In this document: one piece after another, positions 1-64,000 of the stretch | Layout of the letters: every line of letters starts with the position of its first letter | Position numbering within the stretch: the stretch's first letter is position 1 | NCBI GenBank assembly: GCA_963824985.1 | Contig: CAWGRQ010000030.1 | Coordinates: 64,583-128,582, forward strand | Reading direction: 5' to 3' | Source: Terriglobia bacterium | GTDB taxonomy: Bacteria > Acidobacteriota > UBA6911 | DNA length: 64,000 nucleotides | Notes under the pieces: generated by a model | Database searches by the model: none | Seen by the model: the letters and a program-made list of their open reading frames with translations, nothing else | What the model was told of the DNA's origin: nothing | Position numbers and translations under genes: made by a program

Positions 1-1643
<1,643 letters not shown>

Positions 1644-1863
1644 ATGTGTGCTCCGTCGCGTGGGAGGCCGGATGTGCGCCTATCGCAGGAGGACATTCCG
1701 TGTCTCGCCGGAATAGAAAAGCGATTTGCCGTTGTTTCTATCGCCAAAGGCATTGAGGAAGCAAGCGAAATTCTCGGACACGGATGAACGCGGATGAACA
1801 CGGATCGGCTCCGTCTTCATCCGCGTCCATCCGTGTCAAGAAATCCTCATCATGAATGATGCT

Positions 1864-2964
1864 TCACTTACCGGGCGCCTGGGCAAGGATGCGGCGGAGC
1901 AACTCGGGGTTATCAGGGAGCTGCCCGGCTTTCGGCAGCCGCTGCGTCATCAGAGCCCAATTCCGGTCGGCGGTGAAAACCTGCCGGAAGATGGGGAGCG
2001 CCTCGCTTGTGCGGCCCATGTTCACGAGCGCGACCGCGTGCCAGAATCGCATCTCGTTGAGCCGGCTCGGCAGGATGCCGGGGGTAGCTGCGGCGATCTT
2101 TTCCGCGGCGCCGTACTCGCGGAGCGCACCTTCCTTGTCCCCTTTTTCCGTGGCAAGATCCCCGGCGTTCATGTGGTTGTAAGCACGCTGCAGAGCGACC
2201 AGGCGGCGCAGCTCCTTCAGCGGATAGTCGGCATCGTCGACCCGCAAATCGTAGATGCGATCCTGCCACGGCTTGCCGGTTGATTTGCCCTTCACAATAA
2301 TGAGCGCCGCCGACTGGCGTCCCCGGGCATCTCCGCCGGCGGCCTGGCCCGCATCCAGCGCCGCGAGCATACGGTCCACCAGTTCTCCCTTCGTCTCGCG
2401 GAACGCCTGCGCCATGGCCGGCCAGACCTTGTCATTCAGCATCATGTTGGCCTGAACGGAGAATCCTTCGCCAATGTGGATGGACCCGTCTTCAGGAGCG
2501 CCTGCGATGGTCATGTCCTTCGGGCGGCCGCCGGCGGGTATCCCGGCGAGGTCTCCCGCCGCGGCGATATCTTTGGCGCCCGTCCATGTTCCTACTCGCC
2601 CCTGAGCGTCGATGAAGGCGACCTGCCGGACGTTGCGGGCCTTGTCGGCCTGCAGCAGACGGGCGAGCGCTTCGGGGGCGGCAATCCCTTTCAGCATCAG
2701 CTGCAATCCGTCCCGGCCATAGGCCGGCTCCACGAACGATTGCGTCGCCACGGCTCCCACGCCGGCTTCCGCCCAGGTGACCATGCAACCCACGCAGAAC
2801 CAATGGGACTGGACGGCGACGCCGATCTCCCCAGTCTGCGCATCGCGCGCCACGATGGAGAATGTGTGTGCCAGAGCGCTGGGCCGGGCGGGCGCATTCT
2901 CTTGCGCGAACAGGGGGAGACAAACAGACAGCATTACTGACAGCACCGCTGCGGAACGATTCAT
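1864..2964 (-). CDS. DUF1028 family (Ntn-hydrolase fold) secreted protein
   Basis: 366-aa ORF with signal peptide MNRSAAVLSVMLSVCLPLFAQ. HTFSIVARDAQTGEIGVAVQSHWFCVG is the DUF1028 signature (family recognised from memory). GGAGG lies 7 nt upstream of the ATG. Confidence 0.85.
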   Translation of the reverse strand: MNRSAAVLSVMLSVCLPLFAQENAPARPSALAHTFSIVARDAQTGEIGVAVQSHWFCVGCMVTWAEAGVGAVATQSFVEPAYGRDGLQLMLKGIAAPEALARLLQADKARNVRQVAFIDAQGRVGTWTGAKDIAAAGDLAGIPAGGRPKDMTIAGAPEDGSIHIGEGFSVQANMMLNDKVWPAMAQAFRETKGELVDRMLAALDAGQAAGGDARGRQSAALIIVKGKSTGKPWQDRIYDLRVDDADYPLKELRRLVALQRAYNHMNAGDLATEKGDKEGALREYGAAEKIAAATPGILPSRLNEMRFWHAVALVNMGRTSEALPIFRQVFTADRNWALMTQRLPKAGQLPDNPELLRRILAQAPGK

Positions 2965-2989
2965 GCGTGGTCCTCCATAAATACTCTGC

Positions 2990-3331
2990 TCAATCGGTCG
3001 GGCTGCCGCTCAGCAGCCCTTCCAGCGGGAGGGAACGGGAACCCCGGTCGTCGCAGACCGCATAGGTGGTCTCCCCTGAAGCATACATCGCCACGCCGGC
3101 ATGATCCCCTTTGGCATTCAGCACGAAGAGGCGAAGGTTGAATGCCGGCAGCCCCCGGCCGTTCAGCAGGCGTTTCTCGACGGTGTTGGATGATGAGTCC
3201 CCAACCCGGCTCGTTTTGTTTATCAGGTCAAGACCGGGAAGACAATCAACCCCTGAATCCCGGCAACGAATGCTGATGGTCTTGCCCGGATGGCCTCGAC
3301 GAAGGCTGTCGACGCCTTGGCGGTTGGTCAA
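2990..3331 (-). pseudogene. C-terminal remnant of an asparaginase-2 / glycosylasparaginase-type Ntn hydrolase
   Basis: Only the tail GLPAFNLRLFVLNAKGDHAGVAMYASGETTYAVCDDRGSRSLPLEGLL resembles the C-terminus of isoaspartyl peptidase / N4-(beta-N-acetylglucosaminyl)-L-asparaginase proteins. About 110 bp separate it from the upstream gene end (3444), so the roughly 200-aa N-terminal part cannot be present. Confidence 0.4.
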
Positions 3332-3443
3332 GGCAGGACAGAAACCGGCCTACGACGCAAGAACGGCAATGGTGTTCACCCGTCCCGGAACGGGCAACAA
3401 TCAAGATTTGTCCTGGGATGCGCCGGATTTTGCGGCGGTCTCC

Positions 3444-4613
3444 TTAATAGACGACCTTGCCTTCACCGTCCAAATAGGGTTTGAGGTTGTCCTCCAGGAA
3501 GGCCCAGATCCGGTTCCAGCCATCCCGCTGCGGCGGGGTGTTCTGGGGCGCCGTCTTTTCCGGGTTCACCAGTCGTTCGAAACTGTGCCCTCCGGGCGGA
3601 TCCACATAGATTTTAGTCGTGGCCAATCGCGGGAGATGATACTGAAGCGCGTAGATCATCATCTGGTCTTCGACGAAGTTCACGTCCTGGTCGTTGGTGG
3701 CGACGTGAACCATTACCGGAACCTTGATCTTGTCGACGTGGTACACCGGGGAGCGCTCGATGTAAATGTCCCGCTTCTCGTGCACTTCACCGCCGATGCG
3801 CGCTTGTTTGACAAAGCTCGCCTCGTAGGAAGGCCCTTTGTAGGAAAGACGAAACACCAGGTTGGTTACCGGCACGCCCGCATACCCGCACTTGAGAACC
3901 TTCCCCTGGTCGCGGATCAGGGAAAACAGGGTGATGTACCCTCCATGGCTCCAGCCGATCATGCCGATGCGGTCCGGATCGACTTGCGGGAGATTGGCCT
4001 TCAAATAATCGATGCCTGAAAGCGTATCGTCGATCTCATATCCCCCGTAGTCGATCGCCTCCTGGAAAGCCTCCCCGTAACCCGTGCTGCCCCGGTAGTC
4101 CGGAGCGATGATGATGTAGCCACGCTCGACCGCCTGACGGATGAACGGAATCGATCCCGAGGAGAAACTGCTGGCAACGCCGCCATGAACCCATATGAGC
4201 GCCGGATGGCCCTTGGGTCCGCGCGATTTTAAAGGCTGGAACAGGTAGGCCGGGATGTCCATGTCGCCGACGCTGCTGCGATAGCTGACCTTTTTATAAT
4301 CCACGGCCCCTTCGCACAATTTCTGGATCAGGTCGTCATCTTTCTTCTTGGACTCGACGTCCCTCTTGTAGCGTTCCGCGGAACCTCGAGCCCTGAGGGC
4401 CATCACCTTGTCCTGGAGTTTTTTGATTTCGGTCTGGATCTGAGCGATCTCTTTCTGCTCCGCGGACTGCGCTTGCGCAGGTCGCTGCGCGCCTGCCGGG
4501 TTCTGACTCTGTTGCGTCGGCGCAGCCGGCACGAAGACTACGAGAAACAGGACCACGGCCGGGATCGTTTGCCTGATCCTACCGGCCAGGCGACCTCTCA
4601 TGTGCAGTTTCAT
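3444..4613 (-). CDS. S9 family peptidase / alpha-beta hydrolase (prolyl oligopeptidase-type catalytic domain)
   Basis: 389-aa ORF with an N-terminal signal/TM segment and a coiled-coil stretch. Motifs are HPALIWVHGG, the nucleophile elbow IGWSHGG, and VMVHVATNDQDV ... PPGGHSF (Asp/His region). Confidence 0.85.
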   Translation of the reverse strand: MKLHMRGRLAGRIRQTIPAVVLFLVVFVPAAPTQQSQNPAGAQRPAQAQSAEQKEIAQIQTEIKKLQDKVMALRARGSAERYKRDVESKKKDDDLIQKLCEGAVDYKKVSYRSSVGDMDIPAYLFQPLKSRGPKGHPALIWVHGGVASSFSSGSIPFIRQAVERGYIIIAPDYRGSTGYGEAFQEAIDYGGYEIDDTLSGIDYLKANLPQVDPDRIGMIGWSHGGYITLFSLIRDQGKVLKCGYAGVPVTNLVFRLSYKGPSYEASFVKQARIGGEVHEKRDIYIERSPVYHVDKIKVPVMVHVATNDQDVNFVEDQMMIYALQYHLPRLATTKIYVDPPGGHSFERLVNPEKTAPQNTPPQRDGWNRIWAFLEDNLKPYLDGEGKVVY

Positions 4614-4710
4614 TTTTGCCTCCTCTGACGGGTTCGGTGCCTATTATCCGCAAACCGCCGCAGGACCGCAAAGGAATCATTTGGCGAAACGGGCGCCCGT
4701 AATCGGATCT

Positions 4711-5475
4711 CTACAGCAGCGGTTTGAGGCGGGAGTAGCCGGCGCGGCTCACGGGGAGCCGGGTGCCATCTTTCAGAATGGCGAGCCGGCTGTCGCGGGT
4801 GTGCTGCTCGATGCGTGCCAGGCGTTCGACGTTCAGAATATAAGAACGGTGGATGCGGATAAAGCGCGCGGAATCGAGCAGGCCTTCGAGTTCACTCATC
4901 GCCTGCTGCTTGAGATATTCGCGGCCGCTGCATTTGAAGCAGACGTAGTCATCCTGTGCTTCCACGTAATCGATGGTATCGATTGCAAGCACATGCACGC
5001 GCGCGCCGTCGCGCACCAGTACCCGCTCCAGCGGCTTTCGCCGCTCCCGTGCATCGGCGATCAGATCATCAAACGGCGCCGCTTCCCTGGCAGCCAGTCT
5101 CTGTCTTGCCCGGCCCAGCGCTTCGGCCAGCCGATCGGCATTCAAGGGCTTCAGCAGATAATCGACGGCATGAACTTCGAAAGCACGCAGGGCAAACTCA
5201 TCATAGGCAGTCACGAAAATCACCGCGAACTCCCGGCCGATCAGTTCAAGCACTTCGAAGCCGTCCAGTTTCGGCATCTGGATGTCGAGGAAAAGCAGAT
5301 CCGGCTTCAGTTCCGCAACCGCCTTAACGGCCTCGAAGCCATTCGCACATTCACCCACGATTTCAACATCCCGATGGGCCGAAAGGTATTCGCGCAGGAT
5401 CCGGCGCGCCAGTTCTTCATCATCGATCAGGATGGCAGTGATCGCAGCGGAAGGGGTTGGCATCTTTGAACTCAA
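4711..5475 (-). CDS. LytTR-family two-component response regulator
   Basis: Receiver domain (ILIDDEELARRIL ... LLFLDIQMPKLDGFEVLE) followed by a LytTR DNA-binding domain (ERVLVRDGARVHVLAIDTIDYVEAQDDYV ... FIRIHRSYILN). Confidence 0.9.
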   Translation of the reverse strand: MSSKMPTPSAAITAILIDDEELARRILREYLSAHRDVEIVGECANGFEAVKAVAELKPDLLFLDIQMPKLDGFEVLELIGREFAVIFVTAYDEFALRAFEVHAVDYLLKPLNADRLAEALGRARQRLAAREAAPFDDLIADARERRKPLERVLVRDGARVHVLAIDTIDYVEAQDDYVCFKCSGREYLKQQAMSELEGLLDSARFIRIHRSYILNVERLARIEQHTRDSRLAILKDGTRLPVSRAGYSRLKPLL

Positions 5476-5563
5476 TCCGGATACGAAAAAGGCGACATTC
5501 CAGTTGTTCTCTCCCGGGAATCAGCCGGGCGGCACGGGAACCGTCAAATCGGAAGGTTCCTTT

Positions 5564-6613
5564 TCAGGCCGGCATCCTGATTTCGGCGTGAAACATGCCG
5601 TCCTTTTCATAGGTATCGAGCCTGGCATCGCCGCCTTGAAGCGCCGTCAGGCGGCCGGAGACATTTGCCAGGCCAATCCCCTTGCTCTGGGGCTGTTTGT
5701 GCCCGGCATCAACCGGATTGGCAATGCACACCGTCAATCGGCCGCCATGCCGCCTGGCTTGCACCGTGATCTCGCCCCCTTCGACGCGGGAGGCGATGCC
5801 GTGGTTGACGGCATTCTCAATCAGCGGCAGCAACAGCAGCGGCGGCACCGGGCAGGAGCGGCTTTCTTCGTCAATTTCGAAATTCACCTTCAGCCTTTGT
5901 CCGAACCGGATCCGCTCGATCTCCAGGTAGCCTTCGAGCAGCGACAATTCCTCGGCCAGGGGAATAACTCCAACCGGCGCCATCTGCAGGCTCCGGCGGA
6001 GGAAATCAGACAGCAGCAGGCACATCCGGCGCGCCTTCTCCGGGTCGGAGGGAATCAGCGAAACGACAGAGTTCAGGCAGTTGAAAAGGAAATGAGGATC
6101 GATCTGGGCCTTCAGGGCTTTCAGTTCCGCCTCCTGAGCCAGGATCTTCATTTCGAGAGCCTTATGCTCCGCTTCCCGGGATTCGGCCGCCGCGACCATG
6201 AGATAGCTCACGGCCGCGGCCAGGAAAAACAGGAGCACGCCCGCCGCCAGCAACAGCGGATAGGATCGGTTGAAAAGCGGGGCGGCCTGGGTGAAGTCCG
6301 GCGCGCGGGACAGCAGCAGCGCCCAACCGCTGCCGGCGAACAGCCAGAGTGAGGCGGATATCATCGCCGCGGCACTCAGGACCGCGGCCAGCCGCAGCCG
6401 GCCGGATGTCCGCAAGGGGAAGCTGCGGCAGAGATACCACGCGGGAAGGCACTGGAAGGCGTAGATGGCGCACAGCGGCAGGATGAGCGCGAGGGCGAGC
6501 CGCCAGGGGCCGGAGTCTGCCAGGTGGACCAGTGCCGTCAGCAGCAGCGCCACAGGAATCCACGCTGCCATATACCATCCAAGTCGATGCCTCCGTGCCA
6601 GTATCGGGTGCAT
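5564..6613 (-). CDS. Sensor histidine kinase, LytS/YehU-type (His_kinase + HATPase_c)
   Basis: Multi-TM N-terminus. H-box QIDPHFLFNCLNSV and N-box PLLLLPLIENAVNHGI. Sits directly upstream of the LytTR regulator on the same strand. Confidence 0.88.
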   Translation of the reverse strand: MHPILARRHRLGWYMAAWIPVALLLTALVHLADSGPWRLALALILPLCAIYAFQCLPAWYLCRSFPLRTSGRLRLAAVLSAAAMISASLWLFAGSGWALLLSRAPDFTQAAPLFNRSYPLLLAAGVLLFFLAAAVSYLMVAAAESREAEHKALEMKILAQEAELKALKAQIDPHFLFNCLNSVVSLIPSDPEKARRMCLLLSDFLRRSLQMAPVGVIPLAEELSLLEGYLEIERIRFGQRLKVNFEIDEESRSCPVPPLLLLPLIENAVNHGIASRVEGGEITVQARRHGGRLTVCIANPVDAGHKQPQSKGIGLANVSGRLTALQGGDARLDTYEKDGMFHAEIRMPA

Positions 6614-6616
6614 ATC

Positions 6617-7312
6617 TCAGTTCCGGACTTCGATTCCACCCATAATGGCAAACCCTTTGATGAAAAGCGTTTTCGCGCTTCCGTCTCTCGGCGGCCGGGT
6701 CTTGTCCTCAAAGCCTCCCAGGATGGGAATTACGCTCGATCGGATGCTCCAGTCTTCGGGGACTTTGATCTCAATTCCGCCCCAGAACGCCAGCAACTGG
6801 AAGGCTGCTTCCCCATCCTTGATTGAAGCCTGGCGAAGATCGATTTCACATCCACCCATTATGGCCGTCAGATCGCCGCCGCGAAAGCTTTGGCTGTTAC
6901 AGGATCGGACCACACCGCTCATGATCGCGAATCCATTGACCACCTCTTCACTGCCCGCCGGGAGCCCCCGTTCCCGTTCCAGGGCCTGCCATACGATGCT
7001 GCCGCCAATCGCTACCAGGACAAGGGGCCAGTAGTCCCAGAGCGAAAAGCGCAGGTAATGAAGGTTGGCGAGCAGCAGCAGCGCGCCCGCCGCCGAGAGA
7101 ATCACGCCGGATCCGAGCCCGGAGGCGTGCCCCGCCCAAAGAATCTGCATGATTCCGACGACGATCAGGATCGCCGGCCAGAATCTCCAAACGTCGCCCA
7201 GGCGCATGATGTGCAGATTATCGAGCGTCAGGAGAATGCCGAAGCCGATGGCGCAGAGCCCCAACACCAGTTGCGGGCTCAACCTCGAGTGCCTATCCAT
7301 AGGTCCCTCCAA
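6617..7312 (-). CDS. LiaF-like membrane protein (LiaI-LiaF TM region + DUF2154-type C-terminal domain)
   Basis: 231-aa ORF with 4-5 TM helices. The C-terminal GGDLTAIMGGCEIDLRQASI ... AFWGGIEIKVPEDWSI ... PILGGFEDKT matches the LiaF C-terminal pattern. Its stop lies 4 nt from the kinase start. Confidence 0.75.
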   Translation of the reverse strand: MEGPMDRHSRLSPQLVLGLCAIGFGILLTLDNLHIMRLGDVWRFWPAILIVVGIMQILWAGHASGLGSGVILSAAGALLLLANLHYLRFSLWDYWPLVLVAIGGSIVWQALERERGLPAGSEEVVNGFAIMSGVVRSCNSQSFRGGDLTAIMGGCEIDLRQASIKDGEAAFQLLAFWGGIEIKVPEDWSIRSSVIPILGGFEDKTRPPRDGSAKTLFIKGFAIMGGIEVRN

Positions 7313-7475
7313 AGTGTGTATCCGATACCAGGATACGGAGGATATCGCGCCGGCGCCTTACGTTTTCGGTGAAAGACGGGAAAATGCCGGTGATTGACGC
7401 CGGCCGGCCCGTTTTGCCGACGCGCGCGGCGCTGACGGCTCGGGCGACCTAGCCTGTGGCGTCGGCAGCCGATCG

Positions 7476-9485
7476 TCAGGTGCGCGTGGCTTCGTCCACC
7501 CGGCGCACCGATTGGAACCAGAGGTAGAGACACAAACCTACAAACAGGAGCGCGGAAATGCCTTGCGCGACCATGTCGTTATCGTAGAACGGCGTCTTGA
7601 TCTTATCCTCCGCATACCAGGGGAAGAGGCGGAGCGCGGCGCCGAACACGCCGCCCAGCGCGCCTCCCGCCATGAGTCCCGAGGCGATGATCACCCCCCG
7701 CTCCCGCATGGTCGCGCCGCGGTGGCCGCCCGCCCGTTCTGATCGCTTCCCGATCCAATGGGCCAGAAACCCGCCGACCAGGGCCGGCGTGTTCAGTTCG
7801 AGCGGCAGGTACATGCCGAGAGCGAAAATCAGTGCCGGAACACCCAGCATCTCCATCACGAGGGTGCTCATGGCGCCGACTCCGAACAGAAGATAGGCCA
7901 CGGGCTGGCGGCTCATGAAACCTTCAACCAGAGCCTTCATGATAGAAGCCTGCGGCGCCGGCAACACCACGCGCGGGTCCCCTGCCACCGCTTCCCCGAA
8001 TTGAAACGCACGTGCGAGCAGAACGATGGTCAGGCCGGCCGCAACCGCCGAGGCGATGATGCCGAGAAATTTCACCCTCTCCTGCGCGGAAGGGGTTGAC
8101 CCGAGCCAGTATCCGGTTTTGAGGTCGGTGATCGCCTGCCCGGATACGGACAGTGCCGTACACACCATCCCGGCAATGGCCATCACGAAGAACATGCCGG
8201 TCGTCCCGGAGAGCCCGAAGCGCAGCAGGACCACCGAGGAGGTGATGATCGTCAGCATCGTCATCCCGGAAACCGGATTCCGCGCCGTGGTGGCGATGGC
8301 ATTGGCGGCCACGGAGGCGAAGAAAAAGGAAAAGAACACGGAGAGCAACAGGCCGGCGGCGATGATGGTGATCGAACCATCGAGATTCCCGAGGAAGACA
8401 GCCTCCGCAATCGCGCTTAAGACAATGCCGATGAGAATTGCCATGACGGGGATGTCGCGGTCCGTCCTGTCCAAACCCTTGGCTTCCCCATGGCGGAAGG
8501 CGCGAAAGGCGATGGCAAAAGAGCCGGCGACGATCTTCAGGGATTTGATAATGCCGAAGATCCCGGCCGTGGCGATCGCGCCGACGCCGATGAACCGGAC
8601 ATAGCCGCGAAATATCTGGGTGGCCGTCATGCCGGCAATCGGTGTCGCCGCGGGGTACACCGCGATTTCGGGAAAGTGCTGGCCCAGCAGCCAGATCATC
8701 GGCACCAGGACGAAGTTGGCCAGAACACCCCCCGCGCACAACACCATTGAGGAGCGCAGGCCCATGACATATCCCAGCCCAAGAATGAAGCCGATGGCAT
8801 CGAAGTTGAAAACCATCTTGGCGCGTTCGGCGAGGTCTCTGACAACCGGGATGAACTGGAAATCGACATATTCCCGCCAGACCTGGAACGTAGTCACGAA
8901 AAAGTCGTAGACGGCGGCAATGGCGGTCGCCTCCAGCAGGAGGCGGGCCTGGGAGCCCCCCTTCTCGCCGGTGACCAATACTTCGGTAATGGCCGTGGCT
9001 TCAGGGTAAAGGAGCTGCCCGTGGGTTTCGCACACAAAATAGCGGCGCAGGGGAATCAGGAACAGCATCCCCATGCAGCCGCCGGCGAGGCAGATAAAGA
9101 TCGTCTGGACCGGGTGCGGATCGAGCTTGAGGATGTAGAGCGCGGGCAGGGTGAAAATCGCTCCGGCCACGACACTCCCCGCGACGCCGCCGATGCCGGT
9201 GATGATCACGTTCTCCAGGAGACTGGACCGGCGCCGGTACATGCGTGCCAGCCCGATCGCCAGGATGGAGATGGGAATGGCCGCCTCCATGACCTGCCCC
9301 ACCTTCAGGCCGGAATAGGCCGACGCGACACTGAAGATCACACAGAAGATGATCCCCCACAGAACGGATCGCCAGGTGGTTTCCGGAACCACCGCTTCCG
9401 GAGGCACCATCGGCCGGTAGACCGTCCCCGGTTCCAGTGGCTTGTAGGCGTTGTCAGGGAGTTGAGTGGCCTCCCGTGCTTCCAT
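7476..9485 (-). CDS. OPT-family oligopeptide transporter
   Basis: 669-aa polytopic membrane protein. The N-terminus (YKPLEPGTVYRPMVPPE ... TWRSVLWGIIFCVIFSVASAYSGLKVGQVMEAAIPISILA) is typical of bacterial OPT transporters. Confidence 0.88.
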   Translation of the reverse strand: MEAREATQLPDNAYKPLEPGTVYRPMVPPEAVVPETTWRSVLWGIIFCVIFSVASAYSGLKVGQVMEAAIPISILAIGLARMYRRRSSLLENVIITGIGGVAGSVVAGAIFTLPALYILKLDPHPVQTIFICLAGGCMGMLFLIPLRRYFVCETHGQLLYPEATAITEVLVTGEKGGSQARLLLEATAIAAVYDFFVTTFQVWREYVDFQFIPVVRDLAERAKMVFNFDAIGFILGLGYVMGLRSSMVLCAGGVLANFVLVPMIWLLGQHFPEIAVYPAATPIAGMTATQIFRGYVRFIGVGAIATAGIFGIIKSLKIVAGSFAIAFRAFRHGEAKGLDRTDRDIPVMAILIGIVLSAIAEAVFLGNLDGSITIIAAGLLLSVFFSFFFASVAANAIATTARNPVSGMTMLTIITSSVVLLRFGLSGTTGMFFVMAIAGMVCTALSVSGQAITDLKTGYWLGSTPSAQERVKFLGIIASAVAAGLTIVLLARAFQFGEAVAGDPRVVLPAPQASIMKALVEGFMSRQPVAYLLFGVGAMSTLVMEMLGVPALIFALGMYLPLELNTPALVGGFLAHWIGKRSERAGGHRGATMRERGVIIASGLMAGGALGGVFGAALRLFPWYAEDKIKTPFYDNDMVAQGISALLFVGLCLYLWFQSVRRVDEATRT

Positions 9486-9544
9486 CGGGGCCTCCTATTA
9501 AGAGACTGTCTCAATCCTGTAAGTCCCAGAGGGACGCCGGGAAA

Positions 9545-9745
9545 GTAGCCGGGGGCGAGCCGCGCAGCGGCGCTGCCCCCGGCTATGGCAAGCACAGTGT
9601 CAGAGCCATGGCAGGGGCGACGGAAATCATTCACTTTTAGATGCTTTCCGTCGCCCCTGCCGGGGCTCTTGATCAAAATTCCCTGAACCCCGGGCTTCGC
9701 TTTGCTTGCCCGGGGCTATTGTCCCCGGCCCTTCCAGGGCTGGAA
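9545..9745. repeat. Cluster of GC-rich REP-like hairpins
   Basis: Three inverted repeats in one intergenic gap. The first is TAGCCGGGGGC/GCCCCCGGCTA (9546-9585). The second is a perfect 17-bp stem, GGCAGGGGCGACGGAAA/TTTCCGTCGCCCCTGCC (9610-9626 / 9645-9661). The third is CCCCGGGC/GCCCGGGG (9688-9715). The third unit and its 3' flank resemble 42885-42940. Confidence 0.7.
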
Positions 9746-9848
9746 TCGCGGGAATTTCATCCAGCTCAGGAGTTTTGAGATATTCTCTACGGAATAGGCC
9801 CGAGAATAAGGGGGTTCGGCTTAAAAGGGCAAGCAGAAAAAATATGGC

Positions 9849-10832
9849 TTAGCCTTGGGCGAGAATTCCCTTAAGCGTATCGGCATAGGCGCGGCTTTCG
9901 GCGTCTCCGGTCACGATTTCGATCTGATCCGCCTTCCCCACCCCGAGGCCGAGCTCCACGGCGCGCTGGATCTGCTCCTGCTCGAATATTTTCGTTGACA
10001 TGATGGCGTCATTCGAACCCAGCTGCTTGAGAATCGCAAGTCCAACGGCATCGATGGCAATGCGATCGGTTCCGGCAACGATGACTCCGGCTGTAACCTG
10101 CTTGCCCCGGGAGGGGCCGCCGTCGACGAACACTTCCATGCCGTCCATCACGATCAGCTGCGGTTTGAAGGCCTGGTGGATCTCGGCGATCATGCGGCGC
10201 ATGTGAGTCTGGCGGGCGCCGTGCAGTTCGCGCATGAGGTTCTTGTTGGTGACGCCGACGGCCAGTTTGATCGACATGCTGAAAATGCCGCCGGAACCAT
10301 GGGTCTTGAGGCAGCAGGTCCAGAGGAGATATTCGGCCTCGGTGACCGGCCTGGCAACCAGAAAGCCGTTTTGCCAGTGATTCCCCGGCGGATTGCATTG
10401 AACCCAGCCGTCCCCGGTCAGATCTTCGAAATTGATGACCTCAAACCCGAGTTCCTGTGCCAGTCCGGGAACCCCTTTCGCCTCGATCACCGACTTGGTC
10501 AGCGGTGGGCCGCTACGATCCCCGACAGCGATCCGTGTAGCCCCGCGACCCTTCATCTCGAGCACCAGTTGGCGAAGCGTATCGTTGTGCGTTGACCCGG
10601 GTGTGGGATCCGCCGTGTTGAGATTGGGCTTTATCAGAACTTTTTTCCCTTTCGGCGAGGGGACCTCGAGCAGTCTCAGTGCCGTCTCAATGCCGCGCGC
10701 CCGGTCCTTGGTCCTGATCAGGGCCACTCTTGCGCCGGCCTGGGCGCTCCCCGATGCCGGGTATCCCCGGCCAAAGATCGAAAGGGCCGCGGCTCCGGCT
10801 GCAGACTGTTTCAGGAATTCACGACGTTTCAT
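9849..10832 (-). CDS. DUF362 domain protein with twin-arginine (Tat) signal
   Basis: ORF-track ORF 9849..10883. I place the start at the internal ATG at 10832-10830, which is preceded by GGGAGGGGAAT. MKRREFLKQSAAGAAALSIF is a Tat signal. KKVLIKPNLNTADP ... ATRIAVGDRSG is the DUF362 core. Confidence 0.85.
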   Translation of the reverse strand: MKRREFLKQSAAGAAALSIFGRGYPASGSAQAGARVALIRTKDRARGIETALRLLEVPSPKGKKVLIKPNLNTADPTPGSTHNDTLRQLVLEMKGRGATRIAVGDRSGPPLTKSVIEAKGVPGLAQELGFEVINFEDLTGDGWVQCNPPGNHWQNGFLVARPVTEAEYLLWTCCLKTHGSGGIFSMSIKLAVGVTNKNLMRELHGARQTHMRRMIAEIHQAFKPQLIVMDGMEVFVDGGPSRGKQVTAGVIVAGTDRIAIDAVGLAILKQLGSNDAIMSTKIFEQEQIQRAVELGLGVGKADQIEIVTGDAESRAYADTLKGILAQG

Positions 10833-10866
10833 ATTCCCCTCCCACCTGATCGTCCCCAGGTGTTCG

Positions 10867-11331
10867 TCACATCCGCGAGGCAATAAGTTTAGCGATGGCC
10901 ACCAGTTGTTCCAATGGCAGCCGGGCGCTGGATTTGTCTTCGAGTTCGGTGTTGAGCACTATGGTGAAGGAGCCCTTGCGGAAGGCCAATATATACAGGG
11001 GCGGTCCATCGGCGGGACCGACAAAAGCCTCCTCGCCGACACCCTTAAGGCTGGATTTGAATCCACTGCGCGAGGACCGGGCGCTGCTGAACGCGCTCGC
11101 TGGATAAAAACTTACCGACAGGATGATCTTGCCATCCGGGCGGGCAAAATTAAGGTCGCCGTCCGCCTCCTCCGTCTTCGGGACCAGCTTGACGCCTGTG
11201 ATTCCGGTGACCTTCTGAACATCCGCACCATGGATATACTTGTCGTACTGGCTCTGGCTGGCAAGCCGCGTGGCCGCCACCCCCCCCAGCATAAGTGTTG
11301 CCACCAGAATGGTTGCTGCCTTAGCTCCCAT
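10867..11331 (-). CDS. Hypothetical secreted protein
   Basis: 154-aa ORF with a signal-like N-terminus (MGAKAATILVATLMLGGVAATRLASQ) and protein-like composition. No recognisable family. Confidence 0.6.
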   Translation of the reverse strand: MGAKAATILVATLMLGGVAATRLASQSQYDKYIHGADVQKVTGITGVKLVPKTEEADGDLNFARPDGKIILSVSFYPASAFSSARSSRSGFKSSLKGVGEEAFVGPADGPPLYILAFRKGSFTIVLNTELEDKSSARLPLEQLVAIAKLIASRM

Positions 11332-11574
11332 CGGAACCTCCCATACTCACGGGCTCTATTTGACAAAGGAGTCGCTTTAGTCTGCCAGACTACCGCTTTG
11401 TCCGCAAACCCTCAATTTAAATCAGCGGCTGCCGCCCTTTTATTGAATTGCACCGGTTCGACTCGATGCGGCATACTCAGCAACGAGTCCCGCCCGGCCA
11501 GGGATGCGGCCTGCAGTGTGTTTCCCGGCGACGGGGATGGTTTCCGGCCAACAGCATGACAAGGGGGATGCAGG

Positions 11575-13635
11575 GTGCCCGACCACAGGATTGACATTGC
11601 ACAACTCGCCATCAACACCATCCGCACGCTCTCCATGGACGCGGTCCAGGCGGCCAACTCCGGCCACCCCGGAGCGCCTATGGGAATGGCTCCGACCGCC
11701 TACTGCCTCTGGCAGAACTTTCTCCGTTACGATCCCGAAGATCCGCTGTGGCCCGATCGCGATCGGTTTGTTTTGTCGGCCGGGCACGCGTCGATGCTGC
11801 TCTATTCCATCCTGCACCTAACCGGTGTTAAAGCGATCAACCCGCAGAAAGAACCTTCAGCAGAGCCGGCGGTAAGCCTCGAAGACATCAAACAGTTCCG
11901 GCAGCTCGACAGCAGATGCCCGGGCCACCCGGAGTATCGATTGACGGCCGGGGTCGAGACCACCACGGGACCGCTTGGCCAGGGGGCGGCCGCGAGTGTC
12001 GGGATGGCGATCGCCGGACGCTGGCTGGCCTCCTACTTCAATCGCCCCGGGTTCGACCTGTTCGGCTACCGGGTGTATGCACTCGCCGGTGACGGATGCA
12101 TGATGGAAGGGGTGGCCTCGGAGGCGGCTTCCCTGGCCGCACATCTGCGTCTGGCGAACCTGTGCTGGATTTATGACAGCAACCGGATCACCATCGAAGG
12201 GCACACCGACCTTGCCTTTACAGAGGATGTCGGCACCCGTTTTGCCGCCTACGGATGGAATGTGACCCGGGTCGCCGACGGCAACGATCTCGTGGCGCTT
12301 GACGAGGCGTTCCGCAACCTGCAGCAGCCCCAGGACCGCCCGACACTGATCATTGTGAAGAGTCATATCGCCTATGGTGCACCCACCAGGCAGGACACAA
12401 GCGCCGCACACGGCGAACCGCTGGGCGAAGAGGAAATCCGGCTGACCAAGCGCGCCTATGGCTGGCCGGAAGACGCCAAATTCCTGGTGCCCGAGGAAGT
12501 GCCGGTTCATTTCCGGAATGGCATCGGCTTGCGCGGAAGGCAGTCACACGATGTCTGGAAACGGACTTTCGCGGCCTACGGGGAACGTCATCCGGAACTG
12601 GCAAATGATCTTCGCATGATGCAGGCGGGAGAATTGCCCGCAGGCTGGGACCTGGACGTCCCGGTGTTCGCCGCCGACGCCAAGGGCATGGCAAGCCGCG
12701 AGGCCTCGGGCAAGGTATTGAATGCCGTCGGCAGAAAAATCCCCTGGCTGATCGGCGGTTCGGCCGACCTGGCCCCCTCAACGAAAACCCGCCTGACGTT
12801 CGAGGGCGCCGTAGACTTCGCGGAGGGCTCACCCGGAGGCCGCAATTTCCACTTCGGGGTCCGGGAACACGCCATGGGTTCCATCATCAACGGGCTATCG
12901 CATTGTGGCTTCCGTCCCTATGGCGCCACCTTCCTCGTTTTCAGCGACTACATGCGCGGAGCCATACGTCTGAGCGCGCTGATGGAGGTCCCAGTTACGT
13001 ATGTATTCACCCACGATTCCATCGGTGTGGGCGAAGATGGGCCGACCCACCAACCAGTGGAGCAGATCCCTTCGTTGCGCGCCATACCCGGGCTGATCAC
13101 CATGCGTCCAGCGGACGCAAACGAGGTCGCGGAGGCATGGCGTCTGATCCTTCAGCTGCACCGCAGGCCCATGGCTCTCATTCTCAGCCGCCAGGCGCTC
13201 CCGACGTTGGATCGGACCAGGTATGCTTCAGCTGCGGGGCTGGCCCGCGGCGCCTATGTTCTCGCCGGTTCCGCCGATGAATCCCCCGAAATTCTGCTGA
13301 TGGCAACCGGGAGCGAGGTGGCCCTCTGTGTGCGGGCTTATGAGTCGCTTCAGGCCGAAGGCATCCGGGCCCGCCTGGTCAGCATGCCGTCATGGGAACT
13401 GTTCGAGCAGCAGGATCAGTCCTACCGCGACAGCGTGCTGCCTCCCGGGATCACGGCCCGCGTCGCCGTGGAAATGGCGTGCAGCCTGGGGTGGGAGCGC
13501 TACCTGGGACAGAGAGGCACAATGATCGCCATGCGTAGTTTCGGCGCCTCGGCCCCGATAAAGGACCTGCAACGCAGGTTCGGATTCACCCCCGAGCGGA
13601 TCGTCGCCGCAGCCAAAGAGCTGCTGCACGTCTGA
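11575..13635 (+). CDS. tkt: Transketolase
   Basis: 686 aa. Motifs: LAINTIRTLSMDAVQAANSGHPGAPMGMAP, GPLGQGAA, ALAGDGCMMEG, GEDGPTHQPVEQ. GTG start with AAGGGGGA upstream. Confidence 0.97.
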   Translation: MPDHRIDIAQLAINTIRTLSMDAVQAANSGHPGAPMGMAPTAYCLWQNFLRYDPEDPLWPDRDRFVLSAGHASMLLYSILHLTGVKAINPQKEPSAEPAVSLEDIKQFRQLDSRCPGHPEYRLTAGVETTTGPLGQGAAASVGMAIAGRWLASYFNRPGFDLFGYRVYALAGDGCMMEGVASEAASLAAHLRLANLCWIYDSNRITIEGHTDLAFTEDVGTRFAAYGWNVTRVADGNDLVALDEAFRNLQQPQDRPTLIIVKSHIAYGAPTRQDTSAAHGEPLGEEEIRLTKRAYGWPEDAKFLVPEEVPVHFRNGIGLRGRQSHDVWKRTFAAYGERHPELANDLRMMQAGELPAGWDLDVPVFAADAKGMASREASGKVLNAVGRKIPWLIGGSADLAPSTKTRLTFEGAVDFAEGSPGGRNFHFGVREHAMGSIINGLSHCGFRPYGATFLVFSDYMRGAIRLSALMEVPVTYVFTHDSIGVGEDGPTHQPVEQIPSLRAIPGLITMRPADANEVAEAWRLILQLHRRPMALILSRQALPTLDRTRYASAAGLARGAYVLAGSADESPEILLMATGSEVALCVRAYESLQAEGIRARLVSMPSWELFEQQDQSYRDSVLPPGITARVAVEMACSLGWERYLGQRGTMIAMRSFGASAPIKDLQRRFGFTPERIVAAAKELLHV

Positions 13636-13764
13636 TCTTCAGGATCGCTGCTCCTGGAAAGCGAATTGCTTTCTTTCTTACAGACATCGCCCGACGAGGC
13701 GACGCCTCATAAAATAGGACAGTGTCGCCGGCCATTGGCTTGTGTCAAAACGTCACCGGCAAGG

Positions 13765-14049
13765 GCATCTGTTTAGCCGATGCTGAACAGCAGAACGCAA
13801 AGACGCAAGGACGCAAAGAGATTCCTTTCGGTTCGCGGGCATGGGCGGCCTTCGGCCGCATCCTTGGGCGAGCCGCGGGAGAAAGCGCAATCCTCCTGAG
13901 TAGCCGCTGCCCGCGCTTTCTCCCGCGGCTCGCCCAAGGATGCGCCAGCGCGAAGCGCTGCGCCCACGCCCGTTGCTCAGTGTCGATCTTTGCGTCCTTG
14001 CGCCTTTGCGTTTTGCTTCATCATCCATTTGATTTGGCTAAACAATTAC
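13765..14049 (+). mobile_element. MITE copy 1 (full length, 285 bp) with 8-bp TSD CGGCAAGG
   Basis: The ends GCATCTGTTTAGCC ... GGCTAAACAATTAC are flanked by CGGCAAGG at 13757-13764 and 14050-14057. It has a nested palindromic interior. Five more copies are in the window. Confidence 0.85.
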
Positions 14050-14492
14050 CGGCAAGGACCCGGGCGTTTTTTATCTCTCCGACTTCGTTTTGGAAAGTGC
14101 TGTCGGACTCTTGCGGCAATCTGTCGATCGGTCATCTTGTCGACGGCTTCAATACCGATTATCCGTCCTCCAAGCGCCTCACTCTCAAGACGCTTTTCGA
14201 TTTCGACTTTTGCCTCGCCGGGGCCAAATATCAGTATGGACTCGGCATCGCGTATACACGATATTACTTGATCATAGTATTTATTGAGATGGCCGGCATA
14301 GCGCTGGTCTCGCTGATCCTCGGCCGAGTCTTCCTGCGCTGCACCAGAATACCGGACATGCTTCTCCATTTCCGATTCGATCAAGTTTGTCTCTTCACCG
14401 TTGTCAGTGACACTTACGATGACCGTCTTCCTGTGGTCAATCCAAATGCCCACCTCTTTTCTCATACGTACCTCCTCAGACATATCGTTCAC
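14046..14492 (-). CDS. Conserved hypothetical protein downstream of mgtA
   Basis: 148-aa ORF. VGIWIDHRKTVIVSV ... ILIFGPGEAKVEIEKRL looks like a real small globular protein, possibly an eRF1/host-attachment-like fold (weak memory-based guess). Its stop codon lies inside the MITE end. Confidence 0.6.
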   Translation of the reverse strand: MNDMSEEVRMRKEVGIWIDHRKTVIVSVTDNGEETNLIESEMEKHVRYSGAAQEDSAEDQRDQRYAGHLNKYYDQVISCIRDAESILIFGPGEAKVEIEKRLESEALGGRIIGIEAVDKMTDRQIAARVRQHFPKRSRRDKKRPGPCR

Positions 14493-14551
14493 CTATCGTC
14501 AGAATTCCAGTCCCAGGCACGGGAGTCTCCGGCACATGATGGTTCGGCAGC

Positions 14552-17095
14552 TCACAGAAGCGCATGTCTTCGATAGAACCAGGACTTAACGGCCTGCACA
14601 ACGAGAAGGTACGTCGCGGCCAATGCCGCAATCGCGCCCAACAGCGACAACGGCAGCGGGATAAATCCCAGCAAACTCCCAACCGGCGTGTACGGCAGCG
14701 CCACGGCGACAGCGACGATCGCCAGCACGCCGATCATTAGCGGGCGGCCGGGACGGCTTTTGAACGGATTCCCTGCCGTCCTGATTACAAACACCACGAG
14801 CGTCTGGGTCGCCAGAGATTCCACGAACCAGCCGGTATGAAACAGCGGCGCATTCGTGGAAGCGTTGAACACCCAGAGCAGCACTCCAAACGTGAGAAAA
14901 TCGTAGATAGAACTTATGGGACCGATGATCATCATGAACTGGCGAATGAATCCGATCTGCCAGCGCTTGGGCCGGTGCAGCAGGGCGGGATCGACATTGT
15001 CGCCGGGGATGCTGATCTGTGAAAAGTCGTACAGAAAGTTGTTCAGCAAGATCTGCGTCGGCAACATGGGCAGAAAGGGGAGGAAGAGCGAGGCCGCAGC
15101 CATGCTGAACATATTGCCGAAGTTCGAACTGGTGCCCATGATGATGTACTTCATGATGTTGGCGAAGCAGCGCCGACCTTCGATTACCCCGTCGTTCAAA
15201 ACCGCCAGATCCTTTTCCAGCAGGATGATCTTCGCGGCATCCTTAGCCACGTCGACACCGTTCATGACGGAAATGCCTACATCCGCGGTGTGCAGCGATG
15301 GTGCATCGTTGATGCCGTCACCCCCGTACGCGACGACGTGCCCGCGTGCCTTGAGAGCGACGATGACCCGGTTCTTCTGCTCCGGGGACACGCGGGCGAA
15401 GATGGCGCCGTTCTCGGCCTGGTAGGCCAGAGCGGCATTATCCATCGTATCGACCTGATTCCCGATAAGAATGCGGTCCGACGGCAGCCCGACGTCGTGG
15501 GCAATCTTCTGGGTCACGTACTGGTTGTCTCCGGTCATGATAACCACGGAGATGCCGTTCTGTTTCAGCGCCTCCAGAACGGCATGAACGCCTTCCTTGG
15601 GGGGGTCAAGGAATGCCGCGAACCCGGCCAGCATCATATCCCGCTCATCCGCCGGGGTGTAGACATCCCGCTTGTCCACTTTCAGCACGGCCACCCCAAG
15701 GGTCCGGTAACCGTCGGCGCTCAACTTTTTGAAGTTCTCCTCCGCCACGGCGCGCCGGCTTTCATCGAATGGCTGGGGTGACCCATCGATGCTCACGGTT
15801 TGGCAGATGCCAAAGATACCTTCTGCCTCACCCTTGGTAATGAGGAGGTGCTCGTCATCATGTCGCACCACTACCGACAGGCGCTTGCGGTTGAAGTCGA
15901 AGGGGATCTCGTCCACCTTGACATATTCCACAATTTTTGGATGCTCGTGTTTCAACACGGCATCGTCCAGAGGGCTCTTGATGCCCGCTTCAAAGTAGCT
16001 GTTCAGATAAATGAGCCGCAGAACGTTGTCATCCGCCTTCCCCAGCATATCCACGTGCCGATCAAGCACGATCTCCCCTTCGGTCAGCGTGCCCGTCTTA
16101 TCGCTGCAGAGGATCGTCACGCTGCCGAAATCCTCGATGGCCGCAAGTTGCTTGACCAGGACCTTTTTCCCGGTCATCCGCCTCGCCCCCTGGGCCAGGG
16201 TGACGGTGATGATCATGGGCATCATTTCAGGAGTCATCCCTACCGCCAGGGCGACTGCGAAGAGGAAGGACTCCACCAGCGGGCGGTGGAAATAGAGGTT
16301 TACCAGCAGAACGAAAAGCACGAGCAGCATGATCACCCGGGTAATCATCAGCCCGAAGTGGCGTATGCCGCGGCCGAATTCCGTCTCCGGCGGCCTACCT
16401 GCCAAACGCTGTGCGATCGCTCCCAGGGCAGTACTTGGGCCTGTGCGTACGATGACGGCGGTGCCAAGCCCTGTCTGAACCGCAGTGCCCAGGAACACAC
16501 TGTTGCTCGCGTCGGCAACACCGTGCTTCCCCCCCGGCAGATCGCGCGCGGACTTCTCGACGGGCAGCGACTCCCCGGTGAGCGCCGACTCGCGCACCTG
16601 CAGGTCTTTCACATCCAGCAGTCGTGCATCTGCCGGCACGAGGTCGCCCGCATTGAGCCTGACGACATCCCCTGGGACCAGCTCCGCAATCGGCAACTCC
16701 TGTTCCCGCCCATCGCGCATAACGGCAGCCGTCGTTGCTACCTGCTTCCGAATCTCTGCCACCGCATGTCGAGCCTGGAATTCCATGAAGAAGTTCAGCA
16801 GAACGCTGAGGAGGACTATGGCGATGATGATGAGTCCGCCAACCTGGTCCCCCAGTCCCAGGGATATGCCGCTGGCCACGAGCAGTATGACGACGAGAGG
16901 ATTGGCAAAGAGGCGAAGGAAGATGAGCAAGCCTGTGAAGCGCGACTCCTGGGCCATGCTGTTCGGGCCATACAGACGCAACCGCCGTTTCGCCTCGCCG
17001 GCGGTCAGCCCGGCCGGGGTCGCCCGCAGCAGTGGAAGAAGCTCCTGCAGCGGTTGGTCCCAGAAGCTATCGAGGTTCCTATCTCGCTTGTCCAT
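14552..17095 (-). CDS. mgtA: Magnesium-translocating P-type ATPase
   Basis: Motifs: CSDKTGTLTEGE phosphorylation site, MTGDN, GDGINDAPSLHTADVGISV, and the MgtA-typical NNFLYDFSQISIPGDNVD. I prefer the start at MDKRDRNLDSFW (ATG 17095-17093) over the ORF-track start at 17158. Confidence 0.92.
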   Translation of the reverse strand: MDKRDRNLDSFWDQPLQELLPLLRATPAGLTAGEAKRRLRLYGPNSMAQESRFTGLLIFLRLFANPLVVILLVASGISLGLGDQVGGLIIIAIVLLSVLLNFFMEFQARHAVAEIRKQVATTAAVMRDGREQELPIAELVPGDVVRLNAGDLVPADARLLDVKDLQVRESALTGESLPVEKSARDLPGGKHGVADASNSVFLGTAVQTGLGTAVIVRTGPSTALGAIAQRLAGRPPETEFGRGIRHFGLMITRVIMLLVLFVLLVNLYFHRPLVESFLFAVALAVGMTPEMMPMIITVTLAQGARRMTGKKVLVKQLAAIEDFGSVTILCSDKTGTLTEGEIVLDRHVDMLGKADDNVLRLIYLNSYFEAGIKSPLDDAVLKHEHPKIVEYVKVDEIPFDFNRKRLSVVVRHDDEHLLITKGEAEGIFGICQTVSIDGSPQPFDESRRAVAEENFKKLSADGYRTLGVAVLKVDKRDVYTPADERDMMLAGFAAFLDPPKEGVHAVLEALKQNGISVVIMTGDNQYVTQKIAHDVGLPSDRILIGNQVDTMDNAALAYQAENGAIFARVSPEQKNRVIVALKARGHVVAYGGDGINDAPSLHTADVGISVMNGVDVAKDAAKIILLEKDLAVLNDGVIEGRRCFANIMKYIIMGTSSNFGNMFSMAAASLFLPFLPMLPTQILLNNFLYDFSQISIPGDNVDPALLHRPKRWQIGFIRQFMMIIGPISSIYDFLTFGVLLWVFNASTNAPLFHTGWFVESLATQTLVVFVIRTAGNPFKSRPGRPLMIGVLAIVAVAVALPYTPVGSLLGFIPLPLSLLGAIAALAATYLLVVQAVKSWFYRRHALL

Positions 17096-17276
17096 GCAGG
17101 CTACTCCCGTCGCTGCCGGAATAAAGCATGCCCCTGATTTCACAGCCGCGGCGAGCAATAGTGAACAGCGTTGCGTTCAATTTTGAACAGTTTCTATTCT
17201 GGAAATCGACCAGGGCCATCAATCGGAGTCCATCGATTCCGGGCAGGATGCAATTGCGGCGGGGCGGGAGCAAGGG

Positions 17277-17465
17277 ATGGAATCGGCGCTCGAAGGCACC
17301 ATCCAGGAAGAGATCGAGCGCGTGAGAATCACCGCGCATCTGTTCCGGTTCGTATACGGCAAGCCGCTCTGGGCCTGCAAGTTTGACGAAAAAGCCACCG
17401 ACCTATTCGACTTCCAGAACTCGATCGCGGTCCGCCTGGGGGCCGCCTTCGCCCCACGGCTGCAC
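17277..17465 (+). pseudogene. Short remnant resembling the TolB-like periplasmic module of CadC/adenylate-cyclase-type regulators
   Basis: LEGTIQEEIERVRITAHLF..GKPLWACKFDEKATDLFDFQNSIAVRLGAAFAPRL follows the pattern G.V....RVRI.A.LID...G..LWAE.YD..L.DIFA.QD.I...I..AL from that module (memory-based). It has no N- or C-terminal context, and the rest of ORF 17277..17699 is antisense to the next gene. Confidence 0.3.
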
Positions 17466-17492
17466 GGGAAGCATCAAGCAAATCTTGCGGCG

Positions 17493-17684
17493 CTATCGCC
17501 CCACACGGAGACCCGAGATAGAGCTAAAAAGCCCAAAGACGTTCAGGAGCCACAGAACCACGGCGATAACCACTACCGCATTCAGGATCCCTTTGATGGA
17601 ACGCTGCATGGGTATGTAGTTGTTAACCAGCCAAAGAAGAACTCCAATCACGATCAGGATCACCACGAGTTGAATCAAGGGCAT
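17493..17684 (-). CDS. Small two-TM membrane protein (Thivi_2564-like family)
   Basis: The internal start MPLIQLVVILIVIGVLLWLVNNYIPMQRSIKGILNAVVVIAVVLWLLNVFGL (ATG 17684-17682) gives 63 aa. The sequence pattern is recognised from memory as a widespread small membrane protein family. Confidence 0.7.
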   Translation of the reverse strand: MPLIQLVVILIVIGVLLWLVNNYIPMQRSIKGILNAVVVIAVVLWLLNVFGLFSSISGLRVGR

Positions 17685-17864
17685 GACGCACCTCTCTGAA
17701 TACTGTGTTCTCGGAGCAGGCCTGGGTGGCCGCCCCTTCTGACATCCGCCTCTCACCAGGTTGCGATTGAGAACCAGCGGCACATTTCTTATACCTTGGA
17801 GGTGATGCGCGTGTCAGGTCAGTATGGCTCACACGTGTGATCAAAATTGCTCACCCCATGAATG

Positions 17865-18029
17865 GTAATTGTTTAGCCAAATCAAATGGATGAAGAAGCA
17901 AAACGCAAAGACGCAAAGGCGCAGGGGCGCAAAGATCGACACTGAGCAACAGGCGTGGGCGCAGCGCTTCGCGCTGGCGCATCCTTGCGTCTTTGCGTTC
18001 TGCTGTTCAGCATCGGCTAAACAGATGCC
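17865..18029 (-). mobile_element. MITE copy 2 (165-bp internal-deletion derivative, inverted) with 8-bp TSD CATGAATG
   Basis: GTAATTGTTTAGCC ... GGCTAAACAGATGC is flanked by CATGAATG at 17857-17864 and 18030-18037. It ends 90 bp upstream of the RT start codon. Confidence 0.85.
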
Positions 18030-18119
18030 ATGAATGAAGCAGGCTCGGCAATCTGCTATCGCCGGCGGTCCTTCTCGCGTTACAATGCGTAGATCTCCTC
18101 TTCCCCGACGGAGGCCGCC

Positions 18120-19790
18120 ATGAAGACAACGCTGAAGGGACATTCCCTCGATTGGGCGCTCATCCACATTTGCCGATACTGCGATAGCGACCTGTTTCCG
18201 CGCATGTTTGAATTCAACGTCATCCGCTGGAACTGGAGCGAGGTCAAGGAACGGATGCTCGCGGTCAACATGGAAACATACGAGCCGCGGCCGCCTCAGA
18301 TCCGCTTTGCCCCCAAACTCACCGGCGCCCAGCGGATCGTACACCGGCTCGATCCGATCGATTCATTGATATACACGGCCATGGTGTATGAAATCCATGA
18401 AGCCATGGAGAAGACCCGCAAACCCGAATCGCCGGTCCCCGCCACGCTCCTGATCCACACCGATTCCGACGGCTCCTTTTTCCAAACGGCTCGAGATGCT
18501 TGGCAGCAGCACACCGCGCGAATCGAAAGGCTCGCCCGATCCTATCCGGACGGCCATGTTCTGATGGCGGATATCTTCGATTTTTTCGGGCAGATCCAGC
18601 CGCGGCGGCTGGCAGGGGTCCTTGCGGAAGTACCCGGGTGTAACGCAAAACTCGCCCGGAACCTCATACATTTCCTTTACGCATTGTGCCCGGCGTCAGG
18701 CCGCGGCATCCCGATCGGTCCCGCCGCAAGCACCGTCCTCTCCGAGGTCATCATGGAATCCATCGAACGCAGGATCGTGGCTTCCACGAGTGACTTCGCC
18801 CGCTGGGGAGATGATCTGCGCGTTTTCTTTTCCACACGCGAGGAGGCGCAAAAGGCGCTGGGTGAATGGAGTTCCTACCTGCACACGACCTATGAGATGA
18901 TTTTCGCCCTCGATAAGACGCGGGTGATCCCGGTGCCGGAGTTTATGGGGCGTCATTTCAGGGGGCTCCCGGAAGAGACTGTCGCGGCGGGTCCTGCAGA
19001 GGCTCGCTTGAGCCGGGCAGTCGGGGACGGCAGCGGCATAATTCCTCATCACTATGCGTGGGGGACCTCAGCGGTCCCGGAAACACGGCCGGCGAGCGTC
19101 TACCGGCTGTTGCAGTCGCTGCCTGAATTTGAAACGACCGCAGCGGTGTACCTGCATCACTTCCACAAGGCGCTGGCGGGAAGACCGCCCGATATGCTGA
19201 CCGTGAAGCGCATCATGCGCAAGGCCGCCGCCTACCGGATTCGTTCGATTCTTCCCGGGGTTCTCGAGCATTTCGACCGTCTGATGCCGGTGATTCGCGA
19301 AGCCGGGACCTACTTGAGAGCGGTACTGGATGATGAGGAAGTGAGCTCGCACGCGGTGCCCCTGCGCCGGATCTGGGAGAGCAGCCTGCAGGGCAGTTCC
19401 TACTTTCACGACTGGATGTGCCATGTAATGACCCATCCCGGCTTCAATCAAATCCGACTCCCGGAGGATTACAGTTCGGTGGTCGGGATCAGGAATCAGG
19501 CCTTAATCGCCCTGCGGCGGCACGATATCGATTGGGTGCATCGCCATGTTGCCCACATGGAAACCATGGATCCATGGGATCGGCATGCGGTTCTCCATTC
19601 ATGCGCCATGTTGCCCGAGGGGGAACGGGAGCGTGTGGCCGGAGCGGCGCTGGCTGCCGGGGACCTCGTGGAACTATCTCTCGCCCGGCATCTCCAATCG
19701 CTTTCGAGTCGAAAAACCAGTCCCGGCGGCGGCCGCTCCGACATCAAGGGTCCCGACAATTATCCCTCGTACGGCGACAAACCGGCCTAG
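18120..19790 (+). CDS. Stand-alone reverse transcriptase, UG/Abi (defence-associated RT)-like, with about 280-aa helical C-terminal extension
   Basis: 556 aa, ATG preceded by GGAGG (18110-18114). RT motifs occur in the canonical order. Motif 1-2 is FAPKLTGAQRIVHRLDPIDSLIYTAM. Motif A is LMADIFDFFGQI (D151 = nt 18570-18572). Motif B is GIPIGPAASTVLSEVIM. Motif C is FARWGDDLRVFF (DD = nt 18810-18815). Motif D is LDKTRV. I see no RNase H, maturase/endonuclease or integrase motifs. Confidence 0.85.
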   Translation: MKTTLKGHSLDWALIHICRYCDSDLFPRMFEFNVIRWNWSEVKERMLAVNMETYEPRPPQIRFAPKLTGAQRIVHRLDPIDSLIYTAMVYEIHEAMEKTRKPESPVPATLLIHTDSDGSFFQTARDAWQQHTARIERLARSYPDGHVLMADIFDFFGQIQPRRLAGVLAEVPGCNAKLARNLIHFLYALCPASGRGIPIGPAASTVLSEVIMESIERRIVASTSDFARWGDDLRVFFSTREEAQKALGEWSSYLHTTYEMIFALDKTRVIPVPEFMGRHFRGLPEETVAAGPAEARLSRAVGDGSGIIPHHYAWGTSAVPETRPASVYRLLQSLPEFETTAAVYLHHFHKALAGRPPDMLTVKRIMRKAAAYRIRSILPGVLEHFDRLMPVIREAGTYLRAVLDDEEVSSHAVPLRRIWESSLQGSSYFHDWMCHVMTHPGFNQIRLPEDYSSVVGIRNQALIALRRHDIDWVHRHVAHMETMDPWDRHAVLHSCAMLPEGERERVAGAALAAGDLVELSLARHLQSLSSRKTSPGGGRSDIKGPDNYPSYGDKPA

Positions 19791-19965
19791 CCGGTTTTAT
19801 TCATGAGTCGAGAATCGCAACACACCCCGGGACACGGAACGGCACAGTCGAACACGGACTGCCTCCGTGCGCAGGGATTCTGTCCGGCTGGTATCGGCGA
19901 CGGCTGAGTAGTAATATTCGCTTTTTGCCGCTCTGTCACCTGATTTCCGATTGCGGAGGCGATTC

Positions 19966-22794
19966 ATGAAGCACTCAACACTTCTCATCAAGATCCAAAT
20001 CGTTCTGATGCTGGCGCTCGCTCTTTCGATTACGGCATGCGGGCAAGGTGAACCTGTCGCATCGAAATTCCCCACGCTCAAATTCGAAACCTTCAAACTG
20101 GCAAACGGGCTCCAGGTGATTCTCAGCGCGGATCACCGACTGCCTCTGGTTGCGGTGGACCTGTGGTATCACGTGGGGCCGGCCAACGAGCGGCCGGGGC
20201 GCACCGGGTTTGCGCACCTCTTTGAACACATGATGTTCCAGGGTTCGAAGCATGCGGGAGATAAGCCGTTCCAGGTCCTGGAGACCGCGGGGGCCACGGA
20301 AATCAACGGCACGACCGATTTCGACCGTACCAATTATTTCGAGACCATGCCCGCCGGCCAACTGGAACTGGCGCTCTGGCTTGAGAGCGACCGCATGGGC
20401 TGGCTCCTGGACAAGCTGGATCAGGGCAAGCTTGCCAATCAGATCGATGTCGTGCGCAATGAACGGCGCCAGGGCGAGAACTCCCCATATTCGCTGGTCG
20501 AGGAAGAACTGTTCCATCAGCTTTTCCCGAAAACGCATCCCTATTACGCCAGCGTGATCGGGTCGCACGCGGACATAGAATCGGCGGAACTGAACGATGT
20601 GCGCGACTTTTTCACACAATATTACACTCCCAACAACGCCAGCCTGGCGATCGTCGGTGATTACGACCCCGGCACGATCAGGGGCCTGGTTGAAAAATAC
20701 TTCGGCCCCATTCCCGCCGGGCCGACAGTGCCCAGGATCGACGCCGTGACACCGCCGATTACCCAGGAGCGGCGCGTCACGGTAACCGACAAGGTACAAT
20801 TACCGCGCGTATACATGGCCTGGATCACCGCGCCCATTTACAAGCCGGGGGACGCGGAAGCCGATCTTTTGGCGCGCATTCTGGGCGGTGGAAAATCGAG
20901 TCGCCTTTATAAAAGGCTGGTATACGAAAAACAGATTGCCCAGGATGTGAGCGCTTCCCAATACTCGCTCATTCTTGGTTCGGTATTTCAGATCACGGCA
21001 ACCGCGCGGCCGGGGGTCAAGCCGGAAGATCTGGAGAAGGCGGTCGCAGAGGAATTGAGCGCTATCCAGAAGGACGGTCCCGGCGCGGCGGAAATGGAAC
21101 GCGCGCGCAACACCATCCAGACCGGCATCATCCGTGGCCTGCAGACGCTTGGCGGATTCGGGGGCGTGGCTGATGTGCTCAATCAGTACAACCACTACCT
21201 CGGCGAGCCAGGCTATCTGTCGAAGGACCTGGAACGGTACGAAAAAGCGACTCCGGCGGCGGTGCAGAAGGTGGCCATGACACTGACGCGCGATTCGCGA
21301 GTCGTGGTGTATGGAGTCCCCGGGGAAAAGGTGATCCAGGACGTGCCGAAGAAGCCCGAGCCCAAGATTACGGCGCAGAATCTCCCGGGAGGTCCCACCG
21401 GCGATGAATGGCGCAATACTCCCCCGGCACCGGGCAAGACCGGCACGATAAGCCTGCCGGTGCCCGTAGAGTTCACACTCCCCAACGGCCTGACCGTCCT
21501 TCTGATGGAACAGCACAACCTGCCCGTCTTCACCGCCGAACTGGCGGTGCTGCGCGGCAGCGACACCAATCCGATCTCCCGGCCGGGCCTGGCTTCGTTT
21601 ACCGCTGCCATGCTGACCGAGGGAACCCATAAGCGATCGTCCCCGCAACTGGCGGAAGAAATCGCGCAGATCGGCGCCTCCCTGACTACCAATTCCACTA
21701 TGGACGCCAGCTTCATTGTCGGTGGCGCTCTGACCGGCAATGCCGACCGGTTGTTCGAGTTGCTTTCCGACGTCGCCTTGAATCCAGCCTTTCCTGAGGA
21801 GGAGATCGCCCGGGTTCGCCAGCGCCGGCTCACTGCGCTCGTGCAGCAGGCCGACAATCCCAGCAGCCTGGCCAGCAGGATCGCATATCGGGAGGTCTAC
21901 GGGGAAAAGAGCCCGTATGGTTACCTGGAAAGCGGCACCAGGGAGTCCACCGAGGCCACCACCCGTGACGACATGACGCGGTTCTATCAGGATGGCTTTG
22001 GGCCGAAAAACTCCGCGCTGGTGGTCGCCGGCGACATTACCCAGGAGCAGCTGAAAACGCTGGCCGGGAAATACTTCGGCGCATGGGCGGTGGGAGCGCT
22101 CACCTCGCAGGCGCCTGACGTCGCCGCCGCCCAAACACGCCGGATCGTGATCGCCGACAAGCCGCGCGCGCCGCAGAGCGTGCTCATCATCGGCCAGGTG
22201 GGTCTGGCGCGCAGCCATCCGGATTACGTCCCGGTCAGCATCATGAACGATATCCTTGGCGGACTGTTCTCCAGCCGCATCAATCTCAACCTGCGCGAGG
22301 CCCACGGTTATACCTATGGAGCCTCCTCCATGTTCCTGTTCCGCCGCGGACCCGGACCATTCCTGGTTTTTACCATGGTCCGCACGGATGTCACCGCTGC
22401 ATCCGTCAAGGAGATCTTTTCCGAACTGGAGAAAATCCGCAATTCCCAGGTCGAGCCTAAAGAGCTGGCCATGGCCAAGGAAAGCAGGGTCCGCGGCCTT
22501 ACCGGCATCTTCGAGACCATGGAGCAGACCGCCGGCACCCTGGCGAATCTTTTCATTTACAACCTGCCGCTCGACTATTACCGGCAGCTGCCGCAGAAGA
22601 TCGAGGGGACCGAGGCCGCCGCCGTGCAGCGGGTGGCACGGGAGAACCTGGCGCCGGAGAGAATGGTCATTGTAGCCGTCGGCGATCGCGCGCGGATCGA
22701 GCCGGAGTTGAAGAAGCTCGGCTTGGGTCCGATTATTGCCCTGGATGCCGAGGGGAAGCCGCTGGCCCAACCCCGAACGTCGCCGGGGAAATAA
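19966..22794 (+). CDS. M16 (pitrilysin/insulinase) family zinc peptidase, tandem double-module type
   Basis: The HxxEH zinc motif occurs in GFAHLFEHMMFQGS, and a second inactive-type M16 module fills the C-terminal half. The ORF-track start is a TTG at 19951. I prefer ATG 19966 (MKHSTLL, signal peptide), which has GGAGG 6 nt upstream. Confidence 0.92.
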   Translation: MKHSTLLIKIQIVLMLALALSITACGQGEPVASKFPTLKFETFKLANGLQVILSADHRLPLVAVDLWYHVGPANERPGRTGFAHLFEHMMFQGSKHAGDKPFQVLETAGATEINGTTDFDRTNYFETMPAGQLELALWLESDRMGWLLDKLDQGKLANQIDVVRNERRQGENSPYSLVEEELFHQLFPKTHPYYASVIGSHADIESAELNDVRDFFTQYYTPNNASLAIVGDYDPGTIRGLVEKYFGPIPAGPTVPRIDAVTPPITQERRVTVTDKVQLPRVYMAWITAPIYKPGDAEADLLARILGGGKSSRLYKRLVYEKQIAQDVSASQYSLILGSVFQITATARPGVKPEDLEKAVAEELSAIQKDGPGAAEMERARNTIQTGIIRGLQTLGGFGGVADVLNQYNHYLGEPGYLSKDLERYEKATPAAVQKVAMTLTRDSRVVVYGVPGEKVIQDVPKKPEPKITAQNLPGGPTGDEWRNTPPAPGKTGTISLPVPVEFTLPNGLTVLLMEQHNLPVFTAELAVLRGSDTNPISRPGLASFTAAMLTEGTHKRSSPQLAEEIAQIGASLTTNSTMDASFIVGGALTGNADRLFELLSDVALNPAFPEEEIARVRQRRLTALVQQADNPSSLASRIAYREVYGEKSPYGYLESGTRESTEATTRDDMTRFYQDGFGPKNSALVVAGDITQEQLKTLAGKYFGAWAVGALTSQAPDVAAAQTRRIVIADKPRAPQSVLIIGQVGLARSHPDYVPVSIMNDILGGLFSSRINLNLREAHGYTYGASSMFLFRRGPGPFLVFTMVRTDVTAASVKEIFSELEKIRNSQVEPKELAMAKESRVRGLTGIFETMEQTAGTLANLFIYNLPLDYYRQLPQKIEGTEAAAVQRVARENLAPERMVIVAVGDRARIEPELKKLGLGPIIALDAEGKPLAQPRTSPGK

Positions 22795-22879
22795 TGGCGG
22801 GTGGCGTTTCCGGTGCGCGTCCGATCCGGGCTACGGCAGGAACAATCAAGTATATGCGGCGCTTCCATGGGCCGATAGG

Positions 22880-23908
22880 ATGGGAATGAAATCCCTCAGA
22901 TTTTGTATATTCGCGCTTCTGGTGTTCTACGGGTCCGGGAGTTCCAGCCTGAGCCGGCAGCAGCCGGCTCAGCCCTTGCATGCCGACCTCGAGGAGGCGG
23001 CGCGCCTGGTCAGCCTCACTCCTAAGTCCGGCCGGCAATACAATTATATCGTGACCGCTGGAATTCGCTTCCTTCTGTTCTGGGTGTCCCGGGATGATGT
23101 GGGTCACGGGTATATCCGGATGGGAACGCTTCCCGAGGATCCGGAGACGGAAATGGTCGAGCTGTTGATGGGATCCGATCCGGCAAAGGCGCCGCTCGGA
23201 GTCAATCGCTGGGGAGCGGCTGCCGAAGTCTGGCGCCGCAAGGACCATTCCGGCGCGTTTTTCGGCTTCATGAAATCCTCGAAAGGCGATTCCGTATCGG
23301 CCGCTCGGGACGAACTGTCGCGCGAGCAGGAGGTCCAGAAGTACCCCTTTGAGGGCATCATCATCCGCACCCACGATGGCCGGGCGGTGTCAACCTCGGT
23401 GCCCATCAATGCGGCCACCGATTTCACCCTCAATCAACTGCCGATGGCCAGGCAAATGGTCATCGAAAACCTCAAGGCTGCCGCACGAGCGCCGCGCGTC
23501 ACGGATGGCCGGACGCTGGCAGACTGTGCAAACGGCATGGGCTTCCTCTTTACGCTGCGCGATTTGATCGATGCTCATCTGGCGGGACAGAAGGCGCCGA
23601 TGACCCGGTGTTATGTGTATGCCGCACGACGCTACACCATCTCCATCCGCAGTTCCGAGCCGGTAGTCGAGTTGAAGGTAGCCCTGAAGATGCGCGGCGC
23701 CACCCGGAAAGTGGAACGAACCTATCGCAGCCTGAGGCGGGCCGATTTCCGCGTGGTAAACACCGTGACCGGCCTGCCGACTGATTTCCAGGCGGTGTTC
23801 GGGGAGTCGGGGGAACTTCGCGGCATTCCGATTCAGTTCGAACACCAGCCGAATTGGTGGTTTCGGGTTACCATCAACCTTCATCCGGAGCTGCCGCTGA
23901 AAAAGTGA
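22880..23908 (+). CDS. Hypothetical secreted protein
   Basis: Signal peptide MGMKSLRFCIFALLVFYGSG at the internal ATG 22880 (or 22886). The 5' extension of the ORF-track ORF to 22736 overlaps the M16 gene end and is not protein-like. No family recognised. Confidence 0.65.
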   Translation: MGMKSLRFCIFALLVFYGSGSSSLSRQQPAQPLHADLEEAARLVSLTPKSGRQYNYIVTAGIRFLLFWVSRDDVGHGYIRMGTLPEDPETEMVELLMGSDPAKAPLGVNRWGAAAEVWRRKDHSGAFFGFMKSSKGDSVSAARDELSREQEVQKYPFEGIIIRTHDGRAVSTSVPINAATDFTLNQLPMARQMVIENLKAAARAPRVTDGRTLADCANGMGFLFTLRDLIDAHLAGQKAPMTRCYVYAARRYTISIRSSEPVVELKVALKMRGATRKVERTYRSLRRADFRVVNTVTGLPTDFQAVFGESGELRGIPIQFEHQPNWWFRVTINLHPELPLKK

Positions 23909-23910
23909 CC

Positions 23911-23998
23911 GCATCTGTTTAGCCGATGCTAAACAGCAGAACGCAAAGACGCAAGGACGCAAAGAGATTCCTTTCGGTTCGCGGGCATGGGCGGCCTT
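23911..23998 (+). mobile_element. MITE copy 3 (truncated, left 88 bp only)
   Basis: GCATCTGTTTAGCCGATGCTAAACAGCAGAACGCAAAGACGCAAGGACGCAAAGAGATTCCTTTCGGTTCGCGGGCATGGGCGGCCTT is co-linear with the left arm of copy 1, then similarity stops. It starts 2 nt after the stop codon at 23906-23908. Confidence 0.8.
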
Positions 23999-24092
23999 GA
24001 GCCATTGTCCCGCTTGATGTGGGACCCCGTTTTCGCCTACTATCGATGTTGCCCTTTCACTACGACAACATTTGAATTCAGGAGGCAACCTT

Positions 24093-26165
24093 ATGTTCAG
24101 GACCTTTGTCACGCGCATCCTGGCAGTGGTGGCGGTATCGGCCGTCATGTTACCCGCGCAGACAGCGCGGCGCCCGCTTGGACTCGACGACATGCCCCGT
24201 CTGCGAGAAGTCCGGGACCCGCAGTGCTCGCCCGATGGCAAGTGGGTGGCCTACGTCGTCTCCATGATTGACGCAAAGGAGGACAAGAGCAGCGCGCACA
24301 TCTGGATGGTCGGCTACGATGGCCAGGGGGAACGACAGATCACTTCCAGCCAGGACAGCGAGTCCTCGCCGCGCTGGAGCCCGGATGGGAAATACCTGTC
24401 ATTCACTTCGTCCCGGCCGGGCAAGGCCAGCGGCAACCAGGTCTGGCTGATGGACCGAGGCGGCGGCGAGGCCTTCCAGCTCACCGAAACCAAAGGGCGC
24501 CTGCAGGGGTATGAATGGTCTCCGGATTCCAAACGGATTGCGCTGGTGGTCGGCGATCCCGATCCCGAAGCCGAATCGGCCGCGCCCGGCACCGCAGCCG
24601 GGACCGGGGGACGGGGCGGAACCCAGAGAGCTCCCAAACCGATCGTAATCGACCGCTACAAATATAAGCAGGATGGGCAGGGATACCTCCTGTCAGGTCG
24701 GCATTCCTATATATACCTGTTTGAGATCGCAACCAGGAAAACGGACCGGCTCACCGCCGGGACATGGGATGAATCGAGTCCATCGTGGTCACCTGACGGA
24801 TCACGGATCGCCTTCATGAGCAATCATGCGGAAGATCCGGATCGCGATCCGGCCAGCCAGATTTTCGTGGCCGAATCCAAGCCCGGGTCTGCAATCAAGG
24901 AGGTGACTCCGCCGACCAGCCGTGCGTCACGCTCGCAACCGGCCTGGAGTCCCGACGGCAAGTGGATTACATACCTGGAAACGGACGAAAAGGCCTACAA
25001 CGCTTACAGCATGACGCATCTGGCAGTCGTCGCCGCCGATGGCAGCGCTGCCCCCACGAGAGTGAAGGCGGTGGAGGATCTCGACCGCGGCGTCTCGTCA
25101 CCCGAATTCAGCCGCGACGGTCGGTTCATTGCGTTTACCGTCACGGACGACCGATCGGTATATCCTGCGCGGGTCGGCACCGCCGGCGGCCCGGTCGAGC
25201 GCCTGATGAAACCGCCCGTGGTCCTTTCCAGCTGGGTCACCGAAGGGGGTTGCACCGCGGTAATCTCCGGCGGCGACACCAGGTACAATGAAGTGCACGC
25301 GCTGGAGGGAGGCTCCCTTCGCCAGATCACACATCAGAACGATGCGCTGTTTGCCGAGCTGCAGATTGCGCCCACGGAGGAAGTAAACTTCAAGAGCCCG
25401 GACGGAACCGAAGTGCACGGGCTCCTGACCCGGCCGGTGAATTATGTGCCAGGCACAAAAGTCCCCCTGCTGCTGCGCATTCATGGTGGTCCCAACGGCC
25501 AGGATCAGCATTCGTTCAGCGTGGAACGCCAGTTTTTTGCGGCGCACGGCTATGCCGTGCTGGCGGTGAACTACCGCGGAAGTTCCGGCCGCGGAATGAA
25601 ATACTCGCGTTCCATTTTTGCCGACTGGGGACATTTCGAAGTCGAAGACCTGAAGGCCGGGGTCGATTACGTCATCAAGATGGGTGTTGCCGATCCCGAA
25701 AAGTTGGGCGTGGGCGGCTGGAGCTACGGTGGAATTCTGACCGACTACATGGTTGCAAGCGACACCAGGTTCAAGGCGGCCACGAGCGGCGCCGGCACCG
25801 CATTTACCGTCGCCTTTTACGGCACCGACCAGTACATCATCCAGTACGACTACGAAATCGGGCCGCCCTGGAATCCGAAATCGTGGGAGATCTACCAGAA
25901 GATTTCGTACCCGTTCCTGCATGCCGATCGAATCAAAACTCCGACCCTGTTTCTGGGCGGGGAGCGCGACTTCAATGTCCCGGTGCAGGGGGGTCAGCAG
26001 ATGTACCAGGCGCTGCGCAGCCTCGGGATCGACACGCAGCTCATCATTTATCCGAACGAGAATCACGGCATCAGCCGGCCAAGCTACGTCCGGGACCGTT
26101 ACGAGCGTTACCTGGCGTGGTACGACAAATACATAAAGGGGGTGTCCCCCGCCCCGGCAAAATAG
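24093..26165 (+). CDS. S9 family peptidase with N-terminal TolB-like beta-propeller (acylaminoacyl-peptidase / DPP type)
   Basis: Repeated SP.WSPDGK propeller motifs. Catalytic domain motifs: LLLRIHGGP, GGWSYGG, GGERDFNVP, NENHG. Start at ATG 24093 (MFRTFVTRILAVVAV) with GGAGG 7 nt upstream. Confidence 0.92.
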   Translation: MFRTFVTRILAVVAVSAVMLPAQTARRPLGLDDMPRLREVRDPQCSPDGKWVAYVVSMIDAKEDKSSAHIWMVGYDGQGERQITSSQDSESSPRWSPDGKYLSFTSSRPGKASGNQVWLMDRGGGEAFQLTETKGRLQGYEWSPDSKRIALVVGDPDPEAESAAPGTAAGTGGRGGTQRAPKPIVIDRYKYKQDGQGYLLSGRHSYIYLFEIATRKTDRLTAGTWDESSPSWSPDGSRIAFMSNHAEDPDRDPASQIFVAESKPGSAIKEVTPPTSRASRSQPAWSPDGKWITYLETDEKAYNAYSMTHLAVVAADGSAAPTRVKAVEDLDRGVSSPEFSRDGRFIAFTVTDDRSVYPARVGTAGGPVERLMKPPVVLSSWVTEGGCTAVISGGDTRYNEVHALEGGSLRQITHQNDALFAELQIAPTEEVNFKSPDGTEVHGLLTRPVNYVPGTKVPLLLRIHGGPNGQDQHSFSVERQFFAAHGYAVLAVNYRGSSGRGMKYSRSIFADWGHFEVEDLKAGVDYVIKMGVADPEKLGVGGWSYGGILTDYMVASDTRFKAATSGAGTAFTVAFYGTDQYIIQYDYEIGPPWNPKSWEIYQKISYPFLHADRIKTPTLFLGGERDFNVPVQGGQQMYQALRSLGIDTQLIIYPNENHGISRPSYVRDRYERYLAWYDKYIKGVSPAPAK

Positions 26166-26225
26166 CCGGATCGCCGGTACCGGGGCGCATTGCGCGCGAA
26201 TGAGCCTCCGCCGGGGGAAAAGTCC

Positions 26226-26253
26226 TTGCGATCCTGACGTTTGTTGCTATGAT
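26226..26253 (+). promoter_or_regulatory. Candidate sigma70-like promoter of the aro leader
   Basis: TTGCGA (26226-26231), a 16-nt spacer, then TATGAT (26248-26253), about 25 nt upstream of the leader ORF. Pattern match only; promoter consensus in this phylum is not established here. Confidence 0.35.
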
Positions 26254-26275
26254 CTCCGCAGAGGGAACGGAACAG

Positions 26276-26332
26276 ATGCGTCCATATTCGTATTGGCCTT
26301 ATTACTGCAGCTCACACGATGGTGGCCCCTGA
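26276..26332 (+). promoter_or_regulatory. 18-codon Tyr/Trp-rich leader ORF ([18 protein letters not shown])
   Basis: The sequence is atg cgt cca tat tcg tat tgg cct tat tac tgc agc tca cac gat ggt ggc ccc tga. GAGGGA lies 10 nt upstream. Four Tyr and one Trp codon fall within codons 4-10. It sits in the 260-nt leader of an aromatic amino-acid operon. Confidence 0.5.
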
Positions 26333-26377
26333 GGGGTGTGCGTCCTTCCTTTCTTCGCGACATGACGGAAGCGAGAG

Positions 26378-26414
26378 CGGCCCACCGGGGGCAACGGTGG
26401 GCCGTTCGCATTTC
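26378..26414 (+). terminator. Candidate attenuator hairpin in the aroF leader
   Basis: 10-bp GC stem CGGCCCACCG (26378-26387) / CGGTGGGCCG (26395-26404) with a 7-nt loop, followed by TTCGCATTTC and then the aroF SD AGGAG. Confidence 0.45.
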
Positions 26415-26426
26415 AGGAGCAGGATT

Positions 26427-27455
26427 ATGATCATCATATGTGAGACCAAAGCAACCGAAACGCAGATTAAGGCCATACAGAAGGCCATTCATGATGCCGG
26501 CCTCCAGGTCCATCGTTCCGACGGTTCCGAGTACACGGTGCTTGGCGTCATCGGCGATCGCAGCCGTCTGGACATCGGCGCCTTTTCGCTGATGCCCGGC
26601 GTGCGCAACGTGGTTCCGGTCTCTACCCCATACAAGCTAGCCAGCCGCGAATTTCACCCGGAAGACACAATCGTGCCGGTAGGAGAGACCGCCGTGGTGG
26701 GAGGGCCTGAAATCGTAGTAATGGCCGGACCGTGTGCGGTAGAAAACGACGACATGATCGAAGCCAGCGCCCGCGTGGCGTCCCGATGCGGCGCGCGCCT
26801 TTTGCGCGGCGGTGCTTTCAAACCCCGATCATCACCTTACTCGTACCAGGGCTTGGGCGTGGAAGGGTTGAAAATGCTGCGTCAGGCCGCAGACCGGCAC
26901 GAACTTGCGGTTGTGTCGGAGGTAATGACCATCGAACAGATCGAAGTCGTCAGTCAGTATGCGGACCTGCTTCAGATCGGCGCCCGCAACATGCAGAACT
27001 ACCCGCTGCTGACTGCGCTTGGGAAAGCAAAGAAGCCGGTGCTGCTGAAGCGTGGCATCTCGGCGACCATCCAGGAGTGGCTGATGAGCGCAGAGTACAT
27101 CCTCTCTTCGGGCAACCCGGACGTGATCCTCTGCGAACGGGGGATCCGCACTTTCGAAACCGCGACCAGGAATACCCTGGACCTTTCGGCAGTGCCGGTA
27201 ATCAAAAGTCTGTCTCATCTCCCGATCATCGTGGACCCCAGCCACGGCGTCGGCAACCGCCGCTTTGTGGTTCCCATGGCCCGTGCGGCCGTGGCCGCGG
27301 GAGCCGACGGCATTCTGGTGGAAATCCACCCTGATCCCGATAAAGCCCTTTCTGATGGGCCGCAGTCCCTGACTTTCGAGGAGTTCGAGGCCTTGATGAA
27401 TCGCTGCCGGATCATCGGTACCACCATTGGCCGGCGGCTTGGGAAAGCGCGCTGA
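26427..27455 (+). CDS. aroF: 3-deoxy-7-phosphoheptulonate (DAHP) synthase, type I-beta with N-terminal ferredoxin-like regulatory domain
   Basis: From [21 protein letters not shown] the protein is co-linear with Thermotoga-type DAHPS as I remember it. Motifs: [70 protein letters not shown]. The 36-codon 5' extension in the ORF track (26319) is not protein-like. Confidence 0.93.
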
Positions 27456-27456
27456 C

Positions 27457-28647
27457 ATGAAATCCCCGAAAATCACGATTATCGGTTGCGGATTGATCGG
27501 CGGGTCGATTGCCCTGGCTCTCAGGCGCAGGCGACCCGACTGGGTGCTCGCGTGCCTTGATCTCCCCGAGCGCCTGGCCGCCCTCAAGGAGGCGGAGATC
27601 GGAGACGAAATCGGTTCTCTGGACGATGCTGCCACTCACGTGCCGGGGAGTTCCTTCGTGCTTCTGGCAATACCGGTAGAGGCCACTTGCGAAACGCTCA
27701 CCCTCATCCGTCCCTTCCTTGACGAAGGGACGATCATCAGTGACGTGGGCAGCACGAAGAAGCAGATCATGGCTGAAGCCCGCAAACTCCTGCCTCCCGA
27801 CGTTCACTTTATCGGCGGTCACCCCATGGCCGGCTCGGAACGATCCGGGATCGAAGCCGCGGATGCGCTCCTGTTCAGCGACCGCGCCTACATTCTATGT
27901 CCGTACCAGGACACGCCTCCCGACGCCCTGCTGTCGCTCCTGGACCTGATTGAATCTCTGCCATCACTTCCAATCACCCTTGACCCCGAAGAACACGACC
28001 GCATGATGGCTGTGGTGAGCCACTTGCCGCAGTTGATCGCGGTGGCCCTCATGCAGGCAGGCCAGGCGGCCGATGCCACGCACACGCTCCTGAACACGCT
28101 CGCCGGACGCGGCTTCCTCGACATGACCCGGCTGGCGGCATCCGACTTTGGTGTCTGGAAGGGAATCCTTGAATCCAATGGCGATGCCATCCGAGATGCC
28201 CTGGATCTCTTCGAAGAGTTCCTCTCGTCACTGCGGCAGGCCATTTCAGCCGGCACTGCCGCCCCAGCCTGGGAACAGGCCGCCCGACGACGCCGTAACA
28301 TGGATGCTGAAAGCCGTGCCAGGCTGCGCAAGCCGGATCTGCGCAGCACCATCGACCGCTGCGACAAGCAGATCCTGGGATCGCTGGGCCAGCGCATGCG
28401 CGCGGCACGCAAGATCGGGGATCTGAAGAGGAGCCAGGCCACTCCGGTCACCGATCCGGACCGGGAAAAGCGCCTGATCCGCCAGCGGGAGGATTGGGCC
28501 CGATCGCTGGGCCTGCCACCGGCGTTGGTCGATGATCTTTTCGCCGTAATCGTGAAACACAGCACCCTTCTTCAGAGTTCACCGCAGGTCGGACCAGGAA
28601 AGCCTGCCGGCCCTTCGGAACCCGGGAAAGGAAAGGACTCTTCATGA
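27457..28647 (+). CDS. tyrA: Bifunctional prephenate dehydrogenase (N-terminal) / AroQ chorismate mutase (C-terminal)
   Basis: ATG 27457 lies 1 nt after the aroF stop. [18 protein letters not shown] Rossmann motif and [12 protein letters not shown] are typical of TyrA. The C-terminal [30 protein letters not shown] ... PDREKRLI ... LFAVIVKHS (nt about 28333-28572) is a chorismate mutase type II helix bundle. Confidence 0.88.
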
Positions 28648-28973
28648 ACATTAACGATGTGGCGTTCTGCACAACCGATTGGCAAACCCTGCCTGCGGCG
28701 GCGCATCCGGGTGAACGGGGGACGGCCTACTGGCGGACCTTCGAATCCGGCAATATACGGGTACGGATGGTGGAGTACACACCGGGGTATCTCGCGGACC
28801 ACTGGTGCCATCGCGGGCACGTGTTGCTGGTGCTCGAAGGCGAATTGACCACCGAATTGCAGAATGGCGAGTCCCACACTCTCGGGCCGGGTCAGAGCTA
28901 CCAGGTTGCGGATAACGCCGCACCACACCGCTCCCGCACTGAACGGGGTGCGAAGCTGTTTATTGTCGATTAG
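28644..28973 (+). CDS. DHCW-motif cupin fold protein
   Basis: 109 aa. LADHWCHRGHVLLVLEGEL ... GQSYQV is the cupin core. Its ATG overlaps the tyrA stop (ATGA). Confidence 0.8.
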   Translation: MNINDVAFCTTDWQTLPAAAHPGERGTAYWRTFESGNIRVRMVEYTPGYLADHWCHRGHVLLVLEGELTTELQNGESHTLGPGQSYQVADNAAPHRSRTERGAKLFIVD

Positions 28974-29048
28974 CCATGGCGCCGGGCATCCCCGGATTTG
29001 GAGCCGCAGTCCCCCACGAGCTATACTTACGGGCAAAAGGGGGTGCGT

Positions 29049-29351
29049 ATGATCTTGGTTCGGAATGTCTTCCAACTGAAGTTCGGCAAAACCCGGGACG
29101 CGGTAGCCCTCTTCAAAGAGGGGATCGCCCTCATGCACAAGCTCGGATTCGGGCACGTGCAGGCACGGCTGCTGACGGACGTGGTCGGCACGTTTTACAC
29201 GCTGGTTCTCGAACAGACCTTTGCCTCACTCGCAGATTTCGAGAATTCAGGAAAAGCCCTGATGGCCAACGAAACCTGGAAGGGCTGGTATCAGAAGGCC
29301 GTTCCCATGATCGAGTCCGGCCGGCGCGAGGTATTCACGGTCGTGGATTAG
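29049..29351 (+). CDS. Small hypothetical protein (NIPSNAP/dimeric alpha-beta-barrel-like)
   Basis: I prefer the internal ATG 29049 (MILVRNVFQLKFGK...), giving 100 aa. The fold guess is weak. Last gene of the aro cluster, followed by a hairpin. Confidence 0.6.
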   Translation: MILVRNVFQLKFGKTRDAVALFKEGIALMHKLGFGHVQARLLTDVVGTFYTLVLEQTFASLADFENSGKALMANETWKGWYQKAVPMIESGRREVFTVVD

Positions 29352-29364
29352 CCGCCCAAAAACC

Positions 29365-29445
29365 GGGGGACAATCCTGTTTTCCCTTCTTCTCCGTTATC
29401 AGTCGGCAGGAGGATCGGGAAACAGGGATGTCCCCCAATTTTTCG
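29365..29445 (+). terminator. Long hairpin followed by a T-run
   Basis: GGGGGACAATCCTGTTTTCCC (29365-29385) pairs with GGGAAACAGGGATGTCCCCC (29417-29436), followed by AATTTTTCG. Confidence 0.5.
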
Positions 29446-29687
29446 ACTTCCGCAACAAAAAGGTTAACTTCTTATATAACAATAATTAACATCATACTGT
29501 CCGGGCCTGCCTGGCGTTTGCTCCCATACCCGCGAGCGTTCGTATGGGACCAAAAGCCAGGAAAAATCAGACACCCCTCCCATTTTTTGCCTTCCTCTTC
29601 TGACTTACATTGGTATCGAGAAATAGGTGAAGCAAACATCCCCCTCGATCACGAGACCGGACGCGTCGCAAATATCGGAGGAAAACA

Positions 29688-30533
29688 ATGAAAGGAGTGT
29701 TGCTGATTTCACTGATAATCCTCTCACTGGCATTCATCGGAGTGCCCGACGCGTCCGCTCTCACGGTACATACCAATTACATCGGGGGAAACCCTCCTGC
29801 CAACACCTCGGGCGGGGGGAACCTCGTTGACATCATGAACGCCGCCGCCCGGATATGGGAAGCAGCCTACTCCGATCAGGCAACGATCACTCTGCATTTC
29901 GGCTGGGCCCCGGTCGGCGACGCCGGGACGCACACATTGATCGAGCAGGGCGGGTCTCCCAATCGCGAAATAACGGGGGTGATTCTCTTCGACAACAGCG
30001 GCGCGGCCTCTTTTTACCTGGATCCGACCCCGGACTCCAATGAGGAGTATCTGCGCCGGACGGACGAGTATCAGAACCTGGGTGGAGGCTTCATCAATGT
30101 AGCCCGTTTATACAGCCAGCCGACCGGTGATGCCGTGGGGCACGCCGATCTGCTCTCGGTGGCCTTGCACGAAATCGGGCATGCCATGGGCATGTGCCGT
30201 GCGAACACATCATTTATTCTGGACAGCGCGGATGGAGTCCTCGCGATCTCGGCGGATCTTCCGTTTGGCGGAACCATCATTCCATTAGCCGTCAATAACG
30301 ATGGTTTCACCTCACACTTTGATCCCCTGGCAATCATTTACGGTCCGGTAATGGCCGGAGTCGGCGGGGACGAGCGCCGCCTGCCTTCGGCACTCGACAT
30401 CCTGGCCAATGCCCAGATCAGCGGCTATGTCATGCCCAATCTGGATCCGCAGCAGTCTCCCCAAACCAGGATTATTCCGGAACGCGGCGCAGGCCGCATC
30501 GATTCCACCACACCTGGGACGCGGAAGAACTGA
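29688..30533 (+). CDS. Secreted zinc metalloprotease-like protein (HExxH, matrixin-like)
   Basis: Signal peptide MKGVLLISLIILSLAFIGVPDASA. Zinc motif LLSVALHEIGHAMGM. GGAGG lies upstream of the ATG. Confidence 0.75.
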   Translation: MKGVLLISLIILSLAFIGVPDASALTVHTNYIGGNPPANTSGGGNLVDIMNAAARIWEAAYSDQATITLHFGWAPVGDAGTHTLIEQGGSPNREITGVILFDNSGAASFYLDPTPDSNEEYLRRTDEYQNLGGGFINVARLYSQPTGDAVGHADLLSVALHEIGHAMGMCRANTSFILDSADGVLAISADLPFGGTIIPLAVNNDGFTSHFDPLAIIYGPVMAGVGGDERRLPSALDILANAQISGYVMPNLDPQQSPQTRIIPERGAGRIDSTTPGTRKN

Positions 30534-30537
30534 CAAA

Positions 30538-30564
30538 CGCGGATTGGGATGGAGCGAATCCGCG
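30538..30564 (+). terminator. Hairpin 5 nt after the metalloprotease stop
   Basis: CGCGGATT (30538-30545) / AATCCGCG (30557-30564) with an 11-nt loop and no T-run. A second inverted repeat, CTTGAGCGGGAGAGCG / CGCTTTCCCGCTCAAG (30620-30635 / 30671-30686), lies between the convergent genes. Confidence 0.35.
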
Positions 30565-30779
30565 TGCGGAGCTATTCCCGCCGCCGCATGGGCTGCCTTC
30601 GGCCATTGTTTTTGCCCGGCTTGAGCGGGAGAGCGTCCCTGAATCTGATCTTTGATAGAGTAACGGTGAGCGCTTTCCCGCTCAAGTGGACAGACTTCTA
30701 GGGCCGGGGTTGCTTGCCGGTCAGCTCAACCCAGGTAATGCCCGCTTTGAGCGGAATGACAAAGGCGCCGCGCTCGGCT

Positions 30780-33494
30780 TTATACTGCGCCGCCGGACGA
30801 TACGTTATGGCGCCCGCGCGCGGTTGTTCCACGCGCAACCGCGCCGCCGACGTGAACTTTGTCGCGGCATCTAAAGCCTATACGCACGGTCCCGGTTTTC
30901 CCATTCCACTCCATCGCGGCGAATTTGCCCGCATCGAGCGTCAACCACAGCCCAGCCGGAGCCAGGAATACGCGGATGCGAAAGGAATCCAGCGGTGTTA
31001 CCTTAACGGTCCCCTCATCGATCCGGAGGTTGCCGCCAAACGTCTGCCACCCGAACTCCGGATCCTGGACGATATAGGTGGCCGTGTTGAACGCATGTCC
31101 GAAGAAGTTGGGGCCATAGTCGCCCGAATAGGGATCAAACCTGAGAGTATCCGGGAATGAGTGGAATGCGGCGGAAGCGAATCCCTCCTGATCGATATTG
31201 GTAATCGAACCCATGGTGCCGCCATAACCGACGCGCAACAGGTAGAGGTCGTCCGGGTAATCGCGATATTCGCTCAGCACCGGAATGGCGTTGATCCCGG
31301 AGCCATAGTGGTGCAGCTGGCGCTCGATGCGGGTGATTTTGCCGGCGTACTGAAAATCCCAGTAGCGGCGCGCGCTGCCGTTGTAACCCCAGTGGGGGAG
31401 TGTCGGCATGTACCCGAGGATGGCATTGAGCGTTACCTCGGACTTGGGGGTATCGCCGAAATATTTGGTCCAGGCGTAAACTTCTTCCTGCCCGGTCGAA
31501 TCCCACGGCATTTCGCTGCCGAAAGGGTATGCCTGGCTGCGCCAGCGATCCGCGCGGGTCTTCATCCTGGCCTCCAGATCCGCGGCCGGTTCGGTCATGT
31601 TCTCGCGCTTGAGGTCGAGGAGGATCTGGACGAAGATGTCGCCTTCCATCTGCCCGAACCGGGTGTAGCCGGGCGCGAGCTTCATCATGGCAACAGACGT
31701 TTGATAGGCATGGTTCAGATACCAGTCCCAGGGATGGTTGGTGACCAGACCTTCGTTGTTGCGCGCGAGACGATACATCACCCAATGGAGGGCGGCGACA
31801 TGGGGATAATTGAAGGACCGGTCGACCCGTTCGGCATCCACCTTTTTCCAGCTGGTCCAGCTGCCCCAGTTGAGGTCGCTGCGATAATAGCCCGGCGGCA
31901 TCTCATCCGGCTGGTAGTAGAACAGGCTTTTGCGCACTCCATACTGGCGCGGGCCATCCGTATATTGCAGGCCGCCCCACAGGACTTTGTCGATGAACTG
32001 CTGATATTTGTCGAGTTCCTGTTTGTCGGGTTGCCCGAACTGTTTCATGATGGCGGTCAGCCAGGACCCCGAGCCTCCTTCATCGCCAAGTCCGGCAATC
32101 CAGACCCGGCTGTCCTGCATGACAATGGCGTTCGCTTCGCGATCGTAGCTCATGACCGAAGGGGCGCGTTTGAAGGGATCGTTGGGGACGTCGAACCACT
32201 GTTTTGTGGTCAGGAAACGCCCGAGGTCGGTGACGGCCACGCTCTCGGGCTTGATGACAAAATAATGGACGGTCTGAACCGTGCCGTCTCCGTAAGTGAC
32301 GGTCAAGCGGGACCGGCCCCAGGCCTTGCCGCGAAGGGTGAATGCATTCCAGCCGCCGGCTGTGGCTTTTCCCGGAGCGATGGCGATCGCCCCGCGGGGC
32401 TCCACTTCCATCGTTTTGACGCCGCTGGGATACTTGAGGAACAGGCGGCCATCGATATCCGTCGGCAGCACATAACCGGGGAACCCTACCGCGACGGGGC
32501 GTCGATTGGCAGCCAGCGTCTTTTCGATATTGCGGATTTCATCGGCCAGGATGAACCTGACGCCGTAAGTTTTGGAGCCGCCCGCGGCGAGGGTTACCGA
32601 TGTGGGGACATTCCAGGGAGTGGCCTGCTTCCACTCGTTGTCGGCGTAAGCCCGGCTGTGTACCATCCAGTCAAAAAAGCCCTCAAACGTCGTGCCCCGC
32701 GGGGTGGGATCGGTGAATATCGGCACGGCGCCACCGGAGCCGCGCCGGCTCAGAATCGGGTTGTAGGCTTCGAACGAGGTCCTGCCGTCAGGTACCACGA
32801 CCAGTGCCGGGCCGTGGCCGCTGAGGCGCGTCACCTGCAGGTAGCCGGCATCGGCGCCGATATACGGATCCTGAAAGGAGCAGATCGTGTGGGCCTGGTC
32901 GAGCGAGCGGTTGTTGAGCACGTTATTGAAGATCATCGGAATGCCGAGCGCCCCGATCTCGACCGGCGCCGCCGTCCGATTCTTCAATTCAAAGCGCAGT
33001 ACGAGCTTGCCGCCATCAAGCACCCAGCTTCGAGTGATCTGGAGCGGACAGTCCGCCGGGAGAGTAGGAGAAAGGTCGGCGGCGGCCAGAATCTGTGATG
33101 AGGCCGGGCGCGCGGCAACCGGAGTGCGGGAGACTGCGGTCGAGTAGCTTTCCCACTCGCCCGCATCTCCGGACCTCAGGCGCAGGTCCAGATCCCCGAG
33201 ATGGTAATACCCGTTCTGCGATCTCTCAATGAGAATGTCGCCCGGGGTAAAATCAAATCCGCCTGCGTTTTTCGGCCTCAGGCTGGCGACCGTCTGCGAT
33301 GAGCGCACCAGGGCAAGGTTGAATTCGGGCGTGGCGACCTCGATCGTCCCCTGTTCGAGCATCGGGCCGGGCACGGGCGGCGGAGCCCCCTTCTTCGCCT
33401 GCGCACCGGCTCGCTCGAGCGCACCCGGAATCAGGCACAGCAGCAGCGTGAATGTGAGGCCTGCGCCGATAAAACGAATATGGCCGCTTCGCAT
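30780..33494 (-). CDS. Large secreted protein, possibly DUF5695-family / glycoside-hydrolase-like; C-terminal frame uncertain
   Basis: Start placed at ATG 33494-33492 (MRSGHIRFIGAGLTFTLLLCLIPGA signal) with GGAGG 8 nt upstream. One frame is continuous for about 870 codons. The DUF5695 call is from memory only. The last roughly 35 codons read poorly, and a different frame reads better down to a stop at 30698-30700 (see findings). Confidence 0.8.
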   Translation of the reverse strand: MRSGHIRFIGAGLTFTLLLCLIPGALERAGAQAKKGAPPPVPGPMLEQGTIEVATPEFNLALVRSSQTVASLRPKNAGGFDFTPGDILIERSQNGYYHLGDLDLRLRSGDAGEWESYSTAVSRTPVAARPASSQILAAADLSPTLPADCPLQITRSWVLDGGKLVLRFELKNRTAAPVEIGALGIPMIFNNVLNNRSLDQAHTICSFQDPYIGADAGYLQVTRLSGHGPALVVVPDGRTSFEAYNPILSRRGSGGAVPIFTDPTPRGTTFEGFFDWMVHSRAYADNEWKQATPWNVPTSVTLAAGGSKTYGVRFILADEIRNIEKTLAANRRPVAVGFPGYVLPTDIDGRLFLKYPSGVKTMEVEPRGAIAIAPGKATAGGWNAFTLRGKAWGRSRLTVTYGDGTVQTVHYFVIKPESVAVTDLGRFLTTKQWFDVPNDPFKRAPSVMSYDREANAIVMQDSRVWIAGLGDEGGSGSWLTAIMKQFGQPDKQELDKYQQFIDKVLWGGLQYTDGPRQYGVRKSLFYYQPDEMPPGYYRSDLNWGSWTSWKKVDAERVDRSFNYPHVAALHWVMYRLARNNEGLVTNHPWDWYLNHAYQTSVAMMKLAPGYTRFGQMEGDIFVQILLDLKRENMTEPAADLEARMKTRADRWRSQAYPFGSEMPWDSTGQEEVYAWTKYFGDTPKSEVTLNAILGYMPTLPHWGYNGSARRYWDFQYAGKITRIERQLHHYGSGINAIPVLSEYRDYPDDLYLLRVGYGGTMGSITNIDQEGFASAAFHSFPDTLRFDPYSGDYGPNFFGHAFNTATYIVQDPEFGWQTFGGNLRIDEGTVKVTPLDSFRIRVFLAPAGLWLTLDAGKFAAMEWNGKTGTVRIGFRCRDKVHVGGAVARGTTARGRHNVSSGGAV

Positions 33495-33892
33495 ATGAAT
33501 CCCTCCTCGAGCTTTGAAAACAGCCTGGGACCTCGCGCGTCCCGCGCGCATGGATTGTGGAATCAGGCGTACATGCGGGCGAGATGCCCACGCTCCCAGG
33601 GCGCCGATACCTCACCCTGTTTCCATGCACTTGGGTGCGCCTTAGGTCCATGGATCACTGTTCCGGCAAAATTCCGAGGCGAATTCGATCCCAGGGGCGC
33701 AAAAAACCCCGGGACGAGGCTTCGATTCAGGTCTTCCTCCGGGCAATTCCGGAAGTGTGCCGGGACGTACAGGATATTACAATCGGATCCGGTGGCGCAC
33801 AACCTTCGTGCTTCTAAAACCTATGATCACCATCCCATTTCATGATATTATTCCACCCCGTAGCAACCACTTAATTATCTGGAGAAGAAAGC

Positions 33893-34297
33893 ATGAAACG
33901 AGCGGTCGTAGTGTTCGCGATGGTAGTCGCGTTGATTGTTGGCATTACAGTAGTCTTGCAGGCACAGGCTAAGGCTCCCGGCGTCGTTATTCTCAAAGGC
34001 AATCCGATGGGCGGGGTGAAGTTCGACCATGGGGCGCACCAGAAACTCGTCGGCGATAAGTGCGATACCTGTCATCATGCCTCAAAGCCCGAAAAGCCTT
34101 TAAAGGCGAAAGAAGAGAACTGCCAGGACTGTCATACCAAAACGGCGACGGCCCCAATGAAAACCACCGCCAAGCTCGCCTTCCATGACAACATGGCCAA
34201 GGCCGGCACTTGCATCAACTGCCACATCAAGGAAGTCGCAGCCGGCAAGAAAGCACCGCTCAAGTGCGCCGAATGCCACAAAAAGGAAAACGTTTAG
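33893..34297 (+). CDS. Tetraheme cytochrome c3/c7-type (class III) cytochrome
   Basis: 134 aa with a signal peptide. Four CxxCH sites (CDTCH, CQDCH, CINCH, CAECH) in about 105 mature residues, plus spaced His residues. Confidence 0.88.
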   Translation: MKRAVVVFAMVVALIVGITVVLQAQAKAPGVVILKGNPMGGVKFDHGAHQKLVGDKCDTCHHASKPEKPLKAKEENCQDCHTKTATAPMKTTAKLAFHDNMAKAGTCINCHIKEVAAGKKAPLKCAECHKKENV

Positions 34298-34407
34298 GAC
34301 CTCAAAGGGGCGGGTTCCCAGCCCGCCCCTTTTCCCGCGGCAAGCGCCGCCTGACCTCCATCCCGCACCGCCGGCCCCAAGCTCATTAAATGGTTTCGGC
34401 CGCGGGA

Positions 34408-36855
34408 CTACTTCACCGCGATCTCGAATATCGTCGCGCTCGCCGGCGCGACGGTAAGCTGATCGCGAATCCCGTTCACCGTCTTTTCGGTAAACCTGAC
34501 CACGGGGGCCTGGCCCGGATCGTTGTAAGCCATGTCATCCGGAGCTGTCAACACCCACGACCGGGCCTGCGAAGCCGGTTGTGCCCCCACGATTTTGAAA
34601 CCGAGCTGCCGGACTTCCCAGGTCGGATTGATCACTGAGATCGTAAGGGCCTTTTTATCCCTGGTCCAGGTAACGGCCACGTCGAGAGGTTCGGGGGCTC
34701 CCGTGATTTCCACCGGTATGGTGCCGAAATGGCGGCGATACATCACGAGTGCTTCGCCGGTGGAGTCGAGCACGGCGGCGGTCTTGCTGGTCTTGATGGC
34801 GCCGATGACGTTGACCGTCTGGGCATAACAGGCGAGGGCAATGACATCGGTGTCCCGGCTGTATTCGTTGATGCCGGCGGCGATACCGAGCGCGTCGCGC
34901 ATGAAGTAGCGCGTGCCAAGTTCGCCGAAGACGTGTGGTCCGTACCAGTAGTTCCATTCATCCAGAGATACGCGAATGTCCTTCCCAGCCATCTGCGGTA
35001 TCGTCTTCAGGTAATTCCGGTGGGCATCGGCGATGGCGCGGATGGCATCTCCGATCTGGCGCACGTGGGTCATCAGTCCGCCCCCGTGCCAGTCCTGCCG
35101 GTAGAAGTGCTTGCTCATGAGGTTGATGTAGGAAGCGCAATTGGTGAGCAGCTGGCGATCCCAATCGCTGGCAGGCCGGACCGCCTCGCCCGACGCGACC
35201 AGCTTGATCGACGGGTCGACATCCAGGAGCGCCTGGGAAAAGGCATTGTGGCGTTTGACAAATTCCTCGATCGGCACATTGCCCAACTGCCAGCTGCCCG
35301 ACATTTCATTCCCTACCGCCCAGTAGGTGCAGCGGAATGGCGCCGCATGGCCATTGGCGGCGCGCAGTTTGCCCATCGGCGTGTCCGGGCCGCCGTTGAC
35401 GTACTGGACTTCCTGGATGGCGAGGTCGACACTGCCCAGCCCGGCATTGAGGGCAATAAAAGGCTGCGTCTTCAACTCCCCGATAAAATCGAAGAACTCG
35501 TGCATGCCGAAATCATTGTGTTCGATCCCGGTCCAGGCCGGGTTCTTGCGGGGCGGACGCTTGTCGCGGTCGCCGATGCCGTCCTTCCAATTGTAGCCGC
35601 TGACGAAATTGCCCCCCGGCCAGCGGTAGATTGGGGAATCGAGCTGCCGGAGCAGCGCCAGGGTGTCCGCGCGCATGCCGCGCAGATTGTCATCGGGCAT
35701 CAAAGAGGCGGGTCCGATCAAAAACCTGCCCTTCCCTTTGCCGATGATATCGAAACCCGCATTGTCGGTCGATGCGCCGGCATTGAACCGGATCGGGTAT
35801 TTCCTGTACTCGACCGCTATCTTCTCGATCCGGACGGTCTGCCTGTCGCTCGCACCATTTCCCCAGTTCAGGCTGACCTCAATGGGGGCGGCTGACGGGT
35901 CGCCGGCCAGCATGACATAACCTGCGTAACCCTTCCCGGCGAGGATTCCCAGGCCGGCCTGCGATATTCCCTTGGCCGTTCCGTCCGTTCCCAGATCCAC
36001 CTGCGGCGAGTGTTCGCCGACATAGGCATTTTCCTTGACCATGGTCACGGCGGAGTCGCCGCCCACGGCTTTCCAGGGCGAGGGGACGAAGACCTTGTCG
36101 CGGCGCGTTTCTCCAACGGCCGAATAGAATTTGCGATCCTCGAGCATTTCGGCCCAGATGCCTCCATAAATGCAACGCCCCAGGTGTTCAATGAACTGAC
36201 CATAGATGAGATCGGGCATCACCTCGCGGGTCCGGGAAGCATCGATGGTGATCGCCGGCTTGAGTTCGCGCGCAGAGACCAGCTCGAGTTTCAGGTCGTC
36301 GAACCAGGCTTTTCCCGGCGGAGGGGCCGCCGCATCGCCGCCGCGGTTGCCCCTCGCTCCACGCGGTCCGCCCACGAGGGCGGCTATGATCAGGCTGTCC
36401 TGGCCTTCGGTATCGAAGGTGATCTCCACCCTGGTCCAGTCCGAGGTTCCGTTGATCCGCTGTGCGGCCGAGGTCACCTTGACACCGCGCAGATCGAACA
36501 TGGCGCCGCGGTCGGGTGCGGCCGGCACTTCCAGGGTTTTGATCCAGCCCGAAAACTTGTAGCTCGCGTACGGACGGACAAGCGTCTTGTTCACCCAGGC
36601 GACCCCGGGGGCGGAAATCGCCAGGCTGCGGACGCCGGCGTGCGCCTCGACGGGATCCGGCATCGCCGCGGGGGCGGCGTTACCTCGAGGGGCAGGATCA
36701 ATCGCCCAGTTCACGGGCAGGCTTTTCGCATCCAGGGTTTCCATGGACGCGTTGACGATCTCGCCGATCGGCTGCCTCGGGCCCAGCGCGCCGGCACCGA
36801 AGACCAGCCCGGCGATCAGAAGCGCGGCAAGCATGATAAATCGTTTGGCTATCAT
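34408..36855 (-). CDS. GH51 alpha-L-arabinofuranosidase with N-terminal carbohydrate-binding module
   Basis: 815 aa with a signal peptide. IYGQFIEHLGRCIYGGIW, acid/base region YWAVGNEMSGSW, nucleophile region RVSLDEWNYW, and the C-terminal beta-sandwich typical of GH51. Confidence 0.88.
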   Translation of the reverse strand: MIAKRFIMLAALLIAGLVFGAGALGPRQPIGEIVNASMETLDAKSLPVNWAIDPAPRGNAAPAAMPDPVEAHAGVRSLAISAPGVAWVNKTLVRPYASYKFSGWIKTLEVPAAPDRGAMFDLRGVKVTSAAQRINGTSDWTRVEITFDTEGQDSLIIAALVGGPRGARGNRGGDAAAPPPGKAWFDDLKLELVSARELKPAITIDASRTREVMPDLIYGQFIEHLGRCIYGGIWAEMLEDRKFYSAVGETRRDKVFVPSPWKAVGGDSAVTMVKENAYVGEHSPQVDLGTDGTAKGISQAGLGILAGKGYAGYVMLAGDPSAAPIEVSLNWGNGASDRQTVRIEKIAVEYRKYPIRFNAGASTDNAGFDIIGKGKGRFLIGPASLMPDDNLRGMRADTLALLRQLDSPIYRWPGGNFVSGYNWKDGIGDRDKRPPRKNPAWTGIEHNDFGMHEFFDFIGELKTQPFIALNAGLGSVDLAIQEVQYVNGGPDTPMGKLRAANGHAAPFRCTYWAVGNEMSGSWQLGNVPIEEFVKRHNAFSQALLDVDPSIKLVASGEAVRPASDWDRQLLTNCASYINLMSKHFYRQDWHGGGLMTHVRQIGDAIRAIADAHRNYLKTIPQMAGKDIRVSLDEWNYWYGPHVFGELGTRYFMRDALGIAAGINEYSRDTDVIALACYAQTVNVIGAIKTSKTAAVLDSTGEALVMYRRHFGTIPVEITGAPEPLDVAVTWTRDKKALTISVINPTWEVRQLGFKIVGAQPASQARSWVLTAPDDMAYNDPGQAPVVRFTEKTVNGIRDQLTVAPASATIFEIAVK

Positions 36856-37017
36856 TGCATTTCCCCCTCAGAGGTCGATTGGACCGGCACGGGCGCCATT
36901 TACAATATAATTCCGTTTATTGCATTCCAAGGCACCCAAGATGAATCCGGTCGCCGGCCACTGTCAAGAGAAAGGATTGGGTACTGCAGGTACGGCCCCC
37001 GGTCCCCAGGAGTGGGA

Positions 37018-37962
37018 TCAGCGTTCCAGGGGGGTCTTCTGCGGGGCCGGCTTGGTACTCCGGGCAATCAGACCTCTGAGGATGTCATTGCCTCGCCCGC
37101 TCAGGTTCCGGAACTGAATTCCGATCCCATCGAAATTGCGTACGGCGGTCATATACCATCCATAATGCGTGACGGTGGCTTCCAACCGCAATTCAGCAGA
37201 TGACAACTTCAACAGGATGCCGACCACGGAACCCGCGGGAGCGGGGGCCGTAGTCTCCACGAAAGCTCCCCCTTTGGATAGATCGCGGATGCACGCATCG
37301 TAGGAGTCGTCCTCCCACTGTACGTTGCAGGGGATGTAAACCTCATAGCGGGGCATGGTTCGATTGTCCGCGCCTCCGCCCTGGCACCTGGCGGGGGCTG
37401 TGGATGCGGGCACCTCCGAAGCCGGTGCCAGGTCGACAGCTTTTTCGTGCGTGGGCGCTTCAGGAACGAGAAGAGGATCCTCCGAGTCCAGGGGCGCCGG
37501 AGCTAGGCGTATATCCCCGGTTCTATTTCGAGTAAGGGCTCGTTCAATCACAGCCCGGAGTTCCCGGGAAATGCCCGAGCATCTGATGATAGGTTCATCG
37601 GCGCCGGCCTTCGATGTTTGACAGGCATCAGCCCCTTCATTGTGCCCGGATATCAGGATGATGGGCAAAGTAAGATCTTCGCGTTGTATGTACGCGATCA
37701 GCCGGGCTCGATCATTGGGGGAAACGCGCTGGTCCAGGAGCACCACGCGATGGCGCCCGGATTTGAGACGATCGATCGCATGAACAACCCGCAGGGAAAC
37801 ATCCAGGTGCAAATTGGGCGCGATGCGGTGAATTTCGTTTGCGAGATGGTCGGCTTCTGCAAGGCTGATCGTAAGATACAGAGCCGTGATTGATTCTCCT
37901 GCAAGCAGGACATGGTGCGGTTGGCTGCCTTCCCCGGAGGAACGTGAGATCCAAGTGTTCAT
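37018..37962 (-). CDS. PilZ domain protein with N-terminal degenerate receiver-like domain
   Basis: C-terminal RTMPR (RxxxR) followed by CIRDLSKGGAFVET (DxSxxG), the c-di-GMP-binding PilZ signature. The N-terminal 130 aa have a CheY-like alternation (VVLLDQRV ... PIILISGH). Confidence 0.8.
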   Translation of the reverse strand: MNTWISRSSGEGSQPHHVLLAGESITALYLTISLAEADHLANEIHRIAPNLHLDVSLRVVHAIDRLKSGRHRVVLLDQRVSPNDRARLIAYIQREDLTLPIILISGHNEGADACQTSKAGADEPIIRCSGISRELRAVIERALTRNRTGDIRLAPAPLDSEDPLLVPEAPTHEKAVDLAPASEVPASTAPARCQGGGADNRTMPRYEVYIPCNVQWEDDSYDACIRDLSKGGAFVETTAPAPAGSVVGILLKLSSAELRLEATVTHYGWYMTAVRNFDGIGIQFRNLSGRGNDILRGLIARSTKPAPQKTPLER

Positions 37963-38168
37963 AATTCTCTGCTCATGCCGGAGCCGCCGAATTGTCGGCG
38001 ATTTGGTTGCTGAACAAGGCTGATCTTTGTCATTTCAAAACTTTAGCCAACCTCTCCGCTGCCGGCACCCGCGGCCGAAATCGATTGTAATTACTAGATC
38101 GGCCAATCTATCCAAAGGATAAGTTTTGAATGCGCAGCCTGATGGCGACGGGAGGGCGATCTGGCAGC

Positions 38169-38953
38169 TTAAGGAATATTGATCACTCCCCGGAGGTACT
38201 CCACGGCTCTTCCGGCGATAGCTACGCGGTCGCCTCGCAACTCGCACTCAAGCTCGCCGGCACGGAGCGACAACTGTCTGGCGGTGAGCTTGAGCCTCCC
38301 CAGGCGCCCTGCCCAGTAGGGCACGAGCGTGCAATGCGCCGAGCCCGTGACCGGGTCTTCGGGAATGCCCACACGTGGAGCAAAAAAACGGGATACGAAG
38401 TCAACCTCACCGCCCGGCGCGGATGCAATCACGGCAAGCGCATCCAGCTGCGCGATACGATCGAAATTCGGTCGCAATTCCCGGATCTCATCTTCGGAGC
38501 CGAACACCGCGAGAATATCTTCGCGCCAGGTAGGCCTCCCGCGGCCTCGAACCCAGAGCGGATGTGAGCGCCTCGGAAACTTCGATCCGCACACCGGGAC
38601 GCGCGGGGAAATCCAGGCTCAGGAGATCTCCCGCGCGGCTCACGGCCAGGACACCGCTGCGCGTGCTGAAGCTGACCTGTTTCAGATCGGGATAATGATA
38701 GGCAAACAGGACGTGTCCGGTCGCCAGTGTGGCATGACCGCACAGATCGATTTCGACGGCCGGAGTGAACCATCGCAGTGGGCGCCATCTCCGGTCCCGG
38801 GATGACGAAGGCCGTCTCGGCAAGATTGTTTTCTGCGGCGATGCTCTGGAGAACCTCGTCCGGGAGACAACGGTCGAGAGTGACAACCGCCGCCGGATTT
38901 CCCCCGAACAACCGGCTCGTAAAGGCATCAATCTGGTAAATGGGAAGTTTCAT
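38169..38953 (-). pseudogene. PhzF-family isomerase, reading frame broken twice
   Basis: Three overlapping ORFs in three frames cover one PhzF protein. The first is MKLPIYQIDAFTSRLFGGNPAAVV ... NNLAETAFV (38953 frame). The second is RWFTPAVEIDLCGHATLATGHVLF (38931 frame). The third is SRFFAPRVGIPEDPVTGSAHCTLVPYW (38594 frame). Confidence 0.8.
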
Positions 38954-39025
38954 CCTGCCCTCGATTCCTGCGATTTGGCTTCCTCACGGACTTCAAAAAA
39001 GAGTGATTCACGGAATAGTTGCCGG

Positions 39026-39299
39026 GTAATTGTTTAGCCAAATCTAATGGATGAAGAAATAAAGCGCAAGGACGCAAAGATCGCCGCTGACCAACAGGCG
39101 TGGGCGCAGCGCTTCGCGCTGGTGCATCCTTGGACGAGCCGCGCGAGAAAGCGCGGCCAGTGGCTCCTCAGGAGGATTGCCCTTTCTCGCGCGACTCGTC
39201 CGAGGATGCGGCCGAAGGCCGCCCACGAACCGAAAGGGTTCCCTTTGCGTCCTTGCGGCCTTGCGTCTTTGCGTTCTGCTGTTAAGCATCGGCTTAACC
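39026..39299 (-). mobile_element. MITE copy 4 (full length, inverted; far end degenerate)
   Basis: Starts GTAATTGTTTAGCCAAATCTAATGG and carries a diverged version of the inner palindrome. It ends GTTAAGCATCGGCTTAACC instead of ...GGCTAAACAGATGC. No clean TSD. Confidence 0.75.
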
Positions 39300-39429
39300 G
39301 TTCGGAGCAAATGAGTTCCGACAGTTGAATTTGGAATTCTGTATCCGCGGGGATGGAGGGCGGATATAATTGCTCGTTCCTGCTTCGAACGAGGGAGCGA
39401 ATCAGAGCGTTTTTTTAAAGGAGGAAGAG

Positions 39430-42400
39430 GTGTTTAAATCGCCAAAGCCATTCTTATTTGTGGCATTCGTGTGCCTGCTGGGAGTTCTGAGCTTCGGCCA
39501 GAATTCGCAGAGCGTGGTCACGACCGATGACTTCAACCAATTCACCTGGCGATGGGTCGGGCCGACCACGTTTTCCGGCCGCGTTTCAGCCGTGGCGGTG
39601 CCCCGTGGGCAGACTCTGACCTACTATGCACTCGCCGCCAGCGGCGGCGTCTGGAAGACCATCGACGGCGGCATCCACTTCGAGCCGATTTTCGACAAAT
39701 ACGGCACGCTCAGCACGGGCTGGATGGCGATCGCGCCCTCGAACCAGGACGTGCTGTATCTCGGCACGGGCGAACCCATGCATGCCCGCGCCAGCACGCA
39801 CGGCAACGGCGTGTGGAAATCGACCGATGCCGGCAAGACCTGGACCAGCGTCGGTCTGACCAAGAGCTATTTCATCCCCAAGGTCGAGGTGGATTTCAAG
39901 AATCCCGACATCGTCTATGTCGCGGCGGAAGGCAAGCTGTATGACAACGAGATGGACTGCGAGCGCGGTCTCTATCGGAGTACCGACGGCGGCAAGACCT
40001 GGACCAACATCTTCACTCCCGTGAAAGACCGGGGAGTGGCGGATTTCGTGATCGATCCGCGCAACTCGAACGTCATCATTGCGGCAGCCTACAAAACGTT
40101 CCGGCGCGCCTGGACCTATATCGATCGCTGGCCGGGCAACGATCTGTATAAGACGACCGACGCCGGCAAAACCTGGAAAAAGCTGACCAACGGCTTGCCC
40201 CAGAATGAACCCATGGGCCGCACCGGCCTGGCCATTTTTGAAAAGAATCCGAACATCCTTTATGCCCGGCTCGATCAGGGCGTGAGCCTCGGATTCACCG
40301 AGCGGGACGGCGCCGCGAATTTCCGCCGCCCGGTGGCGGCGGCCGCGGCGGCGGTGGTGGCGGCGAGGGCCGGAGCCTGCGGGACGGTGCTCTTTCCCGA
40401 AGATTTCACCTTCGAAAAATTCAAGGCCTACAAGATCAATCCTGAAATCGCCAAGCTGGCACCCAAGTTTACTCCGGTCAGCGCGGCCAATGAGGCGGAA
40501 TTGGTCACCAAACTCAATGAGATGATCCAGGACAAGGATTTTCTCGACGAAAAACGGCATCGACATTGCCAAACTGGATCAGACGGCTCGCAAGCTTTAT
40601 GCGCAAGGACGACGACATCATTGATTCGATCAGCGAGATCGACAGATTGATGAAAAAACCGGCGCCGGCTGCCGATTCCACGGAAGCCAAGGGCCGATAC
40701 CAGATCATCAACCGGCACGCGCTGGAGATCCTCTATGCCAATGCACTCTCCATTCTAGCAGCCGGTAATAAGGAACGGAGCCGTCTACCGGACGGACGAC
40801 CAGGGCGAAACCTGGAAGATGATGACCGAGTACAAAATGCGAGCAACGCAGGGCGGCCGAGGCGGTGGCGGAGGACAGGGCAACATCCAGGTCAACCAGA
40901 CCGAAGGCGGCTACTACGGCAGGATCATCGTCGACCAGACCAACGATCAGGTGATCCTCTGCGGCGACACCAACACCACGATTTCCCGCGACGGCGGCAA
41001 GACCTTCCAGGCGACCGGGTGGGACAGTCCCGGCACCACGCCGATGCCGATCCACGTCGATCATCGCAGCAGTGTGGATGGATCCTGCCAATCCGAATCA
41101 CATCCTCAGCGGCAATGACGGCGGCGTGAGCGAAACCTGGGACGGCGGCAAACGCTGGAGCCAGAAGAACGCCATCAGCGCAGCGCAGTTCTTCGATGTG
41201 TCCGTCGACAACGAACAGCCATACAACGTCATGGGCGGCACGCAGGACAACGGCTGCTGGCTGGGCCCCTCGCCAGACACGCAACCAGCTACGGCATCTT
41301 CGCGTCCGATTGGCTGTACCTGCCGACCGGCGACGGGTTTTACGCTGTCCGCGACTGGTGGAATCCCGAATATATTTACTGGGAAAGTCAGTTCGGCTGC
41401 TCCAGCCGCCAGAATCTGAAGACCGGCGAAGCGATCGTCCTGACGTCCCGGCCACACCGGAGCAGATCTCGGCCGGCATGGCACAGCGAGTTACCAGTGG
41501 AATGCACCCATCGTGCTTGTCTCCCCACAATCCCGGCATCGTGTACGTCTGCTCGCAATACGTGCACCGGTCACTGACCCGCGGCGAGCGTAACTCTTTC
41601 GTGACGATCAGCCCCGACCTGACCAAGGCCAGCAAGGAAAAGCTCGATCTCGCCAGGAAGACCAACCTGCAGTGGGCGACGATTTACAGCTTCGCCGAAT
41701 CCGCGAAGAAGCCCGGCCTCTACTGGGCCGGCACCGATGACGGCAATGTGCAGAGTCTCCCGGACGGCGGGAATACCTGGAGTCAATATCACCAACCAGT
41801 TCTACGATGCCACGGGCAAGCCCAAAGCCGGGCATCAAGGGTGACCTCATCCCGTACGATCGCTGGGTGAAACGAGTGGTTCCCTCGGCCTTCGACGAGA
41901 ACACCTGCTACGTCGGCTTCTCCGGCTACCGGACGCAAACGAGGACAAGACCTGGTTGTTCGTGACCAAGGACCTCGGCAAGACCTGGACCGATATTTCG
42001 GGGAACATGCAGAATCCGATCTTCGACGTGGAAGAAGATCCGGACAACCCGAACGTCCTGTACCTCGGCACGGATTACGGCCTGTTCGTGACCATCGACC
42101 AGGGCAAGACTTGGGCGGCCTTCTCGACCACGGCGCCGAATGTCATCGTCCGCGACGTGGCGATCCAGAAGCGTGACCGTGAAATGGCGATCGGCACTTA
42201 TGGCCGCGGCATTTATGTCGCGGACATCGGCCCGATCAAGGAATTCAAGCCCGAAGCGTTCCAGGAACCGGCTCATCTGTTCGACATCAAGAACACGATC
42301 CGCTGGAACCGTTTCGAGCGGCGCGGCGACACGCTCGGCGAACTGGTCAAGTCGGACAACCCGCCGATCGGCGCGAATCTTTACTATTATCTCAAGGCCG

Positions 42401-42699
42401 ACGCGAAGGATGTGAAGCTGACCATCAAGGATCTGGAAGGAACTGTGATCGCGGACCTGGCACCCAGCAACAAGAAAGGGCTGCAGAAGCAGTTCTGGGC
42501 CCTCAACCGGGTAACCGGCGGCCAGGCTGCTGGCGGACGCGGCGCCGGTTTCGCAGGGGGTGGTGGCGGTGGTGGCGGCGGTCGCGGAGGACGCGGCAAC
42601 CAGGTTGAAAACGGCGTCTACAAAGTTACTCTCACGGTGGACGGGAAGGAAGTCGAAACCAAGAAAATGACGCTCCTGCCCGATCCGATGTTCAAATAG
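39430..42699 (+). pseudogene. BNR/sortilin (VPS10)-repeat glycosyl-hydrolase-like secreted protein, at least ten frame changes
   Basis: GTG 39430 follows AAGGAGGAAGAG. Repeated S.D.GKTW BNR motifs include KSTDAGKTW, RSTDGGKTW, KTTDAGKTW, RTDDQGETW and TKDLGKTW. The protein-like sequence hops between all three frames. The listed ORFs carrying parts of it are 39370.., 40566.., 40819.., 41072.., 41196.. and 41956..42699, and I traced unlisted segments between them. Confidence 0.8.
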
Positions 42700-42709
42700 C
42701 AACACAATC

Positions 42710-42737
42710 CCGGCGCGCCGCCCAGGCGGCGCGCCGG
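42710..42737 (+). terminator. GC-rich hairpin after the BNR gene
   Basis: CCGGCGCGCCGCC / GGCGGCGCGCCGG is a near-perfect 13-bp inverted repeat starting 11 nt after the stop. No T-run. Confidence 0.4.
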
Positions 42738-42849
42738 TCCCGCTGCCAGGCCTGCTGGAGGAGGGACATTCCCGAATGGCACGAAGATTAGGAGTGGATG
42801 AGGATGTGCCAAATCACCGCGTTGCCTATGAGGTCGAGGTGAATTTCTT

Positions 42850-43030
42850 TCGCCCCGCTGGGGCTCTCGATTCCGATCGGCTCACCGGGGGCTGCGCTTC
42901 GCTTGCCCCCGGCTACTTGCTTATTTGCCCCTCCGGGGCTCGGTGCAGGCCCGATGGATTACAGCCGGACTGCGCGCCGGAGGCGCGCGAGCCAGTAGCC
43001 CCGGGCAAGCTCCGCCTCCGACCGGGTCGG
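42850..43030. repeat. Cluster of GC-rich REP-like hairpins next to the IS110 element
   Basis: CCCCGCTGGGG, CCGGGGGC..GCCCCCGG (42885-42912), GCCCCTCCGGGGC, GCGCGCCGGAGGCGCGC and CCGACCGGGTCGG. The segment 42885-42940 resembles 9688-9745. Confidence 0.65.
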
Positions 43031-43219
43031 ATTGAATAACCTGTGACTGTGGGCGGCCACGAGCGGTATCCTGGACGCGAGCATAGCCGCAGTCAAGGCC
43101 CTTTACACATTCGTGCTTATGCCGCTTGGCAAGCATGGCTCCGGGAAGGCATTGAACATTGGCGAGGCTTTTTGGCACTCCCCTAGGCTAGATTCTGCAG
43201 TTGGCCGACCCGGGCGGAT
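43031..43219 (+). ncRNA. Candidate IS110-type bridge (guide) RNA region
   Basis: About 190 nt of non-coding DNA lie directly upstream of the IS110-family recombinase. This is the position and size where IS110-subgroup elements encode their bridge RNA. No fold or covariation was computed. Confidence 0.3.
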
Positions 43220-44743
43220 GTGCTCAGAAAGGAATGGAAAATGGAGGAAGGCCGCGATGTTCAAGGAGGAAATAGCAAACAGATTGCAGGACTCCCAGTG
43301 ATTCGACCGGAAGTAGCGGGGATCGATTTGGGCAGTGAACAACACTGGGTTTGCGCTCCGACGCTGGACCGATCCGCTCGGGAAGTAGCCACTTTCGGAG
43401 CTACAACTCCAGAGCTGATCCGGATGGCTCAGTGGCTTAAAGAGCGTAACATCGAATCGATAGCAATGGAGAGCACGGGGGTCTACTGGATTGCTCCACA
43501 CGAGGTCCTGGAGGCGGCGGGTTTCGAAATACTGTTAGTCGATACCCGGCAATTGGCACGCGTACCTGGGCGCGACAAAAAAACGGACGCCAAAGACTGC
43601 GAGTGGATTCAACGGCTCCATAGCTGCGGACTGCTCAGGGGTTCATTTCGCCCTGCGGAGGCCATATGCATGTTGCGGACCCTGGTGCGAGACAAGGCCA
43701 TCCTGGTGGCCGATTCATCCGACTGGCTGCGCAGGATGCAAAAGAGCCTGGACCAGATGAATGTGCGGGTGCACCGGGCGGTTTCCGATATTGATGGGGT
43801 GACCGGCATGAAGATTCTACGAGCCATCGCAGCGGGAGAGCGCGACCCCATGAAACTGGCCCAGCTGCGTGACTGGCGCTGCCGCAAGAGCGAAGAGGAA
43901 ATCGCCGACCAGTTGACCGGGCACTGGCGCGAGGACCACCTGTTCAGTCTGCGGCAGTCATTGCAAATGTACGACGCTTTCCAGCAGCGCGTTGCCGATT
44001 ACGACCGGGAGATTTTACGAAAGCTCGCCGAGCTGCAGCGGCAGGAGTGCCGACAACAGCCTCCTCCGACCGTGAAAAATCCACATAAAGCAAGAGCGAT
44101 CAAAAAACGGGGCGAAGAGCCCATGCGAGAGGCGCTGTATCGCATGAGCGGAGCGGACCTAACCAGCATCGACGCCATCGGTGTAGAAACCGTCCTGGTG
44201 GTCGTGAGCGAATACGGTCCCACTTTAAGCGATTTCCCGACGGAGAAACACTTTGTCTCGCACGCCACCCTGGCACCCCATAGACCCATCAGCGGAGGCA
44301 AACCCGTCAAAAAGAAAAGGCGGAACACGGCGAGTACGCGCGTTGCCGCTGCCCTACGGATGGCGGCACTGTCACTGCGTAACAGCGCAACGGCGTTGGG
44401 AGCTTACTATCGAAAGATCGCGCGAAGTCGTGGAGGAGACGTTGCCGTATTTGCGAGCGCAAGAAAGTTGGCCACTCTGATTTACCGCCTGCTGCGGTGG
44501 GGCCAGCCATACGTCGATGAAGGTGTAGAAGCATTTGAAAAGCGCTACCGCGAGAGCCGGATCAACTCCCTGAAGGCCAGAGCCAAGGAACTCGGATATC
44601 AATTAGTCGCTGGTCCTAATGCTTCGGCCCCCGAGCCAGCCACGGGTTTAGTCACAGGCAAGCGAAGCGCAGCCCGGGGTTTAGACGCAAACAGATCGGC
44701 AGCCCCGGCGGGGCGACAGAACATTCTCGCCTTATCTTCGTGA
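43220..44743 (+). CDS. IS110-family DEDD transposase/recombinase
   Basis: AGIDLGSEQHWVC, IAMESTGVYW and LLVDTRQLARVPGRDKKTDAKDCEWIQRL form the RuvC-like DEDD domain. The C-terminal Tnp domain has SIDAIGVETVLVVVSEYG ... LAPHRPISGGK ... ALRMAALS. The likely real start is ATG 43241. The last roughly 45 codons look like read-through into flanking DNA. Confidence 0.9.
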   Translation: MLRKEWKMEEGRDVQGGNSKQIAGLPVIRPEVAGIDLGSEQHWVCAPTLDRSAREVATFGATTPELIRMAQWLKERNIESIAMESTGVYWIAPHEVLEAAGFEILLVDTRQLARVPGRDKKTDAKDCEWIQRLHSCGLLRGSFRPAEAICMLRTLVRDKAILVADSSDWLRRMQKSLDQMNVRVHRAVSDIDGVTGMKILRAIAAGERDPMKLAQLRDWRCRKSEEEIADQLTGHWREDHLFSLRQSLQMYDAFQQRVADYDREILRKLAELQRQECRQQPPPTVKNPHKARAIKKRGEEPMREALYRMSGADLTSIDAIGVETVLVVVSEYGPTLSDFPTEKHFVSHATLAPHRPISGGKPVKKKRRNTASTRVAAALRMAALSLRNSATALGAYYRKIARSRGGDVAVFASARKLATLIYRLLRWGQPYVDEGVEAFEKRYRESRINSLKARAKELGYQLVAGPNASAPEPATGLVTGKRSAARGLDANRSAAPAGRQNILALSS

Positions 44744-44745
44744 CA

Positions 44746-47430
44746 ATGGATATTCATAAGCTCGATCGAATTTTCAAACCAAAACGCATTGCGGTGCTCG
44801 GCGTCACGATCAATCCCAACAGCGTGGGGGGCAAGGTCGTCAGCAATCTCGTCGGTGGGGGCTTTACCGGGGTCGTCTACCCCGTGAATCCGCAACACGA
44901 GGCCGTGCTCGGAATCCACTGTTTTCCCGATGTAAAGGGCCTGCCCAAAACACCTGATCTGGCTGTAATCTGCTCGCCGCCGGACCAGGTCCCCCGCCAG
45001 GTGAGGGAATGCGGTGAGTCCGGAATCCTCGGCCTGATCATCATGTCGGCTGGATTCAGGGAGACCGGCGCGGCCGGCCAGGCTCTGGAGGATGAGATTC
45101 GCGCCGAAGCCGCGCGCTTCGATGGAATGCGCATTTTGGGACCGAATTGCCTCGGCATCATCGTCCCGGGACTGAAACTGAATGCGAGCTTTGCCGCGGG
45201 AATGCCCAAACCCGGCAATATCGCTTTCATTTCACAATCGGGCGCCCTCTGCACTTCCGTGCTGGATTGGGCCATCGAAGGCAAGATCGGCTTCTCGCAC
45301 TTCGTATCGGTCGGTAATTGCCTCGACGTGGGTTTCGGCGACCTGATCGACTACTTCGGAGAGGAACCGGATACCAAGTCCATTATCCTCTATGTGGAGT
45401 CGCTGAATCACGCGCGCCGGTTCATGACCGCGGCGCGCGCCTTCGCCCGCACGAAGCCGATCATTGCCTACAAGGCGGGGCGTTTCCCCGAGTCGGCGCG
45501 GGCTGCCGCTTCCCACACCGGCGCCATGGCATCGGAGGATGCCGTGTACGACGCCGCGTTCCAGAGAGCGGGGCTGGCGCGAATCTTCGACCTCGGGGAT
45601 ATCTTCGACTGCGCGGAATTGATCGGCAGGAACAAGAATCCGCGCGGACCGAAGCTGGGTATCGTCACCAACGCCGGCGGTCCCGGAGTCATCGCGACGG
45701 ATGCCCTCATTGCGTCCGGCGGCGTCCTGGCAAAGCTCTCCGATGAGACCATGAACAGGCTGAACGAAAGCCTGCCGCCGTCCTGGTCGCATGGGAATCC
45801 CGTCGATGTCCTGGGAGACGCCAATTCGAAACGAATCGAAAAGGTCACCCAGATTCTTCTCGCGGAACCGGCTGTTGACGCCGTGCTCGTGATTCTTACG
45901 CCCCAGGCCATGACCAACCCGACAGCCACAGCCAAAGCGGTTGGCAAACTGGCGGCGGAAACCAGAAAGCCGATGCTGGCCGCCTGGCTCGGCGGGCAGA
46001 CGATGCGGGATTCGTTTCCGATCCTCACCGAATCGGGCATCGCCGCGTACAAAACCCCGGAAGACGCCATCCGCGCGTTTATGACCCTCGTCGATTACGA
46101 ACGAAACCTGGAGGCGCTGTACGAAACGCCCAAGGATATTCCCCTCGAATTTCCCGTCGACCGGGAGGAGCGTCGGGAGCAGTTCGTGGCCAAGCACTTT
46201 GGCGAACGAAGCGTGTTGCCGGAGGATATCTCGAAGTTGCTGATCGAGACTTACGGAATTCCCACCACCACCCCGCACCCGGCCGGCACAGCCTCGGAAG
46301 CCGCCGCGGTCGCGACGAGCATCGGATACCCGGTGGTTCTCAAGATCCACTCCCCCGACATCACGCATAAGACCGACGTCGGCGGCGTGCTGCTCGACCT
46401 CGAAGATGAGGAGATGGTGCGGACCGCATTTGACCGCATCCTTGCCGGGGCAAAAACCAAGAGACCGGATGCAGTGCTGGACGGCGTGACCGTTCAGCGC
46501 ATGATAAAAAAGAAAGATGCCCTCGAGATGATCCTGGGCATAAAAAAAGATGCGGTTTTCGGCACCGTGATGATGGTCGGCATGGGGGGAACCGGAGCGG
46601 AGTTATTCGCGGACCGTGCTCTCGGCTTTCCGCCCCTTAATGAGCGGCTGGCCATGCGCATGCTCGAGTCGCTCAAGATGTGGCCGCTCCTGAACGGCTA
46701 CCGCGGCCGCCCGCCGGTCAACGTCTCCAGCCTCATTGAAGTCCTGATCCGGCTGTCATACCTGGCCGCCGATTACCCGGAGATCAATGAGCTGGACATC
46801 AATCCGCTTCTGGTCACGTCTCAGGAAGTCATCGCTCTCGATGCCCGCATCATTCTCGATCGGAACCTGGTGGGCAAGAAAATGGAGCCATACTTCCACC
46901 TCGCTCTGCGGCCCTACCCCGAAAAATACGTGCGCCACTTGAAGCTGGCGGACGGCACTAAGGTCATCCTGCGTCCGATCAAACCGGAAGACGAGCCGCT
47001 CTGGATGGATCTGCTGGCCAGCTGCTCGAAAGAGTCAATCTACTCCCGGTTCCGCTATTTCTTCCACTGGCAATCGCACCAGGTCGCCACCCGCTTTTGC
47101 CACATCGACTATGATCGCGAGATTGCAATCGTCGCCGAGATCACGGAAAAGGGGGAGCGCAAACTGCTGGGAGTCGGCCGATTGATCGCAGATCCGGATC
47201 ACCAGGAGGTCGAATACGCGGTTCTCATCACCGACGCATGGCAACAGAAGGAGCTGGGCAGCATCATCACCGACTACTGCCTCGAAATCGCCGGGAAGTG
47301 GAACCTGAAGCGCATCGTCGCCCAGACGACTACCGACAACTCCCGCATGATCTCGGTGTTCCGGAAGCGCGGCTTCGAGATCATCATCGGAAACGACTCC
47401 ACGGTGGACGTCGTGAAGCAGATCGACTGA
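44746..47430 (+). CDS. Pat/YfiQ-type protein lysine acetyltransferase (ADP-forming acyl-CoA synthetase-like domains + C-terminal GNAT)
   Basis: About 894 aa. CoA-binding N-terminus (PKRIAVLGVTINPNSVGGKV), a succinyl-CoA-synthetase-like flavodoxin domain, an ATP-grasp domain (GYPVVLKIHSPDITHKTDVGGV), and a GNAT tail (WQQKELGSIITDYCLEIA ... RMISVFRKRGFE). Confidence 0.88.
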   Translation: MDIHKLDRIFKPKRIAVLGVTINPNSVGGKVVSNLVGGGFTGVVYPVNPQHEAVLGIHCFPDVKGLPKTPDLAVICSPPDQVPRQVRECGESGILGLIIMSAGFRETGAAGQALEDEIRAEAARFDGMRILGPNCLGIIVPGLKLNASFAAGMPKPGNIAFISQSGALCTSVLDWAIEGKIGFSHFVSVGNCLDVGFGDLIDYFGEEPDTKSIILYVESLNHARRFMTAARAFARTKPIIAYKAGRFPESARAAASHTGAMASEDAVYDAAFQRAGLARIFDLGDIFDCAELIGRNKNPRGPKLGIVTNAGGPGVIATDALIASGGVLAKLSDETMNRLNESLPPSWSHGNPVDVLGDANSKRIEKVTQILLAEPAVDAVLVILTPQAMTNPTATAKAVGKLAAETRKPMLAAWLGGQTMRDSFPILTESGIAAYKTPEDAIRAFMTLVDYERNLEALYETPKDIPLEFPVDREERREQFVAKHFGERSVLPEDISKLLIETYGIPTTTPHPAGTASEAAAVATSIGYPVVLKIHSPDITHKTDVGGVLLDLEDEEMVRTAFDRILAGAKTKRPDAVLDGVTVQRMIKKKDALEMILGIKKDAVFGTVMMVGMGGTGAELFADRALGFPPLNERLAMRMLESLKMWPLLNGYRGRPPVNVSSLIEVLIRLSYLAADYPEINELDINPLLVTSQEVIALDARIILDRNLVGKKMEPYFHLALRPYPEKYVRHLKLADGTKVILRPIKPEDEPLWMDLLASCSKESIYSRFRYFFHWQSHQVATRFCHIDYDREIAIVAEITEKGERKLLGVGRLIADPDHQEVEYAVLITDAWQQKELGSIITDYCLEIAGKWNLKRIVAQTTTDNSRMISVFRKRGFEIIIGNDSTVDVVKQID

Positions 47431-47468
47431 CCGGGCATTTAAGGCGGCATCATTCCAGCCCAAAATCT

Positions 47469-50400
47469 TTAGCGGAGAATCTGTGGCGGAATGGCCGACA
47501 GGGCCGTTCCGGTTCCGAAAAGGGCGAAAGCGGCGAGGCCTTTGTCGGCCGTAATCCTGATATAGCCTGCAAGAATCTCCTGTCCCACGAGACTCGGGAA
47601 ATACTCCGTCAGAAGCTGGGATTTGCGACCCCTGGCCGGGATCACCTCCTGTCTGGAGATCAGCAGAGAGCCGTCCTTACGGAAGACCTCAATCGTTGCA
47701 GTCGCATTGGCATCGTTTGGATTCAGGATGGCGATTCCAGTGAAATAGTCCTTGTTGGAGGCAACCTGGCTGAAGACCAGAGAATTGGGGAAGCTGGAAA
47801 CCAGCGGCAGAGCCGAGGAGTAGATACTCTGGCCGGGATCGCCGAAGATCACGCTGCCGGCGAGTTTCACCCCGTCGCTCTTGATTTCGACATACCCTTG
47901 TGTCAGGACATTCGCGGGATCGAGGAAAAACTTCTGATCGGTGATGTGTAGTTTGCCCCGGGCGGCAATGGCGCGGATTTGTGGTGTGCCTACGGGTGTG
48001 CCATCATTGCCGAGGAGTTGGAACGTTACCAGCCCTGGTGATGAATCGAGATTGATCACGCTGAGGGCCGTACTCCAGGCCGCTCCTCCTACCGCATATT
48101 GCGGCGAGTAGAGCGTGGTTGCCCCGGCCAGCGCATCCTGGCCGTTGAGAGCCTGAATATAGTGTCCGGGTTTGCGGAGGACTTCCATGGGTACGACGTC
48201 TTGGGTCGCGCTCACGCGCAGATAATCAGAGCCGCCGGAGACAATGCCGGGGAACAGCTCGCTGACGGATTCGGCCACGAAACCATTGGCATTGAGATTT
48301 CGGGATGCCGGGTTTGCTTTCAGGAAGCCGTTGCCATCCAGCAGCTCGAAGCTCAGGGTCGCGGGCGCCATGTTGGGATTGGCGACGTGAATCCGGGTAT
48401 CGCCCGCATCCTGGATTTCCGGAAGAATGAAGGCGGCCGCGGTTCTGGAGGACGCATCCGTGCCGTCGAGAACGGTCAGGGTTTGATTGAAGATCAGATA
48501 GAAGCCCACCACCGGGCTGGCGGCGCTTTCGACCTTGAACCAGCCTGGAATCTCACGGTCGCTGAGGCCGGCGCCGAACAGCTGGTAGTCGATTACAGGG
48601 ATCTGCTCGCCCGCTTTCAGCTCCAGAATGGCTGGATTGGTAATGCCGGACCCCGTGATCAGAGATCCCGACGCGTCAAATGCCGTAAAGCTCAGGGCGG
48701 CATTGGCGCCGGAAAGGTTGGCGACCGCGACGCCAGTAAACTCGATCGTATCCGGGTTCGCGGCTCCGGCCTGCGTATTCATGAGTCGAGGATAGAAGAT
48801 GCCGGACACGCCTGCTCCGCCGGTTCCCGCCTGGATGACGGAAAAACTCTGGCCGGCGATGTCCAGGATGGCGGCGCGGGAGATCGGGCCGGCGTTGGCG
48901 GCGACGGAGAAGTCGACGGCGCCGTCGCCGCTGCCGCTGCTGCCTGAGGCAATCGTGATCCAGGGCGACGGGCTCACGGCCGTCCAGACGCATCCGCCGG
49001 GCGTCCTGACACTGACATTGCCGTACCCGCCGCCGACCGTGAAGGCCTGGTTCGGCTGGGAAAGCGCAAAAGTACAGCTCGAGCTGTTGCCCGCCTGGGA
49101 AACCGTGAAGGTCTGGCCCGCGATAGTGAGGGTGCCGGTACGGGTTGCCGCGGTGGTATTGGGAGAAACGGAGTATTGCACGGTCGCGCTTCCACTCGAC
49201 TGGCTGCCCGAGGTGATCGTGATCCACGCGGCGTTGCTGGCAGCGGTCCAGGAGCAGCCGCCGGAGGCATTAACCTCAACGCTGCCGGCGCCTCCGATGG
49301 CATTGAAAGATTGAGTGGTCGGCGAGAGTCCGAGGGTTCCGGTGACCGTGACGGTGGCGTCGGGCTGCGAGCGGAGCTGCTTCGCGATTTCCGACGTTGT
49401 CTTCGGCGATGCTGTAAAAGGAATAGGTGTGGCCGGATTGACCCGTGAAGACCGAGGAGGTGGTGGTCGTCTGGGCAAGCCACGCGCTGTACGGGGAACC
49501 GTTGTCGGACACGTAAATCGAATATCCCCGGATGCCCGATCCCCCCGAATCATCGCTTCCGGACCAGCTCAGGTTGATTCCAAAACATGTCTGTTGAGCC
49601 GGCAAGGATCCGAGTGCTGCTGGTGGGGGCGCCGGCGTCAATCGTGTTGAGGAACGGGCCCGTCCGCGGGGGCAGGCTTGAAGACATCGACATCGAATTT
49701 GACGAAGGCCTGGTTTTCGATGCGGGTTCCGGTTGCCAGGCCGGACTTTGGATTCACCGTGTAGTTTACCCAGCCGATCTCGTAGCCCGAATCGGTTATC
49801 GGTGGCAGGAAGCCGGCCATCGGATCCTCGGGCGGCTGCCGGGTGGCAGGGTCGAGGGCGTGGAACTCCCAACGGATGGCGCCCGAATCGCGATCGAAGG
49901 AGCCTTCGACGTTCACGATCAGATTCATGTCCGGGCGCAAATCGACATCCACGTTGAAATATGGCCCGCCCTCGAGCCGCACTTTCCATTTGAGGAATCC
50001 GAATTCGGTAAAGGACAGGGTGCTCCAGTCGAGGTCCGTGTCGAGCTGATCGGTGATAATGACATCCTGCGTCGGCGCCGGCGCATCCTCCCGGTTCCAG
50101 AAGTCGATGCGATACGGGATGGGATTGTCACCCCCGATCAATCGACGGTGCGTTCCCGGATTTATGGAAGGAGGGTCGTAGCCCATAGGGCCTGACTTGT
50201 CCTCAGGAGAAAGTGAGGTCACCACATAGATCCTTTTTTCAAGGTCTTTGGGAGGGTTGATATAGGGATTGTCCTTGATGTTCTCCCAGAACAGCATCGG
50301 CCCATTTGTAGGCTTTCAGGGCCGCCCAGAGTTTCTCGAGGGCAGCCTTGGCCGCAGCCTTCGCGGCATTCTGCCTCAGATCTTCAATCATGCTCTCCAT

Positions 50401-53400
50401 TCTGGACTTGAACCATCGTTCCAGTGCGAATTCACCCTGGCTCTTGATGCCAGCCCAATCCAGGAAAGCATTCTTAAAGGCAGTTCCCCAATCGATATGA
50501 TAATCCTGAAAGATAGGCTCAAAGACATATTCGTCCCATTTGTGCTTAAGTAAGCTTCTAACGAATTTCTGTATCTCCGGGACAACTATCAAACTCACGA
50601 ACAGGCTGGCTGTTGTCGGTTCAAGGGTCGCAACGGTCGGGGCAAACGATTGTTCGGTCGGAAGTATGACCGCTTCGAAAGTCATTGCCTGCCCGGGGGG
50701 GATAAGGGGCAGTGCAAATACAGGCAGCTTTCCCGCGTCATTGTTAATGTCCCAGACCAGGATATCCTGATAGCGAAGGCTGGACAGGGTGAATCCGCTG
50801 GAGGAACTCAGATCGAGAAATGCCAGTTCGCTATTTACATTGCCGTCATTGGCGACTGTAATGCTATAGGTCGCCGATCGACCCAGGCGAACATACTGCC
50901 GCCCTGTGATATCAACCCTCAACTGAATTTCAGATCCAGGAACGATGGAAAAGGGTACGGTTGATGCAGCTGAACTTCCATCCGGATTGCGAACCGCCAG
51001 TGTTCGTGATCCGGGAGTGATTCCATTCAGATCAAACTCGGCCGATAGTTCTCTGCCGTTTGCGGAACCTGCCACCGACTGGGCTGCGAGGGTACTACCG
51101 TCCGCCGAAACCAAATAGACCGCCGCCGAAAAGCTGAGTCCGGCCCCACGGACCAAGATCGTCACTACTCCGGTATTCCCGCCGCGAGCTGGGAGAAATA
51201 CTGATAATAGTAGGATCCGCTGCCGGGATGGCGTCAATGGACTTGAGATCTGCCTTGATTTTATGGTCACGCGGTATGTCGTGGTCGGGAAACCACGCCG
51301 AGTCGGTCAGACTGACATAGTAGGTGCCCGCGGCCGGCGATTGGATTTGCAGATTGGTCGTATCACCTGAGGCCGCCGTCCAGAGCGGGGATGCGCCGAG
51401 CATGCCGTAGGAAACCTCGAGGCGGCTCCAGAGCCCCAGGGTCTCGGCGGCTACGGACAACATCTGCTGACCGGCGGGGACGTGGATTTCATACCAGGCG
51501 CTCCCATAACAGCGCAGGATTGACCCGATCGTCCACTCCCCAAGCTTTAACTCCGGCAAGGATGTAAGTATGGAAAGCTTTCCGGAGCCCGAACCAGTGA
51601 CGCGAATCGTGCAAGGGCCGGGCGCCGGCGATTGCATCTGGAGTGCGAAGTCCTGGCTGCCGATATCGCTCTTCAGAGTCTTCCCGTCCCGCAGGACCTC
51701 GAGCGTTCCCCACCAGGAGCTGTCTTTCTGCAGCAGCACGAAAAAGTTTGACGCCCCGTCGGGTATAACCGTTTCGACCAATACCGGTTGTGACTGGCTT
51801 ACATTAATGTTGACGGAAGAGCCCGGCGTGATGCCTTGTCCGCCCGTCTGGCTGACGGTATAGGTCTGATCGGCGATCTGAAGGGCTCCGCTGCGGGAAG
51901 CCGAGCCTGAATGGGCGGCCACGGAATAATTCACCGTCCCGTTCCCGCTGCCGCTGCCGCCGGCCGTAATGGTTATCCAGTCGGCGTTGCTCGATGCTGT
52001 CCATGAACAGCCCGTTTGCGCGGTGACCGCGACACTCCCGGCGCCGCCGCTGGCGCTGAACAGTTGCCCTGAGGAGGAAAGATAGTAAACACAAACGGGC
52101 TTTCCGGCCTGTGTCACCGTAAAAGTTTTCTCGGCGATCGTCATGGTGCCGGAGCGCGAAGTCGCGGCGTCGTTGGCTGCGACCGTATAACTCACGGTTC
52201 CATTGCCCGTGCCACCGGCGCCCGACGTGATCGTGATCCACGCCGCGTTTGAGGTTGCCGTCCAGGCGCAATTGCTTCCCGCCGTGACTGCGACGGAGCC
52301 TGTGCCGCCCGAAGCATCGATGGAACGGCTCGAAGGAGAGATCGAGTAGGTGCAAGCAGTGCCTTCCTGGGTCACGGTAAAAGTCTTGCCGCCGATGGTC
52401 AGGTGGCCGCTGCGCGAGCCGCTGGCGGAATTGGCGGAGACGCTGAAGGCCACGCTCCCGTTTCCGGTACCGCTGGCCCCCGAAGTGATCGTGAGCCAAC
52501 CCGAATCGCTCGTGGCGGTCCATGCACAGTCGCTTGGTGCCGCCGTCACGGACACGCTGCCGGATCCGCCTGAGACCGGGAATGTCTGGCTCACCGGAAA
52601 CAGTGTGTAGGAGCAGGTGGCGTCCCCGCAGCTGAAGACTAGGGTATAGTCTCCGGTATTGAATAAATCGCTGTCGCGGACCAGGATCGTATACGATCCT
52701 GAGGCAGGGAGAGTGACCTGCCCGCTTTGCCCGTCGGGAGCCGTGGCCGCCAGCAGACTGCCTGAGGGATCGTAGAGCTCGGCGACCGTGTCTACGAGGT
52801 AGTAGCCGCTGCTGGATGAGATAACCACCTTGTTGCCGGCAGACCCTGGAAAGATGTAGGAATTCTGTTGGCCGGGGCTGCCAAGCGTGCCGTTCTTGGT
52901 CTCACCGCAGGATATCACCGTTCCGCATGTACCGTCTACGAAGGCCAGGCTGAGACCATAGTCCCCAATGTTGGATAAGTCGCTGTCGCGGACCACGATC
53001 GTGTAGGACCCGGCCGTCGGGATGGTGAGAATCCCGCTCTTCCCGTCGGCGGCGCTGGCCCCGACCAGGTTGCCGGAGGGATCATAGAGCTCCGCAACGG
53101 TGTCTACGAGGTAGGTGGTGCTGGCCGTGGATAGGATTACCTTGCGACCGGAGACGGCCGGGAAGGTATAGGAATTCTGTTGCCCCGCGCTGGAAAGACT
53201 GCCCGTTTTGGTCTCGAAACAGGAAATGGCGGCAGTACCGCATTTGCCGTTAACGAATACCAGGCTGAGACCATAGTCCCCAATGCTGGAAAAGTCATTA
53301 TCGCGGACCACAATCGTGTATTTTCCGACAACCGGGAGGGTGAGCACCGTGCTTTTTCCGTCTGCCGTGCTGGCCCCGAGCAGATTGCCGGAGGGATCGT

Positions 53401-54619
53401 AGAGTTCGGCGATGGTGTCCACAAGGTAGTTGTTGCTGGCCGTAGATACGACAACCTTGTCACCGGCAACCGTCCAGAAGGTGTAGGAATTCTGTTGTCC
53501 CGGGCTGGTTAGACTGCCGGTCCGGGTTTCGCCGCAGGAGATGGTGGCGGTGCCGCATGTGCCGTTGACAAAGATCAGGCTGAGTCCATAGTCCCCGATG
53601 CTGGAAAAGTCACTGTCGCGGACCACGATCGTGTAAGACCCGGCAACTGAGAGGGGGAGGGCCCCGCTTTTTCCGTCGATTGCGCTGGCTCCCAGCGAGG
53701 TTGCCGGAGGGGTCGTAGAGTTCGGCGACGGTGTCCACGAGGTAGTTGTTGCTGGCGGTGGATATGACGACCTTGTCGCCAGCAACTGCCGGGAAGGTAT
53801 AGGAATTCTGCTGCCCGGGGTTAGTAATATCGTCGGTCCTGGTTCCACCACAGGAGATGGTGGTAGTGCCACACTTGCCGTTAACAAAGACCAGGCTGAA
53901 GCCGTAGTCCCCGATGCTGGAAAGGTCACTGTCACGGACCACAATCGTGTACGAGCCGGCAGCCGGGAGGGCAAGCACCCCGCTTTTTCCGTCGACCGTA
54001 CTGGCCCCGAGCAGGTTGCCGGAGGGATCGTAGAGCTCGGCGACGGTGTCTACAAGGTAGTTGTTGCTGGCCGTAGAAATGAGGACCTTGTCGCCGGCCA
54101 CCGCCGGAAAGTTGTAGGAATTCTGCTGTCCGGCGCTGTTGATACTGCCGGCTTTGGTTTCGCCGCAGGATATGGCGGCGGAAGCGCTTGCCGTTGGCAA
54201 AGACCAGGCTGAGGCCGTAGTCCCCGTTGCTGGACAAGTCACTGTCGCTGACCAGGATTGTATAGACCCGGCAGCCGGGAGGGCGAGAACCCCGCTTTTC
54301 CCGTCGGCGGCGCTCGCCCGAGCAGGTTGCCGGAGGGATCGTAGAGTTCGGCGATGGTGTCTAGATGGTAGCTGTTGCTGGCCGAGGATATAATGACCTT
54401 GTCGCCGGCCACCGCCGGGAAGGTGTAAGAGTCTTTCTGGCCCACGGATGTGATGGATCCCGTTACAGTCTGACCGCAGGATATTGTTCCCGCGGCGGGT
54501 GACGGCGCCGGTTCCATCTCATGCAGAGGCGTTGTCAAGGCGGTTGATTCGAGAGCCGAGGGAACCGCGATCGATGTGCCCGGAATCAGGACGGCCGCAA
54601 GCCATGCACGCATTACCAT
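47469..54619 (-). pseudogene. Giant cell-surface protein gene(s) split over at least 7 frame changes (signal peptide, 6 PPC repeats, BACON-like repeats, IPT-like, FN3-like, C-terminal beta-rich region)
   Basis: A chain of overlapping minus-strand ORFs carries it: 54239..54787, 53932..54237, 53610..54242, 51095..53974, 50239..51270, 49638..50297, 49276..49989 and 47469..49553. Protein-like sequence continues from one frame into the next. The likely start is MVMRAWLAAVLIPGTSIAVPSA (ATG 54619). Confidence 0.7.
52634..54487 (-). repeat. Tandem array of six ~315-bp (105-aa) pre-peptidase C-terminal (PPC)-type domain repeats
   Basis: The repeat unit is [91 protein letters not shown]. An EcoRI site (GAATTC) recurs in five units at 52860, 53172, 53487, 53803 and 54118, giving spacings of 312, 315, 316 and 315 bp. 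Confidence 0.85.
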
Positions 54620-55528
54620 TCTTTTGATAAATGCGCCCCGAGGATTTTCAGGAAAGCGGAGGATTCCGTGTGACGACCGCGTCTGTTTGCCTGAATCCGG
54701 AAGTCGCCCGGTTGAACCGCTTGTTTTCGGGACGTAGGAATGCGGAAGCATAGGCTCTCCTTGCGTGCGGAGGGATGCGGCCAGCAAGATCGGTATCTGT
54801 AGAAGAAAAAATGAGGAATTGCCGGAAGCAAAGTTTACTGATTCGATCTGGAATGAACGCGACGCGGCAGGCTTTCGCCTCTCAATGCTTCCGCATCGAG
54901 CGCGCGCGATCCACTGGAAGTGCTTTGGTTACCCGCCGGTGGTGCCGTGCATTTAGGTGATGGAATTAGATCGGCGTCGTTGGCTGCCACGGCTGCGCAG
55001 ACTTTTGGAGGCTTTCCATATTGATCTGCGGCATCAGCCGCGATGCCGGGCGTCCCTTTGCCACTGAGTGCCACTGACCCGTTCCATCGATGAAGGCTCA
55101 ATTCACCCTCACTGTGTCAGGAATGAGTAACCGGCCGAAATTCAGGAATCTGATTCTTGGTGCGCGTTTTCCTCAGACCAGCAAAATAGCACAGGTTGCG
55201 GCGGATTGGACAGGAATTCGCGGAGTTTGCGCCAGCCCTGAAAATCGTCATCTGACCTCACGCAACATGCTCTTGAGCGGTATGTCGGCACGCCTGCGGC
55301 GCACCCGATCCTGCAACTCCGCCTGGACCAATTCGAACGAGGCAGGCGTTGCCGAACGTTTGCTTGCATCCGGCCCCGGGAAAATGTCTTTGAACGATAA
55401 AACAGACCTCAAAATCAAGCGCAAGCCTGATTCTCGGGTCCCCTGCAACGTTCATACTATGGAATTAATAATATTTCGGCTGATCCAGCCTCGCACGAAA
55501 CCCAGCCATAATGCCCACGTCCGATTTT

Positions 55529-55823
55529 GCATCTGTTTAGCCGATGCTGAACAGCAGAACGCAAAGACGCAAGGATGCAAAGAGATTCCTTTCGGTTCGC
55601 GAGCATGGGCGGCCTTCGGCCGCATCCTTGGGCGAGCCGCGGGAGAAAGCGCAATCCTCCTGAGTAGCCGCTCTGCCCGCGCTTTCTCCCGCGGCTCGCC
55701 CAAGGATGCGCCAGCGCGAAGCGCTGCGCCCACGCCTGTTGCTCAGTGTCGATCTTTGCGCCCCTGCGCCTTTGCGTCTTTGCGTTTTGCTTCTTCATCC
55801 ATTTGATTTGGCTAAACAATTAC
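55529..55823 (+). mobile_element. MITE copy 5 (full length, 295 bp) with 8-bp TSD CCGATTTT
   Basis: GCATCTGTTTAGCC ... GGCTAAACAATTAC is flanked by CCGATTTT at 55521-55528 and 55824-55831. Nearly identical to copy 1. Confidence 0.88.
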
Positions 55824-56019
55824 CCGATTTTAAGTCCGCTGTAATGTTCATCTCTTCCCATTCAATAGCCATCGGCCGATCCGTTCCCAACCCCCAACTC
55901 CACACATTAGAATCCTCTATTTATTATATTCAAAGAATTTAGCGTATTTTCCCAGATGCCTTTTTTGCCCGAGAGCCGGCTGCGAATTGCTTCCGGAAGT
56001 GCTATAGTCAGGCAATTAC

Positions 56020-57378
56020 ATGACGATGGATTCATCATGGGTTTTTATGACCGGCGGCATTGATATGCGACTCACAAACGGGTCCGCAAACGGCGCTCCG
56101 GACCTCCCGGCTGCACCCATCGGGAAACCCGGAGGGGCGCTTCGGCGCATTGCCGGGGATTATCGTCCGGTCTCCATTATGCTCCTGCTGGCAACCCTGA
56201 TGGTTGCAATGCTGAGCTATGCGCAAACCACTTCACGGACGGCGCCCATTTCCCGGCAGCCCCAGGTATCCGGGACCACAATCGGAAGCGTGGTTCAATC
56301 CGCTCCCGGGCCTTGGGGCCAGTTGGAGGAGATCCGCATCAACACCGAACCCCCCGAAGATTTCGTAGCCCTGCACTACCGGTACGGGACTGCGCAATGG
56401 GTGTTGCCCATCTATAACCGGGAGCAGGTCGTTCAACTGTTCAAATCAGCCCGGCTCAGCGATGCCCAGCAGAAGTCGCTCTTCCGGGAAGCGGTGGAGA
56501 ATCCGCTGGCCGGAGGATGGACTTTCCGCCCGGACGCGGAGCTCCTGCTGAGTCTCACGCCGGAAAGCCGCCGGCGCCTCTACCTCGCGCTTGCGGAGTT
56601 CCCGCAGAATGCAGCGCAGTATGAGCCATTCCGCTGGCGTGCGGAGTCGCTGGATGAGTGGTTCGCAAACAGCGGCGTGGCCGACGAAACCGTCAATCTG
56701 ATCAAAAAGCTGCTATATTACCGCGGCCAGGCTGTGTTGTTTGCCGATCCGGAACTGGTCCTGGCGACCTTGAATCAGCCCGAGGATCGCCTGCGGCTGC
56801 TGAAGACACTCAGCCGCCAATCCACGCTGCTTGTAAAACTGAACCTCCGGCCCGATTCGGACATAGACAAGCTGGTCGAGTACTGGGGCCGGGGCGGCCG
56901 GTCAAAAGACATCCGGCCGCTGCTGGACTCGCTCATCAAGGTTCCGGACGGCTGCTCGCTGGATATCGTGCACCTGCTGCCGCGATTCGCTCGCCAGCGT
57001 CTCTACACCTACCCGATTCTCTCCCAAGGTTTCGTCGACCCAAAATATGATTGCCACTGGTCCAGCATGAACTTCTGGAATGATCCTCCCGACAACCGTC
57101 TGGGAGAGGATCCCCGGTACGCTCGGGAAGTGCTGGAGCGCGACTATGATCTGGTTGGTAAACCCTACGCCCTCGGCGACCTCCTGTTCCTCACCAACGG
57201 CAACCGGGATGCGATTCATTCGGCGGCCTACGTCGCCGACGACATCGTGTTTACCAAGAATGGCTCATCGATTACCTCCCCCTGGATCCTGATGAGGCTG
57301 TCGCGGCTGGTGTCCTATTACGAGAACCAGGATGACGACCTGCAGCTTCTCATTTACCGGCGCAAGGACATCAATTAA
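56020..57378 (+). CDS. Hypothetical membrane-anchored protein with possible C-terminal papain-like (NlpC/P60-type) Cys-His module
   Basis: 452-aa ORF with one TM segment (VSIMLLLATLMVAMLSYA). The C-terminal part has YDCHWSSMNFW, then about 60 aa later DAIHSAAYVADDIVFTKNG. This Cys...His spacing suits a permuted-papain fold (inference only). Confidence 0.6.
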   Translation: MTMDSSWVFMTGGIDMRLTNGSANGAPDLPAAPIGKPGGALRRIAGDYRPVSIMLLLATLMVAMLSYAQTTSRTAPISRQPQVSGTTIGSVVQSAPGPWGQLEEIRINTEPPEDFVALHYRYGTAQWVLPIYNREQVVQLFKSARLSDAQQKSLFREAVENPLAGGWTFRPDAELLLSLTPESRRRLYLALAEFPQNAAQYEPFRWRAESLDEWFANSGVADETVNLIKKLLYYRGQAVLFADPELVLATLNQPEDRLRLLKTLSRQSTLLVKLNLRPDSDIDKLVEYWGRGGRSKDIRPLLDSLIKVPDGCSLDIVHLLPRFARQRLYTYPILSQGFVDPKYDCHWSSMNFWNDPPDNRLGEDPRYAREVLERDYDLVGKPYALGDLLFLTNGNRDAIHSAAYVADDIVFTKNGSSITSPWILMRLSRLVSYYENQDDDLQLLIYRRKDIN

Positions 57379-57488
57379 CAGCGTCCCTCGCGTTTCGCAT
57401 GAGTTTGAGTGGTTCTGGGGGAGAAACGTTACCTTGAGACAACGCCCCCCAAAAGGTGAATCTTAGCCGCCTGGCCCCCCCCAATTAC

Positions 57489-57778
57489 CTAAGGGCTCGC
57501 GCAAAAATAAGTTGGCATTTTGGCGCGAGCACCGTCGCACCTGTGGTGCTCCTGGGGTGGGCAGATGCAAGGCGCCGCGACGCGGGCGATGTGGTGACAT
57601 CGGCGAGGAGCGGCAACGCGGCAGATGCCCGCCCGCCGCCGCGCCCCGAAGGGTTGCGGCCCTACGGTGTGTGGAGCCTGGGGATATATTGCAGCAAATG
57701 GCATGCGCAAAACAAGAATGTTAGGATTACGCCTGGGGCCGCAACAAAATGCCAAGTCATTTTTGCGCGAGCCCTAAG
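57489..57778. repeat. ~290-bp element bounded by ~33-bp inverted repeats (second MITE-like or structured-RNA locus)
   Basis: The left end is CTAAGGGCTCGCGCAAAAATAAGTTGGCATTTTG. The right end is CAAAATGCCAAGTCATTTTTGCGCGAGCCCTAAG. An inner 10-bp stem GTTGCGGCCC/GGGCCGCAAC spans roughly 57653-57744. Single copy in the window. Confidence 0.55.
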
Positions 57779-57834
57779 TTTCATTTTTGCGATGGATCGC
57801 CCCGGCCCGGCACTCAACTCCACTCATCTCCCAG

Positions 57835-58827
57835 CTAGGGCTTGGTTGCGCCCACGATTGAGTCCATTCCTTCTCCGTGGCGCAGAAACCTTACCTCGAC
57901 GAATCCCGCTGAAACCAGATCCTCTTTCAGTTCATCAAATGTGAATGTCCCACCGGCGGGGGTGCCGACCAACATGTTGACCGCAAAGAACGCTCCCATT
58001 CGGGGAGCGGTTCGCGACTCGTCCATGACGATATCACGGATCAGGATGTTTCCGCCGGGAACCAGGGCGGCGAACACCTTCAAGAATAACTCCCGATTCT
58101 GCTCCCGGGAATTCTGGTGTACGATCGCGCTCACCCAGGCCAGATCGGCCCCCGAGGGGAATTCGTCGGAATAAAAATCTCCGGCCACCAGCTCGATGCG
58201 GCCGGCCATGCCTGACTGATGGACCAGGTTTCCGGCCATCGGGATCACTTGCGGCAGGTCGAAAATAGTGGCTTTGGCATTAGGATTCAGTTGAAGAAAT
58301 GGGATCGTCCAGGTGCCCGAAGCGCCGCCGAGGTCCAACAGATGACTGAAGTTCAGCGGCATGATGCTATGAATCAGCCCTGCTGCGATCCGGCTGGATA
58401 TCTCATGCATCGCCCGAATGAAGGATGCCGTGTCCTCTGCCGCGCCGCGCACACTTTCATCCCGAACCGGCCGGCCAGTAAGGACCACTTTGGCCAATTC
58501 ACTCCACCGTCGAAGGCAGTTGCCCTGATGTCTCACCATGCCCAGGATTGAGTTGGAGCCGGATTCGGAAAGCATGGCGGCCGCGAAGGGGGGGACGAAA
58601 TACACGCCGTCGCGCTTTACCAACAAGTCCATTGCCGCCAAGGCGTCCAGGAGCACCGCGGTGGCGCGCGGATCACCTTTTATGCGCTTCGCCAGACCGG
58701 TACTATCGGTCGGCTGCTCTTGCAGGCTGGTAAAAATGTCCAACTCCGCGGCGGCGACCAGGACACATGCCGCCTGGAATCCCCGCACCAGCTCAATCAA
58801 TTCATCTGGTGAATATTGCTTCGTCAT
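57835..58827 (-). CDS. Class I SAM-dependent O-methyltransferase (COMT-like, with N-terminal dimerisation/winged-helix domain)
   Basis: Start at MTKQYSPDELIELVRGFQAACVLVAAAELDIF (ATG 58827). SAM motif I is HLLDLGGASG, followed by ATIFDLPQV ... VAGDFY ... LVPGGNILIRD. Confidence 0.85.
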   Translation of the reverse strand: MTKQYSPDELIELVRGFQAACVLVAAAELDIFTSLQEQPTDSTGLAKRIKGDPRATAVLLDALAAMDLLVKRDGVYFVPPFAAAMLSESGSNSILGMVRHQGNCLRRWSELAKVVLTGRPVRDESVRGAAEDTASFIRAMHEISSRIAAGLIHSIMPLNFSHLLDLGGASGTWTIPFLQLNPNAKATIFDLPQVIPMAGNLVHQSGMAGRIELVAGDFYSDEFPSGADLAWVSAIVHQNSREQNRELFLKVFAALVPGGNILIRDIVMDESRTAPRMGAFFAVNMLVGTPAGGTFTFDELKEDLVSAGFVEVRFLRHGEGMDSIVGATKP

Positions 58828-58949
58828 GCCCTTTTCTCTCCTGAAGATCCTCATAGTAAGCTGCGGGGAGTGTGACGGCCGGAAGGGAAATGGCGAGATA
58901 TTTTCGCATCGCAATCCTCAGCGGTCAGTTCAAACCACTCGGGAATAGC

Positions 58950-59138
58950 TTACTGCTGTGCCGCCATTGCGTTGGCCATCCATGTCATGACCTCGGCCGC
59001 CGTTGGGATACGCCCCGCACAGACTACCCTATCATTGATCGCCAGAGCCGGCGTGGCCAGGATGTTATATTTGCGAATCTGAGCGAAGTCCGCAACCCTG
59101 GCACAGTTTGAACATCCCGGACCGCACCCGGTGACGCA
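58950..59138 (-). pseudogene. Remnant of a small thioredoxin-fold redox-active disulfide protein (TM0983-like)
   Basis: My translation has no start codon: CVTGCGPGCSNCARVADFAQIRKYNILATPALAINDRVVCAGRIPTAAEVMTWMANAMAAQQ*. It keeps the GxGCxxC site and the YGVMsTPALvinG-like C-terminal half, but about 20-25 residues between them and the N-terminus are missing. It abuts the hairpin at 59139. Confidence 0.35.
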
Positions 59139-59238
59139 TGAAAATCTTTTGGCTTTGCGACTTTGCGTCTTGGCGTCCTTGCGTTGATTATTTTAACGCA
59201 ATGACGCCAAGACGCGAGGGCGCAAAGAGATATTTTCG
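59139..59238. repeat. ~100-bp palindromic mini-element related to the MITE arms
   Basis: GGCTTTGCGACTTTGCGTCTTGGCGTCCTTGCGTTGA, loop TTATTT, then TAACGCAATGACGCCAAGACGCGAGGGCGCAAAGAG. It has the same GCGTCTTxGCGTCCTTGCG word structure as the MITE sub-terminal arms. Confidence 0.6.
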
Positions 59239-59525
59239 GAGCAGAAACTGTCTTGTGGGTTGGCAACGCCAAAGTGGGAATTTGGGATGTCCCCTTTTTG
59301 CGGGGGGCGATTCGGTCTAAAATGAACAGGCGGAGCACGAATGGGATCTCCAGACCGGGCCAGGAATGCTGGCACAGTACTTGCAACTCAGATGCTGGAG
59401 AACCGCGACCGGCGCTCTCCGATGCCAGGCGGAGGCTTATTTTCGCCGCCGGCGAGAGACTTGCCTTTCAAATGCAGATCGGCATTCTCTTCACCAATCC
59501 CTGAACCCCTGAAACTGGAGGTCCT

Positions 59526-61911
59526 TTGCGAAGGCCAAAAGCTCGCACGCTCATCATTGGTGGGCTGATCATCGCGGCGGCAGCCGTACTATGGCAACTG
59601 GCTGCCAATCATTATCCCGGTATGGCAATTTTCCAAGGGCCGGCGAAGATCGCAATCGATTACCCGGGTGATGGGGCGATCTTCCCGCCCGAGTTTCCGG
59701 CTCCGACCTTTCTCTGGCGAGATCCGGACCAAAGAGCGACGGCGTGGATCATCGAGATAGCGTTTGCCGATGGCTTCGGCCGGCCTCCGGGCAGAATCGC
59801 GCGGCGAGCGACTCCGCATTGGGGAGATCGATCCTCGCTGTGTCTCCTCAGCGAATGAACCGCCCAAACTGACGCCCGAGCAGGCCGACGCGCATACCTG
59901 GACACCGGATGACGGCACTTGGGCCGCCATCAAGAAACGCTCGGTGCAGGGTGCGGCGAGTGTGACCATTTCGGGATACCGGGAGGGAAATCCGGATCGG
60001 ATAGTTTCCCGAGCCCGCCTTACGATCCAGACCTCGGAAGACCCGGTTGGAGCGCCGATCTTTTACCGGGATGTGCCGCTCATGCCCTCGGAAACGGAGA
60101 AGGGTGTCATCAAGCCGCTGGCCACCAGATCGGTGCCGCTGATTGCATGGCGCCTGCGCGACGTCGGCGAGACCCGCAGCCGGTCTGTTGATGGAGGGCC
60201 TTCACAGCTGTGCGAACTGCCATTCCATTTCGGCCGACGGAAAGAAGATGGGAATCGACGTGGACGGGCCGTTGAACGACAAGGGTCTGTACGCCATCGT
60301 CCCGATCCAGCCGCATACGTCCATCCGCAACGAGGATGTGGTCGCGTGGAGCACCTTCCGGGGCAAACTGGGCGGCAAGTTACGTGTCGGCTTCATGTCG
60401 CAGATTTCGCCGGACGGACAGAATGTCGTGACCATGATCAACGATTCGGGCACCGACCAGTCGGAATACGAACGCCGGAGAAACCCTCTGGATCTGATAT
60501 CGACGTACTACGTCGCCAATTTCAAAGACTATCGTTTCCTCCAGGTGTTCTACCCGACGAAGGGAATTCTTGCCTGGTACAATCAAGCCGCGGGCCGGCT
60601 GCAGCCGCTGCCGGGCGCCGACGACCCGCGCTATGTGCAGACCAATGCCGTCTGGAGCCCGGATGGCAAGTACCTGGTCTTTGCCCGGGCCGAAGCGAGG
60701 GACGCCTACCCTCCGGGCGCGAAACTGGCCGCGTCGGCGAACGATCCGGACGAGACCCAGATCCGGTACGATCTTTACCGCATCCCCTTCAACGACGGCC
60801 GGGGCGGCCGGGCGGAACCCATCGCCGGCGCATCGCAGAACGGCATGAGCAACAGCTTTCCCAAGGTCTCCCCAGACGGCCGCTGGATCGTCTATGTTCA
60901 GTGCCGCAACGGCTTGTTGATGCGTCCCGACAGCCAGCTCTATATCGTGCCGGCAGCCGGCGGCGAGGCGCGGCGGATGCGGTGCAACACCCCGCTCATG
61001 AACTCCTGGCACAGCTTCTCGCCGAATGGCCGCTGGCTGGTTTTTTCGTCAAAGAGCCGGTCGCCTTACACCCAGATGTTTCTGACCCATCTGGACGAAG
61101 AGGGAAACGACAGTCCGGCCATCCTGATCGAGAACGCGACGGCCGCCAACCGCGCCGTCAACATCCCTGAGTTTGTGAATATTGCTCCGGAGGGGCTGCT
61201 GACGATGGACGCCCCCGCCACCGATTATTACCGGGTCGTGGATATCGCATCGGAAATGTTGAAAAACGGGCAATATGAGGCATCCATTCCGGAGTGGGAG
61301 AAGGCCCTGGCGCTCGGTCCTTCAGAAGCAATGGTTCACAACAATTACGGAGTGGCCCTGGCCGAGACCGGGAGAGTCGAGGAAGCCATCGCCCATTACC
61401 GGAAGGCAATCGAGCTCAGCCCCCGTTATCCCGAGGCATACAACAATCTTGGGGAAGCTCTGGCCGGCAGGGGAAGGTTCGATGAAGCGATCGCCGATTT
61501 CGAGAAAGCACTGCAACTGGATCCCCAACATGCCGGCGCCCGCTCCAATCTCGGAGCCATTCTCGCTCAACAAGGGCAAGATCGATCAAGCCATTCCCCA
61601 CCTGCAAAAGGCAATCGAGCTTAACCCTGATGCAGCCGGCCCCCAAAAGAACCTCGGGCTGGCCCTTGCGAACAAAAGGGAGATTTGAGGAAGCGACGCG
61701 CTCTCTGGAGCAGGCAGCGAAACTGTCAGGCGGCCGGGACCCCGGGGTGCTCGACCTGCTGGGCCGGGCCTATGCGGAACTGGGGCGATTTCCGGAAGCC
61801 GTCGAGACCGAACGCCAGGCGCTGGCCATCGCGACCCAACAGAAAAACTTCCAGCTCGTGGAAGCGCTAAAAGGGAGGATTGCATTATATGAATCCCGCA
61901 GGAAGCGATGA
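59526..61911 (+). pseudogene. Heme-motif (CANCH) / TolB-like beta-propeller / TPR-repeat protein, about four frame changes
   Basis: Protein-like sequence passes through ORFs 59526..59858, 59764.. (first ~135 codons only), 60143..61624, 61275.. (short part) and 61630..61911. It contains SCANCHSISADGKKMG, WSPDGKYLVF / VSPDGRWIVY / FSPNGRWLVF propeller motifs, and C-terminal TPR units (AIAHYRKAIELSPRYPEAYNNLG ...). Confidence 0.75.
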
Positions 61912-61928
61912 CGGCACAGACAAATAGT

Positions 61929-62074
61929 GCATCTGTTTAGCCGATGCTGAACAGCAGAACGCAAAGACGCAAGGACGCAAAGAGATTCCTTTCGGTTCGC
62001 GGGCATCGGCGCCCTTGCGCCTTTGCGTCTCTGCGTTTTGCTTCTTCATCCATTTGATTTGGCTAAACAATAAC
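61929..62074 (+). mobile_element. MITE copy 6 (146-bp internal-deletion derivative) with near-perfect 8-bp TSD
   Basis: GCATCTGTTTAGCC ... GGCTAAACAATAAC is flanked by CAAATAGT (61921-61928) and CAAAAAGT (62075-62082). It begins 17 nt after the upstream stop codon. Confidence 0.85.
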
Positions 62075-62205
62075 CAAAAAGTATTTCCCCGCAGAATTGG
62101 CAGTCTTGTCCTGTCCCGCATTCTGAAGTTGGAAAGCATGACCATCAAGCAAAAAGGGGCAAGCCCGAAGGCTTGCCCCTTTTTCATTGCAGGTAAGTCA
62201 GCGGA

Positions 62206-64000
62206 TCAGAAGTCGTAGCGGATGGCGAACTGCATCCGCCGCGGATCGTTGCGCTGACTCGAAATCCGACCCCAGGTGGAGGTTTGGGTCATGCTCATGC
62301 TGGGATTGCCCAAAACCACGCTGTTGGTCATGTTGAACGTTTCCCATCGGATCTGGATGGCATGCCCTTCTTTGTAGGGCATCTTGAATGATTTGGCCAG
62401 CGCGGAATCGATGTTCCAATTTCCCCAGGTTCGGATGTCGTTGCGCAATCCACCCTCGCCGGGGAAACTCTGCCGGTAGGCAGCAATCGAGGCGATGGCG
62501 TCCGCCTGAGTGGCGAACCCGCTGACGTTCAGGCTGCCGGTTGACAACGTTCCGTTCTTGTTGATGACCGGAGTTCGGGAACGGCAATCCGGTAGGCACG
62601 GCCGGGTTGCTGAGCTGCCAGTTGGTGGGCCACACGGAACCCGTGCTGGTGCTGGTCGTGGTGGCGGACGATTGCCTGTATGTCCCCGAAACCTGCCAGC
62701 CGCCGACGATGGCATCCAGGAACTTGTTCATCTGGCTGCCGAACCTCATGCCGCGGCCGAAGGGAAGCATGTACACGCCGTAGGCGTTAACCGAGTGCAG
62801 CGTGTCGTAATCCGAAACCGCGCGCCTTTCGCCCGGATTCCAGGAATTGGTGATGACTCCCCCGCCCCACGAGCCGGAGTTTTCGTTGCCCGAGGCGAGA
62901 TCGATGGACTTGCTGAGCGTATAGTTGAAATCGAACTGCAGGTTATTGGTGAACCGCTTGCGCACGGTCAGCTGGGCGGCGTGGTAATTGCCGCTCCCGA
63001 TGGAGCTTCTTGCGGACAGCGCGCCGAACTGGTTGGTGAACATCGCGTCCGGGCCCAGAACGGAACAATTGAGAGTACCGGACCCTGCCGTCAGTACGGA
63101 AGGTGGTGCCGGTGGTGGTGCAGGTGAAATCCATGGCCTGCAGGACGTTGGTGAAGTCCCCCTTATTGCTGCTGCGGACGTAGAAATTGGCGATATTCTG
63201 CGTGGCGGTAAAACCGCCGCCCGCCGCACCCGCCCAGAGGTTTTCAAAGTAGGCAATCGGGAGCGATCCGCGTGTAGGATGTGGCGCGGCTTCCATCCTG
63301 CAGGTCGATGTAGGTGGCCATCTTCTGCATAGCCTCGAAGTAGGTCATGCCGGACGCCGGGTCCTTGAGGTTGGTGGGCATGGCCACGTCGCGATTGATC
63401 AGCGAATGCCGCGAGAGGCGGCCGACGTACGAGGCCTGAACGAAGAGGCCCTTGCCGAAATCGCGGCCCCAGCTGAAATTCATGTTCATCGTGTAGGGCG
63501 CTTTCAGCTGATCATCGATGCTGTTGGTGATCGCGAAGGCGTCCTGGGGATACGTTGCCGGAAATCCGGCCGGCGGCGCCGCCGGGAGGTAGGCAGTCGG
63601 AATCTGGTAGAAATCCGTAAACCGGGGAGCATTGAATGCATCCAGGGTGTTGAGCGGATTGCTGAGCGACGTCGAGAGACCGAACATCGTGGAGGCGAAA
63701 TTGGCCGCCAGCGGCTGCCCGATCAGGTCGTAGTACAGCCCGAATCCCGCCCGAATGGAAGTCTTCCCGGATTCGCCGAACAGAAACTTGGCGAACCCGC
63801 TGTTCCCGCTGGGGGAATACGCCAGGCCGAGCCGCGGAGACCAGTTTTTGAAATCCGGGTAGAGCTGCCTTCCGCCCGGCATGCTGGACCAGAATGAAGG
63901 AAATGTCACCGGCTCCCGCCTGTGAGAGACCCGCTTCGGCCAGAGCGCCGCGCTGCCCGAGCCAATCGGCGAGCGGAATGTTGGGGGAAGTCTGCTGGCC
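62206..64000 (-). pseudogene. TonB-dependent receptor (C-terminal beta-barrel part; 5' end beyond window), frame broken at least three times
   Basis: It ends with the receptor-typical ...NDPRRMQFAIRYDF* (stop at 62206). The barrel-like sequence (FDFNYTLSKSIDLASG, SIRAGFGLYYD, NFSWGRDFGKGLFVQASYVGR) is spread over ORFs 63244..63909, 62943..63296, 62198..63256 and 62206..62715 in different frames. Confidence 0.75.

Follow-up and report, generated by a model that had tools for sequence, protein, structure and literature searches.

Bacterial MITEs include the Correia elements of Neisseria, RUP of Streptococcus pneumoniae, and ERIC/IRU of enterobacteria. The element that we describe here resembles them in being short, non-coding, and intergenic, in having TIRs and a target duplication of fixed length, in forming a hairpin, in occurring in many copies with length variants, and in lacking a transposase of its own; in all features tested, it is a textbook MITE (for the general definition, see PMC11602168), of a family that appears to be undescribed. 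It differs from these examples in that its duplication is 8 bp rather than TA, its hairpin, with a perfect core of 31 bp, is far longer, and an inverted array of subterminal 8-bp units lies in each arm. In addition, it comes from an uncultured member of the Acidobacteriota and has no sequence similarity in the libraries searched.

Duplications of 8 bp are also made by insertion sequences (ISs) of the IS256, ISL3, and IS1595 families, which are further candidates for the source of the MITE transposase. In the IS66 family, 8-bp direct repeats accompany inverted repeats of 20-30 bp that start with GTAAGCG (PMC11946415), and the IS6/IS26 family combines an 8-bp duplication with the TIR consensus GGTTCTGTTGCAAA, the conserved bases of which recur in other families (PMC6807381). 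With IS6/IS26, the MITE shares the length of the duplication, G1, and a TCTGTT/ACTGTT core at positions 4-9 that includes the conserved G7, but it lacks G2 and G10, and 7-8 of the 14 positions match GGTTCTGTTGCAAA. Movement of the IS26 type proceeds via cointegrates, by which a MITE would not obviously spread. With IS66, it has in common the 8-bp duplication and a right terminus that begins with GTAA (GTAATTG), and the left terminus of most metagenome copies begins with GCAA. However, the right end agrees with GTAAGCG at 4 of 7 bases, and at that one end only; the left end reads GCATCTG or GCAACTG; and IS66-family elements from the same kind of samples share no terminal sequence with the MITE. 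Since 8-bp duplications are made and the right end starts with GTAA, IS66 is our single best guess for the family of the MITE transposase, albeit a tentative one.

The family was analyzed in a stretch of 64,000 nucleotides (hereafter, the window). According to its genes and to the top matches of an M16 peptidase (64-70% identical to Terriglobia/Acidobacteriota MAGs; 70% for the best match in GTDB), the host of the window is a Terriglobia-like member of the Acidobacteriota without a close reference genome; the nearest relative of its transketolase is 78% identical, and relatives this distant offer no orthologous intergenic region for alignment. BLASTN searches with copies 1 and 5, as well as an nhmmer profile, recovered six MITE copies in the 64-kb window and no others (i.e., about one copy per 10 kb), at the positions at which an earlier note on this DNA had placed them. 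Copies 1 (13765-14049, forward strand, 285 bp) and 5 (55529-55823, forward strand, 295 bp) are full length. Copy 2 (17865-18028, reverse strand) has a length of 164 bp and not of 165 bp, as reported earlier. Copy 6 (61929-62074, forward strand) has been reduced to 146 bp by an internal deletion, and copy 3 (23911-23998, forward strand) consists of the left 88 bp only, its right part having been lost. Copy 4 (39026 to about 39305, reverse strand) is an older copy, with 81-84% identity and a decayed left terminus (CCGAACGGTTAAGCC). The unit ranges from 146 to 295 bp and is non-coding.

The element ends in imperfect TIRs of 14 bp. In copy 1, the left TIR (13765-13778, forward strand) reads GCATCTGTTTAGCC and the right one (14036-14049, forward strand) reads GGCTAAACAATTAC, the reverse complement of which, GTAATTGTTTAGCC, matches the left TIR at 11 of 14 positions; most metagenome copies have GCAACTGTTTAGCC at the left end, which raises the match to 12 of 14. 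The consensus TIR of the family is GYAWYTGTTTAGCC, with GGCTAAACARTWRC as its counterpart at the opposite end. The 9-mer TGTTTAGCC occurs 10 times in the window, against 0.11 occurrences expected, and is located only at element ends. Copy 1 is bordered on both sides by CGGCAAGG (13757-13764 and 14050-14057), and joining its flanks around a single 8-mer gives the reconstructed junction GTCACCGGCAAGGACCCGGG. Perfect 8-bp duplications likewise flank copy 2 (CATGAATG/CATGAATG; 17857-18036 with the duplications) and copy 5 (CCGATTTT/CCGATTTT; 55521-55831), whereas the flanks of copy 6 (CAAATAGT/CAAAAAGT; 61921-62082) match at 7 of 8 positions. Collectively, the window holds three perfect duplications and one 7/8 duplication that differ in sequence from copy to copy, with a chance probability of ~1.5e-5 for each perfect 8-mer match; a comparison of the 8-mers flanking copy 4 revealed no recognizable duplication. 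Both the TIRs and the copy-specific duplications had been proposed from a first inspection of the sequence, and both were borne out.

We consider it very probable that the element is a genuine MITE, i.e., a non-autonomous DNA transposon that is moved in trans and inserts through 8-bp staggered target cuts. A transposase encoded elsewhere in the genome, presumably a DDE enzyme, would recognize the 14-bp termini (consensus GYAWYTGTTTAGCC) and probably also the inverted 8-bp subterminal arrays (ACGCAAAG-type, 3-5 units per arm), which may serve as auxiliary binding sites. Insertion via 8-bp staggered cuts would then leave the copy-specific 8-bp direct repeats. Shorter derivatives have arisen by deletion between short direct repeats, and these have turned up at new sites.

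Outside the window, public data contain few members of the family. With an exact 29-mer taken from the left end, 0 matches were obtained in 185,579 GTDB species genomes, and the MITE itself gave 0 matches in the PLSDB plasmids (near and distant modes) and 0 in two scans of the IMG/VR viral contigs. The nhmmer profile found no match in 80 loci (1.4 Mb) from related genomes. No Rfam family matched any part of the window at the gathering score, and a search of copy 5 against Rfam with an E-value threshold returned only chance miRNA-type hairpin matches far below threshold. A literature search with the terminal sequence retrieved primers only. That Rfam, the plasmids, the viral contigs, and the GTDB genomes (for the exact 29-mer) contained no match fits the earlier description of the family as undescribed.

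A scan of JGI metagenome contigs in which 23 left-end bases were specified yielded ten contigs that carry this end, and an ORF-based search added one more (L112). At least nine metagenome loci beyond the window have unrelated flanks. The genes there are ordinary cellular ones, such as those for an OmpA-family protein, a Ser/Thr kinase, a methyltransferase, and a PQQ-like propeller. Two of the metagenome copies are full length, namely L085 and L082 (95% and 89% identical to copy 5, respectively), and L082 is bracketed by the perfect 8-bp duplication TAATTTAT. No recognizable duplication was seen at L085, L086, and L112, in which both ends are present. Since metagenome contigs are often chimeric at repeats (e.g., L102 and L106, two copies of an IS discussed below, have the same left flank and different right flanks), we do not weigh these negatives heavily; the lack of duplications in L085, L086, L112, and copy 4 could reflect chimeric assembly or age.

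Since the termini and the inverted octamer arrays fit no family consensus compared, we also considered that the MITE could be the partner of an uncatalogued transposase lineage, with its hairpin or octamer arrays in addition acting as a preferred landing pad for other mobile elements. Nested ISs were observed in 2 of ~11 independent MITE loci (an IS66-family element at MITE position 40/41 and an IS91-family element at position 65), and the IS66-family insertion lies beside sequence resembling its own IS end. We regard this combined reading as rather unlikely.

Comparison of the shorter copies shows how they are related to the full-length unit. Relative to copy 5, copy 2 is missing exactly 131 bp between two direct repeats of 9 bp, CAAGGATGC (55570-55578 and 55701-55709 in copy 5), and the shared parts of the two are 100% identical. 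The internal deletion of copy 6 lies at a CCTT microhomology, L083 and L088 are without the inner palindrome, and L086 and L090 have a common TCGC|CCAAGG deletion junction within different flanks. The identical deletion variant at two different sites shows that the shortened unit moved as such, and the near-identity of some copies shows that the family has been recently active. One could argue that a full-length insertion sequence decayed independently at each site, leaving the copies as remnants deleted in place, as internal deletions between short direct repeats do happen in the family and copy 3 is a one-ended fragment. However, copies 1 and 5, L085, and L082 have a common non-coding interior of ~290 bp without transposase-derived sequence, and the L086/L090 variant occurs at more than one site; we consider decay in place quite improbable.

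An alignment of 12 copies revealed the layout of the MITE: a 14-bp TIR, a spacer of ~15 nt, an array of 8-bp units, a core palindrome that carries two small side hairpins, an inverted array, and then a spacer and the second TIR. In copy 1, the left array (13794-13820, forward strand) comprises three 8-bp units, ACGCAAAG/ACGCAAGG, and the right array (13988-14016, forward strand) is built from the 8-bp units CTTTGCGT/CCTTGCGC, inverted with respect to the left array. Unit number differs among copies by exact 8-bp steps. The inner palindrome, for which a minimum of 27 bp had been given, measures 31 bp and is perfect in copy 1 (arms at 13858-13888 and 13913-13943, forward strand) as well as in copy 5 (55622-55652/55679-55709, forward strand). 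Over ~265 nt, the arms of the whole unit are ~73% complementary (BLASTN).

In line with the earlier proposal that the unit can fold into a single long hairpin, the computed fold is one long hairpin of ~106 predicted pairs, with energies of -103.9 kcal/mol as DNA and -169.3 kcal/mol as RNA. Its z-score was -12.4 for DNA and RNA alike, and 0 of 200 shuffles folded equally well. Among five full-length copies, compensatory changes were found in two stem pairs, which hints weakly that the palindrome is maintained. We anticipate that so long a hairpin may affect transcripts that read through the MITE. A protein-coding reading of the unit was considered and rejected: copies 1 and 5 differ by indels of 8 nt and 2 nt, so the reading frame does not appear to be conserved; a search of 5.8 billion proteins with the internal ORF found only 3, weakly related, sequences; and no Pfam match or transposase-derived sequence was found in the interior. 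The internal ORFs had already been judged not credible from the sequence, and three spurious ORF calls in the window are made by the MITE.

All six copies are intergenic and lie between ORFs with Pfam-supported identities. The neighbors of copy 1 are a transketolase and, in convergent orientation, a P-type ATPase; copy 2 lies upstream of a gene for a reverse transcriptase; copy 4 is flanked by a PhzF-like fragment and by a sortilin/BNR protein; and copy 6 has a TPR/PD40 protein on one side and an outer-membrane barrel on the other. Copy 3 begins 3 nt past the stop codon of the ORF at 22736-23908, and copy 5 lies in a lower-GC stretch with ORFs of unknown kind. More specifically with regard to neighboring genes, two copies are situated between convergent genes, one provides the stop codon of the neighboring ORF, and one precedes a DRT8-type defence reverse transcriptase by 92 nt.

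Intergenic, highly structured palindromes are also typical of REP/REPIN sequences, and REPs measure 20-40 bp (PMC3733652). The MITE could be pictured as a REP/REPIN-like host palindrome that is spread by a Y1 (RAYT/IS200-type) transposase or by recombination and that has a role in termination or RNA stability. The very stable hairpin (z = -12.4), the intergenic location of every copy (two of them between convergent genes), and the presence in the same window of a TIR-less palindrome made of the same 8-bp words (at 59153-59240) and of other word-based palindromes (at 1777-1837 and 9602-9669) are all compatible with this picture. Against it, the unit is 146-295 bp long and 8-bp duplications flank four of the five two-ended copies in the window, copy 5 and its immediate surroundings showed no terminator-like site, and no Rfam family matched. 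To our knowledge, REP/REPIN and HUH-mobilised elements make no fixed-length target duplications, and the window ORFs that were scanned included no Y1 transposase. Transposition rather than a REP-type origin, as the earlier note had argued, is further supported by the unrelated metagenome loci, the perfect duplication of L082, and the L086/L090 variant in two different flanks. We consider a REP-like origin a little less probable still than decay in place.

If the element is a MITE, as we favor, an autonomous element with the same termini might be expected, and we searched for one. The earlier note had stated that no partner transposase is present in the window and that its IS110 element is irrelevant; indeed, the sole transposase found there is of the IS110 family (43220-44743). 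No autonomous element with the MITE termini was found in the window, the GTDB genomes (exact 29-mer), plasmids, or viral contigs, and in the metagenome contigs the MITE was seen either by itself or with another IS inserted into it. One such case is formed by L084 and L087, which represent the same locus: here, an element with an IS91-family Y2 transposase (PF04986, PF14319) splits the MITE at position 65. This element was rejected as the partner because the junction sits inside the MITE. IS91-type elements, besides, are not known to make TIRs or 8-bp duplications.

The other case, L089, was examined as a candidate autonomous master. In this contig, the first 40-41 nt of the MITE are followed directly by a tnpA-like ORF, an IS66 TnpB gene (PF05717 at 2.9e-27; NF033819 at 2.8e-26), and the beginning of another, third ORF. 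Relatives fetched via the TnpB protein proved to be IS66-family elements of about 4 kb with the gene order tnpA, tnpB, a DruA/DUF4338-like ORF (PF14236, 1.9e-30), and a DDE_Tnp_IS66 transposase (1.4e-44), some of which carry an extra 102-aa ORF. On this basis, one could propose that the MITE is mobilised by the IS66 clade (tnpA-tnpB-DruA-like-tnpC) that is fused to its end in L089. IS66 elements make 8-bp duplications (PMC11946415), and the IS terminus GTGTCCTTGCGG resembles the octamer context GCGTCCTTGCGC of the MITE. The boundaries of the IS were mapped from ten sister-IS copies (L102-L111) together with L091, L094, L095, and L099, that is, from 14 loci with different flanks, one of which (L104) is flanked by an 8-bp duplication that matches at 7 of 8 positions. 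Homology starts at GT[G/C]TCCTTGCGG[C/T]AAGCATGCGTGA and ends at CCGCAAGGA[C/G]AC. Because it begins exactly at GT[G/C]TCCTTGCGG in the 14 loci, the MITE sequence in L089 is flanking DNA, and the IS terminus abuts MITE position 40/41 as a nested IS66-family insertion.

Further observations speak against this clade as the source of mobility. Its ends (GTGTCCTTGCGG/GTCTCCTTGCGG) differ from the MITE terminus, BLASTN of the MITE against the ends of L089-type ISs found no similarity, and the MITE duplications border the TGTTTAGCC ends and not the octamers. Short 'CTGTT' motifs that precede the IS in L094 and L095 were considered as common outer termini and rejected, as they are missing in L091, L099, and all of L102-L111. 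Mobilisation of the MITE by the L089 clade is thus largely refuted, and we consider it the least probable of the biological alternatives. An assembly artefact is excluded, since the MITE was recovered from several independent samples.

The mobile elements of the Acidobacteriota, a dominant but poorly cultured phylum of soil and sediment, have barely been catalogued. At about one copy per 10 kb, a recently active MITE such as this one will break up assemblies and give rise to spurious ORF calls, and it can alter the expression of neighboring genes. Its consensus offers a handle for transposase discovery and for strain typing in metagenomes. The family is therefore useful for annotation, while presenting no conceptual surprise.

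Two minor observations can be added. The reconstructed pre-insertion site of copy 1, which lies between convergent genes, consists of an A-run, a stem, and a T-run. That this site was terminator-like is only a suggestion; as a bidirectional terminator, the site was rejected, since its fold was no better than that of shuffles (z = -0.02). In addition, the TIR-less palindrome at 59153-59240 is composed of four CTTTGCGN units, a loop, and four NCGCAAAG units, followed by AGAGATATTTTCGG, and it looks like an 'inside-out' relative of the left arm of the MITE; the palindromes at 1777-1837 and 9602-9669 are likewise word-based.

Among the metagenome contigs, copies of the MITE are themselves interrupted by two different insertion sequences (ISs), one of the IS66 family at MITE position 40/41 (locus L089, ~1009-1052, minus strand) and one of the IS91 family at position 65 (L084, 2247-2319, and L087, 317-389, which represent the same locus). 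The IS66-type insertion in L089 lies 8 nt away from the MITE sequence GCAAGGACGC, which is similar to the IS's own right end, CCGCAAGGACAC. This may reflect a target preference or may have arisen by chance.

Relatives of the nested IS66-family element, located at metagenome loci L091-L111, constitute a clade with 4-5 ORFs per element (e.g., L091, 399-3765, and L102, 1724-5576). In 20 of 20 loci, a DruA/DUF4338-like ORF (PF14236, 1.9e-30) is positioned between tnpB and the DDE tnpC. The termini of the clade begin with GTGTCC/GTCTCC, and the P0026-type copies (L102-L111) carry the canonical GTAAGC from position 12. Our literature search found no mention of DUF4338 and IS66 together.

Some ORFs in the window adjoin MITE copies. 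MITE copy 2 ends 92 nt before the start codon of a 556-aa reverse transcriptase of the DRT8 type (18120-19790, plus strand), which matches the defence-associated Drt8 model of PADLOC at 3.4e-77 and Pfam RVT_1 at just 8e-7. In some DRT systems, the region upstream of the start codon harbours a non-coding RNA. The final 4 nt of MITE copy 1 hold the stop codon of a 148-aa ORF (14046-14492, minus strand) for which family searches gave no match; if this ORF is a real gene, its C-terminal end would have been replaced by the insertion of copy 1. A PhzF-like ORF covering only positions 1-49 of the 281-position profile (38429-38953, minus strand) adjoins the old MITE copy 4, and an outer-membrane barrel (OMP_b-brl_4; 62198-63909, minus strand) seems to be divided between two ORFs that overlap but are read in different frames. 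Both may be gene fragments.

The 8-bp words of the MITE arms recur, in inside-out order, in a palindrome at 59153-59240, which is laid out as four copies of CTTTGCGN, a loop, four copies of NCGCAAAG, and AGAGATATTTTCGG, and has neither the TGTTTAGCC termini nor a duplication. Intergenic palindromes built from tandem short words were also observed at 1777-1837 and 9602-9669. Words of the ACACGGAT/ACGGATGA type occur in the former, and the same word is present again adjoining the MITE in metagenome locus L085 (~2795-2830); the lineage may thereby carry a second family of repeats.

The IS110-family transposase of the window (43220-44743, plus strand; DEDD_Tnp_IS110, 2.1e-21; Transposase_20, 7e-11) is unrelated to the MITE. 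In addition, tandem repeats of ~313 bp (~6 units, 75-79% identity) span 52646-54484, mostly within a large BACON/RHS-repeat ORF (51095-53974, minus strand) and running past it to ~54484.

Follow-up and report, generated by a model that had tools for sequence, protein, structure and literature searches.

The window analysed here is a stretch of 64,000 nucleotides from a Terriglobia bacterium of the phylum Acidobacteriota. On its forward strand lies the gene of a reverse transcriptase (RT)-like protein, which is preceded by a palindromic element and followed by a partly conserved flank. The features of the locus, with the parts of the encoded protein, are the following.

17864-18029: palindromic element of 166 nt, 91 nt upstream of the ATG; a MITE-like dispersed repeat
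18110..18114, + strand: Shine-Dalgarno sequence GGAGG, read in the sequence 5 nt ahead of the ATG
18120..19790, + strand: open reading frame (from the ORF list) with ATG start, 556 aa plus stop; assigned by profile as a UG7/DRT8-type Class 1 UG/Abi RT
18120..18293, + strand: aa 1-58, helical N-terminal region belonging to the family fold; helices predicted at 7-23, 30-37 and 39-47
18294..19022, + strand: RT fingers and palm, aa 59-301; conserved columns, with residues verified by translation
18801..18815, + strand: motif C, R-W-G-D-D, aa 228-232, with Trp in place of the usual Tyr
19023..19091, + strand: linker between RT and alphaRep domain, aa 302-324; predicted disordered, with pLDDT <50 at 304-313
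19053-19055, + strand: codon of Tyr312, a candidate priming tyrosine picked by conservation and disorder
19092..19709, + strand: alphaRep domain, aa 325-530; all-helical, thirteen predicted helices, pLDDT about 90
19710..19787, + strand: C-terminal tail, aa 531-556; predicted disordered, pLDDT about 30
19749-19781, + strand: GPDNYPSYGDK motif, aa 544-554, near the end of the tail
19791..19875, + strand: 3' flank; a stretch of about 45 nt behind the stop is conserved in the related locus L001, and a REP-like hairpin comes next

The open reading frame, with its 556 codons on the forward strand and its strong Shine-Dalgarno sequence, had been proposed in a preliminary description of this DNA, and both the ORF list and the reading of the sequence bear it out. 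The same is true of the RT motifs, as translation places D151 (LMADIFDFF), W229-G-D231-D232 (FARWGDD) and K266 (LDKTRV) where they had been reported, and the Trp codon of motif C, tgg, is indeed read at 18804-18806. The open reading frame is a real and intact gene for an RT-like enzyme. Its fingers carry K66 and R72. Motif A contains D151, along with F156 at the steric-gate position, motif B is formed by G196-P198-G200-P201-S204, and motif D by K266-T267. In the fingers and palm, the motif columns, among them those of D151, D231, D232, K266, R72, G200 and P201, show either no variation or a conservation above 85%, and the catalytic residues are intact. The N-terminal 60 residues had been set apart from these motifs. 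They do form a helical region, but the reading of it as a separate add-on does not hold, as it is conserved throughout the family (W12, H16, D24, F30, E31 and W39 are nearly invariant among relatives) and the Drt8 profile covers the protein from residue 5 onwards.

The AlphaFold model, which was built on a shallow alignment of 22 sequences, has a pLDDT of 83 and a pTM of 0.85. In a Foldseek search, the top PDB matches were DRT4 (9vdv, 9vdo), DRT6 (9wy8) and UG15 (9l9s), with 530-574 aligned columns and TM scores of 0.53-0.61. A group II intron RT ranked next, and AbiA, Abi-P2, DRT9 and AbiK came after it, while a DGR RT aligned with the RT core alone. A helical C-terminal extension had been expected from the sequence; it is confirmed by the AlphaFold helices from 325 to 530 and by the full-length alignment to DRT4, UG15 and DRT6. 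The predicted fold is that of Class 1, in which the RT is fused to a C-terminal alphaRep domain.

Placement within a family comes from the profiles. The PADLOC Drt8 profile matches aa 5-507 over model positions 2-472 of 493 (E 3.4e-77, 259 bits). The runner-up, RT_UG21, reaches 87 bits, and the Drt4 and Drt6 profiles score at most 51 bits each. Drt8 is also the best-scoring profile for 22 out of 22 homologues, and a search with a family profile retrieved 577 cluster representatives at E<=1e-30. Pfam and NCBIfam alone are uninformative: RVT_1 covers aa 125-270 with 29.4 bits, just below its cutoff of 29.6, and all NCBIfam matches of the RT gene lie far under their cutoffs. UG7 is known as DRT type 8, a Class 1 UG/Abi RT with a C-terminal alphaRep domain (Mestre et al. 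2022, NAR 50:6084; PMC9226505). Anti-phage activity that requires the RT active site has been demonstrated for three Class 1 groups, UG7 among them, and the UG7 family is defence-enriched and protective by experiment (PMC9226505). Its variant 1, the one tested by experiment, has an adjacent PD-(D/E)XK nuclease-like gene (cluster 17), and a variant without any associated gene counts 165 members (PMC9226505).

Thus, the earlier reading as an RT of the UG/Abi type that carries an alpha-repeat tail is supported by the Drt8 profile together with AlphaFold and Foldseek, and can be sharpened to the stand-alone variant of UG7/DRT8. The proposal of a candidate single-gene defence system is likewise upheld. 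The term orphan has to be given up, as the gene falls in a named family with demonstrated anti-phage activity. Since that family is already described, the gene is a new member of UG7/DRT8 and not a new system. It is a divergent, stand-alone UG7/DRT8 RT of Acidobacteriota. It resembles the unassociated variant in its near full-length profile match, Class 1 architecture, intact active site and lack of a conserved neighbour. However, it shares only about 23-29% identity with the proteobacterial members, and its motif C reads W-G-D-D instead of Y-V-D-D. It also differs in its disordered tail with GPDNYPSYGDK, its Acidobacteriota host and its position outside a defence island. Further, the DRT8 studied experimentally is the nuclease-associated variant, whereas the present gene belongs to the variant without a partner.

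Among the solved folds, DRT4 (UG15) and DRT6 (UG12) are the closest, and their RT and alphaRep domains superpose on the model over the full length. Both are Class 1 DRTs made up of a single gene, and their hexameric structures have been solved; the single-gene organisation is common to the gene studied here, and their protein-primed, template-independent synthesis of ssDNA is the presumed mechanistic model for it. Nevertheless, the sequence identity to them is only 13-14%, and the priming Tyr125 of DRT4 is not conserved. AbiA, AbiK and Abi-P2 have the Class 1 fold in common with this protein, with weaker structural and sequence similarity, and they lack the C-terminal motif tail. AbiA, which carries an extra HEPN-type domain, has its priming tyrosines in the linker between RT and alphaRep, where the conserved Tyr312 sits here. 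DRT7/UG10, also Class 1 and protein-primed, primes from a helix of the alphaRep domain, and its fused primase-polymerase domain has no equivalent in this protein.

It had been argued that the protein falls outside the RTs of retrons, DGRs and group II introns, and this is supported by low model scores and the failure to find an RNA partner. The retron models, whose cutoffs lie at 235-600 bits, give the protein 12-30 bits, and no msr/msd-type RNA was found with Rfam; the inverted repeats nearby are all dispersed MITE-like copies. The group II intron model TIGR04416 reaches 42.5 bits against a cutoff of 300, in the palm region only; no intron RNA was found by Rfam over 13000-25000, and the C-terminal domain here is an alphaRep. 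In the case of DGRs, no TR/VR near-repeat pair was found in 12000-26000, where the only repeats are copies of a dispersed element. The models of Class 2 DRTs also score far too low, with 11.8 bits for Drt2 against a cutoff of 390 and 37.7 for Drt3a against 200. These systems (DRT2, DRT9, DRT3a) have a flanking ncRNA and no alphaRep, whereas here the alphaRep is present and the upstream flank is not conserved.

The genes around the RT are all of the housekeeping kind: an OPT transporter, a transketolase, a P-type ATPase, M16 and S9 peptidases and a DAHP synthase. None of the ten flanking ORFs gave a defence match in Pfam or PADLOC. The search for a partner took in about 60 related loci: all ORFs at a distance of up to 4 kb, along with the immediate neighbours, were compared by all-vs-all BLAST, and no neighbour gene recurred. 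The gene thus stands alone, as had been noticed before. A 340-aa gene at 22856-23908, whose product carries a signal peptide and matches neither a defence model nor Pfam, follows the RT gene in L001 and the P0002 contig as well. It was rejected as a partner and is taken as a synteny marker; it has more than 570 Acidobacteriota homologues against 22 for the RT in the same word-indexed search. No PD-(D/E)XK gene was found among the neighbours, and the gene is therefore classed as UG7 variant 2, the one with no associated gene.

A lone polymerase may still be half of a system, with its nuclease or effector encoded elsewhere in the genome. This is what would be expected from the tested DRT8, which lost protection on mutation of the PD-(D/E)XK active site, and trans-acting nucleases have been raised for the unassociated variant by Mestre et al. 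(PMC9226505). In P0007, a close relative with 51% identity, the RT gene is followed after 17 nt by a Cas4-like PDDEXK_1 gene, and the distant relative L016 has a gene of this type as well. However, a homologue of the P0007-type nuclease is absent from the 64-kb window (tblastn, E<=1e-4), nine other close-clade loci lack a Cas4-like nuclease, and DRT4, DRT6, AbiK and Abi-P2 all function as single genes. Dependence on a partner in trans is, therefore, considered unlikely.

The second alternative concerns the role and not the partners of the enzyme. Orthologues of the locus exist in no fewer than two other lineages, L001 and the P0002 contig, where the RT is 62-63% identical and an adjacent core gene has diverged likewise (63%). 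Because of this orthology, the locus looks like one of long residence and vertical inheritance and not like a recently acquired islet. The small defence islet assumed earlier is not borne out, as no neighbour matches a defence model. The GC content of the gene is 0.601 against 0.599 for the window, and searches with the RT gave nothing in phage genomes and no more than four weak matches in plasmids; the gene could be a domesticated RT-like polymerase which serves this Acidobacteriota lineage in some role other than phage defence. This is countered by the distant family members, which adjoin TIR, HNH, Cas4-like and helicase genes, and by the enrichment and experimental protection cited above for the family. 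Moreover, most genomes of the close clade carry the RT gene at a different place in the chromosome, as is seen for mobile defence genes. A domesticated role is accordingly held to be quite improbable.

An enzyme of the Class 2 DRT2/DRT9 or retron kind would copy an ncRNA encoded in its flanks, and two elements at this locus could be imagined in such a role. The first is the upstream palindrome, a structured repeat close to the ATG. It was ruled out as an ncRNA, as it belongs to a MITE-like repeat with at least six copies in the window and is found upstream of none of the relatives' genes. The second is the segment past the stop that is conserved with L001. About half of this 3' flank is REP-like; the hairpin part recurs at window positions 1778-1836 and is thus a dispersed element too. 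The whole flank folds no more stably than shuffled sequences (z 0.07), and it was likewise rejected as an ncRNA. It is possibly a terminator or 3' UTR, and its membership in the system is uncertain. Rfam over 13000-25000 at E<=1 gave only two sub-threshold hairpin matches, both within the dispersed repeat. Together with the scores of the retron, group II and Drt2 models and with a profile and fold of Class 1 with an alphaRep domain, these results make RNA-templated synthesis very improbable.

Trp at the aromatic position of motif C is not known from the well-studied RT classes, and it had been noted as an unfamiliar oddity. Within UG7, it turns out to be a recurrent alternative. An aromatic residue fills this column in about 99% of 148 aligned relatives (109 Y, i.e., 74%, 22 W and 15 F), and Y, W and F have been swapped about 20 times on the tree. 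The idea that the change from Tyr to Trp killed the polymerase and left a relic is scarcely credible, as W is found in all 15 of the closest, Acidobacteriota-type relatives, down to 42% identity, and recurs in other branches, the metal-binding and dNTP-binding residues are all intact, and the ORF is full-length with a good Shine-Dalgarno sequence.

Coming back to the preferred reading, the gene probably, though by no means surely, encodes a stand-alone UG7/DRT8 polymerase that acts in abortive infection through tyrosine-primed, template-free synthesis of ssDNA. We infer this mechanism; the placement, the fold, the catalytic residues and the absence of a nearby partner gene or RNA are results obtained at the locus itself. 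In 2026 reviews, the mechanism of UG7/DRT8 is described as not established, and a literature search on it or on the tail motif yielded nothing past Mestre 2022 and these reviews. Tyrosine protein priming and template-independent synthesis have been reported for AbiK, Abi-P2, AbiA, DRT4 and DRT7, and in each Class 1 enzyme characterised, the priming tyrosine sits in a different flexible element. In a similar manner, DNA synthesis would start here on one of the enzyme's own tyrosines, and single-stranded DNA would be made without a template, with F156 at the steric gate selecting dNTPs. The product would be harmless until phage infection stabilises or unleashes it, whereupon the growth of the infected cell would stop.

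The best candidate for the priming residue is Tyr312, in the disordered linker. It is Tyr in 83% of 148 family members (5% gaps), within a segment of pLDDT <50, and AbiA primes from Tyr298/Tyr303 in the equivalent linker. Y398 is conserved at 91%, but it lies within a helix. The priming Tyr125 of DRT4 aligns beside A127/W128, where there is no Tyr; as it has no counterpart, the choice of Tyr312 is a guess from conservation and disorder. Trp229 may help in seating the priming tyrosine in the active site. The rationale for an aromatic residue there comes from DRT7/UG10, where stabilisation of the priming tyrosine has been proposed for Tyr629 of motif C.

The tail offers a further, more speculative thought. 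The Tyr-containing motif GPDNYPSYGDK is present in 13 of 15 close-clade proteins, with copy numbers from one to four or more, and in the six-frame translation of the window it occurs once. No remnants of the extra C-terminal modules of relatives were found downstream of the stop. It is conceivable, though rather unlikely, that the Acidobacteriota clade is a distinct UG7 subtype in which the tail offers a tethered site for priming, or provides a host or phage factor with a docking or regulatory peptide. If so, the change from Y to W in motif C could be co-adapted to tail-based initiation. The motif was also seen in unrelated small proteins from other phyla, always beside HD-GYP-type genes. A link between the RT and HD-GYP through this motif was discarded, since no HD_5 homologue is found in the window or the close loci; if the subtype is real, the motif in these small proteins would hint at a peptide-recognition module that is common to both and has not been described so far.

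Few validated families of defence RTs still lack a known mechanism, and DRT8/UG7 is among them. The gene described here, on its own, leaves the picture of these systems unchanged. It is, however, compact, partner-free and highly divergent, and it comes from a phylum to which defence studies have paid little attention. Its comparison with relatives provides testable candidates for the way in which such enzymes may work: Tyr312 as a primer, the position in motif C at which aromatic residues are interchanged, and the C-terminal tail with its modular build.

The reverse transcriptase (RT) gene of the window is a stand-alone UG7/DRT8 gene, a divergent member of an already known family. Its placement in UG7/DRT8 rests on profile matching and is very probably correct. 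The decisive evidence came from the PADLOC library (2023 release), in which the Drt8 model aligned with residues 5-507 of the protein over model positions 2-472 of 493 (E 3.4e-77, 259 bits). The runners-up, RT_UG21, UG22, UG23, UG19, UG32 and UG20, matched the RT half only, with 69-87 bits. Drt8 was also the best model for all 22 homologues retrieved from an index of 5.8 billion proteins (best E 4.7e-127). The Pfam RVT_1 match is borderline (29.4 bits; gathering score 29.6), and the NCBIfam models match the palm region only, all far under their cutoffs (Drt4, 50.8 bits of 450; group II, 42.5 of 300; retron, 30 of 235). The UG/Abi-type call made in the preliminary description is therefore upheld and sharpened, and its exclusion of retron, DGR and group II enzymes also stands, as the protein answered to none of these, nor to ncRNA-dependent readings, when they were tested.

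DRT type 8 corresponds to UG7, which is among the three Class 1 UG/Abi groups shown to protect E. coli (Mestre et al. 2022, PMC9226505). The protection is robust against T5 and needs the RT active site. Two variants of UG7 are known, consistent with its phylogeny: the one assayed carries a PD-(D/E)XK nuclease-like gene, which is needed, and the other (165 members) lacks any such companion gene (Mestre et al. 2022, PMC9226505).

The open reading frame, its Shine-Dalgarno sequence, and the motifs with their numbering were confirmed by the ORF list, the sequence and its translation. GGAGG at 18110-18114 lies 5 bases 5' of the ATG; D151 falls within LMADIFDFF and K266 within LDKTRV. The GC content of the gene is 0.601, against 0.599 for the window. 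The features of the window and of related loci in other genomes (L-numbers) are as follows.

Features of the window and of related loci
18120-19790 (+): RT gene, 556 aa
17493-17783 (-): small hydrophobic ORF, divergent and upstream of the RT, probably a two-helix membrane protein, no family match
Flanking the RT: OPT transporter, transketolase, P-type cation ATPase, small membrane protein, M16 (19951-22794) and S9 peptidases, DAHP synthase
22856-23908 (+): conserved hypothetical protein of ~340 aa, N-terminal signal peptide, no Pfam or PADLOC match
13764-14050, 17864-18029, 23911-23998, 39025-39298, 55529-55824, 61929-62075: dispersed palindromic MITE-like element, intergenic, at least six copies in the window
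19829-19875, 1778-1836 and L001:4249-4290: REP-like element, GGACACGGA, 10 nt, GAACACGGA, hairpin closing on TCCGTG
L082:3351-4157: Cas4-like PDDEXK_1 gene, 268 aa, C-terminal Cys cluster, 17 nt downstream of the RT gene of P0007 (a related protein)
L080:8001-8408 and L081:3440-3868: small motif-repeat protein genes (of the P0170-P0174 set)

Scanning one genome for each species gave 79 related loci. The three closest are in Acidobacteriota MAGs (51-62% identity), followed by a second tier at 34-36% in Planctomycetota, Chloroflexota, Nitrospirota, Cyanobacteria and Verrucomicrobiota. Identity to the window RT falls to 23-29% for the classical proteobacterial UG7 genes. No neighbour gene recurs across the related loci; TIR, HNH, helicase or Cas4-like neighbours occur at single distant loci. 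Ten contexts were compared within the close clade, that is, the 15 proteins nearest the window RT: the window, L001, L002/L085, L003, L083, L084, L087 and the contigs of P0002, P0007 and P0009. The RT stands alone amid unrelated housekeeping genes in nine of them, mostly at differing chromosomal sites. The sole exception is P0007, which shares 51% identity with the window RT and has the Cas4-like nuclease gene next to it; the window contains no homologue of this nuclease. Since P0007 has the nuclease and the other nine contexts do not, both published UG7 variants are represented in the close clade, the window gene belonging to the variant without a partner. A HicA toxin gene also lies near the P0007 RT at L082.

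One orthologous locus is common to the window, L001 and the P0002 contig: after the RT comes a homologue of 22856-23908 (63% identity). In L001 and the P0002 contig it follows directly, whereas the window has the M16 peptidase gene in between, an insertion or deletion relative to L001:4210-4714. The 22856-23908 protein was rejected as a dedicated RT partner because it has more than 570 homologues, the named ones from Acidobacteria/Terriglobia; the gene appears lineage-wide and serves as a synteny marker instead, and it is further support for placing the window in this lineage. L084 (6270-9061) and the P0009 contig share a 3' trio, encoding a membrane protein (~290 aa), a coiled-coil protein (200 aa) and an AAA ATPase (~370 aa), as well as an upstream gene of ~450 aa without a Pfam match. 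These could represent lineage synteny or an accessory module; no equivalent of the four L084/P0009 genes without a Pfam match was detectable in the window. The context had been described as a small defence islet. The RT does stand alone, but no flanking gene matches a defence model and the neighbours are housekeeping genes; the context looks vertically inherited.

A cognate RNA encoded in the flanks was also considered. The MITE-like copy at 17864-18029 is a 166-nt palindrome 91 nt upstream of the RT ATG. Full copies of this element measure ~287-296 nt, shorter ones having internal deletions, and a weak trace is seen at 59168-59231. It is rich in an octamer-like unit, ACGCAAAG/ACGCAAGG, and a core 18-mer is matched 18 times in the window, where 0.1 matches would be expected. 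The upstream copy is not conserved 5' of related RT genes. Past the RT stop, ~45 nt are conserved with L001, followed by a hairpin. This hairpin is a dispersed REP-like element, as a second copy lies at 1778-1836; it is found 3' of two unrelated window genes and, in another Acidobacteriota MAG, 3' of the RT gene. The RT 3' flank folds no better than shuffled controls, and an Rfam search of 13000-25000 (E<=1) gave just two sub-threshold hairpin matches, both within a repeat. Thus, with both elements dispersed, the upstream one unconserved and the 3' flank folding like shuffles, there is no evidence for a cognate RNA, and this candidate was rejected.

Built from 22 aligned sequences, the AlphaFold2 model is of good confidence (mean pLDDT 83.1, pTM 0.85). 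From the N terminus it shows a helical region, the fingers/palm core, disorder at ~302-324, an all-helical region spanning 325-530 and, at 531-556, a tail that is again disordered. Foldseek against the PDB ranked DRT4 (9vdv, 9vdo), DRT6 (9wy8) and UG15 (9l9s) first, aligned over 530-574 columns with TM 0.53-0.61, so the nearest solved relatives are single-gene Class 1 DRTs. A thermostable group II intron RT came next, with poorer alignment (TM 0.36-0.53), and then AbiA, Abi-P2, DRT9 and AbiK. A profile search of PDB sequences found no solved UG7 structure; it scored best on the DRT6 and UG15 entries already named, and there only the RT core matched. The model and the Foldseek ranking thus confirm the RT plus alpha-repeat layout proposed earlier.

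Motif C reads R228-W229-G-D231-D232, and its Trp (tgg at 18804-18806), described at first as unfamiliar from characterised RT classes, is present but not unique. Among 148 full-length UG7-like proteins that were aligned, 74% have Tyr here and 99% an aromatic residue (Y 109, W 22, F 15, N 1), and the residue switches ~20 times on a neighbour-joining tree. All 15 close-clade proteins carry Trp. The alignment indicates that Trp is a tolerated, lineage-fixed alternative, neither unique nor a sign of decay. A preprint on DRT7/UG10 proposes that Tyr629, through an aromatic contact, steadies the priming tyrosine within the active site; the catalytic Asp631 is mutated there as D631N. Lying two residues ahead of Asp631, Tyr629 was taken as the motif-C Tyr, and by analogy its role may explain why aromaticity, not Tyr itself, is kept.

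Newer mechanistic work on UG7/DRT8 was not found in the literature, and two 2026 reviews state that the mechanism is not established. Characterised Class 1 systems differ in the flexible element that bears the priming tyrosine: the fingers loop in AbiK and Abi-P2, the palm in DRT4 (Tyr125), the linker between RT and alphaRep, the C-terminal helical repeat domain, in AbiA (Tyr298/Tyr303), and an alphaRep helix in DRT7. DRT4 makes random ssDNA constitutively, which becomes toxic once a phage protein shields it from host exonucleases. Because of these precedents the same scheme was adopted for the window RT, with even chances of being right: primed on one of its own tyrosines, random ssDNA would be made constitutively and would turn toxic when a phage protein shields it from host exonucleases. 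DRT4 Tyr125, however, has no Tyr counterpart, aligning beside A127/W128. Tyr312 is the best candidate priming residue, since its column in the 148-protein alignment is Tyr in 83% with few gaps and it falls within the disordered linker (pLDDT < 50) at an AbiA-like position. F156, five residues past D151 at the steric-gate position and aromatic in 99% of relatives, predicts dNTP use by analogy with other RTs.

Of the 15 close-clade proteins, 13 have a disordered C-terminal tail in which GPDNYPSYGDK is present in at least one and up to four or more copies. The window RT has the minimal form, a single copy ending three residues ahead of the stop; its tail has no docked position in the AlphaFold model (pLDDT ~30), and the window holds no second copy. 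Past the tail, two sets of relatives, P0004, P0007, P0008 and P0013, and P0005, P0006 and P0010-P0012, have either a coiled coil of ~70 aa or a conserved domain of ~100 aa (WLTER...GNC...RDDPLTRRAARAAALR) without a Pfam match. Long repeat tails rich in Gly and Tyr occur in P0014, P0015 and P0142. A motif search also gave five small proteins of 122-142 aa (P0170-P0174), one from a Candidatus Xenobiia MAG, made up of 3-4 repeats of [GA]PDNYPSYGDK, the last of which forms the very C terminus. Their genes adjoin HD_5/HD-GYP genes, not an RT, in all four contexts examined, three of which also have flagellar and MotA/ExbB genes nearby; the window has no HD_5 homologue. The motif was not found in the searchable literature. 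It may serve as a tethered priming site, as a docking peptide or as a degron, and it is the only element of the window RT that might lead somewhere new.

Follow-up and report, generated by a model that had tools for sequence, protein, structure and literature searches.

A candidate tyrosine-codon leader-peptide attenuator upstream of a DAHP synthase operon in Acidobacteriota

Leader-peptide attenuation is textbook knowledge for Trp, Phe, His, Leu, Thr and Ile/Val, and tyrosine is the odd one out. A preliminary description of the 64-kb stretch of Acidobacteriota DNA analysed here (the window) had placed a ribosome-mediated attenuator dependent on Tyr codons in front of an aroF/tyrA-chorismate mutase operon. 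This raises the question of whether the leader of this operon has the anatomy of a tyrosine-reading attenuator. Conservation in 30 loci supports the proposal. Judged from sequence comparison and folding models, the element is, with good confidence, a ribosome-mediated leader-peptide transcription attenuator that reads charged tRNA-Tyr and controls the operon for DAHP synthase (DAHPS) and prephenate dehydrogenase-chorismate mutase (PDH-CM). As part of the same reading, it probably senses the supply of tRNA-Phe too, to a lesser degree than that of tRNA-Tyr.

Operon layout and the leader ORF family

Domain searches bore out the identity of the two downstream genes. The aroF-type gene with its SD (26415-27455, + strand; SD AGGAG at 26415-19, ATG at 26427) encodes a type I-beta DAHP synthase with an N-terminal ferredoxin-like (FL) regulatory domain (PF00793, 8.6e-78; PF18152, 4.5e-21). 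It is followed by a prephenate dehydrogenase-chorismate mutase fusion with the domains PDH_N/PDH_C/CM_2 (27427-28647, + strand), the longest ORF of which overlaps the end of aroF. PDH-CM lay directly 3' of DAHPS in 29 of 29 leader loci with enough downstream DNA. The gene upstream of the leader was not conserved across the 30 loci.

A promoter-like site on the + strand (26226-26253) adjoins the leader upstream. It consists of a -35 element TTGCGA, a 16-nt spacer and an extended -10 element TGcTATGAT, with a 9/12 match and TG before the -10, and would leave a 5' UTR of ~16 nt. In most relatives an extended -10, TG-n-TA(nn)AT, is placed 20-23 nt 5' of the leader start codon. The short 5' UTR (26260-26275, + strand) carries a purine-rich box with the leader SD, GAGGGA (26261-66), located 9 nt 5' of the leader ATG; this GGAAGAAAG-like box is conserved.

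The leader ORF (26276-26332, + strand; ATG at 26276, TGA at 26330-32) has 18 codons and is preceded by its SD, both as previously described. The earlier account of the peptide also agreed with ours codon by codon. Five of codons 4-10 (26285-26305, + strand) are aromatic: codons 4 (TAT, 26285), 6 (TAT, 26291), 7 (TGG, 26294), 9 (TAT, 26300) and 10 (TAC, 26303), amounting to four Tyr, three of them encoded by TAT, and one Trp. The ORF ends in CCC TGA (26327-26332, + strand), followed by GGG, and all 30 leaders of the family end in Pro-stop.

Orthologues of the leader ORF were found in 30 Acidobacteriota loci from MAGs and metagenomes, the window included, whose DAHPS proteins are 64-86% identical. 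Start codon, SD, frame and stop are kept, and the loci encode 29 distinct peptides of 16-21 codons. Wherever the upstream DNA of a close relative extended far enough, both the mini-ORF and the downstream hairpin were present, so that the proposal withstood the conservation check set out in the preliminary description. Tyr accounts for 127 of 486 residues (26.1%) in the 29 distinct peptides, compared to 3.4% in the window's genes, and Phe for 6%, compared to 3.7%. The Tyr run comprises 4-8 Tyr codons. Counted from the C-terminus, an aromatic residue occupies position -10 in 29 of the 29 peptides and position -9 in 26; position -5 holds aromatic residues as well. Across the family both Tyr codons (TAT 81, TAC 46) and all three stop codons (TGA, TAG and TAA) are used, and the constraint therefore acts on translation.

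A covariance model built from the 29 other loci, without the window, matched the window at 26318-26414(+) with 71.4 bits and E=3.8e-16; no other significant full-model match was obtained on the + strand of the window. Given this match and the occurrence of the same ORF and hairpin in 29 other loci, the leader is beyond chance. A model built from all 30 leaders (CM R1), run against the window and 160 fetched loci, detected no new copies, and its weak minus-strand matches represent the palindromic terminator. No Rfam family reached its gathering score in the whole window. At E<=10, the region 26100-26500 returned only four chance-level, unrelated matches, including ctRNA_pGA1, a snoRNA and a lncRNA. 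The known candidates Phe_leader, Trp_leader, His_leader, Leu_leader, Thr_leader, Bacteroid-trp, the leu/phe leader, the T-box and riboswitches were rejected for want of an Rfam match.

Terminator hairpin and antiterminator

The GC stem that had been noted in front of the aroF SD is present, with a full length of 11 bp. Here GCGGCCCACCG (26377-87) pairs with CGGTGGGCCGT (26395-26405) around the loop GGGGCAA, with a folding energy of -24.6 kcal/mol, and TTCGCATTTC follows. Including the interrupted U-tail UUCGCAUUUC, the putative terminator spans 26377-26414 (+ strand). The window hairpin had a z-score of -2.84 relative to shuffles, and the hairpins of all 14 genome-collection members folded ranged from -18 to -30 kcal/mol. 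The core stem is conserved in 30 of 30 loci, with GGCCC/GGGCC almost invariant. Alignment of the relatives revealed compensatory changes at two stem positions: one exchanges A-U for G-C, and the other, at the stem base, varies among G-C, G.U and A-U. RNAalifold on the 30 sequences returned the terminator as the sole structure, and the distance from the stop codon to the end of the terminator 3' arm was 67-77 nt across the 30 loci.

The window's U-tract UUCGCAUUU (tail UUCGCAUU) is weak, with 4 T in 8, and fails a simple terminator scan. In the family, 14 of the 30 loci passed a '5 T in 8' tail test, with canonical U-tracts, and 16 failed it, the window among the latter. RNA polymerase would presumably terminate at this hairpin.

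Folding suggests a competing antiterminator. Its 5' strand (26325-26353, + strand) comprises GCCCCUG, then GGGU/UGC, then UCCUUCC..UC, and its 3' strand (26364-26392, + strand) comprises GA.GGAAG.GA, GCGGCCC (26377-83) and CGGGGGC (26386-92). The 3' strand takes up all but 2 nt of the terminator 5' arm as well as 5 of the 7 loop bases. The conserved part of the pairing joins 26334-41, directly 3' of the stop codon, to GCGGCCC, and an extra pairing in the window joins GCCCCUG (26325-31) to CGGGGGC. When a ribosome was placed as a mask at the Tyr codons, the same long antiterminator formed in all of the first 14 loci; a mask extending to stop+10 abolished it. In the MFE structures of 28 of the 30 loci, the terminator-arm GGCCC had as its partner the sequence immediately 3' of the stop codon.

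In the covariance-model-based alignment of the 30 loci, antiterminator partners formed standard pairs in 75.7% of cells, compared to 35-61% when the partners were slid by 1-3 columns. Covariation was not significant in this alignment (75.7% paired versus 75.4% in column shuffles), and only five pairs had changed on both sides. Because the columns are nearly invariant, what supports the antiterminator is conserved complementarity only. The lower antiterminator helix outperformed shuffled 5' strands at p<0.05 in 11 of 30 loci; that of the window is weak (-8.4 kcal/mol, p=0.26). The window's antiterminator fold as a whole (26316-26394, -33.5 kcal/mol) does not exceed shuffles in stability (z=-0.98), the full window leader gave z=-1.41, and the mean over the 30 loci was -1.1, none of these scores being decisive alone.

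The preliminary description had proposed another antiterminator, in which GGUGGCC (26321-27) pairs with GGCCCACC. In the window this pairing does exist and reaches -12.5 kcal/mol. The relatives do not conserve it: their mean is -5.7, with most at about -4. We therefore rejected it as a general element and retain it as a window-specific alternative only. Note that it gives the same regulatory logic as the conserved antiterminator.

Most leaders adopt the antiterminator fold even when no ribosome is placed on them. A trp-like 1:2 hairpin that would set the default to off was considered in the form of a pairing between the 5' purine box and the complementary downstream CUUUCUUCG box (26346-57 in the full-length MFE structure). 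Since it keeps the antiterminator from forming in a few loci only, it was rejected as a general feature. As there is no strong 1:2 default-off structure, the model depends on a ribosome that lingers at the stop codon. A slowly terminating Pro-UGA would presumably hold the ribosome there long enough.

Proposed mechanism and competing explanations

What the comparison shows is conservation: of the leader ORF with its Tyr codons and Pro-stop, of the spacing and the terminator hairpin, and, for the antiterminator, of strand complementarity and geometry. For the geometry we used the toeprint value of the ribosome footprint (+15/16 from the P-site). With the A-site on the UGA at 26330, the footprint edge lies at ~26341-42 and the ribosome covers 26325-41; with the A-site on Tyr codons 9/10, the edge lies at ~26312-15.

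We propose that transcription would start ~16 nt 5' of the leader ATG. With Tyr-tRNA plentiful, the ribosome would read the 18-codon leader through to Pro-UGA and, with the UGA (26330-32) in the A-site, would reach ~26341-42, burying the antiterminator 5' strand. The GC hairpin (26377-26405) could then form, and RNA polymerase would stop in the UUCGCAUUU tail before aroF. With Tyr-tRNA scarce, the ribosome would stall at codons 4-10. Bases 26325-26353 would be free because the 3' edge of the stalled ribosome would reach no further than ~26315, and their pairing with 26364-26392 would sequester the terminator 5' arm. No terminator would form, and the operon would be transcribed. Termination would in this way be expected to respond to tyrosine. 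To our knowledge, transcription-translation coupling has not been studied in Acidobacteria. The design has precedents (PMC3082878): termination at Pro-stop is slow, and in E. coli pheL the Pro-codon C's pair with G's further downstream.

A bolder, joint reading goes beyond this scheme, and we regard it as unlikely though worth stating. It takes the Pro-stop as a functional part of the switch and not as a by-product of RNA pairing. Programmed slow termination would park the ribosome on the antiterminator 5' strand, replacing the trp-type 1:2 'anti-antiterminator' hairpin, and might be modulated by free tyrosine, by analogy to the effect of tryptophan on TnaC. The leader would then integrate tRNA-Tyr charging, read at the Tyr codons, with a signal at the termination step. 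On the same reading, Tyr/aromatic leaders before I-beta DAHP synthases appear to have evolved at least three times independently, in Acidobacteriota, Poribacteria and Syntrophaceae-like bacteria. If so, they would constitute a widespread, unannotated regulatory layer of the shikimate pathway.

Among the explanations that compete with attenuation by tRNA-Tyr charging, the one that survives best, itself improbable, is a TnaC-like nascent-peptide sensor. Free tyrosine would govern release at the stop codon via the C-terminal x-(D/G/S)-Pro-stop and the Tyr-rich peptide; a ribosome held at the stop by Tyr would cover the antiterminator until starvation released it, with free Tyr as the signal or acting jointly with tRNA charging. 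The Pro-stop is indeed invariant in 30 of 30 leaders, even in L008, L089 and L094, where the stop codon has shifted relative to the CCC...GGG bases, and 27 of 30 have D, G or S just before the Pro. Termination is known to be slow at Pro-stop, which is among the key features of TnaC (PMC3082878), and without a strong 1:2 hairpin a dwelling ribosome is needed anyway. However, the peptide between the Tyr run and Pro is variable across the family, an ORF of this length would fill little of the exit tunnel, and the leader peptides show no TnaC-type W/D spacing. The terminal Pro codon is CCC in 27 leaders, CCT in 2 and CCG in 1; this preference, set against the window's genes, in which CCG is the commoner Pro codon, is explicable by RNA pairing with GGG. 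Moreover, runs of cognate codons at fixed positions are the signature of a tRNA-charging sensor.

Alternatively, the hairpin alone may be the element: it may terminate part of the transcripts constitutively, stabilise the RNA or direct its processing, or be bound by an RNA-binding regulator. The mini-ORF would then be irrelevant to regulation or serve only for ribosome loading. The chance of this is smaller again. It leaves unexplained the 26% Tyr, the fixed aromatic positions, the kept start, SD, frame and stop, and the fixed spacing between stop and hairpin, although a Gemmatimonadota relative (L014) does have the hairpin without a Tyr mini-ORF and the U-tract is weak in 16 of 30 loci. The near-invariance of the GGCCC/GGGCC stem, which is unusual for a plain terminator, is expected if one arm has two partners to pair with. 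The Rfam search of the window matched no known family of protein-binding RNAs.

Translational control is less probable still. In this case leader translation would remodel the mRNA around the ribosome-binding site of aroF, or aroF would be translated by re-initiating ribosomes. The imperfect U-tract would fit this explanation, as would the position of the hairpin, which ends 9 nt from the aroF SD and 21 nt from the ATG, with 20-24 nt between terminator and DAHPS ATG in 23 of 30 loci. In the other seven, however, this distance is 43-96 nt, and some of these seven carry canonical U-tracts. Sequestration of the SD was rejected, since folding left the aroF SD and ATG outside the terminator and antiterminator alike and unpaired in both states. 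The 94 nt from the leader stop codon to the aroF ATG are too far for re-initiation. Finally, an incidental short ORF beside the hairpin of an ordinary intergenic region, a notion favoured by the unexceptional folds of the window alone (z=-1.4 and -0.98), has a negligible chance and is effectively refuted by the 30 loci, their 29 different peptides and the leave-one-out E-value.

Significance and relation to known systems

As a conserved Tyr-run leader with attenuator anatomy, the putative tRNA-Tyr-reading attenuator would supply the missing tyrosine case. Hardly any of the attenuators predicted in Acidobacteriota has been given a function (PMC2965389). As far as sequence can tell, the mechanism is classic, and leader control of aroF is already known; the new part is the apparent Tyr specificity. 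This specificity is new within a known kind, because leader-peptide control of aroF is known in Corynebacterium and predicted in Acholeplasma. The preliminary claim of novelty stands in part for the same reason: a full-text literature search found no description of a Tyr-run leader peptide, nor of an attenuator of this kind in Acidobacteriota, but aroF attenuation by a leader peptide as such has been described. The understanding of attenuation itself would be unchanged. The leader offers annotators a searchable motif and could serve as a compact tyrosine-responsive genetic part, and its 29 natural peptide variants form a set for testing the contribution of the Pro-stop to attenuation.

T-box riboswitches, which in Firmicutes precede tyrS and aromatic genes, recognise uncharged tRNA by direct binding and work without translation. 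They share with the predicted switch the sensing of tRNA-Tyr charging and the choice between terminator and antiterminator. In contrast, the present leader has no T-box match and conserves a translated ORF instead.

The aroF-tyrA operon of E. coli is under the control of TyrR, a DNA-binding repressor, and we know of no Tyr leader peptide ever established for it. It places the same pair of functions, a Tyr-branch DAHPS and a prephenate dehydrogenase/chorismate mutase, under tyrosine supply. The difference is that a repressor acts there, whereas attenuator anatomy is found in the leader here. Tyr-tRNA-dependent attenuation of E. coli aroF-tyrA was put forward as a hypothesis in 1980 (Camakaris et al., as cited in PMC2659441 and PMC8632094).

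Closer in kind are two leaders upstream of aroF. The Acholeplasma uORFC-13-1, likewise a prediction only, is a uORF by an intrinsic terminator that occurs exclusively upstream of aroF; it differs from the present leader in coding for Phe (U-run), in belonging to Mollicutes and in its motif (PMC8632094). The aroR leader of C. glutamicum, the only aroF leader to have been characterised, is, according to its descriptions, a leader-peptide attenuator with aromatic regulatory codons before a DAHP synthase gene, containing Phe-Tyr-Phe and reported to respond to Phe and not to Tyr (Neshat et al. 2014, as summarised in PMC11802643; PMC4046766). As described in these sources, it has a single F-Y-F motif, unlike the run of 4-8 Tyr codons found here (PMC4046766, PMC11802643). 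The DAHPS class also differs, being I-beta with an FL domain in our case, and the operon here includes tyrA-CM.

The pheL-pheA leader of E. coli provides a further comparison. The two leaders have no homology in sequence or structure, and no Rfam leader family matched the present one even at E<=10. Phe codons precede pheA in Gammaproteobacteria, whereas Tyr codons precede DAHP synthase and tyrA-CM in Acidobacteriota, where no clear 1:2 pause hairpin is present. In design, the two are alike. Both leaders are very short, with 15 codons in pheL and 18 here, and both contain runs of cognate aromatic codons (PMC3082878). The pheL genes group ends in UUC CCC UGA (PMC3082878), and the CCC-UGA Pro-stop ending recurs in the window, where the C's of the Pro codon are likewise predicted to pair with downstream G's. 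In both cases, the terminator/antiterminator logic, predicted here from folding, is placed before a biosynthetic gene of the aromatic branch.

A Tyr-rich leader ahead of the DAHP synthase operon

On the forward strand, an 18-codon leader ORF extends from ATG 26276 to TGA 26330-32, with a Shine-Dalgarno (SD) sequence, GAGGGA, 9 nt 5' of the ATG. Codons 4, 6, 7, 9 and 10 are aromatic (TAT, TAT, TGG, TAT and TAC). Downstream lies a GC hairpin of 11 bp (26377-87/26395-26405; -24.6 kcal/mol), with TTCGCATTTC next to it; an AGGAG SD and the ATG (26427) of the DAHP synthase (DAHPS) gene follow directly. By Pfam, its product is a DAHP synthase of type I-beta that carries an N-terminal ferredoxin-like (FL) regulatory domain, and the second gene encodes a prephenate dehydrogenase-chorismate mutase (PDH-CM) fusion. 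Sequence check and Pfam agreed with the preliminary description of the ORF, its codons, SD, hairpin and downstream genes. A promoter scan placed a promoter-like site with an extended -10 (TTGCGA-16-TGcTATGAT) at 26226-53(+), giving the leader a 5' UTR of only ~16 nt. The in-frame ATG at 26249 was ruled out as leader start, as it falls within the -10 hexamer of this promoter-like site. The S9 peptidase gene upstream, ending at 26165, is unrelated. The longest PDH-CM ORF and the DAHPS gene 3' end share 29 nt (27427-27455). A small cupin gene and a 163-aa ORF come next (28644-29467); because their junctions are a 4-nt overlap or a 2-nt gap, they may be part of the operon in the source genome. Neither had a tblastn match among the fetched related loci.

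Relatives were gathered with the DAHPS protein as query from one genome per species and from JGI metagenomes (64-86% identity; labels nearly all Acidobacteriota or Terriglobia). Alignment of the orthologous leaders, as the preliminary description had suggested, showed the mini-ORF and hairpin to be kept in 30 loci, window included. The shared architecture ahead of the DAHPS gene comprises, from 5' to 3', the extended -10, a purine-rich SD box, a 16-21-codon ORF, CCC-stop-GGG, a CUUUCUU box, an AGAAAG box, a GCGGCCCRCC...GGYGGGCCG hairpin and a T-rich tail. The distance from the stop codon to the end of the hairpin 3' arm is 67-77 nt in these loci, and that from the hairpin to the DAHPS ATG is 20-24 nt in 23 of 30. 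Wherever the downstream sequence suffices (29 loci), the leader is followed by the DAHPS and PDH-CM genes, and the gene on its 5' side is not conserved. A leave-one-out covariance model of the 29 other loci matched the window at 26318-26414(+) with 71.4 bits (E=3.8e-16), with no second significant full-model match on the plus strand. An Rfam search of the window and leader region returned no family matching the element. Folding of the window alone gave z=-1.41 for the whole leader, -0.98 for the antiterminator region and -2.84 for the terminator state, the sole one of the three to be exceptional. As judged from sequence, the window by itself is not decisive for a leader beyond chance; the comparative evidence is. 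Two metagenome loci with DAHPS 74-79% identical (L095:1-172 and L100:1-133) lack a leader within the available upstream DNA, and the element is therefore not universal, close orthologues included.

The 29 distinct leader peptides contain 127 Tyr among 486 residues (26%, versus 3.4% in the window's genes) and 6% Phe (versus 3.7%). Tyr is encoded by TAT (81) and TAC (46), and all three stop codons occur. Counted from the C-terminus, aromatic residues occupy position -10 in 29/29, -9 in 26/29 and -5 in 22/29 peptides. The C-terminal residue is Pro in every peptide. Its codon is CCC in 27 of 30 leaders although CCG is the commoner in the window's genes, which argues that it is constrained by RNA pairing too. 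Since Pro stays last even in three loci where the stop codon overlaps GGG (L008, L089 and L094), RNA pairing and a Pro-stop peptide ending may both act. Some cross-sensing is suggested by the Phe codons that many leaders contain and by the single Trp codon of the window's leader; it would make sense for an enzyme that catalyses the first common step.

Predicted terminator and antiterminator folds

The GC hairpin (putative terminator) folded at -18 to -30 kcal/mol in 14 genome-collection members. Its core stem is kept in 30/30 loci with an invariant GGCCC/GGGCC core, and RNAalifold also recovers it. Compensatory changes of the kind sought in the preliminary description were found: pairing is maintained through base exchanges at two stem positions, of which the pair at the base of the stem is G.U in 18, G-C in 6 and A-U in 5 loci. 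The other, an inner pair (columns 79/94 of leader alignment A2; window 26384/26398), is A-U in 15 and G-C in 7 of the 30 loci, with an A.C mismatch in 7, which may represent an intermediate state or deliberate terminator weakening. The U-tract is canonical (at least 5 U in 8) in 14/30 loci; that of the window, UUCGCAUU, has 4 U in 8 and was not called by a simple terminator scan. In the window (26405-26414) and 15 other loci the tail is of a conserved UUCGCAUUU type, not a plain U-run, and includes a conserved CGCA.

For the antiterminator, bases under the ribosome were masked and the RNA was folded only as far as the final base of the loop, a stage at which the terminator still lacks its 3' arm. 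When Tyr codons occupied the A-site, a single topology was obtained in 14/14 genome loci: (C)GCGGCCC of the lower terminator 5' arm is paired with the GGGYYGYG that directly follows the stop, beneath an apical CUUUCU/AGAAAG helix. Many loci add an outer helix between CCCUG (last codon and stop) and CAGGG/CGGGG at the arm top and loop. Masking to stop+10, as for a ribosome with the stop codon in its A-site, buried the 5' strand and left only weak local structure (-6 to -14 kcal/mol, versus -17 to -36 with the Tyr-codon mask). The masked folds agree with the earlier proposal that a stalled ribosome frees the antiterminator and one at the stop masks its strand. In unconstrained minimum free energy (MFE) folds of the stop-to-GGCCC segment, GGCCC pairs with bases just 3' of the stop in 28/30 loci.

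In the window, the antiterminator (+ strand; -33.5 kcal/mol in total) is predicted to consist of an outer helix (GCCCCUG 26325-31/CGGGGGC 26386-92), a lower helix (GGGU 26334-37 and UGC 26339-41/GCGGCCC 26377-83) and an apical helix (UCCUUCC 26343-49/GGAAG.GA 26367-74), taking up the terminator 5' arm except A84 and C85. The antiterminator first proposed, GGUGGCC 26321-27 with GGCCCACC, is indeed present in the window (-12.5 kcal/mol), but relatives average -5.7 kcal/mol; it is a window-specific alternative with the same logic. The Tyr-sensing reading is supported, with its antiterminator corrected.

Standard pairs fill 75.7% of cells of the conserved antiterminator in a model-based alignment, versus 35-61% with partners slid by 1-3 columns. 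Column shuffles gave 75.4%, and only 5 pairs changed on both sides. What supports the helix is thus complementarity that is conserved rather than covariation, a weaker kind of evidence; lack of covariation is expected where a strand must pair with two partners. The lower helix was better than shuffled 5' strands (p<0.05) in 11/30 loci and is weak in the window's own subclade (GGGGU... 3' of the stop; -8.4 kcal/mol, p=0.26). The purine-rich box with the leader SD (26260-26275) is complementary to the CUUUCUUCG box 3' of the stop codon (26346-26357) and paired with it in the full-length MFE. Without a ribosome this pairing competes with the antiterminator in a few relatives (L003, L012, L013); it may represent auto-sequestration of the SD or a state that forms when there is no translation.

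Proposed mechanism

Ribosome edges were placed by the standard toeprint distance. A ribosome with UGA 26330 in the A-site would cover the transcript to ~26341-42, a stretch in which both the conserved antiterminator and the window-specific alternative have their 5' strand. Stalling with Tyr codon 9 or 10 in the A-site would put the edge at ~26312-15, leaving the antiterminator strand free. Plentiful Tyr-tRNA would thus allow the terminator to form and stop transcription; when Tyr-tRNA is scarce, the antiterminator would form and aroF/tyrA-CM be transcribed. Without a ribosome most leaders still adopt the antiterminator fold, and there is therefore no robust trp-type 1:2 hairpin. For the same reason, the OFF state seems to need a ribosome dwelling at the stop while the polymerase crosses the next ~70 nt. 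The invariant Pro-stop would fit this need, Pro-UGA being a slow-termination context (PMC3082878). We consider it likely that the element is a Tyr-sensing leader-peptide transcription attenuator. The FL domain of Thermotoga DAHPS mediates Tyr/Phe feedback inhibition; as the DAHPS encoded here carries this domain, control would by analogy operate at two levels, leader attenuation and enzyme feedback.

Other aromatic leaders and known systems

Distant DAHPS relatives have aromatic leaders that look independent of this family. In Poribacteria, a different conserved uORF of 46-60 codons precedes the orthologous gene (L046:2172-2447; also L043, L048, L050, L055-L059, L062, L064, L067, L069, L074 and L079; variant form in L054, L061, L070 and L078). 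The peptide begins with M(M)RTLERNT..., and its C-terminal end is ...(F/L)YLYLYLY(G/S)NDRW-UGA. The last codons with the stop, GGUGGUGA, have their complement in UCACCACC, a stretch that shares 2-3 nt with a terminator, CCCAGCGUUGAA..UUCGAUGUUGGG + U8; from its sequence, this leader appears to be a Tyr-sensing attenuator independent of the one in the window. In Syntrophaceae-like contigs (L044 ~2250-2490; L116 and L143 ~1280-1490), a third type of uORF ends ...FSFWFSTYYFYGQVCPSLRRT or ...LYSYYWYWYVGSVCPLRPHL (mixed Phe/Trp/Tyr), with two tandem GCCATGG-type hairpins with U-tracts between uORF and DAHP synthase. A Gemmatimonadota locus (L014:2440-2500; DAHPS 68% identical) retains a hairpin, GGCGGCCCACC..GGGTGGGCCGC + TTTTCACTT, directly 3' of a TTGACA/TAAACT promoter-like site and lacks the Tyr mini-ORF; this hairpin may be a relic or differently used.

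E. coli aroF-tyrA is controlled by TyrR. A Tyr-tRNA attenuator for this operon was hypothesised in 1980, as cited in PMC2659441 and PMC8632094. Attenuators in Acidobacteria have been described as essentially unannotated (PMC2965389). The full-text literature searched yielded no Tyr-run leader peptide, and to that extent the claim of novelty stands; leader attenuation of aroF as such is known from C. glutamicum aroR. The latter, a Phe-Tyr-Phe leader 5' of aroF, is the closest system in target and is reported to respond to Phe, not Tyr (PMC11802643, PMC4046766). A Phe uORF is also predicted 5' of aroF in Acholeplasma (uORFC-13-1; PMC8632094). In design, E. coli pheL comes nearest: it ends UUC CCC UGA, its C's pairing with downstream G's (PMC3082878). 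In kind, the element would be a case of classical leader-peptide attenuation: the mechanism would be that of known systems, and what is new is the Tyr specificity, the lineage and the lack of homology to the known leader families in Rfam.
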